Assembly: GCA_039621445.1 (NCBI GenBank)
Contig: CP154954.1
Coordinates: forward strand, 2,294,001 to 2,358,000
Length of the DNA stretch: 64,000 nt
Origin: Euglena gracilis
Taxonomy: Eukaryota
Reading direction: 5' to 3'
The notes beneath the pieces were generated by a model that was given only the letters and a program-made list of their open reading frames with translations, was not told the origin of the DNA and made no database searches. Positions 1 to 64,000 of this stretch are shown here, in pieces; positions within the stretch are counted from its first letter, which is position 1; each line of letters starts with the position of its first letter. The translations under genes were made by a program, and so were the position numbers.

Positions 1-669
1 GGTGGGAGGGTTGGTATACGTTCTTGCGTCCTTTCGCGTCCATCCGTCCGTGCATCTGTCCATATATGCATGCATGACTCTGGCCCGGGAGGTTGGACGA
101 CAATTGGTTTGTGGACAATGCCCCGAAGAGCTCGCTGACCATGGCCTCCCTGAATCTTATAAACCCTATTGTACTTCATAGCCCCGAGGCTGAGCACCAC
201 AACCAAACACCCGAAATTGAATACCAAAAGCCGAGAACTCTCTCCGGACGTCCACCATGGAGGTGCAGAAGTCACACACAATCGAAGGGGGGCTGAACCC
301 CCGCGAGGGACCTAGTCAGTTGGCACTGGTTCCAGGACGCATGCCAGTCCGGCCCAGGCTTCTGACACAAGTGGAGGAGAATCATGTGGTCCAAGCCTTC
401 CGAACACTTTGGCAGAACGGTGCCATTGTTGACACAGAGGTACTCCTTGTCCTTGGCAGGACTGTTTCTAAAGGATATATGAGGTTCGACAGTCCCTCTA
501 CCAACTTTGACCCAGCACTGGGTGAAGGTCATGCCATTGCTCAAGATTGCCTTAATGTTGCCTCCCCAATGGAAGGATCTGTGGTTTTTTTTTTTAGAGG
601 AATGATTGTCATGTAAAACTTGTAAAACCCCGCGGTAATTGTCGTCACGGCATTATCCACCCACGGTAA

Positions 670-810
670 TTGTCGGCCCCCGGTATTGGCAAGTGGCATG
701 AGGCACAAGAGGAGGACAAAATAAAGAAGTATGGTGACGGTTGCCAACAAAGAGGCTGGACATTCATTCCCTTTGTGTTGGACTGTTATGGTGGCATGGG
801 GGATGGTGCG
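670..810 (+). pseudogene. Remnant of a non-LTR retrotransposon C-terminal restriction-like endonuclease (CRE/R2-like)
   Basis: Peptide EAQEEDKIKKYGDGCQQRGWTFIPFVLDCYGGMG fits the E..K..KY...C...G..F.P...(E/D)..G pattern of RLE domains. No intact RT is seen nearby. Confidence 0.45.
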
Positions 811-1374
811 CTCACTTCGGGCCCCCAACGACGGGGTCGGAGGGGTTGCCTGCTATGGGAAGTTACCCCAAAAACCCGACCCCTCTGGAGAGGTCGGATG
901 GGGTGCTATTGGGTGCCTGCCCCTAGCACTCCCCCCCCACCGTTGGGGTTGGCACCCGATGTTGTGGAAAAGTGAGAAAAGAAGGAAGAGGACAGGGGGG
1001 GGTGGGGGGCTCCGCCCCAAAAGGAATTTCATGGAGAAACTTCACTGGTGAAGCTCACCGGTGAAGTTCACCGGTGAAGTTCGTCCATGTATTTCCAATG
1101 AAGAGAGGGGGGGTGGGGGGGGTCCCGCCCGAAAAACCCAAAGTTCACCGCCTGATCTCCATGGGGCATTTTAAGAGCTTCAATGTAGGTCTCCGGACAT
1201 TTCCTTCAAATTTGCTTCATTTCCGAGATATTTTGAAAACGATTTCTTGACCCCGAAAACAGCCAAAATCGTTTGTGCCATTTTTTTTTGGTCAAAAAAT
1301 CAATTTTTCAAAATATCTCGACAATGAAGCAAAGTCAAAGAAAATGTCTGGAGAGCAAAAATGAAGCCCTTGGA

Positions 1375-1823
1375 CAGGGCTGGATAGAGGTAGAGGTAGA
1401 GGTGAAAGTCCTCTACCTCTATCTGACCCACCTCTACCTCTACCTCTACCTCTATGTCACCTCTATGTCCATAAAGTGTCATAAATTGGCACCAACAAGG
1501 GCCACAAAAAGCTCCAAATGCCTCAAATTTGGCAAATTAGTGTCTCAACGCATCTTATTTAGGTTAGGAATGAGAAAAAAATATCCGGATGGGTGGTTTC
1601 AAAAATTGCCATGAGAGATTTGTGACAAGAATGGCCAATTTCTGATTTTTTCCCATAAAACCCATAAAATTGCCTTCATTTGGCATAAATTTTCTTTGAT
1701 AAGCCACTTTCCTTAAAAGTTTCACATTGAGGTGACATAGAGGGATAGTAGAGGTAGAGGTAACCTCTACCTCTACCTCTACCTCTACCTCTACCTCTAT
1801 CCCTCTACCTCTATCCAGCCCTG
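1375..1823. mobile_element. Non-autonomous TIR element (hAT-like MITE)
   Basis: 22-bp perfect TIR cagggctggatagaggtagagg / cctctacctctatccagccctg, subterminal (gtagag)n arrays, flanking direct repeat ccttgga (1368-1374, 1824-1830). Confidence 0.85.
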
Positions 1824-3798
1824 CCTTGGAGTGCTCTATCCAACCATGGTTTACTTTTCCCCCAGCCCGAGTTATTGCCATTTTTCGGGCAATTTTAGCC
1901 CGTTTCAAACGCCCCGAAATGGCCGTTTTGGTCCGCAAAAGCGCGCCGGAACACGGGCTAGGCAAGTCGACGGCCAAAACGGCGAACGGGAGGTGACAGA
2001 GGGCCTCCGGGGGCACATTTTGTCAGACCGAAATTTTCGGAAATAATCCACGTTTTCTCGAGATATTTTCAAACAATTTTCTGACCGATTTTTGGACGTA
2101 TGGGGACCAGGTTGTACTGACATTTGGGACCGTCTTCCACCCCTCCAAAACTGTCGATATCTGGCTAGTTTTTTGATATCCGCATGTTTTTCACACCCGT
2201 AGGCACTAATCCGGCCGGCACATAGGAATAGCTATACCGGGGAGCGCAATGGGAACCACCAATCGGTTTCGGGGGGGGGGATGGGCCAATGTCTACCCAG
2301 GGGGTAGCCAAACGTGGGGGTGCAAAATGGGCAGGGAGAACATAAACTTTTTTCTTTCCATGTGTTCTCGATTTTGAAAAATCTAATGCTTTTTGCAGGA
2401 TTTTGGCACTCTTTTTTGACCATGCCCGCCAGATATTAACAATATAAGCAATTAATAATAAAAGCAAAGTGTGGGTAAAAAGACTGCACAAAAAAGCGTT
2501 TTGCTTTCTTCTCTCTCTAAAATCGATGATTTCATCCCCCAAATGATTAGATCCACGCCCCCAATTGTCTCTACACACTTGAATGGGACGCCTGAAGGAA
2601 GGTCGGCATGCTGTGGAGAGGGGTCGAGCAGGGGGGGTTAAGTGGTTTTGGTGTTGCGAGAGGGTCCTGCAGAGGGGGTACAGGGGCCTGCGTTGGGTGA
2701 ATTTATATATCTTTGTCCCAAATGAGGGGCTTTAGCAACATTTCCAGCCCTGTGGGCCAAATTCTCAAAAATTGCTCTTGCAACACTCACAATTTGTTGT
2801 GCCTAGTGATGGCCCCAGACAGCAGGCTGCGGGGGGCGGTTCTGTTAAGTCGATAAAACACGAGGCCAAAGGCCGAGTTATTTAGCATACAGAAATAGTC
2901 CCCTCAGAGTGGCATTTTTGCCAGAACGGAGTGCCCCTGTGCCAGATTGTCCCCCCAGATGCAGTTTCAAGGAAAATCTTTGAGAATTCCAAAAAGACCT
3001 GTTCCATCATTGCCCAGAGAAAACTTTTTTCGTCGTGGGGGGGTGAGCCGCGGGGGTGGGGGGGGGGGGGGGGGGCGGGGGGGTGGGGGGCGGGGGGAAA
3101 GTGGGGGGGGGGGGGGGGAGGGGCTGTGAAAAGTTGTTTTTTTTTTTTTGGAGTTTGTTTTTTTTTTTTTTTGAATCAGATTTTGTTTTTTTGTTTTTTT
3201 CTTTTTCAAAAAAGAATGTTTTTTTTTGCCCAAGAAACTTTCACTTTGAAAAAAGAAATTGACCTCCATAAAGTGTCATTTCTGCATTGAAATTCCAGGA
3301 GATTTTTTGGACACTGACCCTTCAAAAGCCCACCGTGTATTTTATTTCAATTATGGTCAAAGGTGTTTGGTCAATTGGTCAGTCAAGCCCCCTTTGACTA
3401 ATCAACCTTGCAAATTTCATCCACATCTTGGGTTGTGGAGGCGCTTTTTGAAGAAGGTTGGATGAAGCTGTGTGCCCTCATAAAGACATCAATGGCAAAC
3501 TTTTCTTCGGGTTGACATACATCAAACTTTTTGGAGGCTGGGGTTTTCCCCAAGGCCCCAAATTTTTTCAATTCAATGGAAATTCAGTGTTTTTTTTTGC
3601 AAAATTTGATTAACCTGTTAACCAAGAAAAAAATTGCCGGTTGGGCAGGTTTTTTTTTAAGCCAGATTAAAAAAAAAACCTTGTGGTTGACCATCCATTG
3701 GCCACAACACTATTTGTGAAGTTTTGTTGTAATTCAAGTGTTTGACCCGATTCAAGGGGGAAGCATGTTTTTCAGAGGATGCGTTTGCTTCCTTGCAG

Positions 3799-6700
3799 GT
3801 GGCTGGGGCAATTGCTTCTCGACGGAAAAGGAGGTCAATTCCGCTTGGTTCTATCTGAAGGCGAAGCGCACAGGCTACGTGGAGTTCGCTTTGGTATCCC
3901 AGAATGACGTGGACTTTATCTTGTGGGGCCCCTATGACACCGCGGTATGCCTTTCTTTTTCCTTGCTTGCCTCGTTTTAGACATGGTTGAAGCCAAGGCA
4001 GCCTTTGTTTATATAACCCCCCCCCCAAATACCTCCCCCCCCCTCGGTGTGTCATTTGGGCACCCGAACTGGGGGTCCAGGGGGTGTTATTGGGGGGTGT
4101 TGGGCACTGCTACCTGAGCAGGTTCTTCCCGAACAATGTCGGATTTCAGCGTTGCTGACACCTTGTCCAGGAGTGCATCCCTGGTATCTGGGTCTTTTGC
4201 AGAAGAATTGGAAGTCCGTCAATCGGTTCTGACCTTCAAAAAATAACCAGGATGTCGACAGTGTCTGCCTGAGCACTCCTGGACAAGAAATCCATCTGCT
4301 TATGCACCAGGGGTTTTTTTAAGACCGGTGGGGGGGGGAGGGGGGTCCCCCCACCCACTCACCCCTGGGGGGGGGGGAGGGGGGTCCGGGGGACCCACAA
4401 AAAATGGCCGAAAAATCGCGAAAAGTGCTAAAAATAGAATTTTTTCGGCGCCTGTGGCGCCGAAAAGTATATCCCACCCCCCTCCGGGGGGACCCCCCCG
4501 GGGGGGGGGGGGGAGGGGGTCCGGCGGACCCACCCACCCTACCCCCCCTCCCCCCCCGGGGGTCCAAACTTAAAAAAATCCCTGTTATGCACATTGTGCA
4601 CAGGGGGGATGTCTTATTTGGGCGCTCGAAATCGGCCCCCAAGGAGGGTGTGTGTTTTTTGGGGGGGGTTATTTGAGGGGGGTGCTATTTGGGGGGGTTT
4701 GCTTGCAAACCAAAACAAAAAAGGTTGCAGATTTTTCTCCGGCTGAGCAAGCAGGAACTCCCAAAATCTCGGCAAAAGCGAGCCAATTCCAGGAAGAAAA
4801 ATCATCCCTGGTATTTCTGGACAATTGTCCACCCAAACTCATGAAATGAGGCTTTCCATTTTTTTTTGAGTTTTGGCCCTATTCGATTCCCAGATCGCCC
4901 TTACCGATTCCTAATACAGTCGGCAGACACAATTGTTGGACCCCACTGGACATTTTCGTTGGCCCCCGTTGGGCAGGAATGGGAGACTGGGGGACTTTTC
5001 TGTAGAGCCCCCGGGGACACAAATAGAAAACCCCGCGGCCCATGAAGTTTAGGCCCTGACGGACATTTTTTGCAGGGAAACCCGTTTGAAACCTGGAACT
5101 GAAAATTCTACGGCAGATGCTGCGATTCAAATGAAATTAGGTGGAATGTCTTTGAGAGTCTGCGTGTTGATCATCTTCCACCTAAAAGGTGAGGCCAAGC
5201 TACAACCCCCAAAGTGTCACAAATGTGGAAGGCAGAGGGATCATCCAGTAACTTCTCCGATGTCTCTCATTACAATGCCACACATTCACATTGATGACCA
5301 AACTTTCTGAAGCAACCTTTCTTGGTAGCAATGAACATTCCCTAAACATTGCAACTGTGGTTTGTGTCCATGTTTGAACAATATGCAAAAATAATAATAA
5401 CCTTCAAACTTAAACAGTTTTGTGTCTACTGCGTATCATGCAAAGCAAGAGGCAACAGCGGCTGTGACGGGGTACACAGCTTTTCAAAAGCACTAAACTC
5501 ACCTTAATTTAGATCATGTGAAAATACAATGTACAGCTTTTATGGGTCATTTAACAGAACAGGTGGTCACTTTGCCATCCAAAACACTCTCTCCACTTTT
5601 ACGAATGTCACCATCTTTGCACAAATGTTTCTCAAAAAAAAGCTGTTTAGTCCATCACCAGGTGAGCTGGGACACAGGCTGAATGATATGATGCACTTTT
5701 AGGAATGACCGATCAGGTTGGCGAATGCCCAATATCGTTCACTCAAAGGGCCTGTTTCAGACCTTCCTGTTGTGCGAATCCGAAAACTGCTGCAGTGTGG
5801 GGGGGGGGGAAAGCATTTGGTAAAAGTCTGGCCTGCTCCTCCCAGCCTTCTCCATCCACTCACGCATATCACAATAGTATGGACCCAGCATGACCTGTCC
5901 ACAACGGGCACCTTCTCAGTGTGGGTTTCAAATTCTTCAAAATCAGGATGTCCTCCCTGTTTTTTTTTCCACTCACCTCAGTGAAAAAACGCTTTCTGGT
6001 TCATTTGTATCAAAGTTAAATTGATTTGACCAGTCTTAAATAACGTGCCCCCCCCCCCCTATTTGTCCCTCCCCCCCAATTGGCATGAGCCCAGTTGGCC
6101 AATAAAGGGGCGGCGGGGGTACTCGTTTCACAAAAAATGTCTTTCCAGTCGAGACAGTGACATTGTCAGCACATCTCACAGGTATGAGGTAAACAATAAC
6201 TGTAAGAACGGAAAGGGTTGGGAAAAAATTGCAAGTCCCGCACAGAGTGTCCACGCGGGCTCAACGAAAATGTCCATGGGGGCCTAAACCTCTTGTCCAT
6301 TGGGGACCAATAATGGTGTCCATGGGGGTTCTTGGGGAGGTGTCCGCAAGGGACAACAAAACTTGTCCAAAAGGGATCTTCATTTTGTCCGAAATTCCCA
6401 ACTCGGGTGTCCGCTAGCTGTAATAAACTTTAAACAGGTCGAAAGGTCGCGGAGAGCACATTCAAAGGTTTTGCTCCGAGTCATGGCACAAAGTGGGGCC
6501 CCATACCAACCCCGTACCACCCCCATACCACCTCCGTACCACCCCCATACCACCCCCATACCACCCCCATACCACCCCTATACCACCTCCATACCACCCC
6601 CATACCACCCCCATACCACCCCCATACCACCCCCATACCCCATACCCCCCACCCCCATACCCCACTGTGGGGTATGGGGGGTGGGGGGTATGGGGTATGG

Positions 6701-7644
6701 GGGGGTATGGGGGTATGGGGTGTGGGGTCCCCACCCCCCATACCCCCATACCCCCCCATACCCCATACCAGGTTTTGAATAGTGCTGAGCTCTTAATAAG
6801 CGCTCACCCACCCCTGACACCCCCATATAAACCGGCCCACTCCATGGAGCTCTGTTGACTGAAATGCAAAGGTTTTGTGCCCGAAACAGGGTGCCGGGGG
6901 ATGGAAAAACACTCATTTTTGGCTCAAAATACACCTTTTCCGGGTGTGGGGAGCCAAAAAACAGCGTTTTGTCGTGTTTTTTTTGACCCGAAAATGACCG
7001 AAAGTGAGTGGGTTGACAGCCCAAAAGGGGGCGCTGGTGGGTCAAAAAACGCTCATTTTCGGCCCAAAAACGGTTTTTCTGGGTCCAGGAGGCCAAAAAA
7101 AAAACATCGTTTCGGCCCGAAAATGACCCAAAGTCAATGGGTTGGCAGCCCAAAACGGGGCACTGGCGGGTCGAAAAACGCTCATTTTCGGCCCAAAAAC
7201 AGTTTTTCTGAGTCCGGGAGGCCAAAAAACATCGTTTTGGGCAATTTTTTTTCGATTATTTTTGACTTTTTTGACCCGTTTTTGACCCAAAGTCAATGGG
7301 TCGGCAGCCCAAAACGGGGCGCTGGCGGGTCGAAAAACGCTCATTTTCGGACCAAAAACAGGTTTTCTGGGTCCGGGAGGCCAAATAACAACGTTTCGGG
7401 CAATTTTTTTCTCGATTATTTTCGATTTTTTTGCGCATCATGGGTCATGGCCATCATGGGTCATGATGGGCATCATTGGTCATGATGGGCATCATGGGTT
7501 CTTGATGGGCATCATGGGTCATGATGGCCATCATGGGTCATGATGCGCATCATGGGTCATGATGCGCCTCATGGGTAGAGTTTCCTTTAGGAAGTAGCTT
7601 TTCCAATCACAGCACAAGTTTCAATTGCTCTACTGCATGAGAGC

Positions 7645-7696
<52 letters not shown>

Positions 7697-8237
7697 GTGT
7701 GTGTGTGTGCGTGCGCGCTATGGTGTGTGTGTGTGTGTGTGTAAACTCGTAAAGTATTTTCAGTGGATAGATGGAACCTCCAAGAGTGACAACAGTCACA
7801 GGTCTACTGGTTTCATCTACACAACCAGGGGTTTTTTTTAGTCGTGGACCCCCAGGGGGGGGAGGGGGGGTAGGGTGGGTGGGTCCGGCGGAGCCCCCCG
7901 GGGGGGGTCCCCCCGGAGGGGGTGGGATGGTGCCAAAGGCGCCAAAAAGTGCTATTTTTAGCACTTTTCGCGATTTTTTGGCCATTTTTTTTTTTATGGG
8001 TCCCCCGGGACCCCCCCCGGGGGGGCCCAGGGGGTGGGTGGGTGGGGGGACCCCCCTCCCCCCGGTCTTAAAAAAGCCCCTGTACACAACTCACACACAC
8101 ACAGATCACAACACAACACAAAACAACACAAAGCAACAAACACAACACACACACACACACACACAGGCACAGGCACACAGGCACACACACTCACACCCTC
8201 ACCCACACCTGCACATGCACAGACACAGACACACACA

Positions 8238-8278
<41 letters not shown>

Positions 8279-9168
8279 ACCCACCCACACCCACACCTGC
8301 ACATGCACAGACACACAGACACAGCCACACACACACAGTACGCACGCACGCACGCACGCACGCACGCATGCACACACACATGCACATGCACAGGCACAGG
8401 CGCACGCGCACTCACACACATGCACCCACCCACGCACACGCACAAGAGTTTTTAACTGACCTCAGGAAACGTGCTTTCACTGCTGGGTTTCCTTTGCTTT
8501 TCCTTTGTCTCCCTTCACTCTTGGGCCTCCTGTCCCCTGGTTTCTGTCTCTCTGTCACACCGGGCTGTCCCTTCCCTTTCCCACTCCCCTCCTGTGGGTG
8601 TTCCGTGTGGGGGTGTGCGTGCGCTGGGGGGTTAGTGTTGTACAGCTCATCCTGGCACCCGCATGACAGGCACTGTTGGCGGCTTGCACGTACCAGGCAT
8701 GCGGGTTTCGCGGACCTCCTCGGCCGCAGTCTTTGGTGAACAGTTTTGTATTTTGGCTTGTTCCCTGAGCGGGGTCTGCCCGGCTGGCAGCTGGACAAAT
8801 GGGTACCCCAAAACTGGCAAATCCAAGCTGGGCTGGATTTTTTTCAGCCAAAATTGGAGGTGAATACTCAAAAATCTCCAATAAAAACACGGTTGGGAAT
8901 TTTTGACGTCTCCAGCCTGGCTTCTGCCTGCTGGCCCAATTTTTATTTTACTTCATTTAGCGGACCCTGGGGGTCCACAGGCTGAAAAAAAAACGGCTGT
9001 GGGGGGGTTGGGTCCCCTCTGGCTTGAACACGTGCTTGCCTGGGACATGCGTTGGGGCATGCCACTGCCGAGGGGAAGATAAAAAGTCCCGGGAGGGTGT
9101 TGGAGCGGGGGAGGCGCAGGGTGCCCCCCCTTCTCTCCTGTGTGGGAGTGAGTGAGTGAGTGAGTGAG

Positions 9169-9244
<76 letters not shown>

Positions 9245-12200
9245 TGTGTGCGTGCGTGCGTGCGTGCGTGCGTGTGTGCGTGCGTGTGTGAGCGAGCGAG
9301 CGAGCGAGTACAGAAAATTCACCAATCGCAACCTTCAATGGGCATCCTTAACACTTTTATTCCACAGACCGAAGGATGCGGAGCCAACCTTTCGTTCAGC
9401 AAGAACATAAGCTGTGGGTGGATTCGAGGCCCATCAACACTTATCAATGAGAATCAAGTGTGCTAACGTTTTTCTGTACTATTTCTTCTAAAACTGGTTT
9501 TATTGGGCGACTGTATCATTTGCATTTTTTAGCTTTTTTTTCACCATCAGCAGATTAGCAGTGTATGCTTAAATACACTCGTTTCTCAAATCTTGTGTGA
9601 AGCTTTCGTTCTTTCTTTTCCCAGCTTCAATTTTCTCTTGAGAAGGTGAAGTTCAACGCAACAGTGGGGAAGTATTACACGCTATCAAGGCAAGTGCTCC
9701 TCTCTCGTTACCATATGGTGTTTGCAACATCCAACCTTCTTCAATTGTGACAAGGGTGTCGAGCAGACCCCGCAGAAAAGGAGTGGGGAGAGGGCCAGTG
9801 AAGCGTGGCTTTCTTTGCGCCGCAGAGCACTTCTGCTTGGGGTTGACCCGAAAAGGTAGTTCTAGTTAAATTGTAAATCTTTTCAATTATGTCCAAATTG
9901 AGCAATTCATCAGCAGCGCTGGAAATCTGGCAAATTGGCCTTTCACAACGTTTCTACCTTTTTCAGTCAGATTTTTGTGCCATCTGTGCAAGTGGGGAAA
10001 ACAGGGGAACAGTGGAAATTTGTGGGGAGGTGCTTAGCAAATAATCTGGCTGGGAGAAGGTCAGAAGCCAGTGAGTAACGTTGCACCTCACCAAGCATTT
10101 TGAGAGAGGTTTAGGGTGTGCATCCTGGGTTTTATTGAAAAGGAATACGCAACTTTTCCCTGACTGATCAAGGCGTAGTTCCCATCAGACATCATTTGCT
10201 ATTTGCTGGATGGGTGGTTTTGCAATGTGTCAGGCTATTGTGATTACCCCCCCCCCTCCTTTCGAGTGCTCTAGCAGCTTGGACTGCACTCTGCCTGCCA
10301 CCATTGGTGAACGACCAGACTGGCAATGGAACATTCTATATGAACCAGGCTCCTCTTATGATTTTTTCTTTTTGAATCTCAGTGGTCAGTGAAGTTGAAG
10401 CTGAAGCCACATACAAATGGCGAAAAGCGCCCGGAGAGGCCCATTCTGGACTTTTTTTTTGGCCAGAATCAGGCACCCCCCCCCCCCCTGTGGGGAGGCA
10501 CTCCAGCTCCGAGACTCCAAGACCTGTGGAAATTTAGCATAGACCACGTTTTGATGCGGACATGCTCTCAGCAGTCGTCAACATGGATCTAGGTTGATGG
10601 ATGCCTGACACAGACCCCCGTATCCCCAACGCTACGGACGCCCTGGATTGCGGGTTTATGACTGGTGTGTATCAAATGTTTCCCAGCTTTTTATCATGGA
10701 AGGTTGGTGTTGCTCTTTGCAAGGTTCAGGAGGTCGTGGGACTGAGCCATTTTCGACCGGTGTGGGACTTTTCCCCGGACATCGAGGTGATGGGGGCAAC
10801 GGCCTTGCCAGGTTATTTTGGGGAGTTTATGTATGCAGATGTTCTTTCGATTCACCGAGCCCTGGCTCTGAGTTGCTCCCTTCTTTCTGGGGGGGATGGC
10901 CGGCAGTATTGGGTTGGTGCTGAAACATGTCGCTGGCCCAGTGGCTAAATAATGGGGCACAAAATCCTTTGCGTCCAAATAGCCCCCCCCCTCCCCCGGC
11001 GGGGTGCCAGGTTATTGGAACCAACCTTTGGCCCTGCTCCCCCACCAGGTTATTTGGGCCCTTTTTTTCAGCGTCGTAAAGGAATTTTACCTAAGGGGGG
11101 TGCCAAGTTACTGGAGCCATCTTTTTTGCCCCCCCCCCCCGCCAAGTTATTCGGCCACTGCCAGAAGCGGCCCCGCTAGGCGGGGGGAGGCTTAACCGAG
11201 CAGATGAGCAGCCGGCGGCGGTCCAATAATATCGGATACACTGCACCCGGGGCAGAACGGGTCCTGGGAAAGTTCTGCGGCACTGTTTTGGGTTGTAAAT
11301 TGGCCACATCTCAGGCTAGGAGGGGAGGTACAGGGAAATCAAAATACCGCCAGATAGGACATTTTAAGGGCTTCAATTTAGGTGTCCGGGCATTTTGCTT
11401 GGTTCATTTCCAGGTAGTTGGCATTTCGCGATTTTTTTGGGCCCAGAAACGGAAGGGGGTCCCCAATGGGTGGGGGGTCGTCCCCCACCCATCCTGGTGG
11501 GGGCCTGCCTGGTGTCAACCCCCCCCCCCCCCAGGGGATTTCAGGTTGATTTTCAAGAAGTTGGAGATCAGTCTCAAACCACCCAAGGGAACACACTTTC
11601 CAATGGCACCAAGGATCCAACCTCGGCCGCCCAAATCATGGTTTGCTTTCCAAATACCCTTTCATCTTTGCAGATGAACAAAATCACCCAAAATTTACCC
11701 CAAAGTGCCAGAAGAACACGCAAATGGGGAATATTTTCTGGATACGGTGAATGATACTCTGGAAATTCATATAAAGTTCAAGGAACAGGTAAGTATTTTG
11801 TCAATTTTTTTTCGGCAAACATTTCAAAACAAAGGGAAACTATGAAAATCAGTACGGCTGAAAATAAGTCTCATGTTTATAAACGAAAGTAAACCACAAT
11901 TACGCCCCTCCCCCTCTTGGGGACTTGTCCAAGCAAAACAATGATGTCCGACAGAATGTTATTTGGGAGATTAATCTGAAGCATCAGAACTTTAAAAAAT
12001 TTTCTTTGTGTTTTTTTTCTGGGGGGGCCGCCTCGCGAGCTAGGGGGCGGGAGGCGCCGGGAGAACAACGCCCCGATGGGGGGTACGGCTGTGGCCTTCT
12101 CTCTCCCCCACTCTTTTTTTTTTTTTCTTGTCTCTTCCTGTCCTGGATAAAATAATATGCAAATGCTTACTCCATCAGACGCAACGCTCTTTTTGCAGAC

Positions 12201-15200
12201 CAAAAGCATGCACTGTCCAATGTGCAACCCATATTATCAACGAAGCTTGCCACAAGGCACAAACCCCTGCTCTGAAACTCCCAGCTGTTCTGGGTGGACA
12301 CCACGTGATTTTTGTCATGTAATGGGTTGAATTATACATATTTCTGGGTTTAATGGTGGTTGGCAGGGCGGTAAATGTGACATTGAATGCTATGATTTAT
12401 TTTTGTTTTGCTGCTACCTGTCTATCTCGCCCCCCCCCCCCACAATTTCCACCATGTCTTTTGTTTTTTTTTGAATCTTCTTTTTTTGCTGCTTTTTGAG
12501 TGTGTATTTTCCTCCCAACCCTCTTCCCAAGCTTCCTTTACCCTCCATATACAAAGTGACACAAGCACTGTATCAAGTATTGCGCAAGAACAGGTCGTTG
12601 TACCCCCCTGCTGCTGCTCACACCCTCCCCCAGACGTCTACAACTTCACTATCAATGGCACCGGCAACGTCACGGCCTACGGCACTATGCCTGTCCTTGG
12701 GGACCCAGTCACCATCACCTTCACGGGACTCTTTCTCGACAGTCCCCAAGCACCAATGCGTTGCCTCAAAACCCCGGTCAAGGAGGAGGTGGGGAGAAGG
12801 GAGGCAACCTGCCCCCCAACAGTGACATGTTGAAAGTGACCCAGTTCCATTTGATATCGCTCAACGACCATATTGGACAAAATGCATGTCAAATAGCTCG
12901 AAAAAATGTTCAAAGCTCTGGAGATGAGAGAGGGGTCCGAAACCCCACCTCCTGTTTGTCCAGCGGCGCCAAACAGTCAGATCTTTCCATTGGTGCTCTG
13001 GGACAAAGGAATTTTTCCTTCCTCGGTGCCACAATGGATGGCACCGAGGAAGGCAACAATGGCAGGGGGTTTTTTTAAAGTTGTGGACCCCGGGGGGGGG
13101 GTAGGGTGGGAGGGTCCGGCCGAGCCCCCCCAAAAATATATACTTTTTGGCGCCAAAGGCGCCGATATTTTTTTTGAAAAAGGTGCTGTTTTTTTTGGCA
13201 TTTTTCGCGATTTTTGGCCATTTTCAGGCAAAATTGAGTGGGTCCCCCGGGACCATACCATTGCTTAACACCTGGTGACTGACTGGTTTTTTTCAGAGTT
13301 ACCGACTGGTTTTCTGGCCAAGAACCCCCCCCCCCCCCCGGGGGTGGGGTAGGCCCGAAAATGAAAAGTGGCTCGCCTGGTGGCGATGGTGCCGGAATTT
13401 TTTTTGGATTTTTTGACACTCTTTAGCAAATTTTCATTACCTGCTCCTCATCATTCAAGAGTGGCCGATCCCCCGGGGGGGGGTAAAGTGACTGACTGCT
13501 TTTTTCAGAGTGGAAAGTGACCCCCCCGGGTCGTTAAGCAATGGTATGCCCGGGACCCCGCCCCCCCCCCCCCCAGGGTGGGTGGGGGGTATGGTATGCC
13601 CGGGACCCCGCCCCCCCTCCCTCGGTCTGAAAAAACCCCTGATAGTGGTGGTGTCCGACGCCCCACCCACCTGCCCGGGGCCACCCCCCACGTCTGTACC
13701 AGAATCCCCGCAACCCAATGGATGGGTGGAGCTGTGGGGGGGGGTCCGCCCCCCCCCCCCCACCAGGCCCTCCTAACTTCCGGGGGGGGGGGTGCAGCTT
13801 TTTCGGTCAAAACTTTCCTTCGACTCCAAAGGCGCCGAAGGAATTCTCGTTGCACGGGTGCTGTGGTGGGTGGGGGGGGGTCGACTGTCCCACCCGGGGG
13901 GGGGGGTCGATGTCCCTACAGCACTGGAATTACACCAGAGTTACTCACCCGGCCAGGGGGAGCAACAAAAGAGGACTGGTGTAAGGGGTCTCTGGCCACT
14001 CATCACGCAGCAAACTGGGCCAGAAGCGAAGTTAGCGCCGGCCATAAACAGACAAGAAGCCTTAGTTGCACCCCCCACCATGCCTTCCTGTTCATCTCTA
14101 GCTGCATCATTTGGATGGGCAGGGTTGGCTCCTTCGGCATTGGCGCTTGACCGCTTCCCCTTGCATGACCAGGCAAAGGTCGTGGCGGCCACCGACTTCT
14201 GCAGTAACGTATGCCGCTGATGAGTGGCTTCCAACTTTCCTGGTTTCCACCCGCCCTGAAACCCGCAGAAATGACTAAACTCCCAGGGCCTCCTTTTTGT
14301 TGATCAGTGCCGAAACCAAGTGTAGGTTTTTCGTTTTCTGTGATAGATGCATTGTTTGGGATTGCCTGGGATCAGGGTACGATGATGAACCCACACCAAC
14401 CTTGTTTCTCAGTACCTTGCAATTTCCGGTTTCAAGCAGGGGCAGGGAGATATTCCGGTCCGGAATAAACCGGAATAAACCGGAATAGCGAAAACCGGAA
14501 TAAACCGGAATAAACCGGAATAAACCGGAATAAAAGTGCCAGTCAATGGCATAAAATTCTGTAAGACATAAAGGCAATGAAGGTGAAGTTTGATGTAACC
14601 CCCCCCCACTTATAAACCCACCGGGGTTAGTAGGATCCGGTTTGGTTGGTCGGCCGAAGGGGGGGTTTATAAGTGGGGGGGGGGTTATAAGTCCCGGAAT
14701 TGTTGTGAAAATCCGAACCCCCAAAATGACCCCGAAACCCTCCCAAATTGACATTTTTTTGGCAAATTTGGCCAAAAATGGCATTTTTGATGATGGTCGA
14801 TCTCAAAAAAGGGCCAAAAAGTCAGTTTTTGGGTGATTTGCGGCCGAAAAAATCGTCCCCGGCGGCTTTCATTTTTCTTCCCCGAAGGGGGGGGGGGTTA
14901 TAAGTCTTGGTTTGGTTGGTCGGCCCAAGGGGGGGGGGGTTGTAAGTGGGGGGGGGGGTTAGTAAGTGGGGGGGGTTTATAAGTGGGGGGATTTTATTTT
15001 TCATGTTTTCCTCAGTCAATCGTCTGATGAATCGGATGAAGAGGGTAGACCACCAATGAAGAAGACAAGATCTTCCAAAGGATAGGTGATGTGCAAATGC
15101 AATGGCAACTTGCAGGCACATTCAGGATATTACAGCATGTGGTGTACTTTTTGCCGTCTTTGGCACGAAGCACGTGGCTTCTGCCAAACATAAGGGCGTG

Positions 15201-18200
15201 AAAGGTTTTGCGAACCCAGTTTGATCGATCTAACGTGCAGACGGGCACCAAAATTTTTGGTGCGCTTCATTTGCTTCACTTCTCATATTTCAGAAGTGAA
15301 GCATGAAGTTTCAAAATCACAAGAGCAACAAAGAGCGCAATCGTAGCACAATCGGCATTCGACACCAGGAGCACACCTTCATTTTGCCCGTTTCCCCCTG
15401 GTTGAATGCATTTTTTGTTTGGATTTTAGACCCGCTTGTGTGGCTGCACCAAGTGTTTGTCACTGAGTTCTTCCAAAGGAACGCGAGTGAATATGGACAA
15501 CATCAATTTTTTGAGATGAAAAAGAAAGCGGTGCCAGGATTTTATCCATTTATTTTTTCCCCGAAAAGGTGGGGGTCTGTTGTGGTGCGCCGACCTAGAT
15601 CCTTATTCTTGAAGCCGAGGTGAGGGCCTTGGCCCAGTTGTACTTCAAAAATTCCTAAGTCCATTCAGACAGAAATTGACCAGAATAAACCGGAATAAAT
15701 TCCGGAATACACTGGAATAACCCGGAATAAACCGGAATAAAACCCCGGAATAAAATTTTCGGCCGACCGGAATATCTCCCTGCCCCTGTTTCAAGTCCTT
15801 TTGGCATCAGCCGAGCATCATCGTCAGCACAAAGCAAGGGAAACGGATACACCTGAGTCTCTCATCTCTGAAGGCGGCCTCAGCCGTCAATCAGATGCTG
15901 AGTACGTCAAGGAATTGTTGGTCAAAATCTGGCTCCCCCAAAATGACCCACATGGCCAACCTCCTACAGAACATTTCTTCTGGAAAAGTTCGTCAACAAA
16001 TTATGTTTTTCTCGCCATTTTTCTTCGGAAGTTCTTTTGTGGCGCAAACCCTTCCTTGGATGCCTCATTTTTCTTCACCAGTATCGTACCTTTTCTATGC
16101 CCTTTTGGAGGGACCAAGCTCATGGGTAGTCAAAATCACACACAAAAGGATGGTGACATGGTCGATTTTGGACTCTATGTTTTTTATTTGGAAAACCACA
16201 AACAGACACCCAGAAGACCATTTTGACCAATCTTTTTTTTGGAGTTTTGAGTTGCCTTTTTGCTGAAAAAAATTCAACACAAATGGAAAAATTACCACCA
16301 TTTTCTGTGAAAAGTTAAATTCTCCCATAATTTATTTTCAAAAAGCGAAAATTTCCCATCATTTTCTTTCCTGTTCTTTTCCCCTGTCATCTTTGTTTCC
16401 CGTCATTTTTGCTTGGGCCGTAGTTGGCATGCTGTTGCAGCAACACGGAGCGGTGGCTGGCGTTCGGAGGGGGCCCCGGGTCGCTCGCAGGGCACCAGCG
16501 CCGGCGCCGACCGGACCGGGGACGACCTCCTGCCGGGGGACCAGGCAGGGCTGAACCAGACCCAGTGGTCCCTGTTCTTCCTCAACGGGGGCACTTACAA
16601 GCTGTGCTACCGGCCGTACGGCTTTGACTGGAAGGAGCTGTCGCCGCTGTTCCAAGTAGCTGGTGTGGCTCCCGATGCAGGCTGTACCAGTGCTCTGTCT
16701 CTTGTGGCTGATGTATGCCTGTCTGTCATATTGCCAGAAAAGAATTAATTACCTAGTCAACAAAGCCTTGATCTGAGACGCCATTGTGAGAGTGAATTCT
16801 TGATCTCCAAATTCGGCACTATAATTTGCATTTTTTTGATATTGGCAGATTTGATTTTTTGATTTGTGTTGGTAAGTGTTTTTAATTGAAAAAAAATTAC
16901 ACATTCCGGAACGAGACCAAAATTTTTGTTTTTTGCCATTTTTTTTTGAAATTTTGGACCAATAAATCGCACATATTCGGAATCGTCGTGTTTCCACAAT
17001 TAAAAAGATCATGATAATTGACATTTTCCTTGCACCCAGACCTCCAAGATTGCATTAAATCAATTTCCTTTCTTATTTTATTTTTAGTCTTTTTTTCCCT
17101 TTTTTTTTGTGTCAGGGGTTTCGAAGGTCCTCGTTGTGCCCCCAACCCCGTTATACCCACCCTCAGGATTTGGAGGTTGTAGCTCAAATTGCAGTGCGCG
17201 ACAGAAAGTTGCAAGTCCAAGCAGAGTATTTTTACGACTCTCAAATCCCGCTTACCCCTAAAGGACCTTCTCCTTCCTTCGTGTTCGTCAGACCGGGGGC
17301 ATCATGCACAACCTTCCCAGAATATTCCCAGATGATGATCCGGGACCCCTTTTTTGGCACTTCCCACAGGCTCCTCCACAGCATTCATGTGGTTGCCTCA
17401 GGGTCATGTGGTCGCCCCCGGGGGGGGGGTGGGTGGGTCTGGGGTCTCGGGGTGGGTGGGTCTGGCGTCTCGGGGGGGGGGGTGGCCCAGGTATGTTATA
17501 TGCAGTCCCAGGTATGGACTGTACAGGAATCCCCAAAAGCCTATGGGTGGTGGGTGGGGGGGGCGACGCCCCCCCCATCCTGGTTGGTGGGGGGGTCCGA
17601 TCCGTCCGGGGGGGATCCAATCACCCCCCCACTAGGACTTCCTGCATTTCCGGGGGGCGCTTAATTGGTCAAAATTTTCCTTCCGTGGTGGGTTGGGGGG
17701 TCGACCGCCTGCCTCCCCAGGCCTACCTGTACAGCCGCGGGTATGGCTTTCGCAAGCGCCAGAATTTTTTGGGCAACGCTTTTAGACGGCCTGATTTGGG
17801 AGGTCCCCCGGGGTCCCCACCCACGCCGGGCCAGGTCGGAGGGCCCCCCTTCCCCGGGTCTTAAAAAGAAGGCTGGCAGAGGGGCGTCATCCCCGGCCGC
17901 TCTTCCCTCAGACGGCCGCAGCCGCCCCCCGACGCTGCCGGTGCGGTACATCCCAGACGCGGTGGACACCGATACAGGTCCGCCTGCCCACTGCCGATGG
18001 ACCGCGCACCTGTTTGGTTTTTGTGCACCTTTGCGGGCGATCAGCTCGCGGCAGGTCCCAACGGAATGGTCCCCTCGGGGGGGGGGGCATTTCGTTGGAT
18101 CAGGGGGATCGGGAAATTTTTTTTGGGTTGATGTAATAGGGTTAAGGTCAGGAGTTCGGCCTAACTTTAGGCCTAACTTATAGATTTGTGTTAGGTGTGC

Positions 18201-19743
18201 AGGTTAGGCCTAAAGTTAGACCGAACTCCTAACCCTAACGCTCTTCCATCAATAATGCAAATTTTTTTTGGACCCCTGATCCATCTATATCCCCCCCGGT
18301 GGGGGCCATTTAGTTGGGACCTGCCAAGTTCGCTTCACTGCATTTCGCACAGAGCAAGAAGGGGCAAGCGACTGATCAAACAAGCAGTCTGGCGTACTGG
18401 GCCCATCCATTTCTATCATCTGCCCAGTCCCGTGGTTCGATTTCGAGCCGAAGACGGTCACCCGCAGCGGCCCGGCGCAGTTCACCTTCTTCGGCTTCAA
18501 GATTCAGGCCTACCCGTCCATCTGGGCGAAGGTCCGCCGCCTGCTGCCCGCCACAAGTCACGCACGGACAAACCTGGCAGACCCCGGGAAAACGAAGCCG
18601 GATTTTGTATTTGACTCTATGACCCATTTTATGCCCAGTTGTGGGTCCCCCCGCGGGTGTTCGATTCATTGTGGTCGGCCCAAGGGCGGTTTCAATTGTC
18701 CCCCCTTGCCGACTGCAGGGGTGGGTCCGGACCCCCCCCCTCTGCCAAGGGGCCTGGATGGATGGACCTAGATGTTACCCAAAACCCCTCCAAAAGATGA
18801 ACGATTTTTTTTGGGAATTTTGACAATTTTTTTGCCCGAAAAGTGCCCTAAATGCCTTTTGGGTCGATTTTGGATTCCCATTTTTTTGGGATGCTGTGTT
18901 GTTCAATTCCTCTTTGAACCTTTGATGGCGTGTCACCCACTTGGCATCTCAAAATCTTTTTTTGAAAGATCATCACACAAAACATTCAGCAGCAAATCAG
19001 AAACCAAATGTTAACCGAATTTCTCAAATCTTATGCAATCCTTGGAACTTCAGGTCACAATCTGTGATCCAAATAAGGCTAATGAAACATTTTTTTTTTG
19101 CCTTCATGGGGACATCTTGATGTTAAAAACATTCAATTTGACAAAAAAAAGAGATTCAAAAATGACAAAAGTTGGGGGTTAGGTATCACCCACAAAAAGC
19201 TTCTGAGGTGTATGACTATGTAATTCCCCACTGCAGGGCATTGGTGTATGTGGGCAATTCTGGCGAGGTGGCTCACAGTGCGGTGAGTGCTACTGGACCC
19301 CAACTTTGAGTAATGCGAGGTAGCAACCCCGGGCAACGCAGGCCGAAGGGGTGGCAACTTCGACATGGTGCCCAAAATGGTTACGTTGTCAAAGACACTT
19401 CCCCTTTAGCCTCTGTTGCCTGGGGTTGATGCCTTGCATTACTCAATTGGGGAATTGTATGTGCGTATGCATTTTTTGTGTTTTGTTTCAGATGCCTCAG
19501 GCAAGGGGGCGAGGCAGCTCACACTGAGGTGAGCACCACTGGAATTCATAAAATACAGCCAGTGCCACCGACCACTGGCCTGGGGGGTCCAGCCAGCCAG
19601 CAGCATTTTTTCCAGCCTCCGACCCCATTCCAATTGACGATTTCAGTCCTATCCAGCCGCCCTTTAGACAGCTGGATGGAAAAATCTTTTTTGACAACAA
19701 TGGTCCAAAACCGAGTCGAAAATGGGCGAATTGGGTCCAAACG

Positions 19744-19780
<37 letters not shown>

Positions 19781-20052
19781 GTTTTTGGTGTTTTCATTGG
19801 AAAGATCTTCGTTTTTTTGTATTTTGTTCTCATTAATTTTTTTGAGTTCTGCTGCACAATGACTTCCATTTTGAAGAATTCCTTTTTTTGGGGGCCAGCC
19901 TTTTCCTGAAATCAACATTTTTTGTTGATTTATGAAGCGAAAATTTTTTTTATTTTATTTATTTATTTTTCTTTATTTTTTTGGCCAGCAAATTTTGTTT
20001 TTTAAACAACTATTTTTTTTAAGTATATATATGTATATATACACATATATAA

Positions 20053-20085
<33 letters not shown>

Positions 20086-20383
20086 CATACATACATACAT
20101 ACATACATACATACATACATACACACATACATACATACATACATACATACATACATACATACATACATACATACATACATACATACATACATACATACAT
20201 ACATACATACATACAGACATACATACATACATACATACATACATACATACATACATACATACATACATACATACATACATACATACATACATACATACAT
20301 ACATACATACATACATACATACATACATACATACATACATACATACATACATACATACATACATACATACATACATACATACA

Positions 20384-20417
<34 letters not shown>

Positions 20418-20455
20418 CATACATACATACGTACATACATACATACATACATACA

Positions 20456-20487
<32 letters not shown>

Positions 20488-20591
20488 CATACATATATAT
20501 ATATATACATATACATACATATATATGTATATATATCTATTTATATCTATGTATTAATATACATACATACATACATACATACATACATACA

Positions 20592-20623
<32 letters not shown>

Positions 20624-20661
20624 CATACATACATACATACATACATACATACATACATACA

Positions 20662-20693
<32 letters not shown>

Positions 20694-23600
20694 CATACAT
20701 ATATATATACATATACATACATATATATGTATATATATCTATTTATATCTATGTATTAATATATATCTATATATATGTATATATATGTTCTATCGAGGTC
20801 ATGTTTTGCTTTTGGCACGTTCATTACAGCCAGACCCTCAAAATGCATAAAATCGTTTGCGTATTATTTTGTGTCGCTTTTTTTTGTTCCAAGTTGTCCC
20901 CTCCCCCCTCCGGTGGTAATGGCTAGCCTGACTCAAAATTTAATTTGAATATTTCTTGAGCCTTATTACAGTTTCGATTTTTTGGTTCCCTTTTAGACCC
21001 CAGGTTAGGCTTCCATTCAGGGAATTAGCAAAAAAGCACAAAAAATACCAAAAAGTACAAAAGGCCCACAAAATGCAAAAGGGCAAATTTTGTCAACATC
21101 ACAGATGCAAACAGATCAGAAACAACGTGGACGCGCCCCCTGCGCCTATCACTTGGAACTTGTTTTTTTTTTGTGTCGCATTAGGGATTTGTGCTTACCC
21201 CGAAATGGATAAACTACGGATAACCACGGATAACTACAAATTAGCCCGAAATACCCAAATACAGATTACTGTAGATAACTCACCCTTTTTGATCACTTTC
21301 AGCCATTTTAAGCCATTTTTTTTTTTGCCACTTCACTGTCTGGCCAGTTCTGGCTTCTGGCTGCCTTGGCTGCTTCCATTGCTTTTGCCTGACTGCTTTT
21401 GGCAGCTTTTAGAGCGCTTTTGTGTCACTTTTGGCCACTTTAGGTCCTGTTGGCCACTTCTGCCTGCTTTTGGCCATATTTTGGCCCACATCTGACCAGT
21501 TCTGGCCATTTCTTTGACCATTTTGGCCACTTTTGGCTGCTTCTGGCTGCTTCTGGCTGCATTTTCTGGTTTTCTGGTTTCTTTTGGCTGCCTTTGTCAT
21601 TTTCTGTGACATTGTAGGCATTGTGGGCATTTTTGAGAAGATATATATGATCAGTCTTTTGTTTTCATTGGTTACAGCCAGTTCTGGATGTATTTTCCCA
21701 GTCAAATGATGATTTATTTCCCCTTCAAAGTGGAAATCATCATGGACGGTCCTTGCGAGTTGTAATGAAGGTCAAGTGATTTTTTATTCTGGGTTCAATT
21801 TGAGAACAATTTCCACATTTGGAGTAACTGTGCATTTTGAACTAGCTTTTTCTCTGTGACCAGGTGCCGCCTCGCCACTCCTGGGTCAGAGGCTGGAAAA
21901 TTTGGGCTGGCTGGGAACAAACAGATACCTCCCCCTCTTCCCTCGCCGTGGTGCATGTGTCACATGTGCCACACGTGTCACACGTGTGATGTGTGTCATA
22001 AATGTCACATGTGTTGCACGTGCAGGCAGTGGTGGAAAGCTGCCAGGAGGCCTACCCCTCGGTGCCAGGAATGGTGCCCCAGCTGTTGTCGGCCCGCAAC
22101 ACCGTCAAGTTCAGCCTGCCGATGGTGTGCTGGGCTCCAAGCTGCCGGTGCAGTCGAACAATTTTTTTTTGTTGCGGAAGAGGGTTCATATGTGATTGAT
22201 AGAGTCAACTTGCAGAATGGCAGGATGGGTTTGCAATCCCCCCCGCCCTAATAAGTGCACGGGTGCGCGCATTTCAAGGACGTAGTTTCAGGTCCAAGGG
22301 CTGCACACTTATTCGGGACAAAGCACAAGATACTTGATTTTCCCCCACTTTTCTTCGTTTGTCCTCCTTCTTGTGATGTCAAGCTGTGAGTCAAGCGATT
22401 ATGTGTTAAATATGGGTTTGGACGATAGAAATATTTGGCCTGAGAAGGACAGTGCTGAGAATTTTGTGTGCTTTCCCACCTGAGATGTAACAGTCATTTC
22501 TCCTTTGGGGGGTGCGCACTTTTTAGGGAGGTAGTTCGGACCCTTGGGGGGTGCGCTCTTATCAGGGCACTGCGCACAATTAGGGCACTGCGTACTTATT
22601 AGGTGGGGGGTTCACACATTTCCTCAGATGACCGAAACTGCAATGAAAAACTTTGTGGTTGACTTGGATGGCTTCCACGACTGAAAGAGAGAGGCGATTT
22701 CTGCGTGGAATATTTTTTCTGTTGAGCTTCTTATTTCAGAATGTCAGGGATGTCCTGACATTTTTGTGAGCATTTGGCGCAACTTTGAATTTGTGCTTTC
22801 ACAGAGGAAGAAAGATTGGGCATCAGAGCCTCCCACAAGTTTTTGTCATGCTGGGAGTTGTCCTCATTCAACTGCAATGGATGCACAGAGACCGAGAGAA
22901 CAATTAAATGTTGCAGCCATATGCTCTGATACCCCGGAGCTGTGGAACTTTATTCTTTCCCCTTTTGCCTGTGTTGGTTTGAGAAGTTGCTGGAAAAACA
23001 TCAATTTTTGCAAATGACAACAACAATAAATAACAACAAATTACGAATGATGAATGAATTTGCAGGTACCAGCTGTGATGCTTGCATTTTTTAAAAAAAA
23101 ACATTATTATGCATATTTGCATACTGTTCTGACGCATATATGCATTGTTGTTGTTGCAAATTTAATGCCGAAGAATGTCAATTCAAAAAGTCAGAAAGGA
23201 AAATTTAATCATCGATCTGGCATTCGCTTTGACTTCTCCCCTCTAGCCGGGCCAGTACCGCATTTGCCTGATGCACCGCCTCGTGTGGGAGATGGCGGCC
23301 AATTACGTCCAGGTCACCACCCCGGACACCACCAGTATGGTCCCCACCCCCAACCCTGCAAACCCTCATCTCACTGGAGCTTTTTCTTAAAGCACTTTTC
23401 TTCTGGAAACGGTCATCATGGCGTTGTGTACAAACCCATCTGTCTGTATTTCAGACAGAGGGGGGAAATGCAGGTCGCATGCATAAAATGTGCTCTTTTG
23501 CGCAATGGAAAGCAGGAAATTTGCATTTATGCGCATATTTCCACATATTGTGACCTCAGGACTCAAGATTTACCATAAAAGAAATTTTTTATCCACAGAA

Positions 23601-26600
23601 ATCTTCTGTTTTTGATGTCATTTTGGATGATGAAAATGTGGTGTAGGTGTAGGTTGCATCAGACACAGGGGAATGCGGGCACATGACTTGCCACCATTTT
23701 GCAAATTATCCTCCTTTGTTCTTGTGTTGTTGTTTTTATTTCAATTTCCCGACTTTTTGTGGAAAGTGATGAACGGATTTGGCACCAAACACTTTTTTGT
23801 GAACCTTTTTGAAGAGAAAAGCAACTTGTTGGTGAAGGCATGCTGCGTCCCCCCCCCCTCGGGATAATAGCTTATGGGCCATTATTTGGACTCTATTGTT
23901 TGTGCTTTTAGCCATTTGCTGCTGTGGATACAGGTGATGCCCACCATTTGCGTATGTGAAATCTTTTGCCCTATGACTTGGTGCAACAGTTGCATTTTCC
24001 ACAGACTTTTGCCACACATTTTCTTGTGGGAAAATATAACAATCTAAAACAGTGAACAGAAAGGCCCTTCTCCTGCCATTGTTTTGTGATTGTGTTTCAT
24101 GCCAAATTTTGTTTTTTTTGCAATTTTTTTTGCAATTTTTTTTTTGTCAGGCTGGTGATATTGCCGTGATTTTTGTGATTTGGGGGGGGCATTATTCAGA
24201 TTTCGGGCCAAAAATTGCATCCCCACAGAAACGTCCTCAAATCCCTTTTTTCTCTTCAAAATAACGTATGTTTTGGTTCCCTCCCTTGCTGATTTTTTTT
24301 CCAAGAACAAATTGGTTTCCTAAAAGATTTGCTGGGTTTGAACCTTTGTTTTGAATTTGACCTTTTTTGTCAGGCGACAAGAATCAAATTGTCTCAAACT
24401 TAGAGCACCCTGGGGTTTCTTTTGTCGGGATTTTTGGTTGAAATCTTGGGGGAATTGTGAAGGTGTCTGTAATTTAATGAACCAATTTGCCTATTGAGAA
24501 TTTTCCTTGAGAAGTTGAAAAGCTGTCGAATTACTCTCTGAAGTTTTACCCTCCGAGTTTCTACAGAAATGTTAATGGAATTTTTTTCCACTTTTTGGCA
24601 ATTTTTTTTGCATTGCATAGTTTGAGGAACTCACAATTAGCGTCACCTGTAAACAACCGGCAATCCCTCCTTCTGGGAAAGTGCTTTGAAATTGAACTTC
24701 AGAGGACTGCTTTGAAAAAATATGCTTGGACACTGCCCAGGTATCTTTCTTCAGAGTTGGACATCAAACAAATAAAGCAAGCTCCCCTCTCAAATAATAC
24801 CCCTCGGTTATTATTTTTTTTTTGCACATAGTTGCGGCCTGAAGGGGGGGGTATTATTTGGGGGTATTTTTTTCAAGAATTTCGAATTTTTTTTTTCGAA
24901 AATCTGTAAAAACCAAAATAACACCTAACACCACACCAGGTCATTTTTTTTTTGCACTTTTCGCAAAAATTGGTTCCGGGCCAGATGGTCCACAAGACCT
25001 ATTTTTTGTCATTTATTTCTGTGAATTTTGGTTCTCAACCACATTTTTTTCAGGGGGAAATTTGAGGTCAGCACCCGAAGTCAAGGGGCGGTACTATTTT
25101 GTCGGCCGAAGTTGGACCCCAAGGGGGGCAATTATTTGGGGGGGGGTTTATGTTAAAGTTGTTTGCCAGGCGAATTGATTGCATCGTCGTTGAGTGCATC
25201 GCTTACTTTTGGGTTTTTTTCTGTGACGATTTTTCTCTGTCCGACTGCAGCCCCTCCTCCAGGTCCACAAACTAACCTGTCAGCACAGCTGAAAAAATCC
25301 AGTGCAACAAGGTAAGACATCCCCCCCAATAATTTTGCGCTTCCCTGAAGGTTTGTGTGTCCAAAATGAATTTTGGGGCAAAAAGATCCGGTGAATTGAA
25401 TTTTCCCCCTTCACAAGGAGCAACGTGAAGAATGATCCTTTTTTTGGAAATCAGCTGATAATCTCCAAAAAATCATCCAAATTACCACAATGCTTTGTTA
25501 GGGGGGGGGGATTGATATTGCAATTTTCCGCAATTTTCCGCAATTTTCCGCACATTTTCCTCAATTTCCGCAATTTTTCCGCAATTTTTTCCCTTTCCGC
25601 AATTTTTCCCATGAACCTGAAACGGAAGGCGAGATGAGTTTTGGCCATTTCTCGAACGTTTCACAAGGGAACCCAGGAGCTTTTTTTTTGTTACTTTGTT
25701 GCAAATTTGCCAAAATTTGACAAAATCTGGCAATTTCTAACCTTTTTTGGTTCCCCCAATTTCTGCTGGGAATGATGAATTTTGATTTGGAAAAATTCAG
25801 CATCCTGGACCAGATTATTTCCTGAGACCAAAGTTTTTGACAATTTTTTTGCCGTTTTCAGATTTTCACCAAGAAATTCCATATTTCCAGAATCAGCATG
25901 TTCCCAAAAGCGCAAGGCCTTTTTGTCAGAAAAAAATGTGAATACCCCCCCCTCTTTGTTGCCGACAAATGAAGCATTGAATTATATTATGGTAACCAGA
26001 AAAAACTACAATTGAGATCAAATGGCTTCAAGGCAATGTGGTAAATTGATCCATTTTGGGCACTGCTCAAGTACGTTTGCTGGGGGTCAGGGCCTAAAAG
26101 ACCTGTCCACTAATTTTAAAGGCGGCAAAATTCTTTGCGGGGTTTGTTGTGTTTTTTTTGCACCGCGGAGATGACGAAACAGGAGTGCAGACCGTCCATA
26201 TCGGGCTGTTTTTAAGGTGGTGCCGACCCCACCCCAGGGGGGGGGGTGTGCCTGCCTGCGCGGGCACTCCAAGACACTCCCGATCCGACCGGGGGAAGGG
26301 CACATGGCCAAAAGTGCCCTGGTAACCCCCCCCCCAATTAGAAGCCCCCCCCCCCCAAATAACAACCCCCCCCAAATAGAAGCCCCCCCCCCCCCAGGTT
26401 TCCCGCCAACCGACCCCGGCCCTTCGGTGCCGGGGAGCCAAAAATGGCCTATTTTCAAAGGAATGTGCCTGGGCGCAGGCTGAAATCCTCCCCCGGGGGG
26501 GGGGGTAGTGCCTGCCTGGGCAGGCACCCCAAGGCGCCCTGGACTCCCCCTCCCCCCCGGGTCCAAATGCCTGTCCCACACATGCTTCGTGTGGCGTCCC

Positions 26601-28681
26601 CCCCCCAGGAGTGTACAGCGGGTACAGCAGTTGCGAGCAGCTGCTGGCCAACTTCCCGTCGTACTGCGGCTGCTTCTTCGACAACAACAAGAGTGGGGCC
26701 AGGCCACTCCTTGCGTGTTCCGTCCTACTCAAACTGACACGGGCCATTCCTGGGGGAGGGTCCAGCCAGCCACTGGCTTTTTTGAACCCCCCATTCGACT
26801 GTCAAACAAACAGCCAGAAAATGGGTTTACAGAACTCAAATTTTGCGGCTCAAACTTGAATGATTGCCGACTCGACCTTTCCAAGGTCTGCTTCAACCCC
26901 ATTCTCGGTTCCAACTGGGGCCTTGATTGCCGTCCACATCCTCAGTTGGGGAGTTGATCGTTGGGTTGGGTTCAGCCAGCACATTTTTTCACACAGCAAA
27001 TGTTTTAGCCTGAGACCACCGTCACGAAGACTTTCAAGACGCAGGATTTTTACCGGAGTAAATTTCTGGGGTGTCTAGTGAAGAGAGCAAGCTTTAGGAG
27101 CCTGGGTCAAAAATAAAAATTGATAATCAAAAATCGCTGGCAACTATGGAGTCACAATTTGGAGATTGATCTGCAGAGAGTTGGTGCGATTCCCAAACCG
27201 CGACCCTCAAAATATCTGGCCGAAAAAAATTCTGGATTTTGTCGGCCAGTGGAAAATGACATGCCTCATTGAGCCATCCAAAAATGTACCTCAGGAGAAC
27301 TGTTGCCATTATGATTATGTATTTTATATAATTCTGCAATTGTGTGTGATTATTTTGTGCACGTAATTATGTATAATAAATAGAAATTCCAAAGCACCAC
27401 TGAGCAGGGTACACACAGAGCCCCCCCCCCCCCATGTGGGCTCCCAAGCAGAGGCCCATGCGAGACCCTCGCCAGCCTCAACGTGTACAACAACGTGACG
27501 TACCCCGCCGCTGTGACCGTCCCCGTCGACCTGCCGATGGACCGGGCCCTCGCCAGCCCCAACTTCCCGCCCATCAACCAAGGCGTGTCTCCCAGCCTCT
27601 CTGTTTTTTTGTTTGCTTTTGTTTTCATCATCTTTGTGTCATTCATCGATCGCTTGTGTCGGGTTTCAGCTTTCCTCACCCCTCAAATATGACCTGGGTG
27701 TTGTTTTTGGGGCCGTCGCAGAAGCCCCTGGACTTCCTAATTTGGGGGACACGTCCACCAAGTTGGGAACCAAATTTTCTGGGGTCGCAGGCTGGAGTAA
27801 TCGATGCGTCGTCACGGTCATGGAGCCCCCCCACCTGTGGAGTTTGTTTCTTCCGGCACAGTGCCAGATTATTATTATTTTTGCTCTTTCTGGAACCTGC
27901 CAAGGAGGGAGGGTCAGGACACTCCCGCCAAACATGTACGGGGGGTTCGGATCCCCCCCCACACCACCTACCTCAATGCCGTCTCCCATCTGTCCCTGGC
28001 CGGCCACCAAGCACCTGTCAAAAAATGAACAAAAATGCCCGTTTCCCTTCTAGAAGCAGGAGGGCCCTTTGCTTGCTTTTTGGAGCCATAAAAGTGACAT
28101 AGAAATGGCCTGCAAGAGAACTCTGTGAGTTTCACTTTTCTGTATATTGCATTTTTTGATGTTTTGGTGTTTTCCACATAACAGATGCTCAAAAGTTCAA
28201 AAGTGAGCATTCCTGGATTTTTTTCGATTTTTTGGATTTATTTTCAAAGAAAAATCAGGGATTTTCCAACATTTTTGGCTCTTTGAAGGGGGGCCCAGAC
28301 CCCCCCCCCCCCCCCCAAGGCTTCCCATACATCCCTGTGGCTGGCTGTGTAAACAAGATAAGTCCTTCTGGACTCTGACCCCCTCCACAACATAGACAAA
28401 GCGCAGATTTGTGATTCTCGGCGTCTTTCTGTTTCAACTGCCAATCGCCTCGGAGACTCTGGATGTGTGCATTTGCAGTTTTGCGGAACCATTCACCATC
28501 ATAATCACGCAACGCATGCGTGACCGGCGTGGCGTGCGTGACCCCCCCCCCCATTGCGGTCGTGCCGGCAGGGTGCTGTGCGCACAACACGCCGGTGCGG
28601 GACGTCTTCAGCCACCCGACCAAGCTGTGGGGGATGTGCTCCGAGACCACTGCCATCGTCCAGCCGAACCAGTGGCTGTGA
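3799..28681 (+). CDS. Multi-exon host gene (possibly two genes) for a large, probably extracellular Cys-containing protein
   Basis: GC-rich exons with splice sites: 3799-3944 ([25 protein letters not shown]...[13 protein letters not shown]), 9625-9689, 12634-~12740 ([17 protein letters not shown]...), ~14160-14208, ~16450-16660 ([10 protein letters not shown]), ~22026-22125, 23247-23334 ([11 protein letters not shown]), ~26609-26697, ~27460-27582, 28572-28681 (GCCAHNTP...NQWL*, TGA 28679-28681). Several joins are phase-compatible. The exon set is incomplete. Confidence 0.6.
4308..4584. mobile_element. hAT-like MITE, CAGGGG-Tn family
   Basis: Termini cagggg-ttttttt / aaaaaaa-tccctg and perfect 8-bp TSD ttatgcac (4300-4307, 4585-4592). 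Body is shared with the copies at 7826 and 56896. Confidence 0.9.
6499..6770. repeat. 11-bp minisatellite (ccccataccac)n with an inverted segment
   Basis: Tandem units at ~6499-6665, a complementary ggggtatggg tract at ~6668-6728, then direct units again. Confidence 0.85.
6990..7575. repeat. Three ~120-bp tandem-like units followed by a (catcatgggtcatgatgg) array
   Basis: Unit aaagtcaatgggt..cagcccaaaacgggg..tcgaaaaacgctcattttcgg recurs near 7000, 7130 and 7290. The short array lies at ~7435-7575. Confidence 0.75.
7826..8082. mobile_element. hAT-like MITE, CAGGGG-Tn family (opposite orientation to the 4308 copy)
   Basis: cagggg...gcccctg termini and perfect 8-bp TSD tacacaac (7818-7825, 8083-8090). 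Confidence 0.9.
8090..9300. repeat. Microsatellite tracts: (CA)n-like 8090-8445 and (GTGC)n 9168-9290
   Basis: Directly visible simple repeats. A (TG)n tract also lies at ~7650-7742. Confidence 0.9.
13063..13641. mobile_element. CAGGGG-family MITE containing a nested CAT...ATG TIR element (13254-13548)
   Basis: Outer termini caggggg/cccctg with a degenerate TSD (acaatgg/atagtgg). Inner TIR cataccattgcttaac / gttaagcaatggtatg with perfect 8-bp TSD cccgggac (13246-13253, 13549-13556). Confidence 0.85.
14437..15788. mobile_element. Non-autonomous TIR element, 1.35 kb
   Basis: 24-bp perfect TIR caggggcagggagatattccggtc / gaccggaatatctccctgcccctg, (taaaccggaa)n subterminal arrays at both ends, flanking repeat tttcaag. 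Confidence 0.9.
18052..18323. mobile_element. Palindromic MITE-like element
   Basis: caggtcccaac / gttgggacctg termini with near full-length self-complementarity (ggagttcggcctaactttaggcctaac vs gttaggcctaaagttagaccgaactcc). No clear TSD. Confidence 0.7.
20025..20790. repeat. (TACA)n microsatellite with TA-rich flanks
   Basis: About 700 bp of nearly pure tetranucleotide repeat. Confidence 0.97.
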
Positions 28682-29277
28682 GTGCCCGAGCAGCATCTCC
28701 AGCCGACCAGGCGCATGTTGTGCAATGGGAGTGTTCCCGGAGAGAGACGAGAGAACGTGGCCGCCACTTGCCTCTCCACAGGGAGACGGTCCACAGGAGT
28801 GAGTCATTTTCCCAAAAGAATTGCGCACTTGGTCGCATGTTTGCGCAAAGTGCCAACATGCTTTGAATGTTTCTCCAATCAGAAAGCTATTCCAGAATTG
28901 TTGTCTGCAAAAGAGGGTTCTATTTCGTGCAAATTGTTCTGGCGACCAGCTCTTAACCTCCAACTTCACTCCAGTTTCCGCAACGGAAGTCCAACATGGT
29001 TTGCAGACAAAGGTTGAGATGAGAATTCAACGGCCGCTCTCGCTGATGTGACGTGGAGGTTCATGCGCATGGGATTTCTGCCAGCCCAAAACCCCTCTGA
29101 ATGTTCTCCTTCCCTAAATCAATGTGTCTTCCTTCTGTGTTCATGACCAATGGCGTCGTTTGTCTTCTGCTCTTCCAAAAGAGTGCATTCTTTAGGAAAC
29201 AAACAAAAAAAAAGTGTCATTTTTGCTGCTGTTTGTTGCACCATTTGAGGGAAATTTCAGGGCCTTTGCACACCCAC

Positions 29278-30445
29278 CTTTGCCCTTGTGAGGCCATCCC
29301 TTGCTCGCTGGCCGTTTGTTGTGACTGTTTTGGTGAGCTGCCTTTTTTCGCCGGAGTTGGCTGACTCTGAATTTGCCCGTCGACACCCAGAAGAAAGGAA
29401 AGTAAAATACCTTATCAATTGGAAGAGGAAGAAGAATTCAATCAATCAAAAAAATAATCCAGAAGTAGACGCTCGTGCAGAACCTAAAATCAGAAATTGT
29501 TGAAGTACCTGAAAGATTTCAATTAAAGACCAGTAGTCCCGGGATGACACCTCGGGCTCCGCACTTTGTCCTTGCTTGGATTGTTTGCTGCGTTGGGATA
29601 GGAGGCCCCGCTTGGTGGCTTTTTGTCGCCGGAGTTGGCTGACTCTTAATTTGCCCTTCGACAAAAAGAAGACAGGAAAGTCAAACACCTTATCAATTGG
29701 AATAAGAAGAGGTCAATCGGTCAATTCAAACTATACAGAAAAAGATGCGCTTCCAGAATATAAATGCTGAAATTGTTGAAGTTTTTGAAAGATTTCAATG
29801 GGAGATGCAATTTCCAAGACGAAGGGCTTTTGCGGACACCCTGGCAAATTTTTTTGGTGGCAAAGTCCACAGCCCCCCGGGACTCAAAACACCCCATTTC
29901 TCAGGAAATAAAGGCCCAATTAAAGCAAATAAAAAATCTACTGGACACCTGGGGGGCAGACCCTTTCCCCAAAATGCAACCAGGGAGTTACACTCAGACA
30001 GCAGCGCCCATGCCTGGGGGGGGGGGCTGGACATCCACAAAGGAGAAATTGTGCAGGAATTTTGGAGAAAAGACTCCATTTTACACATAAACGCAAAGGA
30101 GCTCAGTGCAGCAATCAGCACTTTGAAAAGTTTGAGCAAACCTGGGGAAACAGTTTCTTTGTCCGTAGACAACCAGGTAATTTAATAATACCTGGCCAAA
30201 GGGGGGGGGGCAGAAAGGACCCTTTCAATACAATGCTAAGACCATTTTTCAAATGGTGCATAGAGCACCAAGTAAACCTCCAAGTCAACTGGGTGCCTTC
30301 AAAAGAATGCCTGGCAGACCCCATAAGCAGATGGGAAATGGACAAGGGGGATTACTCCTTAGACCCCCAACTTTTTCAATGGTTAGGACAGCAATTCCAA
30401 AAATTCATAAATCTGGAAACAGATTTATTTGCATCCCCAGGCAAG
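29278..30445 (+). mobile_element. Degenerate DIRS fragments: two left termini plus a partial RNase H
   Basis: 29278-29296 is the exact reverse complement of 34206-34224, and ~29545-29570 matches the complement of ~34220-34245. Each is followed by the gccggagttggc motif. RNase H motifs LHSDSS, HINAKEL, VDNQ and LADPISR lie at ~29990-30330 with a frameshift. Confidence 0.8.
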
Positions 30446-30829
30446 GGAAAAGTGCCTAATTTGGTCCGTGAAACGGTCCGGTCCGTGAAAAACAAAACCT
30501 TTTGAATTTTTTTGCCTTTTTCGACATTTTGTTGGATGGAGCTAGATCAAGGCTGGATCGGGACTGGAGGAACAGCCTAATTACTGAAAAAATGCAGGGA
30601 TAGGTGAGCTGGGCAACCCATTTGGCTGGCCAGCCTGCGGCCGGCTGTCCCAGCCTTCGACTGGCTGGCCAGGCCTCCGGCCGGGCTGGACTGGGCTTAT
30701 TTCACTCGACCCCCAGGGGGGGGGGCTCCCAGCACAAATTTGAGCTGCTGGCTGGATTTGAGCTGCTGGCTGGCTGGACCCCCCCCCCGGGGGGATGGCG
30801 TCCCCTCCGGCTTAAGAAAACCCCTGGCC

Positions 30830-32269
30830 GCCAGGCAGTCCCCGTTGATCACCACCGCCAGGCCAGTGCCATTCTTCAGGTGACGGGAAGCGGGGTGCTC
30901 ACCCGCGTACCGTGCTGCAGCACAGATGGCTCTGCGGCCGGCGAGATGTCGGGGCGGCTGTGCCATTGCCGATTATTTCCATCCGGCAGACCTGTGACTG
31001 AGTGAGGGATGCCAATCGCAACACAATGCCCACCAGGCAGGGTAACCCCATCCCCCCTGATAGAAGCACGGGGCCGCTACAAGCGCAGGGTCCAAATAAA
31101 AGCGCACCCCCCGCCGCCGCCGCCTCTACAAGCACACCCCCCATTTTGATGGGATTTCTGAAAGAAATCAACAAAAATCACGCAGCTAGGGTCCAAATAG
31201 AAGCGCACCCGTGCTTCTATTAGGGGGGGGGTTATCACTTAAAATGAAATGGGCGGGGAGTGGTCTGGAACCCTCCTCTTGTCAAAGAGGCCTCTCCCAA
31301 ACAATGACTTAATAATGAAATGGGACATGGCCAAAGTGGCCAATTTGAAGAGCCATGCAAAACGTTGGGCCGAGCAAGTTGGCCCCTCGTGCAAAACGAG
31401 CTTTGCAGCGAGGTGTTCCGCGGCGCGACACGCATAGCGCGCCGCTTGTGGCACAACTTGCTCCACGGCACGCAAGGGAGGTTTTGCTGCCAGCCCGGGC
31501 ACACCGAGCCTTGCTTCTGATGGGAGGCCAACGCCGCCTTCAGCTCCGTCTCGATGGCCTCCAGGGAGGTCTGGTTCAGGATGACGGTGTGGAGCAGGGC
31601 GCAGGCGAACCCGATGTTGATGGCGGTCTCCTGCTTGTCCCCCGTCAAGACCCACACCCGGATGCCCGCCTGCAGGGTTGGGGGCAGAACGGAAAACATC
31701 AGGTTGCGGGGAACCAAAATGAATGACAACCCATCATCAGTTTGCATAATAATTTTTCCGGTTCATTTTTGAATGTCCGCTTTTTTATGCACTGCGCTTT
31801 TTCAATCAGCAGCAGCGCAAATTGACCTTGCACATTTCTGTTTGAAGCAAACGCGTACGTGCATAAACCCTAAATAAATCAATTCATAAATATGGAGATA
31901 AATGTGGAGAGAGAGAGATATAAAGATGGACGAATGATTCAAATCAACAGAAAAAATGCATGAGATCAATGGACTCACCAAACAGCTGAACCCCCCATTC
32001 CCTTTCAAAACGTTCCCAGCGAAAATGCAGTTGCTGGACACTGGGATGCACTAAGACTTTATTTTGTGGGAACCACCTCCTTCTCTTTATTTTGTGACAC
32101 CACTGCCACTGAGTATGGTCGCAGCTTCCACCACTGCATGGCGCCATTCAGCCGGAGGTCCGGCGGACCAGCAGCGCGGCACACCTTGCGCAGGTGCTCG
32201 ATGCACTCCGGCACCCCCAGCTGCAGCTTGTCCTCGATGGCGGTGGCCCCCACCAGCTGCAGGTCCACC
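30830..32269 (-). CDS. Three exons of a P4-type ATPase (phospholipid flippase); partial gene
   Basis: 32269-32185 (E)[32 protein letters not shown] intron 32184-31670; 31669-~31505 [26 protein letters not shown]; ~30870-30830 [12 protein letters not shown]. These are diagnostic P4-ATPase motifs. Confidence 0.85.
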
Positions 32270-32454
32270 TCCACCAGGGGTTTTTTTTAAAAGACGGGGG
32301 AGGGGGGTCCCCCCCACCCCCGGGGGGGTCCAGGGGGACCCAACCCACTTTCCCCCGAAAAGGCCAAAAACACGCAAAATGGTAAAAGTAGTAAATTTTT
32401 CGAAAAATTTCGGCGTATTTGGCGCTGAAAAAAACAAGACGTCAAAACCCAATT

Positions 32455-34582
32455 ATGGGAAATAAAAGTTCTGCTGGACACCTGGGGGAGGCAGACCTTT
32501 CCCCCAAGGTGCAACCAGAGAGTTGCACCCAGACTGCAGCACCCATGCGTGGGGGGGGGCTAGACATCCACACTGGAAGTACTGTCCAGGAGTTTTGGAG
32601 AGAAAACTCCATTGTACATATAAACGTCAAAGAATTGCATGCAGCAATCAACACAGTGAAAAGTTTAAGCAAACCAGGGGAAACCGTGTCCCTGTCAGTG
32701 GACAATGAGGTATTTTTCTATTCCACGACAAAAGATAGGGGGAGACAAGACCCTTTCAACAAAATGCTTCGACCCTTTTTCAAATGGTGCGTGGAGCACG
32801 ACATAAACCTTCAAGTAAATTGGGTTCCTTCAGACAAATGCCTAGCAGACCCCATCAGCAGATGGGAAATGGACAGGGGGGATGACTCCCTAGTCCCACA
32901 ACTTTTTCAATGGCTAAGGCAGTTTTTCCAAAATTTCATTCAGTTGGAAACAGATTTTTGTGCCTCCCCAGGCAACAAAAAAACTGCCCAAATTTGTGGC
33001 CAGGTGGCCCAATTGGGAGGTCCCCCCATGTTGTCCACTGGACAACATGGGGGGAATTTATGGCAACCCCCCTTGGTCAATAATTCACAATTTTCTCCCC
33101 AGACTGAAAGCATTTACCCATACCAAAGTTTTGATGGTCACCCCTTATTGGGATTCAACCACCTGGTGGCCTCAATTAATAAAGATGAAAGTGCCAGGGA
33201 CACCCTGCCTAAAAATCACCCCCTACAGGGGCATGTTCAAAAGTGCAGGGGGGAGAAAATTCCACCCCCGAGATGGCCCTTTCTTTGCATGATTTGCTCA
33301 GGCTAATCCTGGAGGGGAAACAAATACAAAATCAGACCATCGAAAATTTCCTGGGAAAAAATCCCAGTCTAAAACGGTATCAAAGTGCTTTCACACTGTT
33401 ATGGGTAATTTTTCAAAAAATGGGGGTACCCCTCCTGAAGCCACCACCGACCAAGCAGCTGACGCTTTGGTACAATTATTTCAATTTTCTAAGGCCCAAG
33501 CCCGTAATGCGTACAGTGCTATGCTTTTGATTCCTGGGTTTGGTGGATTGAGATTCCACACCGTGTTGGCACCTTACAAAAGATTTTGGAACCAAAATCT
33601 GGAAAAGTATGGTGCATTTTTCGATCCCCTCCCAATCCTCCTGGGGCTGGCCAAGGCCCCCTTTCCCACTGATATGTGTATATTGCGTACACAACTTATT
33701 TTTTGCTCACGTATCCTCTGTTTATACAGATCTTCAGATTTGGACAGAATCAAACGCACAACCAGTGTGTTGGGCAAGGCGCCGTATATTAAAATTAGGC
33801 GTAAAGGCCAAAAATTCCACAAATGGGTCCATTCCACAATGCCCCCAAATAAGCCCATTTCTTTTGATGATGTCCTATGTTGTAGCAAAAAAGGCCATTC
33901 GTCAGACCCGGGGGACCCCTTCAGATTTCACTAAAAACCCCCTTTAAGCCCATTAGTGCAGATACCATTGCTTCAATAACCAAATATTTTTTGGCCAAAC
34001 AAGGGGTACCCCCCCAGGTTTGGGGGGCACACTCCACCAGAGGGACAGGGGTTGGTTTACTCAAAAAATTGGGCCTTTCTGCCCAAAGAAGTTTATGAGA
34101 TTGGCCAGTGGAGGGGGGTGGAGGCTTTTACAGCCCACTGTCAACGACTTGGTGCCCAAGGTGCCCTAGAAAGTGCCCTGGCCACCCTACTTTCAGTCCA
34201 CAATCTGGCCTCACAAGGGCAAAGTGCGGAGCCCGTGGTGTCTCGTACTCCCTCGAGGAAAACCGATCAGGGAGGCAGGGACACCGGGGGCGAAGCACAA
34301 AGACCTTGTGAGCCCTACCCCCCCACCCGTAAAAGGAAATTTGCCTTCAACAGCCCTCAATTAACAGAAAATGGGGTCAGGGGGGGCAGGAGGGCCCAAG
34401 GGGAAAGAGAAAGCGTCACAACCGTCACGTCGGAGCCACATCGCAGCAACCCGCGAGGCGGCAACCGGGGCCCCCCACTAAGCAGGGGACTCCTAAACCA
34501 CGCACTCCTAACCGCACGCGCGCACAACAAACAGAGATTCGCCGAGTGAGCCAAGATGTTTTCATTGCCTCACAGGTTCTGT
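32455..34582 (+). mobile_element. DIRS element A (5'-truncated): RNase H, Dam-like methyltransferase, tyrosine recombinase, ICR; right end continues at 51290-51348
   Basis: HINVKEL/VDN/LADPISR (RNase H); YGNPPWS (MT, ~33060); YR with YRSSDL, GAHSTRG (~34025-34045) and IGQW. Multiple frameshifts. ICR at ~34206-34315. Confidence 0.85.
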
Positions 34583-35628
34583 TGGTCTTTTCGGACTCCC
34601 ACGACAAAGGAAGGGGGAGGAAGTGACCAAGAGGGTGCCACGAAAAAGCACAAGAATGATTTGTGGTTGTATTTTGGTCGTGCTTTGCTTGCCGGACTGT
34701 TATGTTATGGTGTGTTTGTGCTGCGTGCGCGGGGGGTGGGGGTTTGCTTCTTACTGCGCCTTTTTTTGCCGGAGTTGGCGATTGAGGTGGCCTTCCTCCG
34801 ACACCTTGGCGAGCTGAAACCCCTTGGCCCCGCCCCCCCCCCCCCTCTCCCATGGTCCCTTGGTGCCCCCCCCCCCCTGATGGGAATGGTGGTCCTCTTC
34901 GTTTTTCTGGTGGGTGTTGGGGCATGCTGGTTGGGGTCCCCTTTTCTGGTTGGGATGTTTTTCTCCTGATTTTTTGGGTGGGATGGTTGGCTCACCACTT
35001 CTTGTGCTTCTCCCTCTTGGTCCCTTCCTCCCCCTTCCGTTGTCGTGGGAGTCCGAGACCATTCGGGCTCCGCACTGCGAGATGGTGAGTACTGTGCACC
35101 CCCTTTGGGCCATAATATTTGAATTTTTGACACGACTCCCAGCCTCCATTCCAAACGCTATTTTTTGTACCTGTTGATTCCCGTGAGCTAGTCCTTATTT
35201 TCCATAGTGGCTTGGTTCTTAATCATGCTTTCATGCTGCAGCTGCGTACTTCCGCCCTGGACTGTTCTATTATAACTCAACCCACCCTTGCATCTTTCCC
35301 ATCCATAGGAGACCCAGCCCCTTGGTGCTGTGGGGTTCCAGTGGGCCCCCGCGTCTTTGTCAACCCATACCCTCCTGTCCGTAGAATTTTATCATCTTGG
35401 CGTTTTAGTGGAATTCAGCTCTCTTCCCATTGTTTGTGTTTCAGTTGCCTGTTTATGACACTCCAAGACCTGACCACTAACATGTTAGTTTTGTGCCCGC
35501 ATCTGTTCCCAAAGAGTATTGTCCTTTCCCACATCCCCCCACTCCCGCAGTAAATGTACATGGGCTGCATGCAGGGGTGGGTGTGTTGAGGACACAAAAT
35601 GACTCCTGTCACCTTTAGGATTAGGGAT

Positions 35629-36121
35629 TATGAGTCAGGGGGATGTAGTCGACACCCACACCAAAACATACACCTAACCCAACCAACCCCAACCTGATGA
35701 CTCTGCCGTTAGGATAGGAAAATCTTATTAGGAATTATTAGCAGCTGACCCACCCATTGTCCTGCACAGGAGTCTGTCACTGTTTTTGTCTTCAAGTCAA
35801 GTATTGAATTACCATGGTGGCAATTATCATTCTTACCTGGACAGTACGTGGTGAATTAGATTGGTGATGGTTTTGGAATTGCTGAATTGCTTGTATTGTG
35901 CTGTTGGTCTTGTGGATTTTTAATCAAAAGAAAAGTATGAGCCACCCAACTCACCTGTTTTAACCAAAAAGACACAACAAAACAAAAGAAAAGGAAATTT
36001 TTAAAACAAGCCGCGAGGGGAATTGAAAACACATTGGGCAGGGTAAAAGTAAAGATCCTACGCAACGGGGTGCCGGCCCCGAGGAACTGGAAACTCCAGG
36101 GCGGGCACCACGGTTACAACA
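35629..36121 (+). repeat. 5' LTR
   Basis: Aligns along its length with 47573-48051. Starts tatgagtcagg (TG appears mutated) and ends ggttacaaca. Confidence 0.9.
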
Positions 36122-36133
36122 TGGTCGCAGAGG
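36122..36133 (+). promoter_or_regulatory. Primer-binding site, initiator tRNA-Met-like
   Basis: tggtcgcagagg lies immediately after the LTR, an 11/12 match to tggtagcagagg, the complement of the animal-type tRNAiMet 3' end. Confidence 0.7.
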
Positions 36134-36234
36134 TAGACTGCCCAATTTTGATTCCCCTCCGACATGCCGGCTTATACGAACCAGGAACTGGAAAAAAAAC
36201 GAACAAGAAAACTGCAAAAAAAACTGACGCTGAC

Positions 36235-39200
36235 ATGCCAGCTGCCGAAACCGCCATCGCTAGGGTGGTGGAGCCGGCGGAGGGCAACTCAGCCATGTAC
36301 CAAACTCTGGATGTGCCAGCTGCCTTAACCGCCATCGCTAGGGTGGTGGAGCAGGGCGGATGGTTTCCCAGCCATGAACCAACACTGGAAATGCCAGCTG
36401 CCTTAACCGCCATCGTTAGGGTGGTGGAGCCGGCAGATGGTTTGCCGCCCATATACCCGTCACTGGACATCAACAGGTGGACTGAACTGGAACAAAAACG
36501 GCACAGACATTACAGTGCCACGGACATGCAATGACAGCCCACGTGTCATTGCAATGGTGAACAGGGACCAGGAAGACACCGAACAGACCGGTCCAGCACC
36601 AGAATACAAAGAAAGTGACGAAAACAACGAACCGTACTTCGACCAACAGGTCTTTACACCACAAACATGGTACCAACAGCCAGAAACGGACACTCAGAAC
36701 GACCAAAACTGGCAAACTGCAACAGCACAGCAACCAGGAACCCAGAGTTTTGCACTGGTGGCGGTACGACAGAGCCCGGAACAACCAGACCGCCTCCAGG
36801 GTGAAACTGAAACTTCGTACCAGGAACCATCGTACAGCTCGTACGAGATTCCACAGCCGGAACCACAGAACCAGAACACTGACTGGGACTGGTGGTCGAA
36901 CTTTGCGTACGAAACTGGACAGCTGACCCAGGAATTTCAACAGTTCAGACACAAAACTGAACAGACGAAACAGCAAACGGCGGAAAACTCTGCAGCAGCA
37001 GCTACAACAAACAACGACGGAGTGGGTCAGCGAACTGCACGCCACAGTGAACAGACAGGGTGAGGCACTCATGACAGAAATAAACGGCAGACACGAAGAA
37101 CTGACGACAGTCCTGGCAACAACCCAAGCAAACATGGAACAGCTGACCGTCAACCAGAACAGGCTGTACCAGGAACATTTTAACGGAATGTCACAGCAGA
37201 TCACAGAAATCAGGGAAATGTCTGGCTCACTGGGTGAAAAACTCAGGGAATTTCACAGTTTTCTGCAGATGGCAGGTGGAAACGCACAGAACCAGGGTGA
37301 ACATCTGGTTGGTTTACTACACCGACAGCGAGAAAACGAAAAAACAACTGCAGAACTGCAACAGAGATTGGCTGTGGCAGAAGAACGGGTCGCAGGAATC
37401 ACAGGCGGAGTCCAAACGGTGAACAGCAAAGTGGACGAAACTGTGGCAACAGTGTCCAGAAAAGTTGAAAACCTCAGAGGCGAAATCAGCAGTGTGGTGG
37501 AAAGAATTCAGAAGGACATGGGCAGTGAAATCGGAAATCTGGCAGGACGGGTTCAGCAGCAGGAAACAAAAACGACAACAACCATTCAAAACTGTGATTA
37601 CCTGCACAAAAAACTGGTCGAACTGCAGAAAATCCCAGATCAGCAGCAGCAGATTACACAGCTGAACGAGGAAATCGGCAGACTGAAACGACAAGTGGAA
37701 ACCCTGACCTCCAACGAAGAAAAACACAAACAACGCACTGAACGTCTGAACCTGGAGGTCGGCAACCTGGGTCACAGGGTGGACGAAACAGCCCAAACGA
37801 CTCAAAACCTGCTGGGTGAACTACAAAAAGGGACCATTAAAACGGGAACACATGCCACATCTGAACATGCCAAATGGCTGGAAATGACATCTGCCATTGG
37901 CTCAATGACAACCAGGGTCGGTCAACTGGAAGCAAAACTGGCTGGTCTGACAACAAAAACTGCAGAACGGGAGACACATGACAACGGCATTTGGCAGCAT
38001 TTACATTCTCTGACCACGGAACTGCAAACACAGCAGAAACAGTGGACAGAACAGCTGGTGACCCTGGACAGAAAAATCAGTACTGTGACAAAAACGACTG
38101 AAAACCTGACTGAAAAACTGGAAAGGCAAAACACCCAGCAAATCACAACCCCTAGCCCTAGCCTGGCTGAAATACCCAGACTTTTTGAAAATCTTTGCAT
38201 TTCCTCTCGCCCAGCCTGCACAGGGGCCTTCGGGCCAGAGTCAGGGGCCAGCCCCCTGGCCAGTGGGCCTCCCTCGAGGACCCAGGCTGGACAGCCAGGG
38301 GCAGCCACAACGGCCCAACGAACAGAACCCCCCCAGGGGGCGGACAGGGCCGCGGGCCAACGGGGATCGGGGACCCCACAACCCCAGAACCAGCCCCCAC
38401 CAGCCCCGAGGGGCCAGCCCACAAGACAACACGGGACGGGGACCCTAGAACCCCAGGCCTGGCCAACGGGGATGGGGACCCCACAACCCCTGGCCCAGCC
38501 ACGGCCAGCCCTGAGGGGCCAGCCCGCAGGAAACCAAGGGACGGGGACCCCAGAACCCCTTGCCTGTCGAACGGGGACGGGGACCCCACAACCCCTGACA
38601 GGTATGTTCAGCCAGAGCAGCCAGCACTGGGGGGACGAAACACCACACCCAAAAATGGAAGGAGGAGCTGCAGCACTGGGGACCGTTAACTCGGCTTCCC
38701 TGGTGGGGCAGCTCATCCAACAAGAACTGAAAACTGCCTTGACACCGTTAATTGCCCAACTGACTCGACAAACAGAACGGCCGACTGCAGTCCCGACCAG
38801 CCCAGCTCTTACGACAAACCCGACAAGCCCAGCACCACAGCCAACCCAGCCGACTCAACAGCCAGTGACGACACAACAAAACCCACAGTCCCGGACTCGG
38901 GGCTTGTTCATGTGGGCAGACGAAACCGAAACTCAGAACACAGCCACAACAACCTGGGTGGGACCCCAGATGGGGTCTGCCCAAACTGCCATCCACCACA
39001 TAGGAGAGGAAACAGTGGTGGCACCCGTGGCAACGGCCCCGGCAGCATCCTTCGGGCTGCTGCTGGGTCCAGTGGGCGCGGCAATGACAAAAGACCTGGT
39101 AAGACCAACACTGCAGGGGAATTTCGCAGATTTTGCCGTGAAAAATTTCCGATGTACCTGCAACGTGTGTCAGCCGGTCAGGGATCCCTGACCGATGACC

Positions 39201-40459
39201 TGAAACTGTCACTGCTGGAGGGCAGCCTGGACAGTGCCAGCAAACTGGAACTACAACGCAGACAGGAACGCGGTGAGAAAATAAAATACCAGGAATTTTG
39301 GAACTGGATGTGCCAGAAATACGGTGGAGACACGCAATCAGCCATCAAAGACGAACTGAAAAACCTGAGACCAAAAACGGAAGGAAAACTGACACTGGAA
39401 GCGTGGAGGGAGTTTGAGGCCCATTTCAAACTCCTCTACAGCAGGCTGGAAAATCCATCAGAGGAAGACGCTTACAACCTGGTGGCTGAAAAAATGCCTG
39501 AAACGCAACGCAGAAGCTGCATCAGGGAACAGGACCGCAGAAATCAGGACAGACCGACACTGAAACTGAAAGGGGTCACGAACATTATGAACGTCCCAGA
39601 TGCAACAACGGAAGACATACGAGACCTGGTGGCAGCAACAGTGGGCACAGGTGAAAATTTTCAGGTGGCGCGGGACGGACAAAACTTCAGGATCCAACTG
39701 CACAGCAGCAGAGCTGCTGAACTTCTCCTGATGAAAAACGGTTCAACGCTGCTGACTGGACACAAGCCACAATTCACACAGGTACAGGCCAAACTGACTC
39801 TGGACGAACTGTTCCAACGGGTGGAAACCGAACTCAGGTGCCAACAACAGTCAGACTCCCTGGGTAGGGGGTACAACGGCTGGCAGAACCAACTTCGTGA
39901 AAACAGGTCACGGTCGATGGACCGCAGGGGTTACGTCAGGGAAGTCAAGGAGGAGGAGAAAACAAAATCCAGAAGTCGGACACCACCTTCCAGATCCCGA
40001 CCCAACTCCCCTGGACCTCGAACCCCAACACCCGAAAAACCCAGACCCCCTTCTCCACGCCAGCAGATGCCCATGGCAGTTTCAGAACAGCCTGGCCAGG
40101 GACGGAACACCAACTGGTCAGACTGGGGACAGAACGACTGGGGCAAAGGCAAAGGAAAGGGGAAAGGTCAAAACTGGGGTTCAACCCAAAACTGGAACCA
40201 GAACTGGAATCAGAATTACGGCAAAGGCTACGATTCAGGAAAGGGATACAACTCTGGGAAAGGATACAATTCTGGGAAGGGGAGCGGGAAAGGAAAAGGC
40301 AAAGGGCAGCCACAGCCACAGCCAGCAGCAACGAAAACCGAACCACAGACACAGCAAACCAATTCACAGGAGCCAGCCAACCAGCCACAGGGACAGCCAA
40401 AGGCAGAAGCATCTTCCAGCAATCGCTGGCAGCCAGTTCAAAACACAGAACGGAAGTGA
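36235..40459 (+). CDS. Gag-like ORF1, broken into four overlapping frames
   Basis: ORFs 36034-36534, 36437-37063, 37047-39191 and 38912-40459 overlap end to end with uniform A-rich codon usage. They contain a long coiled coil, a capsid-like helical region (FWNWMCQKYG...WREFEAHF) and a GKG-rich basic tail. The start codon is uncertain. Confidence 0.7.
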
Positions 40460-43400
40460 AGGGGCTGCGGCCTGAGGGTAGGGGACGAGAGGGGCGACTC
40501 TCTGCAGACACAACCGAAACAACCAAACAAAACAAGGGAACCAGGTCCAGAGCCGCAGCGGTCATACACACTGGGTAAGGGAGGTAAGAAAAAACCCCAA
40601 AAGAAAAACATCCTGACAAAAAAACGACTCCACAGCCCAGAACCGAAAAGGGAACAGGTCAGCTGCAGGTTCGGCAGAGCAGCTTCACGGTGGGTGTCTG
40701 AAAACTACCACGTGAAGGAAGAAAAAATGACAGAAATTCTCTCACACTTCGGGGTCCAGCCCCAGCTGGATGCCTTTGCAACGGAAAAAAACAAAAGATT
40801 CCCGCAATGGTGGGGATCGGGCAGCCCAGACGGAACTGACGCCTTTGAAAAAGACTGGCACGGAAAACTGCTGTGGATGAACCCCCCATTCAGCAAAATT
40901 TCACAGGTGGTGAGAAAAATCCAAACAGACGAGGCCCATGCACTCCTCATGGTACCCAGATGGGTTCACAGAAAATGGTACGGAGAAATCAAAAAACTGG
41001 CAGTGATGTCAATGTTCATCCCAGCGGGAACAAAACTGTTCGGACAGGGTGACAAGAACTGCAGGAATACACCGTGGCATGTGGAAGTGTTTTTGGTATG
41101 CGGACACAAAACACGGTGCAAGTACCTACCAGGTTTCCACAAACACTTCACCCCCCTACATCCGACATCCAAGGTGAGGTTCGGCACAGCCCACGAGTAC
41201 CCGCCAGTGGAGGACGAGGTGGAGGGTGGTGAACAAAAACCCGATTTGGGGACAGAAAAACCACAGAAACACATCAGAAAACTGCAGGAGGCAGCCACAG
41301 CGACACCAGAACGGGCCACAGCAGAAAAACCAAAACCAAAAATGCTGGACCTGTTCTGTGGAACAAAATCGGTCAGCAAGGTGTATGAAAAAATGGGTTT
41401 CGACGTGGTGACGGTGGATTCAGACCCCAGGTGGAAAGCGGATTACCAGGTGGACGTACTGGACTGGGACTTCAGAAAACATTTCAAACCTGGCGAATTC
41501 CACACGGTGGTTTGTGGAGTTCCCTGCACAGAATTCAGCATTGCCCTGACGACAAGACCCAGAAACCTGGAAAAGGGAGACAGCCTTGCAAAGAAAGCCC
41601 TGGAAATTGTGGAATTTCTGCAGCCGCAGAAATGGTGGTTGGAAAACCCAAGGTACGGATACCTGGGAAAACGAGATTACATGAAACCGTACCCGTACAT
41701 TGACGTGGATTACTGTCAATACACAGACTGGGGTTACAAAAAACCAACACGAATCTGGGGCAGCCCTGACATCCTGCAGGTACCAGCAAAACGGTGTGAC
41801 GGGAAAACGTGCAAGAACCTGGACCCGAACGGTGGTGGTCACCTGGTGAAACTCAGCAACAAACACAACATTCCAGCCTTCAAAAAATTCAGGATCCCAG
41901 AACAACTGATTCAGGACCTGGCGGGGTTCCACGAACGGCTACGGCAAACTAGCCAAGCCCAGGCCGCGCGGCAACAACCGCTGCAGCAGCCCAGCCCTGC
42001 CCAGACTGCACGACAAAACATGCTCTCACAGCCCAGCCCAGAACTGACAGGTCAACAGCCAAACCCAGATTCAACTGACAAAACAGAACCAGACCAAAAC
42101 ATTCGGCTTCCAAAACGACTGTGTGAACCGGTGTCCAAACTCCTGCTGGGGCAGGTCATCAGCAGAAAGAAAGCAAAACAACTCCTCATCGAAGTCCGAG
42201 CTGTGTTGCCAGACGGCAAAAAAATGTTCCTACAGGCCCTGATTGACACGGGAGCACAGGCAAACCTGGTGAAAAAGAACCTGATTCCCCAACAAACTTT
42301 CAGACGTTCACAAAAACCCTTGGCCCTGATCACAGCGGACGGAACAAGGATGGAAGGAGGACTACACGAAGTCACACTGGAACTGCAGTTTTCATCACGG
42401 GTGCACAACACGGACAGAACAAGGGAATGGTCCACCATTGGAACGTTCCATGACGCCGACATCCAAGTGGATGCCATCCTCGGGTATCCGTGGATGGAAC
42501 AACACCAACTGGGGGTTTTCCCACACCTACAATCATTGGCCCTCATAGGTGAACCACTGCGGCTCCTGTCCAGTTGGCACCAGCTGAAGGAACAAAAACA
42601 CAGGGAACGGAAAATACACCAACTTCAGAAAAACATTTCGGCAGTGCGGGCAATGAATTTGCTGATTCCTGCTGAAGCGGGCCAGGACGAGGAAAAACTG
42701 TTTGAAGACGAAACAACACTGGAAACTCTGGCAAGACAACTTCAGAAATCGGCAAAGAAATCTGACAGGGTTCACGGTGTTGTGGTGGTGCCAGAAGGAC
42801 AGGAAACACAAGGCGAAAAGGTGGCAGAACTGGTGAAAAAACTGCGGCAGGACTATGAAGGAGTGCCTAAAATCTACCCAGACCCCCCAGAACGCGGACC
42901 ACTGGGTTATGGGAAAATCGAACTGAAACCTGGAACAGTGGCAAAAAAGCAAAGACCCATCCACATGACAGGAGAACGCCGACAGGCACTCATCGACATG
43001 GTGGACGAATGGGTTAGGGACCTGAAAGTGGAAGACGGGAGGAGTGACTGGTCCAGCCCCACGTTCGTGGTGGCCAAAAAAGGTGGAAAATGGAGAGGGG
43101 TGGTGGATTTCAGAGCACTGAACGAGGCAACAATCACAGACGCCCATCCCCTCCCTAGGATAGAAGACATCCTAGTTCAACAAGGACAACGGGCCATGTA
43201 CAGTGTACTGGACCTCAAAGACGCGTTCCATCAGGTGCCACTGAGAACAGAGTCCCGACCCTACACCTGCTGCAGCACACCTAAGGGAACAAAACAGTGG
43301 AGAGTGGTGGTCATGGGAATGAAAAACGGTGTACCGATTTTCCAGAGGGTGATTGAGTACAGCCTGGAGGAGGTACAGGACATTGCAAATCCCTACGTGG

Positions 43401-46400
43401 ACGACATAATCGTAGGAACCGTATGGCAGGGGTCAGAAGACAAAACCCTTGAACAACACGACAAGGACATCAGAAGGGTGATGGAGGCACTGAAAAAACA
43501 GCAGCACGTGGCAGACATCAAGAAATGCAAATTTTTCGTGAAAGAGGTTGAATTCTGTGGACACGTGCTGGGTGGTGGACAACGAAAACCAGCACCTGGG
43601 AAACTGATGGCCTTGGAAAAATGGGAGGAACCCAAAACGGTCACAGCCCTGCGGGCATTCCTGGGATTCACAAATTACTACGCCTCATACGTCCCAGGGT
43701 ATGCAGAATTGGCTGCAGACCTAATGGAGAAACTGAAAGTGAAAAAGGGACAAGGAAGAAAGGGAAGCCTGACACCTGTGTTTTTCGGTGAAAAAGAAAG
43801 AACAGCCTTCCAGACCATCAAAGAAAAACTGCTCGGAAGCCTGAAACTGCAAACGGTGAACCCAGACAAACCGTTCATACTCAGGGTGGATGCAAGTGGC
43901 AGAGCCGTAGGTGCGGCTCTGGAACAATTTGCGGAGGACACTGCAGAAAAACCAGACCAAAAAACAGCCATGACCAAAAAAACAGTACCCGTAGCTTTCT
44001 GTTCACGAAAACTGGCACCTGGGCAGGTTCGCTCGTGGTCTCCTAGGGAGAAAGAGACCTACGCAGTGATCCTGGCCCTGCAAAAATGGGCTTCCTGGAT
44101 AGGAATGCAACCGGTACTGGTGTTGACGGACCACAAGTCCATTGAGGCATGGGCAACGGAGGCGCTGGACACCCCCAGTGGACCAGCTGGACGTAGGGCT
44201 AGGTGGCACGAACTGCTTTCGCGGTTCGACATAACCGTTGCATACGTACCTGGCAAAGACAACACGGTCGCCGATGCCTTGAGTAGGTGGGCCTACCCCG
44301 CCTCACAGGCATTCGCCGATGTGAGTATCCACGGGAGTGAGGAGGACGACCGACTCATGAAAGAAATCATCAAACAGGAGGAAAAGGAACAGAAAACTTG
44401 TATGGTGATCAACGTGGCAGACCTGACACAGGCACAAAAACAGCTTCAAGAACCCGTCACTGTGGCCGTCACAACAAGGGGGGGAGCCAAAACGGGTGAA
44501 GATTCGCCCACAGTGCCTGGTTCAACGGAAAGGCCCCGCCCAACGGAAAACGGTGACACCCCTCAAAAAAATTCAAAAACACCTCAAAAACCTGCAAAAA
44601 CGACAAAGAAATGGGTTGTGAAGGAAACGACTGTGGTGGAACCAAGCAAAAAACTGGCAGAAGCAACCCCAAGGGAGACCACGGATGAGGCGGGAAACCT
44701 GATCCGACCAGACCAACCAAAAAACAAAACCCCAGAAAATCCAAACACGGCCGAGGGACCATCCACTGAGGAAGACCCACCAAGGCGAAGACCCCTGGAA
44801 GAGGACCCTGTGGAACCCCTAACAACAACAGATTCAACAAAACAACAGGACGCGCAAGGTGCGTCATCCTCAACGGGGACACCCGTTGGACCTCCATCAA
44901 GGGGAGTGCACGCCCCGGAGCTTCAACAGGGGGAACCGAAAGGGGTGATGGACAAGGAATGGAAGAACGAGTACGAAAGTTGCCCAAGGTGGGGACCTGT
45001 GCTCAAGGACCTGAAGGAAACGGGGTTCAAAAACTGGCCTGACGGGTACCGATTCGACAACGGCAGGCTCTACAAAAACGGTCTCCTGTGTGTACCAAGT
45101 GGGTTGACTGGAAACGTAATTCGGGAACATCACGAGACAGCCGGGCACCCAGGGTCAACCCGACTGTGGGACCAGATGGGGAGGTGGTTTGCGTTTGCGG
45201 ACCATCAGGATGCAAAAAAACTGACAGGCAAAATGATGACCATGTGTGAAACCTGCCAAGCAACAGAACCCAGCCACCTACCATACAAGTGCCCCATTGA
45301 ACCGACACCGATTCCGGCACACCTCATGGACAGTGTTGCCATCGATTTGTTCTCTCTACCTGAAACGACCTTTGAAGGGAAAAAATACGACACGTTGGCG
45401 TTGTGTGTGGACAGGCTGAGTGGGTGGATGGTTGCAACCCCCCACCTGGCCAAGGGACTCACGGCAGAAAAGGTTGGAAAGGACATGTACAAACAGTGGG
45501 GAATTTTTGGGATACCCTCGGTGGTGAGCTCCGACCGGGGCTCCCACTTCACAGCCGGTTGGTGGAAAACACTGTGTGCTGCCCACGGGGTCCGTGTGGC
45601 GTACGGGCAGGCATACCACCACCAAGCCAACGGACGGGCTGAGGTAGCGGGTCAACAAGTCCTCCGAAAACTGGCAAAAAAAAAAAAAAAAAAAGGGGTA
45701 CCCTGGGTTGAACTCCTACCGAACGCCTTGAGGGCCCTACACGACGTCCCAGGTGAAACCGGTTTGTCACCGTACGAAATTGTGTTTGGCAGGCACAGAC
45801 CGTTGGCGGGATTGCCATACCAACCACAAAGGGAAGCGGAAGGGGCCTCAACGTTCTTGGACAGGATGAAGGAACAAGACCAGTGGGTGAGCCTGGTCCT
45901 GAACGAAAAACAACGTGAACGGGCTGAAACGGTGAACCAAAAACGCAGAGAACCACCTGCCTTGGAAATTGGTTCCAAGGTCTGGTATCAACCCGAAAGA
46001 CAGCCTGGTACCGACAAACTCGAACCGAAGTGGAGGGGACCAGCGGTGGTGTTGGAACGGGTAGGACAGCACTCCTATGTGGTTGAACTACGACCTGGAA
46101 ACCGACAACCTGCCCACCGTTCACAACTCAAACCCCACGTGGAGGACCTCTACAGCACAACCCCTGTCCCCCTCTACTTTTGGTCGGGCAAGGCACAGGA
46201 GTTGGAGGTCGGACCTGACGAATGGGAGGTTGACAAAGTGCTGAACCACCGCAGAAAAGACGGAAAACTTCAATTTTTGATTCAGTGGAAAAACTGGGAC
46301 CCGTCTGACACTCAGTGGGAACCCCTGAACCACTTCTTCCTCCGAACAAACAAAGATGTGGTCCAATATTGCAAGAAACGGGACCTGGCTGTGGATGTGA

Positions 46401-46426
46401 GGGAGTTGCTTGATGGGATGGAGTGA
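40460..46426 (+). CDS. pol: Pol polyprotein: Dam-like MTase, C5 MTase, protease, RT, RNase H, integrase, chromodomain
   Basis: Open from 40460 without stops. Motifs: NPPF 40880-40891; LDLFCG ~41345, PC 41522-41527, ENP 41642-41650; LIDTGA ~42245; YVDD 43394; VDASG/TDHKS/ADALSR; H..GH...C..C, AID, SDRG, NGRAE; EWEVDKVLNHR...FLIQWKNW...WEP ~46220-46330. Confidence 0.95.
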   Translation, partial: RGCGLRVGDERGDSLQTQPKQPNKTREPGPEPQRSYTLGKGGKKKPQKKNILTKKRLHSPEPKREQVSCRFGRAASRWVSENYHVKEEKMTEILSHFGVQPQLDAFATEKNKRFPQWWGSGSPDGTDAFEKDWHGKLLWMNPPFSKISQVVRKIQTDEAHALLMVPRWVHRKWYGEIKKLAVMSMFIPAGTKLFGQGDKNCRNTPWHVEVFLVCGHKTRCKYLPGFHKHFTPLHPTSKVRFGTAHEYPPVEDEVEGGEQKPDLGTEKPQKHIRKLQEAATATPERATAEKPKPKMLDLFCGTKSVSKVYEKMGFDVVTVDSDPRWKADYQVDVLDWDFRKHFKPGEFHTVVCGVPCTEFSIALTTRPRNLEKGDSLAKKALEIVEFLQPQKWWLENPRYGYLGKRDYMKPYPYIDVDYCQYTDWGYKKPTRIWGSPDILQVPAKRCDGKTCKNLDPNGGGHLVKLSNKHNIPAFKKFRIPEQLIQDLAGFHERLRQTSQAQAARQQPLQQPSPAQTARQNMLSQPSPELTGQQPNPDSTDKTEPDQNIRLPKRLCEPVSKLLLGQVISRKKAKQLLIEVRAVLPDGKKMFLQALIDTGAQANLVKKNLIPQQTFRRSQKPLALITADGTRMEGGLHEVTLELQFSSRVHNTDRTREWSTIGTFHDADIQVDAILGYPWMEQHQLGVFPHLQSLALIGEPLRLLSSWHQLKEQKHRERKIHQLQKNISAVRAMNLLIPAEAGQDEEKLFEDETTLETLARQLQKSAKKSDRVHGVVVVPEGQETQGEKVAELVKKLRQDYEGVPKIYPDPPERGPLGYGKIELKPGTVAKKQRPIHMTGERRQALIDMVDEWVRDLKVEDGRSDWSSPTFVVAKKGGKWRGVVDFRALNEATITDAHPLPRIEDILVQQGQRAMYSVLDLKDAFHQVPLRTESRPYTCCSTPKGTKQWRVVVMGMKNGVPIFQRVIEYSLEEVQDIANPYVDDIIVGTVWQGSEDKTLEQHDKDIRRVMEALKKQQHVADIKKCKFFVKEVEFCGHVLGGGQRKPAPGKLMALEKWEEPKTVTALRAFLGFTNYYASYVPGYAELAADLMEKLKVKKGQGRKGSLTPVFFGEKERTAFQTIKEKLLGSLKLQTVNPDKPFILRVDASGRAVGAALEQFAEDTAEKPDQKTAMTKKTVPVAFCSRKLAPGQVRSWSPREKETYAVILALQKWASWIGMQPVLVLTDHKSIEAWATEALDTPSGPAGRRARWHELLSRFDITVAYVPGKDNTVADALSRWAYPASQAFADVSIHGSEEDDRLMKEIIKQEEKEQKTCMVINVADLTQAQKQLQEPVTVAVTTRGGAKTGEDSPTVPGSTERPRPTENGDTPQKNSKTPQKPAKTTKKWVVKETTVVEPSKKLAEATPRETTDEAGNLIRPDQPKNKTPENPNTAEGPSTEEDPPRRRPLEEDPVEPLTTTDSTKQQDAQGASSSTGTPVGPPSRGVHAPELQQGEPKGVMDKEWKNEYESCPRWGPVLKDLKETGFKNWPDGYRFDNGRLYKNGLLCVPSGLTGNVIREHHETAGHPGSTRLWDQMGRWFAFADHQDAKKLTGKMMTMCETCQATEPSHLPYKCPIEPTPIPAHLMDSVAIDLFSLPETTFEGKKYDTLALCVDRLSGWMVATPHLAKGLTAEKVGKDMYKQWGIFGIPSVVSSDRGSHFTAGWWKTLCAAHGVRVAYGQAYHHQANGRAEVAGQQVLRKLAKKKKKKGVPWVELLPNALRALHDVPGETGLSPYEIVFGRHRPLAGLPYQPQREAEGASTFLDRMKEQDQWVSLVLNEKQRERAETVNQKRREPPALEIGSKVWYQPERQPGTDKLEPKWRGPAVVLERVGQHSYVVELRPGNRQPAHRSQLKPHVEDLYSTTPVPLYFWSGKAQELEVGPDEWEVDKVLNHRRKDGKLQFLIQWKNWDPSDTQWEPLNHFFLRTNKDVVQYCKKRDLAVDVRELLDGME

Positions 46427-47560
46427 CGCATGTCACATACCCCTGGGCCCCTCACAGACACCGTCACGTCGACACCCTGAACGACCCCGATGCCTACCCC
46501 AACCCTACTAACCTCTATCGATTTGAACCTGTACACCACTGACAAACCGGCCTGACTCAAAACGACAAAACGGGCCTAGGCAGCCCCCCCTGGCCAGCCC
46601 ACCTGAACCCGAACCGCTGGCCAGCCCAACTCGAACCAGCCCAACGGACCTGAACAAGACCCGACCCGACCCGAATTCACTGACCTCAAGTGCCTCTCTT
46701 CTGCCAATCAATCCATTCTTCAATTCTTCATCGTTGTTGTTGTGGGTTGGGACCCCCCCGTGGAGAACGAACCTACCCCCCTGAACTGGGCCAGCCTACC
46801 TGTAAAAAAAAAAAAAACAACCACCAACCCCAGCCGTAGCAGCCAGCCAAAACTGGGCAAACGGTGGAAGGGGAACCTGACTTTGTCCAAAAAACTCGAA
46901 CCTGGCCGACCCCGGGCCACAGGCCTGGGGGGGGGGGGGCGGGGACCCTCCACAGCACCTGACCTCACACAAACCAGCCTACCCCCCAGAAAAACATCAA
47001 AAATACAAAAAAAAACCATTGTCCTTGACCCAGCCTGATTTTTAACCGAAACCCAGCCTGCACCTGATTTTTATTAAAATTCGTCCCCGACCAAAGCCTG
47101 ACCGCTTGGCCTGGGGGGGGGGGCTGGAAGACCCCAGCTGGACCCACCCCCCACCGAACAGACACCAAGCCTAGACACCGAATTGGCTAACCGAACAGAA
47201 AACGGCTGTCTAGGACCCTGACCGTGACAAAACAACTCACCTGGCCTGGGAATAAGAATTTCCTGAAAATTTTAACCGTGGCTGGCGCTTGGTTCACAAC
47301 GGCGCCTGCCCCCCCCCCCCAACGACAAACAGCCCTAGGCGGGCTGGGGGGGGGACAACACACCAGACCCCGCACAGACCCAACTACCCAAAGGAGAACA
47401 TTTGACTCAGCCCCCCGGCCATAAAACGAACCTGAACGGCACAGCCCCCTGAGGGGGGGGACCCTGAACCACAACGGTCCCCTCGCTCACCCCCTCCTCA
47501 CAACGAGTGCACTCCGCACCCCTTCCTGTTGGAGTCGTGAAGAGTTGTAAACAACTCCTT

Positions 47561-47572
47561 CGGGAAGGGGAG
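47561..47572 (+). promoter_or_regulatory. Polypurine tract
   Basis: cgggaaggggag abuts the TG of the 3' LTR. Confidence 0.8.
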
Positions 47573-48051
47573 TGTGAGTCAGGGGTGCTGAGTGCCCAAA
47601 ACAACATAACCTAACCCAACCCAACCTGATGACTCTGCAGTTAGGATTAGGAAAATCTTATTAGGAATTATTAGCAGCTGACCCCATTTGTCTGCACAGG
47701 GCTCTGTCACTGTTTTTGTCTGTTTCAAGTTCAAGTATTGAATTACCCTGGTGGCAATTATCATTCTTACCTTGGACAGTACGTGGTGAATTACATTGGT
47801 GCTGGTTTTGGAATTGCTGAATTGCTTGTATTGTGCTGTTGGTCTTGTGGATTTTTTATCAAAGAAAAGGTGTGAGCCACCCAACTCACCTGTTTTCACC
47901 AAAAAGACCCACCAAAACAAAAGAAAATGCAATTTTTAAAACAAGCCGCGAGGGGAATTGAAAACACATTGGGCAGGGTTAAAGATCCTACGCAACGGGG
48001 TGCCGGCCCCGAGGAACTGGAAACTCGAGGGCGGGCACCACGGTTACAACA
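47573..48051 (+). repeat. 3' LTR
   Basis: tgtgagtcagg...ggttacaaca with TG...CA ends; direct repeat of 35629-36121. Confidence 0.92.
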
Positions 48052-50951
48052 GAATTGCCACCCTTTCCTTTGCAATAAAATGAAAATCTTTTCTCCCACG
48101 AAACTGATTTTTCGCTGTGTCCTGGCTAAATCAACCCCCCTGTGGAGGGCCAAAAGCCTCCAACAGATGATGAGTCTGTTTCTGATCTCTTTCACCGATA
48201 GGTCTGAGAGGGGTGTGTAATTCCTCATGATGTTTTCTAGGAAATCAGTGGGGTCCCAAAAGTGGGCATACTTGCAGACATTGGCATTCCACTTCCTTTT
48301 CAATGGAGCCAGAAGGGGTGAAAATCTCAAAGACCCAAACCCTGGGAGTAATAAGGCTGCTGCATATGCATTTCGTGCAGTATTGATGCTATGAAGAGCA
48401 AGATCAAGGATGGCTTCAGCCATCTTGGGGACTGTGCACTGCTGCAGAGGCACCCCTTTGTGCAATAATTGACCCACCAATGCCCTGAAGGCTGAGTCAT
48501 ATCTTTTGACATTTCCCAGATTTTTTATGTAAGTGTCGATACTGGACATCGAAACTTCCTGGGATTGTAATATTTGCCTGACACAATCAAGCAGGCCAAA
48601 TTCCACCTTGGGGGGGGGGGCATCTTCTCCCCCCAGCAGTTGGTGAACAGACCCCACTGGGGGGGTACTAGCAAAACCTTGCTGCCTGGCTGCCTGATTG
48701 ACATTAATTGGCGCCACCATGATGTCGAAGCCCAGTGGGGTACAATCAACAGACAAATTAGGTCTGGGTTTAACATTAATCTCTGAACCCATTGGGGAAT
48801 GATGCTCCAGGGAGGGTTGGCATAAACTGGGGGGAGACCCCTTAAATCTGCCTTCAGAGCATCCACCAACAAAGCCCCTTGGTGGGGGTATCGACAAATG
48901 AACTTGGGGATTTTTTTGTTGCTGGGTGTGCAAAACATGTCCACCTCTGGGGTGATGTGGTTTTTGAAAAACTTCAGAATCTGGTGAAAAATGGTCAGGT
49001 TCAGGGTATAATCCCCTGGATCTTTTTGCTCCCTGGTCAGGGAGTCTGCCAATTGTTCTTTTGTGGGAACCCAAACCACCTGCAAGTTGATTTGCCCTAC
49101 AATAGAGCTGAGTTTTCTGCAGCTCATCTTTTGTGCTGTCAGCACCTTTCCTAATTCCTTTCTTAGGGATTTTAATTTTTCCTGTGGAATTTCCAGCTGG
49201 CCTTTTTTCAAATTGATCCACTGGCCCAAATGCTTTATTTCTTGTGTTGGTTCCAGACATGATTTGGGGAGGTTTATTCTGAACCCTGCCAGTAAAAGAT
49301 CTTTTTTCATTTCTGCCAAATGCTGGGCTGCTGTTTTTTGCTGGGGGCTAACAGCAAAATGTCGTCTAGGTAGATGAAAACTACCTTTCCTTCCTTCCTC
49401 CATTTCCTTTCCCAGACTCTCATGAGAGTCATAAACTTTTGTGGCAGGCTGCTTAACCCAAAGCATGCAGCTTGAAATTGCCACGTTTCCCCCCCCACTT
49501 GCATGCAGACATGCTTTTCCAGGCTGCTGTACAGCTTTAAATGGAAATAAGCATCTTTCAGATCTATTTTTCCACAGAACCAACCCTTTCTGAGATATGG
49601 GAAAATGTTTCCCATGTGTTCCAGTCTGAACTTCTGGGGGGTGAAATGTTGATTTAACTGTCGACAATCTGAAATTAATCTTTCCTTTGTCTTTCCCCCT
49701 TCCTGTTTGGAAATGATAAAATAGGGGACAAAATGTTTTGCTCCCTCTGGGGTGATTTGCCTGGTTGCCCCTGCACATTCGTATTCCCTCAGATTTTTTT
49801 GGGCTGTCATTGTTTCTTGGGGAGTTTTGAAGGGAATTTTTAAGGACATCTGAGGGGGGAGGGGAAGATCTGCCCTGACCCCTTCCCTTATCAGGTTTAA
49901 TACCTCTGTGCTGGCCCCTGCCTTGACCCAATGGGGAATGCTGGCCTGCAGGGCCATGAATGGGGGCACCCCTGGGTGTAATGTGTCTGGGGAGTCCACA
50001 GGCCCCATCACTGGGGTCCCTTCCCCTGGCTGCCCCATCACTGGGGTCCTGCCTGGCTGCCCCATCACTGGGGTCCTGCCTGGCTGCCCCATCACTGGGG
50101 TCACCTTTCACAGGCAGGCTTTCCCCCTGATTTTGAAAGATTGGGGAAAGTCTGTGTCTGCAATGGGGAGGTACATGTATAGCTGGGGGGTTTGGCTTGA
50201 TTACCTTCTGGGGGGCCCTTGTGTAGCCAATCTTGGGCCTCCCCCCCAAGGGCTGGTGTGATCTTGAATGCATTGGCCTCCAATGGCCACTTGATTTTGA
50301 TTGAAATGGCCTCCATTGGCCTTGAAATCTTGATGCTGCTCCTGGCCTCCAGTGGCCTTTTGCATATAATGGCCTCCATTGGCCTTGATATTTCGATGCT
50401 TCCCCTGGCCCCCGTTGGCCTCTTGCACATAATGGCCTCCATTGGCCTTCCCCTGAAGGGGGGGTTGCTTGCCTGGATGTGCAGCTCCTGAGGGGTTTGT
50501 GTTTGAGGGAGCTGTGGGGTAAGTTGGACATACCTTTCCCCCATGGGAGCTTCCCAGGTTTGGACACAGGCTGCCATAGCCTTGCTCCTGGGCCCACTGC
50601 CCTCTTGGATGATGGCTTCCATAGCCATGATTCTGGGCCCCAGGCCCTGTCCAATGATGGCTGCCATAGCCTTGACTTTGATTTGAATCCTTTGGATTGA
50701 GACTGCCATAGCCTTTGCTTTTTCCCCTGAAAGGGGAGGAACTGAGAAAAAGGGGTGGAGTCTGTTGGACCTGTGATGGTGGTCCCCCTCTGTCGTCTCT
50801 TCCTGACCACAGTTGTCCATGGTCCATGGCCATCATTGTTAGTGGGGGGGTCAAATCTCTGAAGCGTTGGGGGGTGGGGGGGTTGCGATGGCCACGGACT
50901 GACGAGCTGTTGCCGCCCCTCCAGCTGCTGCAGCTGCTGCTGTGTCTCCAC
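48052..50951 (-). pseudogene. DIRS B coding region: ORF1, RT, deleted RNase H, Dam-like MT, N-terminal half of the tyrosine recombinase
   Basis: RT motifs RLISDCR, KIDLKDAYFH, FGL and YLDD (ORF 50104-49307, frameshift near 49335); VDMF...YANPPWS (MT); YR RNAYAA...LHRGVDL...QRKGWQF cut at the LTR. 27-bp tandem repeats at ~50000-50100. Confidence 0.88.
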
Positions 50952-51780
50952 CTTCCCCCAGCTTCAGTTGGCTTCTTGGAAGTCCGTTGAAGTTCTTCTT
51001 GAAATTCAAAGGTTCTTTGAAATTCATTCTTCATGGAAGTCTCGTTGTTGATCTTCGAAAAGTTGAATTCTTCCGTTAGGTAGTTGAAGTTCCGAAAATT
51101 TTCGTCCACTTGAGTCGTAGAAGTAAAATTCTTTCTCCTTGAGGTCGAAGGGCAGAAATAGGAATCAGCCAACTCCGGCAACAAAAAGCAGTAAGAAGCA
51201 CCCCCCGCGCACGCACAAACACACCAGAACAGAGCAGCCGGCAAGGAAAGCAGGACCTCACCATCTCGCAGTGCGGAGCCCGAGTGGTCGTGCTTCGCCC
51301 TCGGTGTCCCTTCCTCCCCGGTCGGTTTGCCTCGAGGGAGTACGAAAGCCCGATTGTCGACTCGGATCAGCACGTACCCAAAAACCCAAGGGCCATGCAG
51401 TGAGCCATCAGGCAATCGGCCGAGTCGATCGGGTTACTCGCAAAAATACCCCTGCGCGCGGCATTCGCGGTCGCATTCGCCGGAACGCGGATTTAAGGCC
51501 GTTAAAACGCTCCGGTAAGGAAGTGGGCGATTTCGGCAGAAGTTAGGGTTTCGGACCCGTTAAGGCAAGCGGCACACCTCTCCCAAAAATTAGGGTACAT
51601 TGGGGCAATTTTACGCAAAATGAATTCTCAAAAAAACCTTCCCAGACGGGGACCCTAATTTCTGACCTAACTTGTCACGCCGATCCTAACTAACAGCAGA
51701 ACACTAACCCTATTACACCTATTAACCCACACACATCCACATACACATTAACATATACATCTCTATAAACACATCCATAT

Positions 51781-51881
<101 letters not shown>

Positions 51882-52594
51882 GTTACACCGGCGCATTCAC
51901 AAAAGCCTTTGCTGGATGAGGGTAGATTATGGAAAATGAATGGTGACACATGCATCGACCGATATACTATCCGCCTTAGAACATTCATTGCGGCGCAGCG
52001 TAAAACGTTAATGGTGAACGTGCATCCACCAGCGGTGGATGGTGTCTGCGACTGCAGGGTTTGGGCTCAAGTTCGGACCCCACCACAGCTCCTTCTGACC
52101 TGACGCTCGGGCAATGGGTGTTATTTCCCCTCCCCCCGAGACGGTTGAGACCTGACAAGTCAGCCGTTTTGCATCCTTGTGGTGAAGTTTCCAACGCAAC
52201 AAACCAGGTGGTGGTGCCAAAAAGAGGGGTGCTGTTTTTCGTAGGCTTAAAGCAGGTGCTTATCGAAGCTGGAGGAGAACAACAAACTGACTGACGACCT
52301 AGGAACCCCCTTGCAGGAGGAGGGGTTCAGCTCCTTCTCTGATTGATCAGCCCCCAGCCCCCGGGGGTGTCCTCTGAACTAAAGTTGGGGCCAGCCCCAG
52401 CCCAACAAAGAAAGCCGGCATGGCCCGGGGGAAAAAATTCAAATATTTTTAAAAAAATATTCAAATATTCTGTTTGCCTGAACTCCCCCCCGGAACCCCC
52501 CGGGGGGGGGGCGGGGGGGGGGCAGGGCAGAACAGGAAAGCCTGGTGGGGGGGTCGACCCCCACCCGGGAGGTGGGGGGGTGGTCGCCCCCCAC

Positions 52595-52941
52595 CAGGGT
52601 TTGATATAAGGGCAGGTGGGGGGGGGTGGTCCGGACCCCCCCCCCCCTGCGGGCCAGGAGGGGGGGAACACCCCCCCCACCTAAATAGTGGCGCGGTCCG
52701 GGTGACCAAAAATTTTTGACCCCCCAAAACGACCAAAAGTGCCTTTTTGGGCACTTTTTGGGCAAAAATTTGCCAAAAATGCAAAAAAATTTTCGGCGCA
52801 AAGCGCCGGAGGAAAAAATTGACCCTTTTTGGGGGGCCCCGGGTGCCCCCCAGGGTCGGTCCGGACCCCCCGGGCAGGGGGGGGGGTCCGGACCCCCCCT
52901 GCGGGCCGGGGGGGGGGGGGACACCCTTATATCAAACCCTG
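52595..52941. mobile_element. hAT-like MITE
   Basis: 18-bp perfect TIR cagggtttgatataaggg / cccttatatcaaaccctg; TSD ccccccac/cccctcac (7/8). Confidence 0.88.
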
Positions 52942-53783
52942 CCCCTCACCCAACAAAGCATTTTCACCAATTTTGGGAAAACGGGAATTTTTTTGAAATT
53001 TTTTTGAAATTTTTTTTGAAAAATGAACCCAAAATACATGATGATGACGATGATGATTTTTTGATGGAAAAGCACATTTCTTCACAAAAAACACTCAAAA
53101 ATTTCAGATTTAAAAATTCGTAGTTTTTAGGAGGGGGGTAAAAATGACCAAATCAAATTTTACTGAAATTTTTTCTCTTGGAATTTTTGGGGTTTCAACG
53201 GCATTTTTCTTGCTTCAAAAACCCCTCAAAATCAAAATTTTGAAAAAATATTGAAACTTTGGAAGGTGTGAAAAAATGGGGTTTGGGGGATTATTGGGGG
53301 ACCTCCTATATGGGTCCCAAAATGGGTCAAAAAAAAACACCCGGCACCGAAAGAGGCGGGATACATTTTTGGGGTCCGAAAAATTGGCGCTCCCGAAAAT
53401 ACGAGAAGAGGTGGTGGGGGGGTGGTCGACCCTCCCCCCCCATCACCTTAGCTGTTTGGCCGAAACCCGTTCTGCCCTGGGGAGGGGGGAAAAAGTGCTG
53501 GCTGGACCCTTCCAGCAGCACCTTTTTCCCCAGCGAGCATCGTTTTCCAGCCAGCAACCCTGGTTGGGTCGGAACCCCCGGCGCCATTTTGGGTGTCTGG
53601 AACTGTTGGGGTTGGTTCCAGAGAGCTTCTTTGTGGTGCCGGGGCTCCAGCTGGGAGCTGCTGGCGGTAAAAAAGCGCTGGCTGGCTGGACCCCCCCGAG
53701 GATGTCAGCCCCCAGGCTTTAGAACCCCCCTAGACCTCTAGACCCAGACCTAGACCCTGGGCCCCGGTCCCCAGACCCTGGCC

Positions 53784-56078
53784 CAGCGGCTCGCTGTAGT
53801 ACGGCCGGGCAGCTGCGAGGACGTCGCCGCAAATTTGCAGCGGCGGCCGCGCGGTGCGGTTGGCCCCGCCAGGGTCGGGCGGGGGGATGTGGCCAGGCAC
53901 CTATGGTCACTTCCCATTTTGGTGCCCTGGTCGGCCCTGGTCGGCCCTGGTCGGCCCTGGTCGGCCCTGGTCGGCCCTGGTCGGCCCTGGTCGGCAAATA
54001 GTCGGCCATAGGTGGGGGTATCGTCACAGAAAAAAGATTGTGAAAAATGACCCAAAATTACCAAAAGGGCGTAAAATGGCCAAAATGCCATAAAATATGC
54101 TCACATTGACCCAAATTAGCCCAATATTTGCCAAATCAGTGACAAATGGCCCCCCAAGTTAGCAAAAACTGATCCGTAATGGCCAAAATGGGTGTAAAAC
54201 TGGAGATTTGTGGGGAAATTATCCAAAAATGGGTTGGGCTCTTCAAAATATACAATATACTGGCACAAAATGCTCAAAAATGGTCAAATTGGACCAAAAA
54301 GAGACCAAAAAAATGGGCAAAATAACAAAAAGTGGCCAAAAGCGGCCAAAAGTAGCCAAAAGTGACAACATGAGCCAGACGAGCCAGAAAAATCTCAAAA
54401 TCTGGGATAAAATTCCTCATTCTCGCTGAAAAATTGACATCAATCAGAAAAAAAGTTGCACGGTCGGCTGCGGTCGGCTGCGGTCGGCTGCGGTCGGCAA
54501 CCCACCTATGACAGTCCTGAAACCCGCGGTAACCCGCGGTCGATGCTGCCGGGCCAGCATCGTCCTGCATCGCCCAGCACCGCCCAGCATCATCAAAGGA
54601 GCTTTGTTCAGAGGGAAAGCTGCCTAAGTCCTTCATCCATTCCCCTTCGGTCGGCCAATCACATGCAAGTCGGCCCTGGTCGGCCCTGGTCGGCCCTGGT
54701 CGGCCCTGGTCGGCCCTGGTCGGAACCCCCACCTACGGGGGTCCTGAAAACCATAGTCGGCCCTGGTCGGCCCTGGTCGGCCCTGGTCGGCCCTGGTCGG
54801 CCCTGGTCGGCCATAGGTGCCTGGATGTGGCTGGGGGCGGGCCCCCCCAGCACGTGCTGGAGCAGCTTCCGGCCAGGCGGGATTGGCCAGGTTGGGGGGA
54901 GGGGGCGGGGAAAAGAAAGCGCGAGGAAACGTTCTGGGCGGTAACTCGCCACCCATTCGTCACGTGTGTGCGCATGTGCACACATGTGCACATGTGCGCA
55001 TGCGCGGCACGCGTTAATGCGTGCGCACACGTGCGTGCGTGCGTGCGTGCGCGTTATAATGTTGTGCTGCCCTGCAGGCTGTTGTGCCTCCTGTGGCCAG
55101 ATGGGAAGGGTATTAAACGAGTGGGGAGGGGGGGTGGTCTGGTCTGGACACCCCTCCCCGGGGGGAGGGGTGGGTCGGACCCCCCTGTCAAAAAAATTTC
55201 TTTCGGCCTGCCAAAATCGCGTTTTTACGCACTTTTCTCGAAAAACTGCGGCAAAACACACACCAAAATTATCACCTTCACTAGTGAGCAGTGCCGGAAT
55301 TTTTTTGGGGTTCTCGGGGGGTCCCGACCCCCCCCCCCGTCCGAAGGGGGGCACGAGGGGGAGGGGGTGGACCCCCGCAAAACCACCGCTCACTTCATAC
55401 CCTGCTGATGGGCTCATCGCCAAATCAGCCTGCTTGGGACGGAAATGGTCCCGAGTGCAGGAAGCTGCATAAAGGTCGAGCCCAGGCTTCATTTTTGAGA
55501 CCTCCCAGGGGGTGTGCTCCACAGGTTTCACGGGTTTGCACGGGATCCAATGAAAATCCGAATGACAAGATAATAAAGCAATGTTTTTATAATTTGAAAA
55601 AATTATAAATAAAAAAGTAAATATTTACTGACATTTGAATCATAAGAACAAGAAAAAATATGATAAATATAAGAAAAGAACAATACAATAAAAGATAATA
55701 CAAATTCCATTTTCTTTTCAACCTTCTCTTCATAAATCCTGGGGTTCTGGGATAAGGAAAACTCCCCCAAAACCACATCCCCAGCACCTTCCTGGGACCC
55801 CAGACCCCTGGCGTGGGGCCCTTCCCCCCCAGCAGTCCCACAGGTGGTCCCGGGGGCTTTCCAGTCAAAACGAGGCCTGGTCGAACCCGCAGTTGAACAC
55901 GGAATACCCACACTGAAACCCCAGGTCCCTTGGCTTCAGGTCGCCACTCCCGATTGCCAGGGCTTCGGCTCGGCGCCGGCCGCCCAGCGGTCCGCCGTTG
56001 TATTTTCTGAGCTCAGGGCTGACATTGGAATCAGGCATTTTATTATTATCATTATTATCATTATCATCATCATCATCA

Positions 56079-56152
<74 letters not shown>

Positions 56153-56195
56153 GTTATTATTATTAATATTATTACTAATATTATTAATATCGTCG

Positions 56196-56253
<58 letters not shown>

Positions 56254-59200
56254 TGTTATTTATTAATTATTATTATTATTATTGTTATTAATGATCCATA
56301 TTATTTTCTAATTTTTTTGGGTGCCTTGAAAAAACTTATAAATGCCTGAAAATGCCCAATTCTTCATTGCCAAAACGCCTTAAAATGCCTTAAAAATTTG
56401 GGCTGGAGGAATTTTTTTCCAACCAAGAAAAAATGAAAAGTGCAAAAATCTCCAGGAAAAACACCTTATTTCTGGCATGGCTGGAGCATTGTCTACTTAA
56501 CCAAAACTCAAAAAATGTGGGTTTTGACTCTTTTGGTTTTGGGCGAACGTGCAAAATCAAAAATGTTGGTTCGCTGCCTGGACAGCCCCTGGACCGCCCT
56601 GGAAAATAGCGCCTTCAAATACCTTAAACTGCCTTAAAATGCCTTAAAAATCCTTAAAATGCCTTAACTTGCCTTCTAAATTGTTTTTTTTTTGCCTGAA
56701 CTTGGGGATCATGCGTGTTTGGAATGATCCCCATCCCAAGTCACTTGGGAGAGTCTGGTCAGGTGGCGGAGGGGGGGGGGCTGCCCTCCCCAGTGTTCCA
56801 TCGTCCATCAGCAGGCAGCCGGAGACCCGTGAACGCCGATGCAGGTCATGCGGGGAACTCAACGGGCACCCATTCTCGTGGATTTCTGCCAGTGCCAGGA
56901 GTTTTTTTTTAAGACCGGGGGGGGGGGGAGGGGGTGCCCCCCACCCCCCTCCCTGGGGGGGGCCCCCCGGCGGGGGGGAGGGGGTCCTGGGGGACCCACA
57001 AAAAATGGCCGAAAAATCGCGAAAAGTGCTAAAAATAGAATTTTTTCGGCGCCCGCGGCGCCGAAAAGTATATCCCACCGCCCTCCGGGGGGGACCCCCC
57101 CTGGGGGGGGGAGGGGGTCCGGCGGACCCACCCACCCGAAGCCCCCACCCCCCCCCCCGGGGGTCCAAACTTAAAAAAAACCCTGGCCAGGACCCTGGCA
57201 ACTTCCTGGCCGGACAACGGGGCAGCAGGTTTTTGGGCTTTTGGCATCGTTTGGGCCACGACAGTTGCCCAGAGTGGATGGCAAAAAGGCCGTCCACTCT
57301 GTGTGGCTGGATGGCCGCTGACCCGGCAACAACCCGGTCGTCCAATCCCCAGGCCACAAACTTCAAATGTGGAGCGATGGTCGTTACCAGGGTCTGCTGA
57401 CCAATGATTCTTAAGCTGGAGGGCTGGACCAGGGAAGGCAGAACGGGAAGGCCTGGTTGGGGGGTTGTTGACCCCCCCCCCCCCCCCGGGAGTCGGATCT
57501 GGGCGCCTTGAAAATGCTGCCCAAGCAGGCACCCCCCACCCCATCTGGGGTGGGGTCAGCCTCGCCTGGGATTTCAGCCTGATTTCGACGAGAAAAAATA
57601 TTGGAGAACACTTTTTTTTTGACGCAGAATCAGAATAATAGCTCACCCCCCAAATCAAAATTGTCGGGACAATATTAACTACCCCTCCCCCCGGGAAACT
57701 GTCACCTGACAGGTTGGCCAGTACCGGGGACCCTGACAACTTCCTATACTGACAGGTTGGCCGGTACCGGGGACCCTGACAGTTTCCCGGGCGGGACCCT
57801 GACAGGTTCTCGGGCATGACAGTTTCCCGGGGGGGTGGGGGTAGGTAGTCCCCGGGGAGGGTGGGCGCCTGGCCGCGATGGCCCCGTTGCGGTGGGTGTT
57901 CAGCACGAAGAACTCCGCGGCGCTGGCGTTGAAGCGGTCCGCCAGGGGCGGCAGCTGCGCGACGTGGCGGCAGTCCGCCCACCAGAAGTTGCCGGAGTAG
58001 TGGTGGTTCGGGGCAGAGCTCTTGTTTTGGGGGGAGGTGCCGTGTGCTGGTGTGTGTTGTGTTGTGTGCGTGTGCGTATGCTTGCGACGTGTGTGTTTTG
58101 TGAGTGTTGTGTGTGTTGTGTGTGTTTGTGACATGTGTTTTGTGTGTGTGTGTGTTGTGCAGGTCGTGTGAATTTGTGATGCCAGTGTTTTGTGTGTAGG
58201 TGTTTGTGTGTTGTGGGCGGGTGGGTGTGAAGGTGAGTGAGGTTGGAGCCGGCCCCCAATACCCACCCACAGCATCAAACAAGCGTTGGTAGGAGATATG
58301 GGATCACAAAATATTCCTGCGGCATTTTAGATCCCCGGTGCAAGTGGCACACCGCCAAGCAAAAGTCTTTGTCCAACTGGTGTCAAAAATCTTTCAGACA
58401 AGAAATTTGTCCCCCCCGAGAAGAACAAAACATGACAGAGAATGAAAAATCACAGCTTGGCCACATTACATTTTTTGTGTTTTGTTTTGCAAGTCTTCTG
58501 ACAGTTCACAAACCTCCAAATGCACACCCCCAGACCAAACCTGTAGCATCGTGACTGCGTATTGGTTGGTGGTTGACGCGGATGGCTTATATCGCAGACC
58601 CAACCCCACCCCTTCATTTCCCGAGGTTCCATGGAAGTGAGGGAACTCCTAATACTTTCGGCAAGAGGTGTCGATAGGGTTTGGACCCCAAATGACCACC
58701 AAAAGTCGTTCCCTTGAGACCACTCCGACCGGCTCTTCAAAAAAAAAGCTTCTGCTTTTGGATTGGGGAAAACCATTCCCCAATCAATTTCCACAAAATA
58801 TCTTTCCCAAAACTTTTTTTTGAAAAAAAATTGTCCCCAATTTATTTGCCATTAAATCAACCTTACACTTTTAAATCCATACGCAATTCCTCGGTAACAA
58901 AAACAGGGGAGTGTGTTGAAAACTTTTTGCCTCTTTAAAACTGGAGTATTTCGGATTTATTTAAAACATTTTCCCCTTTGGGGTTCCACAGAGGTGGCTG
59001 GGTGGATGCTGACCCATCCTCCTCCCGGGTGGCAAATACCAACCGCCTCAAAATGAAAAGGCTTTCATAAAGCCCTGCACTCCACCGCACAAATAGTGCT
59101 CTCCAAAACGCCTGAGGAACAGGCTTCTGCTTGAGGGCCTTGGGGGATCCACTGGCTCGCCATTTTGCTAGACACTGGAAAAACCGGCAGCTGCACCTCC

Positions 59201-61027
59201 CCTCCCGGCTGGAAAAAAGTTTTCTCCGGTGCTGTGTGACGAGGTTTAATGCTTTTTTTGGGCCAGTGGAAATCCTAATAAACCCTCACAGGGCTAGCCA
59301 GCTTTTCTCCAATGACCTCTGCGAAGCGCCGAAACAAATTGGACCCCAAAACAAACGTGGCAAACAATGCCCATTTCTGGCCATTTTGTGCCCCCCCCCC
59401 CTGCTGCGGACCCTTAAGCATAAGCCCGCCGAGGAATCAAAAAAAAAAGAGGGCGAGGGGTGTCTGCCTGGCACTCGTTCACCAACCCGCGGTGGCTGGG
59501 GGGGGGTGTGTGTACCAGTCCTCCGTCTCTCTGGCCGCTGACCCCCTCTGCCCCCCTGAACACCAAACCCTGGGCCTGGTTCTCGGCGCCGCACGCGAGG
59601 TAGCCACCATGGATTCACTTAGTGACCCCGGGAGCCCTGGACTGGGGGCACTTTTCCCCGGGCCCAAACCCACCCCTGGGGGGGGCAGGGTTGTGGGGGA
59701 ATCTCCGAGGGGGGGGGTGGGGGGGACCCCCTCCGGAAGGGGGGGGGGGGTGGGGGGGACCCCCCCTCCTACCTCCAGTTTTCGGTCGCCGAAAATTTCG
59801 GCCACTTTTGGGGGGTCAAAAGGTCAATTTTTCTGAAACTTCTCAAAAAATGGTGGGTAATCAAAAGACATGTCCAATACCTAAATTGAAGCCCTTAAAA
59901 AGCCCTATCTAACAGTATTTTGATTTTCTGGCAACTCCCCACCTGTCCCGATTTATGGTCATTTTTGGCCATTTTGCCAAAATTTCACGTTGAGCCTCAA
60001 AAAAAGTCCTAAAATACACTCCCAGCGCGAAGCGCCGGAAATTTTTTTTGCCTCCGCAGAGGAGGAGGGGGGGGTGGGAGGGGACCCCCTTCCGAAACTA
60101 GGGGGGGAGTGGGCAGACCCCCCCCCCCTACCACCTTACCCCCCTAGGGGGAGGGTGGGGGGACCCCCCCCCACCACCTACCTCATGTCTGCGGAGCTTC
60201 CCATACAACCCTGGGGGGGTGCTAAATGAATCTATGGTAGCCGCGCAGGAGGGCCCGTTCCAGGCCCCCCCTCCTGTCCGGGGTCCAAGCGGGGCTGAAG
60301 CGAACGGAATGGGGGCTGCTGGGCAGGCAGGGGGGAAACACAACGTGTACCCTCAAAAAAAAAACGACACAAAAAAAAAACGCAAAAAACCTGCAAAAAT
60401 GAAAATTTTGCCAAAACCCAAAAACACACACACACAAAAAAACGCAAAAAAACGCATTTGCTCCCCCCCGGGGGGGGGCAGGTCGCCTGGATGGCCCGCT
60501 TCCTTTCTTCGCATGCTTTGTCAGACCAGACGCGCATCGGGAGAAAACGCTGGGGAAAGCCCGCTGCAAAATCCGCACTTGGAATGGAGGCGGGAATGAT
60601 GCGAGGGACTTCCTTTGACGGGTATCAATTTTTTTGATTCTGCATTTGGCAAACACTCTGTGTTGGGGGTGAATGCATCTGGGCTTTGAAAAACGAGCAT
60701 GGAAGCCATACGAGTCGGCCCAAATCAAAGGGGAGGGTTAGGGTTAGGGTTCGGGTGAGGGTCAGGGTTAGGGATATGGTAAGGGTCAAGGTCAGGGTCA
60801 GGGTTAAGATTAGGATCTGGGTAAGGGTCACGGAATTTTGCCGATGGCGGTGGTGATTACCCGTGGAGGCCCTATGGGCCATCGTTGGTTTTTGAATGTG
60901 AGGTACCCAGTGGTACCCATTACCATATATATATGTATGTATATGTATATATATGTATATATATTATATATAATATATATGTATGTATATATATATATAT
61001 ACATATATAAACAACAAATACATACAT

Positions 61028-61070
<43 letters not shown>

Positions 61071-62945
61071 TACATTACAATAGGTACCCAGAGGTACCTA
61101 TTGTGCCATTGCTTACGGTCCCCTGGGGGAAGTCACCACATTTGGATTTGGGCAAACTCTTAGGTAAGAGTGTGGCCTCCTATTTTCCCCACCCAGTTCA
61201 AAATCCACTTTCCCAAAATTTAGCTTGTCGTGTGCGGAACACTTTTGGGAGTGTTTCACAGGCTACAATATGGAGCTTCCCAAATTATGGCTGCTGAAAA
61301 TAAAAAAACCAAATAAAAATTATGGAATGAGGCCACGTGAATGGAGTGTCAAAAAACCTTCCAAAATGGGACCTAACTCCCGGCCTAACTTTGGCCTTAA
61401 ATCGGCCACTTTTGGTGCGACGATCCAAACCTTAACCCAAATTCCCTTGAAAAATAGCCATCCCCCGAATACGACAGAAGCTGCTTGATCAATGGAGTTT
61501 TGTCAATTTTTTCCAACCATGCCGACCACTCCTGGGCGGGGTTCCGTAGCCAAAACCAGTCATTAACCCCCTCCAAGGTGGGGTCACACTCACATCCAGC
61601 AACGGTATGAATTTTTTCTTTAGCAAAAAAAGCCAAAGAAGATTTCCGCCGCCTTCGGTGCCAGCAACTTTCGGCCATTTCTGACAGAACCCACTTAGGG
61701 GGTCTAGCCAAAAACCTCCCCCAAAAAGCCCCATGGGGGATCACTAAGCAACTGTATGACCCCAACCATACCATTGCTTAGCGATCGGTCACTTTTTCGG
61801 AAAACCAGTCAGTCACTTTACCCCCTCAGGGGGGGATCGGCCACTCTTCAGGAGGCAATGAAAATTTGCCAAAAAGTCTCAAAAAATCCAAAAGATTTCC
61901 GGCGCCAGGCCAGTCACTTTTTCATTTTCGGGCCTGCTCCCCCCGGGCTATTGGCCAAAAAAAAGAGTCAGTCACCCCCTCGGGGGTGGGGCAGGACAGG
62001 TGTTAAGCAATGGTATGATCCCCATCCACGCGCCCTGAGGGGCGGCCTGGGCTCGATGCAGACGGAAGGGAACTCGACGACGACGGCGTTCATGAACTCC
62101 CGCCACGCCACCACCGCGTCGCTCGGGGCCACCCGACTGCTCGCGCCCCATGGGGTGGATCACCGCAACTCTGGGGGGAGGTTGGCGGACCGGTTTTGTA
62201 GGTACCCGCCCCCCCCCCTTGTCGTACGACCGGGTTCCTGCAACCTGTGACCGGGGGGGGGGGCGTAACACCCCCATGACCTGCAACCTGTGACCGGGGG
62301 GTGGTCGTACGACAAGGGGGGGGGGGGCGGGTAATTCGTTTTTTGGATTGGGACGTCTCCGTGGGTGACTCAGCAGTGTTTGTTTTCTTTTTTTTATTAA
62401 AGTTGATTCGTTCTTTTGGGGGACAACTTGAACCTGTGGGGTGACTGGAATGGTAACCTGTTTCAACTGGAATATGCGCCACCCCCATAAACACTAAGTG
62501 ATCCCCTTGCGAAGACACCGCCCACTGGAATGAACAGGCTGGTAGCTTTGGTTTTGGCAATCTTATCATAAGACCCGAATATCCTTCTAACCCCCCCCCC
62601 TCAAAGCAGCAAAAGCATCACGAGAAAACCACGCCAGCCAGCCGTATTATCCAACACACACTTTCCTCGCTTCGATACTCTTTTCGACACCACCACCCGT
62701 TTCTGTCTGCCAAACGCGTCCCTTGGACCCCTCCCATTGGCCGGCGGAACGCGCATGCGAAGCAGTGGTGCGTCCCTCTCCTGCCGGTGCTCGTTGTGGC
62801 GAAATTCAGAGGTGCGGCTGCAGCAGCCGCCCTTGGAGTGGAGGTAGTACACGAAGGCCCGCTTGCCCCGGCGCACGCGGTCCGCGCAGTATGCCTGCAC
62901 CTTGGCCGCGGGGCGGAATGCGGGACGGAACACCTTTTTGCGCAC
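53784..62945 (-). CDS. Multi-exon gene for an uncharacterised YxHSKG...WR..M...HYSGNFWW protein
   Basis: Exons ~62945-62787 (AFVYYLHSKGGCC), ~62135-62053 (AWREFMNAVVVEFPSVCI), 60255-60240, 59602-~59580, 58008-~57868 (HHYSGNFWWADC), ~55480-55436 (DLYAASCTRDHFRP), 54868-54827, 53888-~53784. The joins from 62053 to 58008 and from 55436 to 53888 give continuous frames; any exon between ~57868 and ~55480 is unresolved. Confidence 0.75.
53894..54823. mobile_element. hAT-like element forming a non-conventional intron (53889-54826)
   Basis: 13-bp TIR caggcacctatgg / ccataggtgcctg, perfect 8-bp TSD gatgtggc (53886-53893, 54824-54831), (tcggccctgg)n subterminal arrays. Confidence 0.9.
56040..56290. 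repeat. (ATT)n/(ATC)n compound microsatellite
   Basis: Directly visible trinucleotide tracts. Confidence 0.95.
56896..57185. mobile_element. CAGGGG-Tn family MITE
   Basis: Body is nearly the same as 4308-4584; TSD gccagtgc/gccaggac (6/8). Confidence 0.85.
59608..60236. mobile_element. CAT...ATG TIR element interrupting coding sequence
   Basis: Imperfect TIR catggattcacttag / ctaaatgaatctatg; TSD gtagccac/gtagccgc (7/8). Confidence 0.8.
60735..60830 (+). repeat. Degenerate interstitial (TTAGGG)n-like tract
   Basis: gggttagggttagggttcgggtgagggtcagggttaggg... Confidence 0.65.
61767..62017. mobile_element. Second copy of the cataccattgctta TIR element (inverted relative to 13254-13548)
   Basis: Same TIRs and internal gtcagtcac motifs; degenerate TSD. 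Confidence 0.8.
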
Positions 62946-64000
62946 CTGCGGGGTGGGGTTGGCGCCATGTTAAAACCACCCCCCCAAGTAATACCCCCCC
63001 TTGGGCCAGGACTTCGGGCGAAAAAATAATACCCCGGGGGGTATTATTTGGGGGGTTTACCCCCCCCATGTCCAACGACGTTGGAGGACACTATTTGGAG
63101 GTTTTTGGCCTGGTGGAAAGCGCTGGGCCGAAAATCTTTGTGCCCAAAATCGCCAAAATGCCATTTTTGGCACTCTTTGGTCAAAAAAATTGTCAAAAAC
63201 GTCCAAATTTTTTTGACCCCGAAGCGCCGGAAGGGAAAAAATTGATTTTGTTTTTTTGGGGGGGTTCCCAGGTGCCCTCCAACTTCTTCTTGGCTTCCTG
63301 TCTAACAACCCCCCCCCCCCCCGGTTGGTGGGCAGAGATTACTGTGGTGGGCAGAGATTACTGGTCGTTGGACATGGGGTGAAACATCGACCCTTGAAGA
63401 AAAAGCGCGACATTTTGCCTATTAAAAATGAAAAAAGACATACCGCCCCGAACGTGAATGGTGGAGGCCTCCCCACATGTCGCATGTGGGTCGCGCTCCA
63501 GCTTCCTCTTGACCTTCTGCGGGGCATGACTGTAATAGTCGTGGGCAGGCCGCGCCCGTGTAATTGGGGTGGCGATGCGACACCTTGACACAAAAACTTG
63601 GTTGCAGAAAGGGCGTTCAGTACCAGAGGCATCTCCCCCTTGGGTGGCGTTCGTACCATGGGGGGGGGGTGGTGCGCCAATTGTACCTTGGGGTGTGAAC
63701 GTTAAACGTGCAAATCGGTGAGTAAAGCCAAAAACTGGACTAAGAAATTAGTATATTATGAATGCATACACATATAAATTGAATATAAATTAATAAATGT
63801 ACAATGCTCCGAATCTGCCAAACTCCTGTCCCGTCGGCCAAACGCTTGCGGGGTTCGTTATCCTTGGGAGCCAGGGCTGGGGGGGGGGGGCAGTGCACCA
63901 GCCCCCGGCCCATTCGTGCCCGAATGTAAGCCATTCTCCCTGAACCGGGGACACCCAGGGCTGCATGGCAAGGCCTGGGTGGGGGGTACAACCCTCCCTC

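Follow-up and report, generated by a model that had tools for sequence, protein, structure and literature searches.

A 930-bp transposon-like element that interrupts the coding sequence of an expressed minus-strand gene in Euglena gracilis is missing from transcripts of that gene, together with exactly eight further nucleotides. It is very probably a transposon-derived intron that the euglenid non-conventional splicing machinery cuts out by reference to the helix formed by the element's own ends, leaving a restored mRNA. The element was first picked out by a sequence-only reading of a stretch of 64,000 nucleotides, which is the whole of the DNA analysed here and is called the window below. That reading held that an 8-bp target-site duplication, divided into three and five nucleotides by the splice sites, accounts for the positional code of euglenid introns. 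Our analysis confirms the observation and supports the interpretation at the level of the locus, and the general claim is plausible.

Structure of the element and its host gene

The element, its CAG...CTG inverted ends and its perfect 8-bp duplication are present as the sequence-only reading had described them, and the border sequences on the minus strand are exactly those it gave (Table 1). Read along the minus strand, the order is exon, GCCACATC, CAGGCACCTATGG, about 900 nt, CCATAGGTGCCTG, GCCACATC, exon; the 8 nt flanking the arms on the outside are identical, reading GATGTGGC on the plus strand at 53886-53893 and again at 54824-54831. An inverted-repeat search returned arms of 14 nt that are 100% complementary at a spacing of 904 nt. 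The 13-mer CAGGCACCTATGG occurs without mismatches at just two sites in the 64 kb, 53894-53906 (+) and 54811-54823 (-), and a third match, with 2 mismatches, is no more than chance would give (1.79 matches are expected when up to 2 mismatches are allowed). When the whole window was scanned for 10-nt inverted ends (at most 1 mismatch) bordered by a perfect 8-bp direct repeat, 86 raw matches came up, nearly all of which are homopolymer or microsatellite sequence, with the 930-bp element among the few clean ones; 20 mononucleotide shuffles yielded 0-2 matches each, 6 in total. A chance origin of the structure is rejected by the 13-mer counts and the shuffle scan.

The two longest open reading frames of the element have no Pfam match, no second copy of the element was found within the 64-kb window, and a metagenome scan with its first 29 nt returned no match. 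Contig depth over the interior is very high, and some contigs run off into sequence unlike it, which may point to related copies, although the interior is rich in simple repeats.

Table 1. Positions of the element, its parts, the neighbouring exons and the introns of like build (window coordinates)
Feature	Positions	Strand	Basis or remark
Non-autonomous DNA transposon, MITE-like (probable), 930 bp	53894-54823	.	Perfect inverted ends and perfect 8-bp duplication; no Pfam match in the two longest ORFs
Terminal inverted end, 13 bp	54811-54823	-	Exact match to CAGGCACCTATGG, part of the 14-nt arm
Terminal inverted end, 13 bp	53894-53906	+	Exact match to CAGGCACCTATGG, part of the 14-nt arm
Target-site duplication, upstream copy, GCCACATC on the minus strand	54824-54831	-	In the published register, first 5 nt exon, last 3 nt intron
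Target-site duplication, downstream copy, GCCACATC on the minus strand	53886-53893	-	First 5 nt intron, last 3 nt exon
Subterminal 10-bp tandem array, about 14.7 copies, interrupted	54669-54812	.
Subterminal 10-bp tandem array, 7.2 perfect copies	53924-53995	.	Oriented like the array at 54669-54812
Inner inverted repeat pair, 93% complementary	54006-54738 (54006-54019 and 54725-54738)	.	Reuses the CACCTATGG core of the ends
Probable intron in the N3-CAG...CTG-N5|R register, 938 nt	53889-54826	-	RNA joint; sole fit among 10 registers; predicted terminal helix
Exon upstream of the element, 42 nt	54827-54868	-	RNA joints, open frame, registers
Exon downstream of the element, 105 nt	53784-53888	-	RNA joints, open frame, weak homology to P0001
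Micro-exon, 12 nt, 4 residues	60243-60254	-	Letters between a joint in three runs; homologue alignment
Non-conventional intron B, 567 nt: CAGG...CCTG element of 559 bp plus 8	54869-55435	-	Duplication decayed to 5/8
Non-conventional intron C, 405 nt: element 55483-55879 (397 bp) plus 8	55478-55882	-	Duplication 7/8

The host gene was assembled by joining its exons by coordinates, the 12-nt micro-exon included, and the spliced sequence forms one open frame that runs over nine joints to a stop near 52008-52010. Its 44-aa exon at 57877-58008 is 69% identical to P0001, a 405-aa transcriptome-derived protein that tblastn places colinear with the window exons. In a local alignment, the spliced product and P0001 are identical at 108 of 223 columns, with no gap at the insertion site. 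Pfam returned no match for three single exons of the host gene, nor for P0001, in whose database row PF27674.1 is listed; a metagenome scan with P0001 gave 45 pattern matches, of which none was confirmed, and no relative. Because the frame is open, the RNA joints (described below) connect the exons and the P0001 alignment is ungapped, we conclude that the flanks of the element are coding and that the mRNA lacks exactly the element and one copy of the duplication. The frame that the sequence-only reading had obtained by removing the 938 nt at 53889-54826 is thus recovered, and it continues over all nine joints; the exonic nature of the flanks, which that reading had presupposed, is borne out by the continuous frame and by a colinear homologue without a gap at the site.

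RNA joints and the splice register

Three contig sets (X15, X16 and X17), which are only guessed to be RNA, and a raw RNA-seq run (X21) were aligned to positions 47000-63000. The transcripts without the element that the sequence-only reading had anticipated are found in all four. A joint from 53884 to 54823, with a positional ambiguity of 9 nt, skips 938 nt, which equals the 930-bp element plus 8. It is carried by one contig in each of X15, X16 and X17 (depths 116.9, 144.5 and 54.6) and by three raw reads of X21. The neighbouring joints have the same contig depths and 8-14 raw X21 reads each, and the 938-nt skip shares one contig with eight further intron joints. No back-joint at the element ends occurs among the joints listed for X15, X16, X17 and X21 in 47000-63000.

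Since an empty site and a spliced product are identical in sequence, the same joint would be seen if the RNA came from a second allele or a paralogue with an empty site, the window copy being a disrupted, non-functional allele. More than one allele or strain is in fact expressed: at two exon sites the transcripts of X15, X17 and X21 have another base than the window (53832 A>G and 57958 C>T), so that the allele expressed in these sets differs from that of the window. The X16 contig, however, has the window bases at both sites and still carries the 938-nt skip. Moreover, introns B and C, which have the same build, are missing from the same contig, and the element has every feature that was needed for splicing in the knock-in experiments reported in PMC12501133. 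We consider an empty-site source improbable, and the spliced RNA most likely derives from the allele that bears the element.

Two further features of the RNA alignments concern the gene more broadly. An alternative in-frame joint, from 58002 to 62820, skips 4817 nt and four exons at a depth of 363 in X15 and 489 in X16, above that of the full chain, and could reflect a paralogue or exon skipping. In addition, raw reads often end in long G/C runs at 52502-52522, 56917-56934, 57472 and 59739-59758, and joints connect these places, some of them on opposite strands; the pattern resembles a dispersed repeat with homopolymer runs at its borders, or a mapping artefact.

Euglenid non-conventional introns have pyrimidine|purine junctions and paired ends, are released as full-length circular RNA and are removed after the conventional introns. 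Milanowski et al. are said to have placed CAG at +4 to +6 and CTG at -8 to -6 of these introns (2014/2016). Knock-in genetics led Nomura et al. (2025) to the signature N3-CDG...CH'G-N5-6|R, in which the donor side requires a spacer of exactly 3 nt, the acceptor side has one of 5 nt but tolerates 6, and the downstream exon starts with a purine (PMC12501133). At our locus a 3|5 cut is invisible in the RNA, because the perfect duplication makes all 10 registers compatible with the joint give the same mRNA. We therefore take the probable cut register, 53889-54826, from the published code, which is fitted by only one of the 10 equivalent registers, ATC-CAG...CTG-GCCAC|A (pattern N3CDG/CHGN5/R). Both junctions read C|A in this register, as the sequence-only reading had noted, which is automatic given a perfect duplication. 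The element also matches the E. gracilis intron consensus reported in PMC11170887, CCAGG at +3 to +7 and CCTG at -9 to -6, and the predicted fold of the 938-nt RNA has a 14-bp terminal helix in both the minimum-free-energy and the centroid structures.

Removal of the element by the ordinary spliceosome at cryptic GT-AG sites is scarcely credible. We found no point in its support, and none of the 10 registers that agree with the RNA joint has GT-AG or GC-AG boundaries. The joint coordinates thus rule out spliceosomal removal, barring a U12-type or other spliceosomal variant.

In the mechanism that we propose, a non-autonomous cut-and-paste DNA transposon would have inserted in a coding exon of the expressed minus-strand gene, duplicating 8 bp. 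In the pre-mRNA, the ends of the element would pair as a 13-14-bp helix with CAG/CUG at its base, and the non-spliceosomal euglenid machinery would measure from this helix, placing one cut 3 nt ahead of CAG and the other 5 nt past CUG, the latter directly before a purine. The element and exactly one copy of the duplication would leave, the mRNA would equal that from before the insertion, and the element would have been an intron from the moment it inserted. We infer both transposition as the origin of the element and the nature of the splicing machinery acting here.

The arithmetic behind this proposal can be read directly at the locus, where one duplication copy ends in the 3-nt spacer and the other begins with the 5-nt spacer. 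Excision would restore the pre-insertion mRNA because 3+5 equals the 8-bp length of the duplication, and all that is needed besides is that position 6 of the duplication be a purine; here it is A. The sum put forward by the sequence-only reading thus holds at this locus when set against the functional code reported in PMC12501133. Equality of 3+5 with the duplication length also predicts a mirrored junction consensus, namely Y|R at both junctions with C at position +3 of the intron and of the exon, and a mirrored consensus is reported by Milanowski et al. (PMC3935182, PMC4770533). This agreement is compatible with the proposal and not decisive, since one enzyme cutting both sites could also explain the mirror.

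Elements of the same build in the gene and the window

Two lines of evidence, one from the host gene and one from the window, indicate that the 930-bp element is no one-off. Seven of the nine introns of the host gene fit the code, all with CAGG-type ends, and their duplications match at 8, 7, 5, 4, 3, 2 and 2 of 8 positions. Taken together, the seven introns have 31/56 matches in the duplication register versus 20/56 in the next 8 nt outward; without the 930-bp index case the figures are 23/48 and 15/48. The excess is modest and comes from two introns, a pattern to be expected if duplications decay with age. The two introns that do not fit the code lie at 59606-60242 and 62124-62774. In the former, on the minus strand, the downstream exon opens with the same 7 nt (GGCTACC) as the intron, and the intron ends pair via CCATAGATTCA and TGAATCCATGG, which suggests a different type of element or a different cut rule.

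Across the window we counted 280 CAG...CTG end pairs (12 nt, at most 2 mismatches, 50-5000 bp apart). Nine of them have flanking repeats matching at 6 or more of 8 positions and seven at 7 or more, whereas in shuffled sequence 5 of 1018 end pairs reach at least 6 matches and none reaches 7. Four of the nine candidates have G- or C-run flanks and so count less. With a low-complexity filter, perfect flanking repeats among the 280 end pairs number three at 8 bp and two at 7 bp, with none at 4-6 or 9-12 bp. A MITE family of 257-277 bp with the ends CAGGGGTTTTTTTA is represented by two copies in opposite orientation, at 4308-4584 and 7826-8082, each with its own perfect 8-bp duplication (TTATGCAC and TACACAAC, respectively). 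Two CAGGG-ended elements, 1375-1823 and 14437-15788, have perfect 16-nt inverted ends and carry the 7-bp duplications CCTTGGA and TTTCAAG, so the duplication is not always 8 bp; under the code, insertions in exons with 7-bp duplications would shift the frame.

These counts also bear on how the 8-nt repeat at the 930-bp insert arose. Repair of a double-strand break that captured filler DNA would leave such a repeat as a by-product, with no transposition footprint, and the authors of PMC4770533 offered break repair for the 8-nt repeat at a new gapC intron. For the present insert we hold this to be very unlikely: its perfect 13-bp inverted ends directly abut the 8-nt repeat, the separate CAGGGGTTTTTTTA family has an own perfect 8-bp repeat at each of its two oppositely oriented copies, and perfect flanking repeats cluster at 8 and 7 bp in place of spreading over the lengths from 4 to 12.

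Insertion by transposition, which we prefer for the 930-bp element, may be extended to euglenid introns at large. The non-conventional splicing code would then be the RNA counterpart of one transposon superfamily with CAG...CTG ends and 8-bp duplications, and exonic insertions with a purine at duplication base 6 would be removable introns from birth. We put this forward tentatively, as a proposition whose chances we rate slightly below even. The sequence-only reading had offered 3+5=8 as a general explanation; the arithmetic stands at the locus, and the basis for its generality consists of one gene and the window-level excess of 8-bp duplications. If the proposition is true, most of the roughly 70% of Euglena introns that are non-conventional and 'slidable' would be fossil insertions of that superfamily.

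Several CAGG-ended elements with 6-7 of 8 flank matches are nested in introns of the host gene, at 52523-53479, 52595-52941, 56896-57185, 59686-60213 and 60479-62037. One of them lies inside another, and introns may thus grow by repeated insertion; several have G- or C-run flanks, which makes their duplications less certain.

The window also contains retroelements. An A-rich stretch at 36000-48000 includes, at 40460-46426 (+), an open frame of 1988 aa with reverse transcriptase, RNase H, integrase and chromodomain matches, as in Ty3/gypsy elements of the chromovirus type. The N-terminal part of this frame has a match to Dam N6-adenine methyltransferase that passes the cut-off (E 2.8e-7) and one to C5 cytosine methylase that narrowly misses it (E 3.4e-4), and the frame could belong to a retrotransposon carrying DNA methyltransferase domains. 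Open frames with a reverse-transcriptase match (49307-50107) and a weak Dam match (48525-50963) fall within 47896-50963 (-), which may be a second, degraded copy of this kind of retroelement in the opposite orientation.

Superfamily, prior work and comparison with known systems

The ends of hAT elements follow the pattern YARNG and their targets the pattern nTnnnnAn. As judged by these patterns, the element end CAGGC agrees at 4 of 5 positions of YARNG and departs at position 5, and the duplication (GCCACATC/GATGTGGC) does not fit nTnnnnAn on either strand. No transposase, including the hAT dimerisation domain PF05699, was found in the 10 open reading frames scanned among the 51 of at least 180 aa in the window, nor was one found inside the element. 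Short inverted ends together with an 8-bp duplication are given in PMC4316626 as the hallmark of hAT, and hAT-superfamily MITEs resemble our element in the 8-bp duplication, short ends starting with CAG, subterminal repeats and a non-coding body of less than 1 kb. Unlike them, our element has a fifth end base and a target that depart from the hAT consensus, and the scanned frames lack a transposase.

It is accordingly conceivable, if on balance doubtful, that the element is a true transposon-derived intron from outside hAT, either of another superfamily with 7-8-bp duplications or of an undescribed euglenozoan one. Besides the departures at the fifth end base and the target, and the transposase result, the 7-bp duplications of the two CAGGG-ended elements with perfect 16-nt ends favour such an assignment. 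Pointing the other way, the published hallmark is present, and the sibling CAGGGG family in the window has perfect 8-bp duplications, of which TTATGCAC fits nTnnnnAn. Of the label 'hAT-like' used in the sequence-only reading, the 8-bp duplication and the CAG ends hold up, and the fifth end position, the target pattern and the search for a transposase in the 10 frames do not add to it; we regard it as a fair description of what may be a resemblance only.

The origin of euglenid non-conventional introns has been debated since the 1990s. A MITE-like origin was proposed in 2014 without an identified element (PMC3935182) and was repeated in 2024-2025 (PMC11282704, PMC12501133, PMC12621601); a 2024 review already labels CAG/CTG as 'TIR' and the junction repeats as 'TSD-like' (PMC11282704). 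For the recently gained intron 4 of gapC in Euglena agilis ACOI 323, eight-nucleotide direct repeats were reported and attributed to double-strand-break repair (PMC4770533). In the main texts of open-access papers, we found neither the 3- and 5-nt spacers added up to the length of an 8-bp duplication and linked to hAT in Euglena, nor the involvement of any defined transposon family. The present locus is an unusually clear case; two of the ideas behind it, descent from a MITE and the presence of an 8-nt repeat next to a young intron, were in print before.

What the locus adds is an actual young element whose ends and duplication are still intact, RNA evidence that it is removed exactly, and adjacent introns in which decay has gone further. 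The question of origin becomes a genome-wide test, in which introns re-registered on CAG/CTG are examined for a step in flank identity at 8 nt. The proposal supplies a rationale for the spacer lengths of 3 and 5 nt established by knock-in genetics, may account for the 'slidable' nature of 84% of Euglena introns, and gives annotators a rule for placing ambiguous boundaries.

With euglenid non-conventional introns in general, the element shares all defining cis features, the terminal pairing being predicted, and its absence from the mRNA. Most described euglenid introns have CAG/CTG and short 'slidable' repeats only, whereas the element keeps 13-bp ends and a perfect 8-bp duplication, and it is because these are intact that it can be recognised as a transposon. 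Intron 4 of E. agilis gapC is likewise a young non-conventional intron with eight-nucleotide direct repeats; unlike for our element, the main text of PMC4770533 describes no transposon ends or family for it. Transposon-made introns, or introners, are known from Micromonas/Aureococcus, Amoebophrya and Polarella, and MITE-derived non-canonical introns from Fritillaria (PMC11282704). As would be the case at our locus, introners place a DNA transposon in an exon, the duplication supplies part of the boundary, and removal together with one copy restores the message (PMC11282704). In contrast to our element, they are removed by the spliceosome, with relaxed specificity in some lineages, and their duplications are 3-5 nt long (PMC11282704), whereas the cut sites of the Euglena element are proposed to be measured from the helix of its inverted ends.
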